Of a DNA stretch of 23,433 nucleotides, positions 1 through 23,433 are shown piece after piece. The notes beneath the pieces were generated by a model, which saw only the letters and a program-made list of their open reading frames with translations, was not told where the DNA came from and made no database searches. This DNA is from an uncultured virus (IMG/VR IMGVR_UViG_3300021431_000104). Its lineage: Duplodnaviria > Heunggongvirae > Uroviricota > Caudoviricetes. The stretch lies in IMG/VR virus record IMGVR_UViG_3300021431_000104; one strand, written 5' to 3'. The first letter of the stretch is position 1, and each line of letters begins with the position of its first letter. The position numbers and the translations under genes are program-made.

Positions 1-1524
1 AGTTTTTATACATAGAGGCATTAATTTAAACATCCAATGTTTACCATTAATCACTCCCCATGGGTAGTGATAGGTATTAGTATGAGAGGGGTTCCTCCAA
101 CCCAGCCTTCCACTTGTTGGAGGGGTTCCAGTATGCCACATAAAGGTTAACTGTATGGGGTCAAGTAGGGTATTGCCTAATAAGTTACTAGTACTCTTAC
201 TAAGCCAAGACCCTGCAATATACCTATTATCTTCATCATCTCCATAGGGTTTAATATAGGAAGTTTCCATAACTGAGGGCATTTCTTTGTATATGCCGAA
301 TATAACGGGTTTACCAATATATTCATAGTATATTATAAAACCATCGGATTTAGTTGGCAAAGAGCTTACTATACCATCCCTTTGCCATAGTTTAGCTGGA
401 GCTCCTCTACCGGCATCTATAGAAGATCGGATCTTAAACTCTGGAGTATATATACAGTAGTGGCCATAAATGTCATCTTCAGTTTCTGGTAGAGTATGTT
501 CATATAATTCTGTAGTAGTTATATCTCCTATGTTATAACGACCTAAACCTTCACTACCTACATTACTAAAAGCAGTTAGTGGTACAGAGATTGAACTAAG
601 GTGATAATTAATGAAGCCCTCCTGTTGAGATATCTTTAAATAAAGTGGTTCAGCTCCGTGTATACCAGAACCTTTACCATCACTTATCTCATTAAAGGTT
701 ATAGTACCAGACCTACCACTAGTTAGATTATTAGGCTGAACTTTAGCCCATAGTATATAACTAAAGGAAGCATCTACTACATTGGGATTTAAGTAAACGT
801 TATTATCCCAATAATTTATAAACTCCTCCCAAGTGTCAAAATCAAAATAATTTCCATGAGTATGTTCTAAATCAGAGTATGTCCATATATGGTAATTTAA
901 CTTTGGTTCTGTTACCCAATCGGGTACTGCAGAAACGTCTGGTCTACAAGGTATTCTACTCTTATTACTTTCTGGAGTATCATCATCTGTTGGTACAACT
1001 CCGTCATATTCGATGTTCTTATAGTACATCTTAAACCATATAAGGTCAATTAGAGTTGTAGAGTTAATCTCTCTACCATAATGTTCTTTAGAAAAATCTC
1101 CAACAGTCTCCTCTAATCCTGCCAAAGTACTGTAGGGTTTACTAATAACCTCTCTTATATAAGTGTTACCACTAATGGTTTCAGTTTTACCACAACTAAA
1201 CCTTACATAAGCCGTATCCTGGACTTTTTTGGTTTCTTCTGAAACCCTAGTATCACCTATACTATATAGTGGAGCTATATAACTCCATGTATAAGAGCTA
1301 GGATCAGGGTCTTCACCTTCTTTACCTTTGTGGGTTAAGGATACGTTATAGATCTTAGTTAATAGATGTATAGAAGCTGAACCCTTAATAGGAGTATTAC
1401 TGTTATTCTTACTAGTAGGAAATACATTGATAGTTTGATTACCTTGTAGGTTATCTAATCTATCTCCTACCACTTCCTGACCGTCTATGACGGCTTTTAG
1501 TTTAAAATGAGATTCTTCTGCCAT
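1..1524 (-). CDS. Partial (>508 aa, runs off the window) virion/tail-associated protein with BACON-like Ig-fold domain(s); not in the supplied ORF track
   Basis: Manual translation from the ATG at 1524 (MAEESHFKLKAVIDG...) stays open to base 1. It contains SAVPDWV...AKVQPNNLTSGRSGTITF...LYLKISQQEG, matching the BACON pattern W...N..(R)..itf...Q. It starts 2 nt after the stop of the upstream gene. Confidence 0.75.
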   Translation of the reverse strand, partial: MAEESHFKLKAVIDGQEVVGDRLDNLQGNQTINVFPTSKNNSNTPIKGSASIHLLTKIYNVSLTHKGKEGEDPDPSSYTWSYIAPLYSIGDTRVSEETKKVQDTAYVRFSCGKTETISGNTYIREVISKPYSTLAGLEETVGDFSKEHYGREINSTTLIDLIWFKMYYKNIEYDGVVPTDDDTPESNKSRIPCRPDVSAVPDWVTEPKLNYHIWTYSDLEHTHGNYFDFDTWEEFINYWDNNVYLNPNVVDASFSYILWAKVQPNNLTSGRSGTITFNEISDGKGSGIHGAEPLYLKISQQEGFINYHLSSISVPLTAFSNVGSEGLGRYNIGDITTTELYEHTLPETEDDIYGHYCIYTPEFKIRSSIDAGRGAPAKLWQRDGIVSSLPTKSDGFIIYYEYIGKPVIFGIYKEMPSVMETSYIKPYGDDEDNRYIAGSWLSKSTSNLLGNTLLDPIQLTFMWHTGTPPTSGRLGWRNPSHTNTYHYPWGVINGKHWMFKLMPLCIKT

Positions 1525-1525
1525 A

Positions 1526-2119
1526 TCATTGGTATTTTTTTAGTTCTCGTCTAAGATTCGTTATTAGGTATTTCTTAAGCCTTTCTGTACCACCAACAGC
1601 ATTAAAAGAAGGTCTAAACAGGGGTCTAGGTGGAATGGTATTATGAAAAAGATTACTATCTCCTCCATCAGCTCCATCTCCATACTCCAATAATCTTGCT
1701 AGTTGTATTAGAGTAAGTTTAGACTTACGGGACCTTCCATACTTGTTTACTGGGTCTACCGCTTTCTCATTAGGGTTAGGTCCTACATAGTATCTACCTT
1801 GATAGTTTCTTAATTTTATACTATGTAGCATCTGACCTGATAGTTGCCAAAAGCCCTTTACATCGTATTTCTTAAGGTAGTCCTTAGAATGAGGTTTCCA
1901 GGATACTCCTCGGGGAGGTGTATTATACATAATACAACTCCTTATGTATTTTGCTAGCATTTTACCAAAATTAGTGCAAGCTTTATTATAAGCATTCATT
2001 TCTATCTCTGGTAACTCCCTCAAAAGTCTCTCTGCTAGCTTTTGTTTTTCGGGATTTAAGTAAACGGTATCTATACTTATTTCTGGGATAGAACCGATAG
2101 TAAATATGGATCTAGGCAT
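1526..2119 (-). CDS. Neck/tail-completion (virion morphogenesis, HK97-gp10-like) protein
   Basis: Basic 197-aa protein with LLEYG...IPPRPLFRP, a C-terminal motif typical of phage neck/morphogenesis proteins. It lies downstream of the head-completion genes. Confidence 0.6.
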   Translation of the reverse strand: MPRSIFTIGSIPEISIDTVYLNPEKQKLAERLLRELPEIEMNAYNKACTNFGKMLAKYIRSCIMYNTPPRGVSWKPHSKDYLKKYDVKGFWQLSGQMLHSIKLRNYQGRYYVGPNPNEKAVDPVNKYGRSRKSKLTLIQLARLLEYGDGADGGDSNLFHNTIPPRPLFRPSFNAVGGTERLKKYLITNLRRELKKYQ

Positions 2120-2498
2120 AAGCTAAGTATTTAATAAGATTCTGATATAGGATCATAGCAATATCTCCTGCTATAGTAGAAGCTAATTCACCGAAGGTTG
2201 GTAAATTATAATAGTTACAAATATCGTCTTGAAGATGGTTTATTTCGTGAACTAAGGTATTCACAAACTCCTCTTGAGAGTTAGTCCATCCAATACCCAT
2301 GATACTATATCTACCTTGAGTTAAAGTAAATCCAGAGTTCGGATTAACTATAGCTATAGCTACATCTTTAATACCCTCGTTACTACAACCATTCTCCCAT
2401 AACATAGGTAATACTATGTCTAAATCATTTACTGTTACATTGTATAGAATTGATAGTCTCCAGCTATAACGAGGTAGCTGGAGACTCTGAGCTATCAT
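2112..2498 (-). CDS. Small zincin-like metallopeptidase (HExxH)
   Basis: NTLVHEINHLQDD motif followed by a downstream E (GELAS), as in minimal gluzincins. It overlaps both neighbouring genes. Confidence 0.6.
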   Translation of the reverse strand: MIAQSLQLPRYSWRLSILYNVTVNDLDIVLPMLWENGCSNEGIKDVAIAIVNPNSGFTLTQGRYSIMGIGWTNSQEEFVNTLVHEINHLQDDICNYYNLPTFGELASTIAGDIAMILYQNLIKYLAYA

Positions 2499-2917
2499 GA
2501 TTGTTCAAGTATTTCTATCCAATCTATCTCTATACCGTTAACGGCCATAGCAGCTAGCCATTTTGCAAAGATAACTCCTTCTTTAGCATCTGGGTCATCT
2601 ATAGTATTTTTTATATACTTAGCTAGATGGAGTTCATCCTCTAAACAACCATTTTCCTCATCCATCATATCTGCCTTAGCCATATTAGCTACATAGACAT
2701 AGTCATAGAGGCGATTATTAGCTAACCTAATATTATGATTAGCTAAGATAGTGTCTACCTGTTCTTTGGTAAAAGGTTCTATAGGCTGTAACTCTTCATC
2801 GTCTAAGAACATATTACTAACTGCAAACTTACATAAAGCTTGGTTAAAGTGAGGTCCAAAGTGCATCATATAGATTCTCTGAGACCTTGGTAAAGTTTCG
2901 TATTGTGTAAGATTCAT
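2495..2917 (-). CDS. Hypothetical acidic helical protein of the accessory cassette (~140 aa)
   Basis: The ORF track starts at TTG 2950, inside a hairpin. The ATG at 2917 (MNLTQYE...), preceded by an A-rich leader, is the more plausible start. Motifs: YDYVYVANMAKAD and YIKNTIDDPD. Confidence 0.75.
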   Translation of the reverse strand: MNLTQYETLPRSQRIYMMHFGPHFNQALCKFAVSNMFLDDEELQPIEPFTKEQVDTILANHNIRLANNRLYDYVYVANMAKADMMDEENGCLEDELHLAKYIKNTIDDPDAKEGVIFAKWLAAMAVNGIEIDWIEILEQS

Positions 2918-2940
2918 TTTGTTTTTGATTTTAACAACAA

Positions 2941-2972
2941 TAAAGGGCAATAGAAGTTGCCCTCTATTGCCC
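2941..2972 (-). terminator. Intrinsic terminator/attenuator-like hairpin inside the cassette
   Basis: GGGCAATAGA (2945-2954) and TCTATTGCCC (2963-2972) form a 10-bp perfect stem with an 8-nt loop. A short U-rich tail follows on the minus strand. Confidence 0.55.
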
Positions 2973-2998
2973 GATAATAAAAGTAATAAGTGATTAGC

Positions 2999-3307
2999 TT
3001 ACCAGTTATATCTTTCGTTATATCCCCAGTCTTCATCCTCGGGACGAACTACATAACCTCGCATATGAGGAGGTACTTCCATAAAACCTCCCTGTCCGCC
3101 TCTCCTATTAGGTGACATAGTATAACTACCTCTACCTCTCATACGAGGGCTACGACGGAAACTCATCTCACTTTTCAGATTTTCACCTTTCTCTTTCTTT
3201 TCTGCCTTCTCCAAGCACTCTACCATATTACTAGCGAGTTCCTGGATACCTTCAGCCATATCTAAAAGCTTATCACGGTCTTCATCATAAATTTCATAGA
3301 TTTTCAT
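2999..3307 (-). CDS. Hypothetical protein: acidic N-terminal helix plus Arg/Gly/Tyr-rich disordered tail
   Basis: 102 aa; C-terminal half RRSPRMRGRGSY...RRGGQGG...RGY. Confidence 0.75.
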   Translation of the reverse strand: MKIYEIYDEDRDKLLDMAEGIQELASNMVECLEKAEKKEKGENLKSEMSFRRSPRMRGRGSYTMSPNRRGGQGGFMEVPPHMRGYVVRPEDEDWGYNERYNW

Positions 3308-3312
3308 ATCAA

Positions 3313-3855
3313 TCAGGATTGTTTAACACCATGACTTAGGTTACCTCCATTCTCAAGGATTATCTTTACCAAAGTGTTAACATTCTCAGTTAGAGTATCT
3401 ACTTTAGTATTAAGACTGTTAAACTGACTATCCCTTTCAGCTTCTTTAGCGAAATTAGGATTTAAACTCTTTAATATAGAATCTCCTGCTTGAATGACTT
3501 TATGATGATAGGATTCTGAGGCTATGATCTGTTTACTGTTCTGAATCATAACTTCCGTTTCTGATATCATATCAGCCCGGTTATCCGCTATAACGGTACC
3601 GTTGTTAAAATCTGCCAAGTTCAAATTAGCTGGTACTTGATTAAACTCTCTGATACCATCATCAAATTTTACTTTAAGATTAACCACCATTTCACTCATA
3701 TTGGGTAAACCTATGGTTACTCCCGGAGTAAAGGTTTGATGTTTAGGCTGAAGAGGGCTTACCTGCTCTACTTGACCGATCTTTAATACAGGTCCATTTT
3801 GACCAAGCTTATCTAAGAGATAAATAGGAGCTCCTTGTCGAATATTGGAAAACAT
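3313..3855 (-). CDS. Hypothetical protein: beta-rich N-terminal domain plus C-terminal coiled coil
   Basis: 180 aa, tightly packed in the operon. Heptad pattern FNSLNTKVDTLTENVNTLVKIIL. Confidence 0.8.
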   Translation of the reverse strand: MFSNIRQGAPIYLLDKLGQNGPVLKIGQVEQVSPLQPKHQTFTPGVTIGLPNMSEMVVNLKVKFDDGIREFNQVPANLNLADFNNGTVIADNRADMISETEVMIQNSKQIIASESYHHKVIQAGDSILKSLNPNFAKEAERDSQFNSLNTKVDTLTENVNTLVKIILENGGNLSHGVKQS

Positions 3856-3889
3856 AAATCTAAGTGATTTTTGTTAATACTCAGTTAAC

Positions 3890-4240
3890 TTATGAGTTAG
3901 TAGCTGTAGTAGCAGTTGGTGCATACGGAGCCATTAACTGTAAAGTCTTAGTAGACTTGTTATATTGTATGAGGTAAATACCGGTTTGATTTAAACTAGC
4001 TACTGTAATAGCTGCACCATTTAAACCTGTTAAAGGTAAAGTGCTACCATTTACAGATAGCAGTATGGGCAAAGTACCGGTTGCCTCAATGGCAGTACTA
4101 AGGCGAACCGATACATAACCCACAACGCTACGTCCTCTAAAAGTACCATTAGGCAGAGTAAGAGTAACGTTTTCTGTACCTACAGTAGTTTTTATAACAT
4201 CAACCCAACCCCTTCTCTGATTAATATTGATAGGAGTCAT
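3890..4240 (-). CDS. Small Thr/Val-rich beta-sandwich protein (adhesin or fibre-tip-like)
   Basis: 116 aa with alternating hydrophobic strands (VGYVSVRL, GIYLIQY, TLQLM) and few charged residues. Confidence 0.7.
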   Translation of the reverse strand: MTPININQRRGWVDVIKTTVGTENVTLTLPNGTFRGRSVVGYVSVRLSTAIEATGTLPILLSVNGSTLPLTGLNGAAITVASLNQTGIYLIQYNKSTKTLQLMAPYAPTATTATNS

Positions 4241-4251
4241 GTGGGTATAAG

Positions 4252-5229
4252 TTAACCGAAAAAACCATCATTACAACCGCAGCAGCCACCGTAGTAAGGG
4301 TTCTGCTGAACGGCTACTAGATTTGGATAAACTACAGGAACTGTATTAGGCTGTTTAGCAGCAATGCTATCTACCTTGTCGTCCAATGTCTGTATACGAG
4401 CATTTATAGGAGCGACCATAGAGTTAAGCATGATACCAAACTGCTTGTTTTGGTTCTCTTGAGAAAGCTGAGTGCGGAGATTGGTGTTCTCATCACGTGT
4501 ACGATCCAACTTATCCTGGAGATTCTGGGTCTGCATTTCACAAAGCTTATCCAGTATTCTCTGGTTATTGTTGTTATCGTTCGTAGTAATGGTATAAGTC
4601 TGCTGGCAAAGACCAAGTTCATCACGACCCTGGTTAATTGCCATCTGGTTCTGTATACCATTGAGACCTTGCTGGAGGGTTGCAACATGACCAGACATAG
4701 CCTGCTGCATCTGACAACAACACTGAGCAATCTGGTTACCCAGAGTACAAGTACCATTCTGGATAGAGTTGATGATCTGCATAGCATTCAGACCCTGATT
4801 GTTTGCTATCTGGTTGATAGCTGTCTGAATAGTCTGAACAGCACCATTTACAAGGTTAAAGTCCTGACCAAGCATAGTGCTCAAAGTCTGGATAGCCGTA
4901 CGAGCCTGTTCACCTTGTGAAACGATGGCATTCATCAAAAGTTCACGACCAGCATTGTTGTCGATTTGGTTAGAGAGGAATCCCGCTCCTGCATTGCCTC
5001 CATTCGCATTGCCTCCGAAGATGTTACCAAAACCTCCATTACTGAATAGGAGACCAAGCAGGAATCCCAGGATTCCTCCTCCCCAACCATTGCCTCCAAA
5101 AAGGCCATTATTGTTACCAAAACCTCCGCCCATAAAAGGCAAGATCCAAGCAGGTACATTACCTGCAGAATTCCCAGAACCACTGTCTGGGAATACCATT
5201 ACCCTAGAAGGGTTTTCAGAATAAGCCAT
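4252..5229 (-). CDS. Gly/Asn/Gln-rich membrane-anchored coiled-coil protein with CCC and C-terminal GCCGC motifs
   Basis: 325 aa. FG-rich N-terminus, hydrophobic segment GGGILGFLLGLLF, Q/N-rich helices, QCCCQ, coiled coil LQDKLDRTRDENTNLRTQLSQ, ending PYYGGCCGCNDGFFG. Confidence 0.9.
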   Translation of the reverse strand: MAYSENPSRVMVFPDSGSGNSAGNVPAWILPFMGGGFGNNNGLFGGNGWGGGILGFLLGLLFSNGGFGNIFGGNANGGNAGAGFLSNQIDNNAGRELLMNAIVSQGEQARTAIQTLSTMLGQDFNLVNGAVQTIQTAINQIANNQGLNAMQIINSIQNGTCTLGNQIAQCCCQMQQAMSGHVATLQQGLNGIQNQMAINQGRDELGLCQQTYTITTNDNNNNQRILDKLCEMQTQNLQDKLDRTRDENTNLRTQLSQENQNKQFGIMLNSMVAPINARIQTLDDKVDSIAAKQPNTVPVVYPNLVAVQQNPYYGGCCGCNDGFFG

Positions 5230-5360
5230 AAGTCTTAATTCGTTTTTAAAAGTTAATTAAATCAGTTACATATAAAATAAACAGTGATCTTGGGCCCTAA
5301 TCAAATATTTAAGTTATACATATATAATCTTCGTAGTATCGTGCTTACAATTTATCTCTT

Positions 5361-5440
5361 AAAAAATCCAGCAAACAGGTTAGCTAAAACATCAACCTCA
5401 AGAGAGTTTTGACATTTTCAATGAAACCCTATTTGCTGGA
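5361..5440 (-). terminator. Long hairpin with U-tail ending upstream transcription before the cassette
   Basis: TCCAGCAAA (5367-5375) pairs with TTTGCTGGA (5432-5440), with further imperfect inner pairing. The A6 run at 5361-5366 gives a U-tail on the minus strand. Confidence 0.55.
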
Positions 5441-5504
5441 GGTAGAAATTATTTTGCCTAGTTAGGTTTAATAATTCCTATTTTTCTTCGTAGATCACCT
5501 TATT

Positions 5505-5891
5505 TTATTCTACTTTACCATTTACCTTTTCAACCAGGTTAATAGCGATAGCAATAGCCTGATCTACATCGTAATCATTGTTTACAACTAAATCCTTAGC
5601 CATATCAAAGACTCTCTGGTTCTTAATACTAGGTACACCACTATTCTTGGTGAATTCTAATAGCTTTTCAAAAGGGTTCTTGTCATAGGTATTGACCTTA
5701 AAATCCAACTGGATATTAAGGTGTTCTCTTATATGTTCTTTACCCTTACTATCTATATAGGTAACCCAATCACGTTTTGTTCTTTTACCTTCAGCGTGTT
5801 TATGGAAAGCTACTATTTCTACTTCTTCACCTGTTTTCCTAATTACGTAATTACCAATAAGGTAACCAAGTGTACTTGAATCCTCTAACAT
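5505..5891 (-). CDS. Hypothetical protein (128 aa)
   Basis: ATG-initiated ORF co-oriented with its neighbours, with an A-rich leader. No recognisable motif. Confidence 0.75.
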   Translation of the reverse strand: MLEDSSTLGYLIGNYVIRKTGEEVEIVAFHKHAEGKRTKRDWVTYIDSKGKEHIREHLNIQLDFKVNTYDKNPFEKLLEFTKNSGVPSIKNQRVFDMAKDLVVNNDYDVDQAIAIAINLVEKVNGKVE

Positions 5892-5927
5892 AATTTAACT
5901 TGTTTTTAATAGTTGATAAATACTATT

Positions 5928-6187
5928 TTATATAACCTTGAATAAAGCTACTACGATAAAATACAAGGCAGTAGTAAAGGCAATAAATATGCCATATTCT
6001 ACAACATCCTCATATTCGAATCTAGTAGTCTGTTTCGTTTTATATTGGAATATTTCCCTTGCTACCATAAAAGCAAATACTAGAACACCACCAAATGCAA
6101 TAGTAGTAGCATTAAAACTAAATATAAGACCTAATGCAATAATAGCAATAATGGTAAGACTACTAAACCTTTTAATTCTCTTGTCAT
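5928..6187 (-). pseudogene. Frameshifted small multi-TM membrane-protein gene
   Basis: The ATG at 6187 gives MTRELKGLVVLPLLLLLH*. The -1 frame is open for ~87 codons (…LTIIAIIALGLIFSFNATTIAFGGVLVFAFMVAREIFQYKTKQTTRFEYEDVVEYGIFIAFTTALYFIVVALFKVI*, TAA at 5928-5930) and has no canonical start near its 5' end. Confidence 0.6.
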
Positions 6188-6190
6188 AAT

Positions 6191-6727
6191 TTATGGTTCT
6201 GCTATTTTATAAAGACTAACATGACATACAGCTGACCTGACAATATCGAAAGAGTTTGATAAAGTAACAATAGTTTCTAAACTTCCACCTTGAAGTATTT
6301 CTGGAGTCCGATATATCTCTGTTCCATCCATCATAAATATTACTTGTGTTTTGACTGTTCCAGTAACATTATCAGCTACAACTATATAATCTCCTGCTGG
6401 CATTGTATCTATATTTACACTTTCATACTTTGAAGAATATGTATGGTCAAATATCTTTTCTGCAAAACAAGCAGTATATATTTTATCCTCAGTGGCTACA
6501 ACTGTACGTGTTGAATTTGTATCTCCATCGTTCCATTTTCCAAATTTATAACCAGTATTAGGTGTAGCAGTTATTTCAACAGACCTATTAACAGAATAAA
6601 TTCCAGCACCTGTACAAACACCACCAGCTACAGGTTTTGCAACAACATCAATATGTACGCCGTCACCTGGGTGTTCAATAGCAGAATCATAAAAATTTGC
6701 ATTCTTAATAATTAACTTTTTTCCCAT
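6191..6727 (-). CDS. Virion-surface-type protein with InlB B-repeat/Flg_new_2-like domain
   Basis: GGVCTGAGIY...VEITATPNTGYKFGKWNDG...RTV...YTACF matches the divergent InlB B-repeat consensus. Confidence 0.7.
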   Translation of the reverse strand: MGKKLIIKNANFYDSAIEHPGDGVHIDVVAKPVAGGVCTGAGIYSVNRSVEITATPNTGYKFGKWNDGDTNSTRTVVATEDKIYTACFAEKIFDHTYSSKYESVNIDTMPAGDYIVVADNVTGTVKTQVIFMMDGTEIYRTPEILQGGSLETIVTLSNSFDIVRSAVCHVSLYKIAEP

Positions 6728-6757
6728 AATTTTTAATTTTAATATTTAACATTTAAT

Positions 6758-8962
6758 TTATGAAATTACCACATTTATATCTTCTGAAGGCATATCAAAG
6801 TGATAACAATACTTTGCATTACCTACTCCAGAAACATTAGAAAGACTTACTAATTCTCCAACTATTGTATTGCCTGTCTGAGTGCCAGTTACTGTTATTG
6901 AAGGTGCACTATCATTATATGTTATAATTGAACATCTGCCACCTTCAACCCAACTACTGTAAGCATGATAGTTAATAGAAGAATTTACGTTTATACTATG
7001 TAATTTGTTTATTTCTGCTTCTCCCCATGCTTTTAGGATTTCATTAGCAATATAGTGATGATATATATCACTTGGATGAGTGACTTGTCCCGCAGAATGT
7101 ATATAAAAGTATTCATTTTGTCCTGTAGCATCTAACATAGCGTCTCCTAATGTTTCCCAACGACTTGAATTATTCCAATATATATCTATATATGCTTCAG
7201 CATCATTATCTATAGATGCTTGCTTTATAGCTCTCGCGAGGTCTGTACCTGACTCATAATCAGGAGAACATAGATATATTTTAGCAGAACTTCTTTCTTT
7301 AATAAAAGAAATCAAATTTGAAAATTTACTATATGCACTGTTATATGTTCTATAACTACCAGGAATATTAGCACCTAATAGGATGATTATAACATCAATA
7401 TCGTCATCTACAGTTAGTATATTATCAAATATTGCATGTAGTGCTGTATCTGACTGAGGGGCATCTCGTTCCCAAGAAGCAGCGTTTACTCTTACAGTAT
7501 CACTTATATTTAGAGCGTCTGTTAAATTACTAATCCAATCAGTATTCATGTTAGAAGAAGACATTCCTCTGCCACCCCAGCCATTATCAGCTATATAGCC
7601 CCAAGAATGAGAAACAAAAAGAACTTTATTATATCTATTTTTTATCTTTTCTAATACTAATTGTTCATTTACTACAATCAATCTATATCTATTACCATTA
7701 TCATCAGTCAACTTTATTTGGTTTTGTAATGATGCAAGTTCTTTGTCAGTGTCATTTATTTTTTCTTCATTACTTTTGACTTGTTGTTCTACATCATCAA
7801 TCTTATCTGTTAAGTATTTAGCAGGATATTTAATTTCCCAACTAAAATAACAGCCGTAAGATTTTTGCCAAATAGATTCAATCTCATCATCTGCAATATT
7901 TGAATCTCCAGCAAGAACATGGTATTCTGCACTGTCAATTCTCTTTAATTTAACAGCATTTCCTACAATAAAAAGTTGTTGACCTTTTTTAATATTTATG
8001 GTTGTGGATAAAACATTAACACCAGATTCGACTGTAAAAGGGTATTGCTGTATTATATCTATATAACCATGTACTTCATCATATCTACATACTGCTATAT
8101 TACAGATACCTGCTGTATTAACATTTAATGTAATGGTATTTATTACGCCATCATCTTTTGCTTGGGAATCCCATAAACCTATGTAATTAAAATTCAAATC
8201 AGATGAAGTAGTACCACTATCATTTCCAATCTTTTCAACATATTCATCCTTTATTTTTAAGGATTTTGAACTGTCAAAGTTCTTAGTCTTAAAATGACCA
8301 TTCTCAAATCTTGCAAGAACATTACCATTATCATCCGTAATATCTAAATCAGACTCTCGTATATCATCTGCAACATCGACTGGAAGATTAGTAGCTTCTA
8401 AAAGATTAGTTTGTTCAACTTCTTCTATATTCCACTCTCCTGCTGTATGAGCAACTATAAACTTATATAATAACCCATCATATTTGATAATAGTGCCTAT
8501 ACTATAATCAGTGTCCTCATCAAATGCTTCAATACTGTCAATACCTATATTAGCGTTATTTTTAACAGAAGAAAAGTTCTTAGTTTGTATATGTCCGTTT
8601 TCATATCTAACAAGAATATTTCCTTGCTCATCAGAAATATCAAGGTCTGATTCAGCAATAGAGTTTGCTACAGTTGGAGTAAAACTATATACTCCACCAC
8701 TTTTAACCAGATTTTCACTCCCAGCAGTGGGTTCATCATCTGTAGTTAGACCTAAATTACTTTTAGCCTTCTGTTTCTCATCATCAGTTAGATTTTGAGT
8801 AGATTTTACCGAAAGGAATTTTTCTGATAAACTCCCATGTAATATATTAAGGAACTCTTCCTTAGTTAAATTAGTATGATTTTGTTCATTATAATCATCC
8901 AGATAGCCCTGGAGAAGTCTCTGGTCTATCTGCTCACAAGTGTAATATTTACTAGTATACAT
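6758..8962 (-). CDS. Modular spike/fibre protein: N-terminal anchor, internal repeats, CBM5/12-like motif, SGNH/GDSL esterase domain
   Basis: SGNH-like blocks KVLFVSHSW, IIILLGAN and VTHPSDIYH. CBM-like DYSIGTIIKYDGLLYKFIVAHTAGEW. Duplicated ESDLDIxDxxGNxLxRxENGHxxTKNFxS repeat. Confidence 0.7.
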   Translation of the reverse strand: MYTSKYYTCEQIDQRLLQGYLDDYNEQNHTNLTKEEFLNILHGSLSEKFLSVKSTQNLTDDEKQKAKSNLGLTTDDEPTAGSENLVKSGGVYSFTPTVANSIAESDLDISDEQGNILVRYENGHIQTKNFSSVKNNANIGIDSIEAFDEDTDYSIGTIIKYDGLLYKFIVAHTAGEWNIEEVEQTNLLEATNLPVDVADDIRESDLDITDDNGNVLARFENGHFKTKNFDSSKSLKIKDEYVEKIGNDSGTTSSDLNFNYIGLWDSQAKDDGVINTITLNVNTAGICNIAVCRYDEVHGYIDIIQQYPFTVESGVNVLSTTINIKKGQQLFIVGNAVKLKRIDSAEYHVLAGDSNIADDEIESIWQKSYGCYFSWEIKYPAKYLTDKIDDVEQQVKSNEEKINDTDKELASLQNQIKLTDDNGNRYRLIVVNEQLVLEKIKNRYNKVLFVSHSWGYIADNGWGGRGMSSSNMNTDWISNLTDALNISDTVRVNAASWERDAPQSDTALHAIFDNILTVDDDIDVIIILLGANIPGSYRTYNSAYSKFSNLISFIKERSSAKIYLCSPDYESGTDLARAIKQASIDNDAEAYIDIYWNNSSRWETLGDAMLDATGQNEYFYIHSAGQVTHPSDIYHHYIANEILKAWGEAEINKLHSINVNSSINYHAYSSWVEGGRCSIITYNDSAPSITVTGTQTGNTIVGELVSLSNVSGVGNAKYCYHFDMPSEDINVVIS

Positions 8963-8985
8963 ACGATTAAAATTTTATGGGGTTT

Positions 8986-9534
8986 TTAACTTTTTCCATA
9001 GAAGGGTTCTCCAGAAATATCTCCGAAGGTTATACCGTCAATGTCTGCAAAAGCATTATCAAACTCGGCACTAGTGATTTTTGTATCTCTATCTCTCCTG
9101 AGTATAATCTGGAATACTATGGGTTCATCTTTAGCTTGAGCTACCTCCGTATCTCCGTCTGGTTTATAAGGTATACCATTTATAATAAACCTATCTTCAG
9201 ACCAATTGAATTGAAAGTAACCCTCACTGTTTAAATAAGGTTTAACAGCAGATTTTGGGATAAGTATAACCAAATTCTCATCATCTAACTCTCCTGAAAC
9301 AGTAGCTTTGTTAATAGGCCAGTTACGAAATGCGTTATAATAACAAAGAGCTTCAATAACTACTAAGTGATACTTAGGATAACTATCTTCACCCATTGAT
9401 AACATTTGGTTAAGGTTCCTACACCAACCCACTGTTTGCCTACCAGAGTCATCCTCTAGAAATTTCTGTACGATATGTTTATATCTATCCCAATCTACGT
9501 TCCTAACATACCTAGAACGAGGTTTAGTTGCCAT
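8986..9534 (-). CDS. Putative head-closure (head-tail joining) protein
   Basis: 182 aa, directly after the adaptor. The beta-rich pattern DRFIINGIPY resembles head-closure proteins. Called mainly by gene order. Confidence 0.5.
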   Translation of the reverse strand: MATKPRSRYVRNVDWDRYKHIVQKFLEDDSGRQTVGWCRNLNQMLSMGEDSYPKYHLVVIEALCYYNAFRNWPINKATVSGELDDENLVILIPKSAVKPYLNSEGYFQFNWSEDRFIINGIPYKPDGDTEVAQAKDEPIVFQIILRRDRDTKITSAEFDNAFADIDGITFGDISGEPFYGKS

Positions 9535-10418
9535 TATTTATGAGTTAATACTGTTGGAGGATTAGGACCATCTAGACCTTTAGGATGCCTACGATTAACT
9601 ACTATAGGTACTCTAGTAGGTTTATAAGCATTATCACACATAGGTAAGAAGATCATTAACCTAGAAGCCAAATTACACAAATTCTTTCTCAGTACTTCTA
9701 TAATACCGTTTGGTTTAAGAGCTTCAGAGTAAGATTTGTATAAGGTAGATAAAGAATCTGATAATTCATCGAAATACTCCACTTCGGTAGGACCAGTCTG
9801 TATTCTCTTTACTCTACCAGTAGAACCCTGCTCATCTCCACCTTTATCCTCAGATTTATCCGAACTAGATGATTGGGATTGGTAGGTTAAGGCATCTATA
9901 TATTGCCCAGTACCAGTAAGTAAAGATATAATCTGCATATTAAGAAAATCCCATACTGCCAATTCCATTATTAGCTGGTTTTCTAGTCCCTCATAATAAA
10001 GTTCATTAGTATATTCTTCTAAAGGAATACAATGATCCACTAGAGGTCCTAAATATAACTGCCATTTTTGAATAAAGGTAACTTTCTGTTGTAAAGTCAT
10101 CCCACTATCTACTAGATTAGCAGGTACATAAAGATCTATCAGGTTATAAATAGAATCGCTAAGATGAGTCTTTATACCAGAATCCGAAACTAGAATAGTC
10201 TGAGATACATATGAAGGTCCATCACTACCAGATTCAGTGATAGTTAGGGTTACGATGTAACAGCCTGGATTCTCATAAGTAAAGGTTGGATTCAGTTCTT
10301 GACTTTCTCCGCCTTCAACACCAAAGTCCCAACCAATGGTTGCATCGGCCGGGACTTTGTTTATCACCTTAAAAGAAACTTCCAAGCCTTTCGCAACATA
10401 TACGAAAGCTAGGTCCAT
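9534..10418 (-). CDS. Putative head-tail adaptor with N-terminal PKD (Ig-like) domain
   Basis: PKD signature GLEVSF...WDFG...NPTFTYENPGCYIVTLTIT. The C-terminal half has VKRIQTGPTEVEY, typical of adaptors. Located just after the capsid genes. Confidence 0.6.
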   Translation of the reverse strand: MDLAFVYVAKGLEVSFKVINKVPADATIGWDFGVEGGESQELNPTFTYENPGCYIVTLTITESGSDGPSYVSQTILVSDSGIKTHLSDSIYNLIDLYVPANLVDSGMTLQQKVTFIQKWQLYLGPLVDHCIPLEEYTNELYYEGLENQLIMELAVWDFLNMQIISLLTGTGQYIDALTYQSQSSSSDKSEDKGGDEQGSTGRVKRIQTGPTEVEYFDELSDSLSTLYKSYSEALKPNGIIEVLRKNLCNLASRLMIFLPMCDNAYKPTRVPIVVNRRHPKGLDGPNPPTVLTHK

Positions 10419-10423
10419 ATAAG

Positions 10424-10819
10424 CTACTCTTCTGGTTTAAAATCTTTGATTATAACAGAAATGATATCCTTTACAGTATCAGTTTCTTCAACATCGATAT
10501 CATGTACCTTAGCCAAAGCCTTAGCCTGATCTACTGTAATATCCTTAATCATCTTGTCTATGGTAACACCCTTTTCGAACTGAGCCTTGAGCTTGTTGTC
10601 AAGTTTCTTAACGTCAGCCTCAGTAAGCTTCTCTACCTTCTGGTCTGGCTGTACCATAATGAGGTGACCTGAATTGAGTGCCATAGATATACGCCTAGAA
10701 CGCATCTGACGATCAGTAATTTCTACTTTCTCTCCATGAGCAATGGTAATACCAGTAGTTTGGTCGAAGAAGCCATTAGCTTTAGGACCAAGAGCTATAA
10801 AATAAGAATTTTTTGCCAT
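10424..10819 (-). CDS. Small capsid-adjacent protein with C-terminal HeH/Rho-N-like helical motif
   Basis: 131 aa; C-terminus ITVDQAKALAKVHDIDVEETDTVKDIISVII. Confidence 0.55.
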   Translation of the reverse strand: MAKNSYFIALGPKANGFFDQTTGITIAHGEKVEITDRQMRSRRISMALNSGHLIMVQPDQKVEKLTEADVKKLDNKLKAQFEKGVTIDKMIKDITVDQAKALAKVHDIDVEETDTVKDIISVIIKDFKPEE

Positions 10820-10851
10820 ATTATTATCCTCTTAAAGTTTAGATGGTTAGT

Positions 10852-10899
10852 AAAAACCAGGAACAGGAGGATTATTAACCAACCCTACCTGAACCTGGT
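10852..10899 (-). terminator. Intrinsic terminator downstream of the major capsid gene
   Basis: The minus strand reads ACCAGGTTCAGGTAGG...CCTCCTGTTCCTGGT TTTT, an imperfect GC-rich stem followed by a U-run. Confidence 0.65.
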
Positions 10900-10923
10900 C
10901 ATGAAAAAACTTATTATCAACAA

Positions 10924-12039
10924 CTACTCGAGATTTACAAGCATATATGGATCCTTATTCATGTACTCTGGGAAACCATAAGTACTGAATGCCTTGGTCT
11001 GGTCGAGTACAATTACAGAATCGTTATATATCTTAGAGAAACCAGTAGTAAGGGTAGCATATACTGCCTCGGTCTGATTAGATACAATTCTCTCAGACTC
11101 AAGCATAAGCTGCTTGGCAGTAAGCTTAACCAGAGCTGCCTTAGGATCTATCATTACGATGTCGTTAGCAGGTACTCCTGGATGGATCCACATATCTGCA
11201 GTGTTAGGTACTGGAGTATGGAGGTTGAGAGTAGCTTCGGTTGTACCCTGACTACGCTTCTTAAACTCATCGAGGTCGAGGAGACTAAGAGCTATATCCT
11301 CGGCAGAGATCATAGTAGTAAAGTTACGACCTATACGAGCACCACGGATCCATATACGAAGCATATCCTTATATGTAAGGGTATTAGCTGTAGTTACACC
11401 TACGATATCTGCAGCCTCTGAACCATCAGCCTTGTTACCAAGGAGAAGAGTATCAAGAGCCAGTGTATCAAGGGCATATCCGAGCTGAATACCGAAATCA
11501 CGGAGGTAAATACCCAGGATATCGATAGATACATAGTTACGTACCTCATCAGTGAGCTTAAAGCCCTTACCAATCTTGAAGAGAGTAACACTCTTCTGGC
11601 CAAATGAAACTGTTCCCAATGGGATGGTCTCAGCCTCATTTATCTTGGCAGGAGCAGCATCAGACATGTTAACCCAAGGCTGGATAGCAGTCAAACCGTT
11701 AATAGGCTGATCACCCTGTATGATAGTTGGGTAGAAAGGTGCCTCTCGCATACCCGTGGTGATAGCTGCACGGATTATCTCTGGAACAATCCAACGAATA
11801 TCCTGATTAGGCATATCGAAGATATTCTGCATAGTGTCTACCTTTGGATTCAGGTCAATCTTCTCAAAGAGAGCTGCCTGTGAGATACCCCACTTACTCT
11901 TTACCAGCTCCTCAAAAGAGATATCTACTGGCTTCTTATTCTGGCCTCCTGCACGAACACTTTCAAGAGAAAGGACCATGTCCTTAAATTCTTTCTTAAA
12001 GTCGTTGGCCTTCATTTTTGTAATATCTATACCTTCCAT
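10924..12039 (-). CDS. Major capsid protein (HK97 fold)
   Basis: 371 aa, after the protease and decoration genes. Motifs WIVPEII, INEAETIP and KIGKGFKLTDE. Codon usage suggests high expression, and a terminator follows. Confidence 0.85.
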   Translation of the reverse strand: MEGIDITKMKANDFKKEFKDMVLSLESVRAGGQNKKPVDISFEELVKSKWGISQAALFEKIDLNPKVDTMQNIFDMPNQDIRWIVPEIIRAAITTGMREAPFYPTIIQGDQPINGLTAIQPWVNMSDAAPAKINEAETIPLGTVSFGQKSVTLFKIGKGFKLTDEVRNYVSIDILGIYLRDFGIQLGYALDTLALDTLLLGNKADGSEAADIVGVTTANTLTYKDMLRIWIRGARIGRNFTTMISAEDIALSLLDLDEFKKRSQGTTEATLNLHTPVPNTADMWIHPGVPANDIVMIDPKAALVKLTAKQLMLESERIVSNQTEAVYATLTTGFSKIYNDSVIVLDQTKAFSTYGFPEYMNKDPYMLVNLE

Positions 12040-12058
12040 TATTATAAAATATTAGGGT

Positions 12059-12541
12059 TTAACGTACAAGAACTGGTACCAACTCAACCTCGCCTCCTGA
12101 AGGAGCAGAAGCTGGAGCCAAAGCAATAAACTTACTCTCTGCTCCAGAGGTAGTGTTAGTACAATTAGGATAACGATTATTAAACAGAGTACCATCTGGT
12201 TTTACATAACCAGGAGTAATAGCAGCCTTAGCAGCCCAGTAACAAATCATGTAACCTTCTACTGCTACGGTAACCTCGATAGGATACTCTCTCTGACCAG
12301 CATAAGCAGGTGTTACACTATCGGTAACTGCAACACCAAGATAAACCTGATTCTCAGCTCCGGTATAAGCAATAAGCTTACCGGTATTATCCAAAGCTAC
12401 TGGCATACCCTGAACAATAGTTACATTTGCGGCAACATTAAAAGCCTGATGAAGTTTGTGGGATTCATGCTTGTAAATTGAAACTCTAGGAGTCTTCTGT
12501 CCATAGAGAGTCAGCTTATCCCCAGCCTGTACAATATTCAT
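12059..12541 (-). CDS. Capsid decoration/cement protein
   Basis: 160-aa Ala/Val/Gly-rich beta protein (GMPVAL...YLGVAV...VTVAVEG) between the protease and the MCP. Confidence 0.7.
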   Translation of the reverse strand: MNIVQAGDKLTLYGQKTPRVSIYKHESHKLHQAFNVAANVTIVQGMPVALDNTGKLIAYTGAENQVYLGVAVTDSVTPAYAGQREYPIEVTVAVEGYMICYWAAKAAITPGYVKPDGTLFNNRYPNCTNTTSGAESKFIALAPASAPSGGEVELVPVLVR

Positions 12542-12561
12542 ATTATTTAATTTAAATTAAG

Positions 12562-14058
12562 TTATGAAAGTTTACTCTTGTAAAGAGAATCGATGGATGA
12601 TTCTGTTGAATGAGGATCTTCCTGGTTCTGTGTAGTAGCACTACCATTGCCCTCCTGAGCAGAGGAAGCTCGGTTAATGTCATGAGAACCACATTTAGCA
12701 CACTTGAGAGGGAATTTCTCATTAAGACGGGTTTCATAATCCTTCTTAAGAGAAAGCAGAGTCTGAAGACCTGTAGTCTCAGCATTGATCATCGTAACGA
12801 TGGTCTCATCTACCTGATCTCCATTCAACTTCTTGTAAGCTGTTACAGTAGCCTCACGGAGTGAAGCAATGTGATTCTTACCTACAGTTGCCATCTCCTT
12901 AAGATTGGCAATCTCTGTGTCCTTGGTAGCCACTGAGTCTTTCAAGGACTTAATCTCATTGTCCTTAGTAGTAATCTGCTCCTTCAAAGAGTTAAGTTCA
13001 CTAAGAGAAGTCTTTACCATCTGCAAAGCAAGCTCTTCACTAATTTCCTGGCCCTCACTGAGCTGAAGCATGTCATTACCAAAAAGCTTTTCGAGAAATT
13101 CTTTGAGTTCTTGGTTCATGTTAGAATTATTTTTTGGTTCGTAAATATTTGGATCCTTATTAACTAAACGTAGAGTATCGTCCTTTTGTTTATCTTGTTC
13201 TATTAACTCTTTTGAATCTTTGAAAGCGTATACCTTTGGAGCTTCTTTGAGGTATTCAGAATAGCTGTTCCAAGTCCTATTTGCAAAACCGGGGTTTACT
13301 ATCTTACCGTCTTCTCCTGTCTTTTGAGCATAAGGATCAGCTCCATGAGATACTAAAGAAGTTTCTAAGTAACGTACAATATGGGTAACTATTCTCCTAA
13401 TCATGTTACCCTTAGAATCGTAAGTACCAATCTTGTCCCAGAATTCCTGGTCATCCATTTCAGGATGAGATTTATCCCAAGTAAATTGTACTGTTACAGA
13501 ATTACTGTGTATAGAGGGTGGTTCCATAAGAATACCTCTAGCAATTCTAGGATTAGCTTTACCATCTATCTTAAGTACTCCATTCATACCAGCAGGAATA
13601 AGGATATTACCATCCTTATAAGCCTCTTGCCACATCACCTTAGATACAGCACCAATGGCATTACCAATGTCAGTCTCATGATCACAGTTTACTGTTTGGC
13701 CTAACATTAGTTTAATAGAGTTCTTTAAAACATTACCCTGACCAAAGTCTGTAGGCATCCAATTTTTGCTTACTATGGTAGCCGACAAGAGTCTAAAGAC
13801 TGGTTCAATAAATTCTTCTTCCTTTGGTTTTAAGTCTTCCTCTTTGAGCTCAGGATAATAAGTGTGGTAGTTTATATTACCACCAAATAGTCCAAGCTGT
13901 TGAATTGATTCTTGAGTTGGCTTATGCCACTCATAGAACTTCTCATTAAATTCTTGAGCATCTATTGGGTCTGGCAAATTACCAACCAAAATAGAATGAC
14001 CCTGACCAATTATCATTGAATCAGTACGCTCAGGATTTTTGTGTAAAATAATGGGCAT
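12562..14058 (-). CDS. Prohead protease fused to coiled-coil scaffold
   Basis: Protease-like NCDHE...IG, SNSV and LETSLVSHGADP motifs. C-terminal heptads. Lies between the portal and the MCP. Confidence 0.75.
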   Translation of the reverse strand: MPIILHKNPERTDSMIIGQGHSILVGNLPDPIDAQEFNEKFYEWHKPTQESIQQLGLFGGNINYHTYYPELKEEDLKPKEEEFIEPVFRLLSATIVSKNWMPTDFGQGNVLKNSIKLMLGQTVNCDHETDIGNAIGAVSKVMWQEAYKDGNILIPAGMNGVLKIDGKANPRIARGILMEPPSIHSNSVTVQFTWDKSHPEMDDQEFWDKIGTYDSKGNMIRRIVTHIVRYLETSLVSHGADPYAQKTGEDGKIVNPGFANRTWNSYSEYLKEAPKVYAFKDSKELIEQDKQKDDTLRLVNKDPNIYEPKNNSNMNQELKEFLEKLFGNDMLQLSEGQEISEELALQMVKTSLSELNSLKEQITTKDNEIKSLKDSVATKDTEIANLKEMATVGKNHIASLREATVTAYKKLNGDQVDETIVTMINAETTGLQTLLSLKKDYETRLNEKFPLKCAKCGSHDINRASSAQEGNGSATTQNQEDPHSTESSIDSLYKSKLS

Positions 14059-14061
14059 AAT

Positions 14062-15552
14062 TTATCTTGGATTAGTTTTTTGATCTCCTCTTTTTGGAGT
14101 AGTTTTAGCTTTATCTCTAGTTCTACGAGCAGATTTATTCTCGTTATCTTGATCCTTCTTCTTCTTAGCTGGATCATCAGGATCATAGTTAGTATTATCC
14201 TTTACACCAGCTTGATCTTCTGGGTCAACTCTTGGCTCAGCCTGATCAGGAGAGTCATAACCCATTTCCCAAGCATATTGGGATTGACCTATGATACCAT
14301 CACGATATAGAGCATTAAGATTAGCTATCTTGTACTGTAAAGCCTGTTGAACTTTAACATCATCGGCTATAGTAGAGGTAGCCCAAGTAATCTTTATACC
14401 CTTATTATTAAAGCCAGCTAAACGAAGCTCTAAGTTATAAATAAACTCCAGAACATAGGATATTATGGACTGAATATTACGGAGTTGGGATATCATCTTA
14501 GACAATATAATACCCATACCTCCTTCTGTATTAGTTCCACTAACTCCTATAATATTACCGTTGATACCTAGACCATTAGCTACTCTCTGCTGATTGAGAT
14601 TCCATAGTTTATCAGCACTACCAAGATCTTTAGAGGTAGAAGTCATGTTAAACTCGTGGTCATCAAGATAACCGACTACCAAACCATCATTCATACCCTC
14701 TTTGAGATTTCTCTTGGCTTTAAGTAGGGTACTGTTTAACCTGTTCTCATAAGCTCTGTTATTCTCATTTGGCAAAGGATCTGGTTTAGCTATAGAGGCA
14801 GATAAGAAACCTAAGAAACCCATCTGTTCCATGATATGCTTAAAATTAGTCATCATATCATGTTGACCCTTGATAGAATCTAAAGCAGACATAAACGGTG
14901 GTATTCCATAGGGTTCATCGGTATCATTATACATACCAGCATATACATAGGTTTCGGTGTTTAACTTGATATAATCAAGGTTCTTTACCATGTAGTTTTC
15001 ATTACGCTGATATGGTTGATATACACCGTTGTTCTCTCTCTTAAATAGTATGTTATCTGGTTTAAGGAAGAGTATAGTAGCTAGACCATCAAGGTCATTA
15101 TTAGGTACACCTTCTATAGAAACAGCACCTCCAACACAAAGTTGAACAATCATCTTGTTTACAAGTCCATCTATACCTGCAGAATAAGATGACCATCCTC
15201 TAGAAGCTTTCTTTAGATGATTCCTCATACTTTCGGCTTCTTTATCCGTGTTATTTGGAAAGGTTATCATATGTCCAGTATTAGCCAGTTTAAAGGTTTC
15301 CTGAATAGCTATAGCCATATCTGGGTTAACCTTGTATAACTTACGTATTAACTGGATTACCTCAGTTCTAAATGAGGGAGTTACCATACTGGTAAGACCA
15401 TATAAAGTAGAGGTAAAATTTGTAGAATCCTCAGGAACTGAAACTCTTCCTGGAGATATTGAAGATACCTTAGGTTTTCTTTCTTTGTTAGATTCTTGAG
15501 GTGGAGACTTAACCGACTGAGGTTTATTTCTCCAAAATTTAAAAACATTCAT
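14062..15552 (-). CDS. Portal protein
   Basis: 496 aa, overlapping the TerL stop by ATGA. PYGIPP motif and a charged disordered C-tail. Confidence 0.85.
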   Translation of the reverse strand: MNVFKFWRNKPQSVKSPPQESNKERKPKVSSISPGRVSVPEDSTNFTSTLYGLTSMVTPSFRTEVIQLIRKLYKVNPDMAIAIQETFKLANTGHMITFPNNTDKEAESMRNHLKKASRGWSSYSAGIDGLVNKMIVQLCVGGAVSIEGVPNNDLDGLATILFLKPDNILFKRENNGVYQPYQRNENYMVKNLDYIKLNTETYVYAGMYNDTDEPYGIPPFMSALDSIKGQHDMMTNFKHIMEQMGFLGFLSASIAKPDPLPNENNRAYENRLNSTLLKAKRNLKEGMNDGLVVGYLDDHEFNMTSTSKDLGSADKLWNLNQQRVANGLGINGNIIGVSGTNTEGGMGIILSKMISQLRNIQSIISYVLEFIYNLELRLAGFNNKGIKITWATSTIADDVKVQQALQYKIANLNALYRDGIIGQSQYAWEMGYDSPDQAEPRVDPEDQAGVKDNTNYDPDDPAKKKKDQDNENKSARRTRDKAKTTPKRGDQKTNPR

Positions 15553-17048
15553 TTTGGTTGTACTACTATATTGGTTTTACTCTTTCGAATATGATTACAA
15601 ATGGCTTTACCAAAAATGTCGTCATCGGCATATACCAAATCGGTATCTCCCTCATCAGCAGCTTGAGTATTTAACCTATGCTTACCCATAGCTACTGGTC
15701 TACCAAGAGAATCATATATAAAGGTATAAGCCTCTTGTACAAAGAATGGGTCTTTTATAATCAGATTATTTTCTCGTACATCCTCTTCAAGGTTCTCAAT
15801 GATGATAGTTCTGTTCTTAGTAGTAGTAAGCCATCCAGGAGAAGCATCTACTTCGGGTTTACGTTTACCCTTTTTCTTTAAAAGCTTCTGGTAGTAATAC
15901 AGTCGAGGGTAACCTTCAGTTTGTAATTTAGAAGTAACTGCCAAGCCTACATCATTTGATTCAGGAGCTAATAAAGCCCAGTTAAATAACCTACCGGTAT
16001 CTCCCAATAACTGGGCATATTTATCTACTGGTATACGACCCTTATAAACGCATTGTTCTTCTCCAGATTTATCCATACAGGTGAAAGATGAGTAGTCAGT
16101 AGATCTACCAGTTGAAACGTCGGCTCCTATGAAGTATTCTGTATTCCTTTTGGGTTTATTGAACTGTCTATACTGACCATTCATACGTTTGATTATTGCA
16201 GGATAGTCTGTTAAACAATCTTCAATAGCCTTGATATCAGTTAGGTCGAATACAGTATTACCAGAACCTAAGAAGTCTCCATCTATCTCTTGGGCAGTTC
16301 TACGTGCACCCAAGTTCTTAGACATAGTCTGATACCACTTATCATCTCGTTCTGGGTGCATTCGCCAATATAATCTCAGAGGGTTAAACTCATTGGCATG
16401 AGCCATAGCATCTACCCAAGTAGAATGATAGAAGTTGCCCATTCCCAATGGCGTACTGTTCACTATAGCAGAACCACCAGTTGATAGAGTAGGAAGAGCT
16501 GCAGCCCATATTTGCCCAGCCCATCTTACCATAGCTGCCTCATCTATTACCAACAATGTAAGAGATTCTGAACGACCTGCTTCTGGAGAAGTAGGTATGG
16601 ATTCAATGAATGATCCATTAGCAAACTCCATAGTACTAGCTGAGCCATATTCTCCTGAACGACCATTTATTATAGGTGTTTGCATATACCAAGGTAGATT
16701 CTTATACATATACTTGATCTTCCTTAGTACCTTCTTAGCTACCGTATCCTTGATAGAGATAATGTTTATCTTCTTATTATCATGGAACATAGCTAACCAA
16801 AGGCAGTACATAGAGATTAACTCAGTAATACCAGCTTGCCTAAACTTAAGGATAATATTAAACCTTTGAAGGACAAACTGGTAAAGTACGGATTTTTGGT
16901 AAGGATATAAGTAAAAATGGGTTTTACCTCTTACTGGATGTATTACATAGCAGAAAGTACTAAAAAAGAAAACATCATTAGCTACTCTAGCTAAGTTCTG
17001 AAGTTCTCCTTTGGTCAAACTGCCAGGACTTTCTATTTTCTTTGCCAT
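15549..17048 (-). CDS. terL: Terminase large subunit
   Basis: LYPYQ adenine-binding motif, Walker A-like KFRQAGIT, Walker B LLVIDEAA, coupling motif NSTPLG, RNase H nuclease IGADVSTG...D and a C-terminal DDD. Confidence 0.93.
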   Translation of the reverse strand: MAKKIESPGSLTKGELQNLARVANDVFFFSTFCYVIHPVRGKTHFYLYPYQKSVLYQFVLQRFNIILKFRQAGITELISMYCLWLAMFHDNKKINIISIKDTVAKKVLRKIKYMYKNLPWYMQTPIINGRSGEYGSASTMEFANGSFIESIPTSPEAGRSESLTLLVIDEAAMVRWAGQIWAAALPTLSTGGSAIVNSTPLGMGNFYHSTWVDAMAHANEFNPLRLYWRMHPERDDKWYQTMSKNLGARRTAQEIDGDFLGSGNTVFDLTDIKAIEDCLTDYPAIIKRMNGQYRQFNKPKRNTEYFIGADVSTGRSTDYSSFTCMDKSGEEQCVYKGRIPVDKYAQLLGDTGRLFNWALLAPESNDVGLAVTSKLQTEGYPRLYYYQKLLKKKGKRKPEVDASPGWLTTTKNRTIIIENLEEDVRENNLIIKDPFFVQEAYTFIYDSLGRPVAMGKHRLNTQAADEGDTDLVYADDDIFGKAICNHIRKSKTNIVVQPK

Positions 17049-17052
17049 ATCT

Positions 17053-17661
17053 CTAGTTATAGGTGATTGAAATCTCTAGATCCGTTCCAGGATTTTTTTG
17101 TAGGTTAGGATAATAAAATTCATTTATACCTACTTTATAAGATATCCTCCGAGTCTTGAAAGAAATTCCGATACCTAAATCGGCTAACTTATTAAAATAC
17201 CGATATTTGAGATAAGCATAAGGTTCTACCTTTAACCTAAAACCTGCTTCCTTTTGAGTTAAATCTCCATTTACCCAGTTATACTGATATTTATCGAGAT
17301 CGATCTTATATTCCTTGGTAAAGAACCCATTCATGGATGGTCTGAAGAAAGATAGGTTTAGTTTATCCTTGTTTAGTAAGGCTTGAACTAGAGAATCTCC
17401 TTTTTGTATAGAATCTGTAGTAGTAGTAACTTCTTTAGATTCTTTCCAATTCTTACCATACAGGAAAACGTATTTAGGTAGTACCTTAGTAGAATAACCC
17501 TTAACTGGTTTATAGGGTTTAGATATATAAACTGTATCGGTATTGCCTATAACCTTGGGTTGTTTTTGTAATTGGGATATCTCATGCCTCTGCCTAAAAT
17601 AGGTAAAGCAAAGGATAATAGTAATCCCCAATAACAAGAATGTTGCAATTTTGTATTTCAT
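17053..17661 (-). CDS. Membrane-anchored protein, putative spanin-like lysis protein
   Basis: N-terminal TM helix (IATFLLLGITIILCFTYF), DTVY motif, and C-terminal amphipathic beta strands ending ISITYN. Confidence 0.5.
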   Translation of the reverse strand: MKYKIATFLLLGITIILCFTYFRQRHEISQLQKQPKVIGNTDTVYISKPYKPVKGYSTKVLPKYVFLYGKNWKESKEVTTTTDSIQKGDSLVQALLNKDKLNLSFFRPSMNGFFTKEYKIDLDKYQYNWVNGDLTQKEAGFRLKVEPYAYLKYRYFNKLADLGIGISFKTRRISYKVGINEFYYPNLQKNPGTDLEISITYN

Positions 17662-17685
17662 ATCATTATAGCTTATATAATCTCC

Positions 17686-17711
17686 AGATAGGTGGGGTAC
17701 CCCACCTATCT
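17686..17711. repeat. 26-bp perfect palindrome
   Basis: AGATAGGTGGGGT|ACCCCACCTATCT, with no spacer. Confidence 0.95.
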
Positions 17712-17781
17712 CTTCCGAGGTTTACCGAGGAAGCTCTTTCTTTTTTACGTATATACTTATCGATAGAGATTTACTTATATC

Positions 17782-17847
17782 TATATACGTTAGTATATAT
17801 AGATATAGAGCCATATAAAATATATAGATATATATACGTTAGTATAT
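17782..17847. repeat. 17-bp direct repeat in an AT-rich intergenic tract
   Basis: TATATACGTTAGTATAT at 17782-17798 and 17831-17847. Confidence 0.9.
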
Positions 17848-17893
17848 TATATATCTATATATTTTGTTAAAATTTGTTAAAAGGTAAAGGGAT

Positions 17894-18907
17894 TTAATGG
17901 TTTAGGCAATCCTTAAACCAAATTCCAGTTTCGTACACCGCACCCTTAGCTAATACATTCCTGGCCTTGTTCATCCAGTAAATAGGATTCTCAGGATCAT
18001 AATGTATCTTAAAACTCTTAGGGAATCCCATTATGTTCTTAAAATCTTCTATACCAAGTGGCCAACCATCTGGTCTAAATTGCCTATCTGCAGGTCTCAA
18101 AGTAAGAGGTGGTCTATCTGATTCTAATCTATACACTCCTGGCAATGTAGACATTTTAGCTGTTTTAATTGGCCATTTCTTCTCTGACATAAAGTCATGG
18201 GTCCAAAGGTAATGAATCCTTTTTACCGTAAGGTTTTCTTTTTCAGGAAGTTTCCTATAATCATACATCGCCAATATTTTATTTTTTGGCGGCATATAGT
18301 TAGTATTATTTCCCTTAAAATACGCTGCCTCCAGTAAATTTCTAGTAACTTTAAGAGTGTTTACTTGGAAAATCCTTTGGAAATTTTCTTTATTAAACTT
18401 AGAGCTGCCTTTTTTAACACCTATAATTAACAACCTTTTCCTTGATACCTGAGAATTACCCAGATCTGCCATTGAGTGATTGTGAAATATAAGGTCGTAT
18501 TTCTTAAAAGTTCTCTCCCAATCAGCTATTGGCATCAATGTAAGTAGCTTAGGTACATTCTCCAAAAGGAAAATCCCAGGCTTAAAGATTAAAATACTCT
18601 TAATAAGGAGGTTTATGGTCTCATTTTTCTCTGGATTACCCAGCTCTTTTACTTTAGAAAGTCTCATAGTAGAACTTGCACCGCAATCTGGGCTACCCAT
18701 TATGATATCTGGACGCTTTTCTAAGTCAAAAAATTCGGTTTCGAAGGGTATTTCACCAAAATTTAATCTCCAATTTTCTTCACCCTTAGTATGGAAGACT
18801 GTTCTGGGCTCTATATTACCCAAAATTTTATACCTTTTATCACCTAAAAAAGGGTGGAGGAGAGCTCCTCCACCTGCACATACGCCTAAAATCTTAATTT
18901 TCTTCAT
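17894..18907 (-). CDS. Orphan C5-cytosine DNA methyltransferase
   Basis: Motif I LGVCAGGG, motif IV GSPDCG, motif VI FLLENV, motif VIII QVSRKRLLIIG, motif IX-like MGFP. Confidence 0.85.
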   Translation of the reverse strand: MKKIKILGVCAGGGALLHPFLGDKRYKILGNIEPRTVFHTKGEENWRLNFGEIPFETEFFDLEKRPDIIMGSPDCGASSTMRLSKVKELGNPEKNETINLLIKSILIFKPGIFLLENVPKLLTLMPIADWERTFKKYDLIFHNHSMADLGNSQVSRKRLLIIGVKKGSSKFNKENFQRIFQVNTLKVTRNLLEAAYFKGNNTNYMPPKNKILAMYDYRKLPEKENLTVKRIHYLWTHDFMSEKKWPIKTAKMSTLPGVYRLESDRPPLTLRPADRQFRPDGWPLGIEDFKNIMGFPKSFKIHYDPENPIYWMNKARNVLAKGAVYETGIWFKDCLNH

Positions 18908-19106
18908 CTAACTTTTTGATTTCGTCAATAACATTTGCCACCTCCAGCCAACTGCGGTTGTACGCCTGTTGCTTGTATCCGATGGCTTCGTGTTCAATTT
19001 TGAACCCATATTGGTTCATGTATGCCATTTGTCGATAGCACTCATTTTCGTAGTTCTGTAACGTCTTGACGAGCTTTCTCAGGATAGTTTCTTCTTTCTT
19101 GGTCAT
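18894..19106 (-). CDS. Hypothetical 70-aa helical protein
   Basis: ATG preceded by AAGGAGG; overlaps the MTase start. Confidence 0.65.
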   Translation of the reverse strand: MTKKEETILRKLVKTLQNYENECYRQMAYMNQYGFKIEHEAIGYKQQAYNRSWLEVANVIDEIKKLDEEN

Positions 19107-19119
19107 CGCTCAGTCCTCC

Positions 19120-19212
19120 TTATCTTTTCACAAATATTCCGTAAACAAATAACATAATGCAAATGCAAAATGTAGATACAACTATAATGTTGCAAATATC
19201 ATCCACTGTCAT
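19120..19212 (-). CDS. 30-aa single-TM peptide (not in the ORF track)
   Basis: MTVDDICNIIVVSTFCICIMLFVYGIFVKR*. It fills the gap between the endolysin stop (19215) and the next gene. Confidence 0.5.
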   Translation of the reverse strand: MTVDDICNIIVVSTFCICIMLFVYGIFVKR

Positions 19213-19214
19213 AT

Positions 19215-19748
19215 TTAGTCCTCCTTACTATTTAACCAATCTTCTTTAGAACCCAAGATGATAATTAAGGACCTCAAACTGGTATAATAGGCGGGTGAAG
19301 TAGCATATTTTGCCTTTATGTTGTCGGTTATCTTCAGAGCAAACATTAGAGGTTGGTCCCTATAAGGCCAAGCATCACTATACATTGGCTTCTTAAAGAT
19401 AGCCAGATGGTCTTTTAGGCATTCCTCTAGTGTTTCATAATGGCGGAAAGCTCTAATTACTATATACTTCCACCTATTAACGTCTAGTTTAATCTTTCTC
19501 AGTACTTTATCTGGAGGAGTAAGAGTCTTCCTATCATTACTAAAATACTCGGTAGTTTGTACCATATCTACTGGACCTTTCCAAGTAGAACCCTTGGTAA
19601 TACCAAAGATATTATTCTCTCCAATAGTGTGAGCTCCCCATCCTGTTTCCAGTACTGCTTGAGCTGTTACAAATAAAGGATGAATTTCTCCACCCTTAGC
19701 GGCTTGATAAACTCTCTTAGCGAAATCCATTTGTTTTTCGTTTGCCAT
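19215..19748 (-). CDS. Endolysin, GH73 glucosaminidase (FlgJ-like)
   Basis: AQAVLETGWG (catalytic Glu), NNIFGI, FRHY and YATSPAY (YxTD-like) motifs. Confidence 0.88.
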   Translation of the reverse strand: MANEKQMDFAKRVYQAAKGGEIHPLFVTAQAVLETGWGAHTIGENNIFGITKGSTWKGPVDMVQTTEYFSNDRKTLTPPDKVLRKIKLDVNRWKYIVIRAFRHYETLEECLKDHLAIFKKPMYSDAWPYRDQPLMFALKITDNIKAKYATSPAYYTSLRSLIIILGSKEDWLNSKED

Positions 19749-19859
19749 AAACTTTAATGTTTTTAGTGTTATATAATATAAGAATTGAGTATTGCCTAGA
19801 ACTACTTAAACTAGAGGTTCTATGTAATACTGCATATATTATTAAAAATAGGATCGCAC

Positions 19860-20069
19860 ATGTTAAAAATAATCGTTGATTGGCACGAAAATTACTGTCA
19901 AGTAAATCCTGAATCGGATATATTTGAGGATTTATCAGTTACAATGTGGGAGGGTTGTTCTAAAGAAGCAGTAGAAGAATCTATTAAGAATGAACTCAAA
20001 AACATACCTTACGACATCTACAACAACCTACTTGAGCTAACAGAAATAAAGCATAATTTTTTAATATAA
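19860..20069 (+). CDS. Hypothetical acidic 69-aa protein
   Basis: ATG-initiated ORF divergent from the endolysin. Confidence 0.5.
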   Translation: MLKIIVDWHENYCQVNPESDIFEDLSVTMWEGCSKEAVEESIKNELKNIPYDIYNNLLELTEIKHNFLI

Positions 20070-20072
20070 AAA

Positions 20073-20104
20073 TTTGCTTATTTAAAATAATTTTATTACC
20101 TTTG
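20073..20104 (+). promoter_or_regulatory. Bacteroidota primary-sigma promoter
   Basis: TTTG (20073-20076), 20 nt, TACCTTTG (20097-20104); matches the -33/-7 consensus and sits upstream of ORF 20153. Confidence 0.8.
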
Positions 20105-20152
20105 TAAAGTATAAAAATTAAAGATATAAGTTAAACCAAAACCAAAACAACA

Positions 20153-20521
20153 ATGAACACAAAGCTCAAACCAAACATGGAAGTTATCTATGTAGAACGT
20201 AACTTCAGCTTAATCGATAAGACTGAGGTTATATCCATAGATAAAAGCCAAGGAACAGCTAAATTAGCTAATGGAGTTATTGTTAACCGAGAAATCCTTA
20301 AAAAGGGATATTTTAAGAGAGCGGGTATGAGATCTTCGGATGCTCGTATTTACCTTTATGAAAAGGATAGTGAAGGTTATAATCTCTATCAATCTTTCTT
20401 GGATAGGAACTGGTTAAAGTCCTTTATTGGAGTTCTTAAAGGAAAGGTAGAAAATAGTAAGGTAGATACCGACGGAGAATGGCTTCACAATTTAAGAAAA
20501 TCACTAACTAAATTCGCATAA
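20153..20521 (+). CDS. Hypothetical early protein (122 aa)
   Basis: First ORF after the host-type promoter, with an A-rich leader. Confidence 0.8.
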   Translation: MNTKLKPNMEVIYVERNFSLIDKTEVISIDKSQGTAKLANGVIVNREILKKGYFKRAGMRSSDARIYLYEKDSEGYNLYQSFLDRNWLKSFIGVLKGKVENSKVDTDGEWLHNLRKSLTKFA

Positions 20522-20525
20522 AGAT

Positions 20526-20738
20526 ATGGCAAAAGCAGTTTTCGTAATAGTGGGTATTGCTTACTTACTAGCATTACCTATGGCAATCAGAACTTCTGTA
20601 GCTTTCTGGTTATTCAGAGAAAAAGATCCTATAGCTCATAAAGCTATGCAATGTGGATTCTTCCTGGGTTTCATCAGTATATGGCTTATCTATCCCATTT
20701 ATCTTATTAAGGACGCATTATCTAACTTAAAACATTAA
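20526..20738 (+). CDS. Small 2-TM membrane protein
   Basis: Two hydrophobic stretches and a WLIYP motif. Confidence 0.7.
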   Translation: MAKAVFVIVGIAYLLALPMAIRTSVAFWLFREKDPIAHKAMQCGFFLGFISIWLIYPIYLIKDALSNLKH

Positions 20739-20744
20739 AGCAAT

Positions 20745-20981
20745 ATGAGAGAACTAATTCACATCTTTTACGTATTGGGTGGTGTAGTAACCCTAATTTA
20801 CTACTGGTATATTACTATCAAGGAGTATAGAGGAGATAAATATGGATCTATCACCTTCTTCGATATCATAGCTTCCCTTTGGGTTATGATTGGATCTTGG
20901 CTGAGTTTAACCTTGATCCTATTCGGAGATAGATTAGATGAAATTAAAATAATCAGTAAAGAGCCTAAGAACAATGAATAA
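20745..20981 (+). CDS. Small 2-TM membrane protein
   Basis: Two hydrophobic stretches; tightly packed with its neighbours. Confidence 0.7.
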   Translation: MRELIHIFYVLGGVVTLIYYWYITIKEYRGDKYGSITFFDIIASLWVMIGSWLSLTLILFGDRLDEIKIISKEPKNNE

Positions 20982-21372
20982 TATTTTCTTTTGGTTTTAC
21001 CTAATCAATATTGTGGTTCTTATCATCCTTTTCTTCTTAGTAAAGAAATTAGAGAAGAAGATGATAAAGCCCAAGATGAATAAATATACTTTTAAGTATA
21101 GATTATGTGGTGTCCTTTATATGCATACGGAAGTTCTAGAGGAGTGGAAGACAAGTAACTTAGGAAATACTTGTTATATTTATAAAGAATTTCTAGATGA
21201 AATGGTAGTTTTAAGTGATTACCTGCGGGAGATATGGAAACACTATAAGGGTGATCTCATAGAGGTTCAAGTATATATAGGATCTTCCCATTCAGATTGG
21301 GGAAATTTTGTGGGTAAGTATTTGATAAGAAAGGAGGGAGAAGTTATTTTTAAGGGACCTTATGAGTATTAA
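20974..21372 (+). CDS. Hypothetical protein with N-terminal TM helix
   Basis: IFFWFYLINIVVLIILFFLV followed by a basic stretch; overlaps the upstream stop. Confidence 0.65.
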   Translation: MNNIFFWFYLINIVVLIILFFLVKKLEKKMIKPKMNKYTFKYRLCGVLYMHTEVLEEWKTSNLGNTCYIYKEFLDEMVVLSDYLREIWKHYKGDLIEVQVYIGSSHSDWGNFVGKYLIRKEGEVIFKGPYEY

Positions 21373-21430
21373 TAATGGTAAGGGTTGTAGGGTAGAGATT
21401 TAATCTAGGAGTTCCTTATATACGTATATA

Positions 21431-21484
21431 GGCCTGGAGAAGTTAATGTTGGCTTTGGTTTAATGTTACTTCTCTGGGCTTTTT
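21431..21484 (+). terminator. Intrinsic terminator for the plus-strand cluster
   Basis: GCCTGGAGAAGT...ACTTCTCTGGGC (with G-U pairs) followed by TTTTT. Confidence 0.55.
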
Positions 21485-21698
21485 AGTGTGTTTGTGTTTT
21501 GTGGGTTATCAAGTGTATAGTAGTATGTGGAGGAGCTGGGAAGCCCTTATATACGTAGCCAAAAGTCCAGGTAGTGGGAGAGGGGAACGGTAGACGATGC
21601 AAAATTTAATCAAAAATAAAAGTAAGGTACACAATAACAAAAAGAAAAATAAATTGATACAAAGGACATTTTTTAGATATAATTAAAATACAAAATAC

Positions 21699-21726
21699 AA
21701 AAAAAAAGGGCTACCTTTGTAGCCCT
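21699..21726 (-). terminator. Intrinsic terminator
   Basis: AGGGCTAC-CTTT-GTAGCCCT stem with an adjacent A9 run (U-tail on the minus strand), 6 nt past the stop of ORF 21732. Confidence 0.8.
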
Positions 21727-21731
21727 CAATT

Positions 21732-22022
21732 TTAGATGTAATTAATAATGATTTTTAGTTTGTGGTTTAAGTGTGTAGTTACATTTTGTTTTGTTGCAAA
21801 CTCATTTGGTTTTGTTGTTAACTCTTTTGTACTGTCATATTTTAGCCAAAGGTCGAATAACGTTTCATAAATATGATTAATAATTTTCTTTTGTTTTTTT
21901 TCTTTCATCTCTAAAAACTTTATGTCCTCCAAAAACAAAAGAAAAATTTGAGCACTTTGTTTATCCGTTATACCGTAAACTTTGTTGAAGAAACGGATAA
22001 TAAATAATATTTTTCTCTTCAT
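21732..22022 (-). CDS. Hypothetical basic protein (96 aa)
   Basis: ORF bracketed by two hairpins in the AT-rich island. Confidence 0.55.
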   Translation of the reverse strand: MKRKILFIIRFFNKVYGITDKQSAQIFLLFLEDIKFLEMKEKKQKKIINHIYETLFDLWLKYDSTKELTTKPNEFATKQNVTTHLNHKLKIIINYI

Positions 22023-22040
22023 CTTTTTAATGTTTTAAAT

Positions 22041-22072
22041 AAAGATAGCGAGTATTTTTACTCGCTATCTTT
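22041..22072. terminator. 14-bp perfect hairpin, probable (bidirectional) terminator
   Basis: AAAGATAGCGAGTA-TTTT-TACTCGCTATCTTT, 11 nt past the stop of ORF 22083. Confidence 0.8.
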
Positions 22073-22082
22073 TAATTATTAC

Positions 22083-22445
22083 TTACTTTGAGAATTTTTC
22101 GTAATTCTCTTGTGCTTTAGCAACGAGTTTGATGTCACGTTCTTTCCTTAATCCATTAAAAACTGAAAAATCCACCGTTTCCGTTGTGTACGTTTCAGCA
22201 AAAAATTTTTTAAATTTTGAAAAAGCGAGATTAAACTCAGGTTTATTTTTTGCACCCGCTAACAAAGTAACATAAGATAAAGACAAAGAACGCAATTTTC
22301 TTCTTATTGCTTTTTCTTGACTTTCATCTGCACCCTCAAAGAATTTTTCTTGATAAATGTTACTTTTGGCGCTTGCATTTTTTGTTACTGCACCGTCACT
22401 TTTTGCGAGAGAGAAAAGCGCATTTAAAGCATTATTAGTTTTCAT
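22083..22445 (-). CDS. Hypothetical basic helical protein (~120 aa)
   Basis: The ATG at 22445 (MKTNNAL...) is preferred over the track's upstream non-ATG start. It lies downstream of the leftward promoter. Confidence 0.75.
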   Translation of the reverse strand: MKTNNALNALFSLAKSDGAVTKNASAKSNIYQEKFFEGADESQEKAIRRKLRSLSLSYVTLLAGAKNKPEFNLAFSKFKKFFAETYTTETVDFSVFNGLRKERDIKLVAKAQENYEKFSK

Positions 22446-22566
22446 AATTTTAAGTGCTTTTAAAGGGAAAGCATAACTTTTTAAATAAAACAATAATTAA
22501 TAAGTACCCTTAAAGGGTAATAATTTCCGTTGTATCAATAAATCAAAGAACCTTATTTTTGTACTG

Positions 22567-22597
22567 CAAAGGTAATACAATATTTTGAATTACCAAA
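22567..22597 (-). promoter_or_regulatory. Leftward Bacteroidota promoter
   Basis: On the minus strand: TTTG (22597-22594), 19 nt, TACCTTTG (22574-22567). Confidence 0.8.
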
Positions 22598-22752
22598 ACT
22601 TTTTACGAAAAACTTTCAAAAAATTTTGATTTTTGCATTTTTTGTTCAAAATATTTGCATATTCCAAAAAATTTTATTATATGCGTACCTTATATATAAT
22701 AACTATAATATAATAAAAAAATATCATATATGCAAATTTTTTTGTAAAAAGT

Positions 22753-22784
22753 TTTGGTAGTTTCAAATTTTCTTCGTACCTTTG
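22753..22784 (+). promoter_or_regulatory. Rightward Bacteroidota promoter
   Basis: TTTG (22753-22756), 20 nt, TACCTTTG (22777-22784). Confidence 0.8.
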
Positions 22785-22799
22785 CAGTACAAAAGTTAG

Positions 22800-23234
22800 A
22801 TGTTTAATTTATTGATACAAAAATTTAGAGTTATGAAAAAAGAAAAATTTAATGATTTTCGAGAGTTTAAAAAAGCGGTTAATGCAAGTTTGCGGTATTG
22901 TAAAGCATCTCTATTTAGGAGTTTTTTTCTTGTAGATGTAGAGAATTTGGAAATTATCAAAGGACAAAACGGAAACTTTTTAGAGTTTTATTTAGAAACT
23001 TTGAAAAATAGTGAATATCAATACTCACAAACTGACTATAACGGCAAAAATTTGAATATGTATTTATTTGTTGGTAAGTATTATTTTAATATTGCAGGAA
23101 GAAAATTTGATGTCCCAATTTATAAAAAATATTTAGGTAGCAATTTAGATAGTTACGAAAATAAATTTACGGATAGCATTTTACAGTTGTTAGATGAAAA
23201 CAACTTATCCTATTGGTTGAAAAAGTTTGCTTAA
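22800..23234 (+). CDS. Hypothetical protein (144 aa; alternative start ATG 22833)
   Basis: Long ORF for such AT-rich DNA, directly downstream of the rightward promoter. Confidence 0.7.
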   Translation: MFNLLIQKFRVMKKEKFNDFREFKKAVNASLRYCKASLFRSFFLVDVENLEIIKGQNGNFLEFYLETLKNSEYQYSQTDYNGKNLNMYLFVGKYYFNIAGRKFDVPIYKKYLGSNLDSYENKFTDSILQLLDENNLSYWLKKFA

Positions 23235-23433
23235 AAAAGCAAACTTTTTTCTTTAATATTCTATTTATCATAATAATTATTTTTGAAAACGTGAAAAAAT
23301 GTAAATTTTTTTTTTTAATTTTGCCCATATATAATTTCCCGCCGATCCACCCCTGCGGAAGTCCGATATCCTACATTACCTGTATGGTGGCCCAATGATA
23401 TAAGGGTATTGGATATTAGAGAGGCCAAGTGTC

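Follow-up and report, generated by a model that had tools for sequence, protein, structure and literature searches.

The six genes g1 to g6, at positions 2112..5229 on the minus strand of a 23,433-nucleotide stretch of uncultured-virus DNA (the window), form a unit that, judged from sequence comparisons, is a widespread gene block moving between unrelated phages of gut Bacteroidales. The cassette probably exerts its effect at the host cell membrane and not in the construction of the virus particle, and we tentatively favor the view that it encodes an accessory machine, anchored in the membrane and directed at the host, that serves exclusion or envelope control and is expressed as its own moron-type unit. 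All six co-oriented genes are present in the open reading frame list at the positions assigned to them in the preliminary description, and they encode, in order, proteins of 325, 116, 180, 102, 140 and 128 residues. The spacers from g1 to g5 measure 11, 34, 5 and 81 nt, g5 and g6 overlap by 4 nt, and the end of g6 shares 8 nt with the next gene, a neck gene that matches PHROG 222 (tail completion/Neck1; E 1.2e-5).

Five of the six genes (g1, g2, g3, g5 and g6) have PHROG matches (families 16490, 31654, 28898, 38431 and 1365; E 3e-4 to 9e-39), and g5 additionally matches Pfam DUF7841 (PF25223) above the cut-off with an E value of 2.5e-24; the six genes are therefore not chance open reading frames. 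All matched PHROG families are labeled 'unknown function', and the PHROG and Pfam searches bear out the earlier statement that these are not recognizable core morphogenesis genes. Judged by such searches, none of the protein families is characterized, and the cassette matches no characterized system. Catalogues list the single families only; the operon, its signals and its mobility are unrecorded there. New here are the conservation of a hairpin after g4, the enrichment of a promoter-type -7 box before g1, and the matching borders of RNA contigs.

Among loci with at least 2600 nt available after g1, the order g1-g2-g3-(g4)-g5-g6 is kept in 65 of 78 IMG/VR loci and 20 of 24 genome loci, counts that do not represent independent events because the loci were picked by likeness to g1 and include many close relatives. 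The unit recurs with differing neighbors. The neck gene that adjoins the cassette in the window turns up again in only two close relatives among the compared loci, and in a relative with a 65% identical neck protein the cassette lies 5 kb further from the neck gene. Flanking genes in the 24 scanned loci include integrases (4), crAss-type capsid genes (3), portal/MuF with protease/capsid genes, primase, anti-repressor with endolysin, and tape measure genes; virion genes adjoin the cassette in about 11 of the 24. Tail fibers also occur among the neighbors, and the window copy sits within the late structural gene row. The head-neck location stressed in the preliminary description is thus incidental. 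The cassette probably has no role in head-neck morphogenesis. Gene content varies as well: g5 or g6 is absent from some crAss-like phages, and minimal cassettes lack g2 and g3 and retain g4. Both cr109_1 and csAssE-Sib have g1 and g5, and cr116_1, which belongs to the same subfamily as crAss001 and has most of the cassette, possesses g1 and g6; the g1, g5 and g6 profiles gave no match in the complete crAss001 genome. A host-directed role would explain how one block can serve myovirus-like, crAss-like and temperate phages.

Both the 275-nt intergenic gap upstream of g1 (5230-5504) and the U-tailed hairpin reported within it are present. This terminator-like hairpin (5361..5440, minus strand) was delineated by folding, with a stem at 5440-5367 and U6 at 5366-5361; the region 5450-5350 on the minus strand folds with -32.8 kcal/mol (z -5.5; 0 of 200 shuffles as good), and the hairpin is kept in a relative (L003) with one compensatory stem pair (A-U to G-C). 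It is a candidate terminator that may insulate the cassette from the upstream head-decoration genes. A second terminator-like hairpin (2972-2945, minus strand), composed of a 12-bp stem with six G-C pairs followed by TTTATTGTTG, has a GC-rich equivalent (dG <= -10) in 33 of 34 distinct g4-g5 spacers of relatives. The partition of g1-g4 from g5-g6 by hairpins is confirmed, and the conserved internal one is probably an attenuator that lowers expression of g5 and g6.

The consensus of the Bacteroides -7 promoter box is TAnnTTTG. No exact copy occurs in the window's gap upstream of g1, where the candidate box AATATTTG (5302..5309, minus strand) has one mismatch and is followed by an operator-like GGGCCC palindrome (5297-5292, minus strand). 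Of 70 distinct loci, 33 have an exact TAnnTTTG in the 150 nt preceding g1 and 37 do not; 200 shuffles yield 6.5 ± 2.5 such loci (maximum 14), and coding DNA yields none in 70. Of the 37 occurrences of the box, 24 are situated 50-74 nt upstream of the g1 ATG. Inverted repeats just downstream of the box were seen by eye, uncounted, in many listed loci, and small HTH-type genes lie immediately upstream of the cassette in subsets of loci. From these patterns we infer that AATATTTG and GGGCCC are a candidate promoter/operator of g1-g4.

The likely g1-g4 transcript appears as a single 2334-nt RNA-library contig whose span matches g1-g4 exactly (2962-5295, minus strand; run X1), and contigs from runs X2-X4 of a second study have limits of 5288-5295 and 2971-2987. 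Across these gut metatranscriptomes from two studies the contigs start at 5295, 5293 or 5288, which is 7-14 nt downstream of AATATTTG, and terminate at 2962-2987, around the internal hairpin. Word depth is 31.9 (X1) and 6.8-11.7 (X2-X4) for the g1-g4 contigs and 4-8.6 (X1) and 2.1-5.1 (X2-X4) for the listed flanking contigs, a weak hint of a transcript, as neither ends nor levels can be read from assembled contigs. If several co-resident phages shared the cassette, this too could increase its depth and interrupt contigs at its limits. The hairpin after g4, the -7 box enrichment and the limits of the RNA contigs suggest that g1-g4 constitute an autonomous moron-type operon, and an apparent promoter, operator-like palindrome and terminator of its own point to an accessory operon and not to a virion assembly line.

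The product of g1 (5229-4252, minus strand; 325 residues; PHROG 16490, E 8.9e-39) has the composition first described, with 13% Gly, 24% Asn+Gln and 9 Cys. Its acidic N-terminal tail is followed by a Gly-rich hydrophobic segment, ILGFLLGLLF (about residues 51-61), the conserved block GAGFLSNQIxNDxGRELLM, a helical domain (residues 91-184) that contains a CCC motif, one long helix of 99 residues predicted at 193-291 with low confidence (AF2 model, pLDDT 54), and a PNTVPVxYPN motif that precedes a Gly/aromatic/Cys tail. The earlier statement that such CCC proteins recur in gut phages holds, with 3593 relatives at E<=1e-3, none of them a named protein, and with C170/C171 invariant in the alignment of relatives, where the motif is CC(C). 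Across three types the segment keeps its hydrophobicity and not its sequence; the best 15-mer of the relatives has a mean hydropathy of 1.72 (n=160), and the flanks carry 0.35 (N side) and 0.09 (C side) K+R. The hydrophobic core is short, which was counted against a membrane anchor. These features are consistent with a hydrophobic Gly-rich anchor that would insert into the membrane and bear a helical stalk.

The same features could belong to a lysis or envelope-fusion module, in which g1 would be spanin-like or class-I-fusion-like: an inner-membrane anchor would be followed by heptad helices, and a second membrane-active part, the Gly/aromatic tail, would reach the outer membrane. We consider this improbable. 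It would account for the Gly-rich N-segment and the helices, for a tail that in relatives closes with Gly/aromatic runs and has Phe or Trp as its last residue, and for the Cys residues after the hydrophobic segment, which number six in 108 of 160 relatives and are even in 120 of 160. Moreover, annotated holin, LysB-like or L,D-carboxypeptidase genes precede the block by 1-2 kb in cr109_1 and cr116_1, and an endolysin gene adjoins the L081 block. However, an endolysin flanks the cassette in only 1 of 24 scanned loci, that of the window is 14 kb distant and has small membrane proteins of its own close by, and the LysB-like gene annotated in cr109_1 means that g1 is not its replacement there. Weak heptad-type matches, of g3 to paramyxovirus F (E 0.016) and of g1 to both mitofusin HR2 and a chain labeled HR1 (E > 0.3), speak for the module, but the fusion-protein matches are non-significant. 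Finally, family alignments of g2-g6 reveal no N-terminal hydrophobic signal or lipobox that would mark a lipoprotein partner or signal peptide, and five further genes would be left without explanation.

The g2 protein (4240-3890, minus strand; 116 residues; PHROG 31654) is basic (pI 10.1), and its AF2 model (pLDDT 82.7) is a seven-stranded beta protein, in agreement with its earlier label. The top solved-structure match is to residues 230-339 of the Pa193 tail fiber gp47 (PDB 9b45), with Z 5.3, an rmsd of 3.8 Å over 98 aligned residues and 13% identity (runner-up Z 3.2); that chain, too, is an AlphaFold model that was fitted. Among the 26 BFVD matches at E<=1e-3 are portions of named tail fibers (tail fiber, tail-collar fiber, hyaluronidase tail fiber and collagen-repeat protein). 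The model suggests, at a modest Z of 5.3, that g2 carries a tail-fiber-type domain fold. The g3 protein (3855-3313, minus strand; 180 residues; PHROG 28898) is composed of a conserved N-terminal domain and a C-terminal half that is helical and includes the motif LNPxYAxEK (alignment A7), and of this half residues 109-164 give weak heptad-type matches only; its family is found only in viruses, and its ESM Atlas neighbors are viral hypothetical proteins throughout. In g4 (3307-2999, minus strand; 102 residues), a helix-like N-terminal segment precedes an R/G/Y/D/E-rich low-complexity tail, consistent with the RG-rich label. As seen in an alignment of 41 distinct small ORFs taken from the g3-g5 interval of relatives, a g4-type protein of 62-111 residues keeps this position in non-recoded loci.

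The preliminary description offered, as one reading, a dedicated assembly system, and a stalk-and-knob fiber would be of this kind: g1 would form an oligomeric coiled-coil shaft, g2 the knob, g3/g4 an adaptor or chaperone and g6 a maturation protease, the whole decorating the virion or being released along with it. The fiber fold of g2 fits the proposed tip protein, and this fold, the predicted 99-residue helix of g1 and g1-g4 RNA that appears abundant, with contigs at least as deep as those of neighboring virion genes, suit a structural fiber equally well as a host-directed machine. The cassette also often follows very large tail-fiber-like genes (L005 and L013 by PHROG), and that of the window lies among late structural genes. 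Nonetheless, we regard the fiber as the less likely reading, given that it would need a docking site and the phages concerned have unrelated capsids and tails, that a membrane-like segment is conserved in g1, and that some cassettes dispense with g2 and g3. The apparent host-type promoter, palindrome and terminator likewise point to an accessory operon, and no support was found for a fiber or coat, Cys cross-links, chaperones or a maturation protease.

Downstream of the internal hairpin, g5 (2495..2917, minus strand) encodes an acidic protein (pI 4.5, as labeled earlier) of 140 residues from an ATG at 2917, or 151 residues (2950-2495) from an alternative TTG inside the hairpin; A32, D83, D108, D110 and W133 are invariant in family alignment A4. 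The g6 protein (2498-2112, minus strand; 128 residues) contains the HExxH motif reported for it, as HEINH, and H84, E85, H88 and E104 are invariant in alignments A1 and A3. Its relatives comprise 1262 cluster representatives at E<=1e-3, the best 150 of which are all 125-205 residues long, and no Pfam family matches even at E<=5. We predict that g6 is a small stand-alone zincin-like protein of the HExxH...E type.

The depositors of Bacteroides phage C3_41T2LP, which bears the cassette, annotated its g6 homologue as 'PolyVal metallopeptidase superfamily', which would suit head-packaged, injected proteins (an ejectosome or polyvalent-protein-like cargo), with g1 entering the membrane of the new host and g6 a PolyVal-type protease. 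In L049, portal/MuF genes lie on one side of the block and protease/capsid genes on the other. Membrane helices also occur in the ejection proteins of other phages, and passages of PMC10172136 discuss crAss001 gp45 as such a protein. This reading is even less probable than a lysis module: neither g6 nor its C3_41T2LP homologue has a Pfam PolyVal match, even at E<=5, packaging needs phage-specific targeting, which is hardly expected of a block common to unrelated phages, crAss001 itself lacks the cassette, and the block has an apparent promoter and terminator of its own.

Colicin operons combine a regulated promoter, abundant proteins, an internal terminator and low-dose downstream genes. The design of the cassette resembles this arrangement, so that a released bacteriocin-like killer may be envisaged, with g1 as toxin (Gly-rich N-domain and long helix), g2, with its binding-type fold, as receptor binder and g5/g6 as immunity or activation proteins. 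We judge this very improbable, since the searches found no similarity to bacteriocin, immunity or lysis proteins, g1 is half the size of a colicin and has no recognizable killing domain, and the benefit to the phage is hard to see.

In the favored host-directed operon, host RNA polymerase would start at a Bacteroides-type promoter about 65 nt upstream of g1, overlapped by the operator-like palindrome, and would transcribe g1-g4 as a single abundant RNA. Transcription would mostly halt at the conserved hairpin, with g5 (DUF7841) and g6 (small zincin) made at lower dose through read-through. The g1 protein may enter the host inner membrane via its hydrophobic segment and form a helical stalk, on or around which g2 (fiber fold), g3 (putatively beta-plus-helix) and g4 (R/G/Y-rich) would assemble, and the g5/g6 pair may process or control this assembly. 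The target would be the host envelope and not the virion, and the likeliest outcome would be exclusion of other phages or other control of membrane passage.

None of the six proteins showed homology to known exclusion, defense or membrane systems, apart from a weak PADLOC match of g1 residues 99-290 to the tail of ZorA (E 4.9e-4, 16.8 bits). The putative membrane protein g1 shares a long helical tail with ZorA of Zorya defense, but the match is probably compositional, and both the MotA-like membrane domain and ZorB/C/D partners are absent. Like ImmA/IrrE (Peptidase_M78) and MPTase-PolyVal, g6 has HExxH and a downstream invariant Glu, and its nearest named ESM Atlas cluster has Peptidase_M78 in 19% of members (score 0.88; a lead only); unlike them, it has no Pfam match to either family, and its partner is DUF7841 and not the XRE-type of ImmA/IrrE. 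With the crAss001 gp4 zincin, the HExxH turn alone aligns (hhalign probability 4.6%). Spanins and class I fusion proteins resemble g1 in the Gly-rich segment, heptad helices and Cys in the helical part, but the cassette has neither an outer-membrane lipoprotein partner nor a significant sequence match, and in the window it is unlinked to a lysis cassette. The fold of g2 matches bead or knob domains of phage tail fibers (Pa193 gp47; BFVD fibers), whereas g2 is free-standing and not the end of a long fiber. Lambdoid morons include lambda lom/bor and HK97 gp15, a superinfection-exclusion membrane protein within the tail gene row. The cassette differs from these in having four to six genes and not one, in sequences unrelated to known moron products, and in an internal attenuator followed by a putative protease pair. 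Like them, it is an apparent promoter-genes-terminator unit between late structural genes, absent from relatives and with a predicted membrane protein, and the RNA contigs over it end at its borders.

The six genes of the block, g1 through g6, lie on the minus strand between positions 5229 and 2112 of the window, which makes up most of a 24.8-kb IMG/VR virus record estimated to be 28% complete. All window genes relevant to the block are on the minus strand. In the direction of transcription, they read endolysin, C5 methylase, large terminase, portal, protease/scaffold, cement-like protein, and major capsid protein, then a decoration-type run (PKD, CBM5/12, InlB B-repeat), a 128-aa gene, a 275-nt gap, g1–g6, a tail-completion/Neck1-like gene (the neck gene), and a protein longer than 508 aa. 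The decoration- or adhesin-type run downstream of the capsid gene (6191–10418, minus strand) encodes a PKD-domain protein of 294 aa and proteins of 182 aa, 734 aa (CBM5/12), and 178 aa (InlB B-repeat); in L003, a complete 85.5-kb relative with terminal repeats, an 873-aa gene takes the place of the 734-aa one. A megablast search of GenBank phages with window positions 1–12100 returned no match. An ORF list and folding bore out the preliminary description in its six ORFs, their sizes and spacing, the 275-nt gap, and both hairpins: g1 (5229–4252, 325 aa), g2 (4240–3890, 116 aa), g3 (3855–3313, 180 aa), g4 (3307–2999, 102 aa), g5 (2950–2495), and g6 (2498–2112, 128 aa). The upstream hairpin (stem 5440–5367; −32.8 kcal/mol, z −5.5) is followed by U6 and is kept in L003 with one pair altered on both sides. 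Because a TTG-started, 151-aa form of g5 begins inside the internal hairpin between g4 and g5 (2972–2945), the ATG at 2917 (140 aa) is the likely start. The end of g6 overlaps the start of the neck gene, and g5–g6 continue into that gene in the window.

The block recurs as a unit well beyond this virus. A tblastn search of GenBank phages with g1 matched 20 records, among them crAss-like phages from two families and C3_41T2LP, a cultured Bacteroides phage in which homologues of g1–g6 stand in the same order next to recombination genes. For a gene-order test, profiles were built from 85 IMG/VR loci gathered in two scans (those of the first, together with the best 80 of 377 confirmed relatives) and run on whole reading frames with stops masked; counts were limited to loci with at least 2600 nt after g1 (78 in IMG/VR, 24 of the 27 in a genome collection). 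The order g1-g2-g3-g5-g6 was found in 65 of the 78 IMG/VR loci and exactly in 20 of the 24 genome loci, figures that count sequences and not independent events, since many loci are closely related to each other. The other IMG/VR orders were g1-g2-g3-g6 (n = 9), g1-g5-g6 (n = 2), g1-g3-g5-g6 (n = 1), and g1-g2-g3-g5 (n = 1). Between g3 and g5, every locus without stop-codon recoding has a small ORF of 62–111 aa with a helix-like head and an R/G/Y/D/E-rich tail, and minimal cassettes comprise g1, g4, g5, and g6. Bacteroidota labels are attached to 19 of the 27 genome records, among them cultured Parabacteroides segnis and P. leei; the remaining eight come from metagenome bins labelled otherwise and may be phage contigs binned in error. 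The preliminary description had proposed a self-contained cassette, checkable by synteny and by independence of genomic position, and the proposal holds on both counts: the genes co-occur, and their neighbours vary. One Muribaculaceae-labelled contig (L116:39–4354) carries a rearranged block in the order g5, a 192-aa membrane-anchored coiled-coil protein, g6, g1, a 141-aa ORF, and g3.

The surroundings of the block differ widely. Among the loci scanned, the window's neck gene adjoins it in only two close relatives; in L119, which has a neck protein 65% identical, the block lies 5 kb further upstream from the neck gene. When 140 flanking proteins from 24 loci were scanned against PHROGs, integrase was found at four loci and crAss-type capsid proteins at three; other flanking genes were portal/MuF with protease/capsid, primase, anti-repressor with endolysin, and tape measure protein. 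The complete crAss001 genome gave no matches to the g1, g5, and g6 profiles. In cr116_1, a phage of the same subfamily, g1 and g6 are present between the lysis genes and the scaffold/capsid genes, and cr109_1 and csAssE-Sib carry g1 and g5. The block is mobile and accessory; like a moron, it occurs patchily in related phages and shares no function with the genes beside it. Integrase genes directly flank the cassette in L012, L019, L025, and L073. A 347-aa ORF with weak similarity to tyrosine recombinases (PF00589, E 8e-5, below the cut-off) is found in L003 (6443–7486), directly upstream of g1 between a 124-aa gene and the conserved hairpin; the window is without this ORF and at 5441–5504 keeps ~60 nt resembling its 3′ end.

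The −7 promoter box of Bacteroides has the consensus TAnnTTTG. Of 70 distinct loci, 33 have this box in the 150 nt preceding g1, compared with 6.5 ± 2.5 in shuffles (maximum 14) and 0/70 in coding DNA, and 24 of its 37 occurrences lie 50–74 nt before the g1 ATG. The window's own gap holds no exact TAnnTTTG; at 5309–5302 it reads AATATTTG, one mismatch from the consensus, and then GGGCCC. Immediately after the box, short inverted repeats such as GTTGCGCAAC, GTTAGCTAAC, GTAACGTTAC, and TGTCA..TGACA were seen by eye, uncounted, in many of the loci listed, among them L008, L013, L014, L016, L018, L021, L023, L026–L028, L034, L037, and L048. The repeats, which differ from locus to locus, sit where an operator would and look like operators for a dimeric regulator. 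Subsets of loci carry a small HTH-type or DnaA-C-like gene directly upstream of the block. At about ten loci, a multi-pass membrane protein of ~130 aa and an HTH protein of ~98 aa (PADLOC 'mad1', E 4e-5) directly precede g1 (L008:7140–7810; likewise L006, L014, L024, L026, L034, L072, and L073), a pair that may represent an extended form of the cassette. A sigma-70-type promoter scan was uninformative for Bacteroides. In seven stop-codon-recoded, crAss-like loci (L033, L038, L040, L042–L044, and L047), the cassette directly follows an apparent tRNA gene (T-arm GGTTCGATTCC). These loci are without TAnnTTTG and share the motif CTGTATAACTGG instead, which suggests a different wiring of the block in recoded phages. 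In cr109_1, g1 has two in-frame TAG codons.

A second signal lies within the block. After g4 the window has a hairpin with a T-run, where RNA contigs also end; like a moron, the block has a terminator of its own. Of the 34 distinct g4–g5 spacers of at least 25 nt that were folded, 33 have a GC-rich hairpin (−13 to −32 kcal/mol) after the stop codon of g4, and the hairpin sequences differ; ten further loci with shorter spacers by ORF calls were left out. Four gut metatranscriptome runs from two studies (X1–X4) contain the stretch. In X1, one 2334-nt contig spans 2962–5295, exactly g1–g4; the contigs of X2–X4 end at 5288/5293/5295 and 2987/2971/2972. The RNA contigs begin 7–14 nt after the window's one-mismatch box, with the proviso that assembled contigs cannot prove ends. 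Word depth over the g1–g4 contigs was 31.9 in X1 and 6.8–11.7 in X2–X4, and over the listed flanking contigs 4–8.6 and 2.1–5.1, respectively; such contigs cannot prove levels either, and a cassette common to co-resident phages could look the same, so the RNA counts as a hint, in line with the sequence signals. Low or missing cover outside 2962–5295 was not counted as silence. Together, the promoter, hairpin, and RNA signals, which are new here, suggest that the block is its own transcription unit. In such a unit, the promoter would drive g1–g4 as far as an attenuating hairpin, beyond which g5 and g6 would be transcribed at a lower dose.

The only membrane-type protein of the block, and its only universal one, is g1. 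At E ≤ 1e-3 its family numbers 3593 members, counted as cluster representatives at 90% identity; none is named or has a Pfam domain, and a search of relatives found no longer, fused form. The layout is common to the family: a short acidic N-tail, a Gly-rich region round a hydrophobic core, a highly conserved GAGFLSNQIxNDxGRELLM block, a helical domain in which C170 and C171 are invariant and C172 nearly so, a long helix (193–291, in a low-confidence model), a PNTVPVxYPN motif, and a Gly/Tyr/Phe-rich C-terminal tail mostly ending in Phe or Trp. The core comes in three sequence types with hydrophobicity kept, and most often six Cys follow the core (108 of 160 relatives). With a pLDDT of 54, the model was too poor for a fold search. 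A spanin would have a type II inner-membrane anchor and a periplasmic coiled coil; g1 has a hydrophobic segment and predicted long helices, and too few charged residues flank the core to fix its orientation. A spanin-like or fusion-like role is improbable: the g1–g6 alignments show neither a lipobox nor a signal-like N-terminus, the window's endolysin (19215–19748) lies 14 kb from the block, and an endolysin is found beside the block in just one of the 24 scanned loci, with lysis genes adjoining it only in two crAss-like records. A reading of the block as a lysis cassette was demoted. The window's probable lysis genes, all far from the block, comprise the glucosaminidase-type endolysin (minus strand), three small membrane proteins of 70, 78, and 132 aa on the opposite strand (20526–21372, plus), and, immediately ahead of the terminase, a 202-aa protein carrying an N-terminal membrane anchor (17053–17661, minus).

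For g2, a model of pLDDT 82.7 predicts a knob- or bead-like fold of modest similarity to known ones. Of the solved structures, the third 'bead' of the Pa193 tail fibre gp47 (PMC11456595) matches best, with Z 5.3 and rmsd 3.8 Å over 98 residues; the next-best solved match has Z 3.2. No BclA entry, which would point to a C1q/TNF-like head, stands among the matches listed for the g2 model. In BFVD, g2 matches parts of many proteins named as fibres. This fold, the long helix of g1, and the apparent abundance of g1–g4 RNA keep alive the reading that the block builds a fibre of stalk and knob, which we nevertheless regard as doubtful, because the block works across myovirus-like, crAss-like, and temperate phages, brings signals of its own, and can be spared within a subfamily, and such a block is improbable as a component tailored to a single virion. 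Action on the common host is more likely. The g3 family is known from viruses only, and an hhalign comparison of g2 with g3 gave nothing. Complex prediction for g1 (85–325) and g3, with g2 as partner, returned no answer (score 0.00), which speaks neither for nor against binding.

The product of g5 belongs to Pfam DUF7841 (86.1 bits against a gathering cut-off of 25.2). The sole g5 fusion found, and weak evidence, is P0121, a 355-aa protein that joins DUF7841 to PPDK_N. A 294-aa crAss-like virus protein named 'DUF7841 domain-containing' (BFVD A0A8S5LXP6) matches the g2 fold (TMq 0.68) and may be a g2–g5 fusion. The small, stand-alone g6 protein has His84, Glu85, His88, and Glu104 invariant in 27 sequences, the last Glu standing 16 residues after the second His, and is on the strength of the HExxH motif and this presumed third ligand a putative zincin. 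Its family has 1262 cluster representatives at 50% identity; a C-terminal CxxC is frequent in the family and absent from the window's copy. Pfam at E ≤ 5 assigned g6 and three homologues to neither MPTase-PolyVal nor Peptidase_M78, so the 'PolyVal' label of one GenBank homologue was not reproduced, and an ESM Atlas link to Peptidase_M78 serves as a lead only. Among the best 150 matches listed, a deep HMMER search with g6 found its own small family and no bridge to a named one, and hhalign against crAss001 gp4 (DUF4157) aligned only the HExxH turn. Sequence profile searches of the PDB with g1, g2, g3, g5, and g6 yielded nothing significant, and Pfam (E ≤ 5), NCBIfam, and PADLOC (both E ≤ 0.1) gave no usable family besides DUF7841.

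Because g1 is both the sole membrane-type and the sole universal protein, our leading account, held tentatively, is that the block encodes a moron-type accessory machine anchored in the membrane, most likely serving exclusion or envelope control. Under a more detailed version, which we consider rather unlikely, g1–g4 would form an undescribed, repressor-controlled inner-membrane machine made up of a Gly-zipper anchor, a CCC-motif helical stalk, a fibre-fold knob, and a disordered R/G/Y protein. A resident phage would express it independently of the virion genes, the attenuator would set the dose of the DUF7841–zincin pair, and the whole would gate passage through the Bacteroidales envelope. 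If this were true, it would amount to a new class of phage exclusion or entry-control (or fusion-like) apparatus, horizontally common to thousands of gut and rumen phages. We give little credence to the proteins being injected as cargo, and less still to a bacteriocin-like role.

Few accessory modules are as widely shared among the Bacteroidales phages of gut and rumen as this block, which is found in crAss-like, myovirus-like, and temperate phages. Its free movement between unrelated phages makes it probable that its target is something the hosts have in common, and the block offers a handle on an uncharacterised step between phage and Bacteroides, for example exclusion, envelope control, or persistence. 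Its presence in the cultured pair of C3_41T2LP and Bacteroides uniformis and in cultured Parabacteroides strains makes the question directly testable. Literature searches found nothing on DUF7841 or C3_41T2LP, turned up no proteomics of a phage with the block, and, for an outer capsid protein or viral fibre, led only to Hoc-type references; the searched passages of the crAss001 structural atlas (PMC10172136) mention no such proteins. No block protein has a characterised relative. The newness of the block thus lies in matching no described system, as distinct from a demonstrated new function, and the design of the operon itself is of the familiar moron type.
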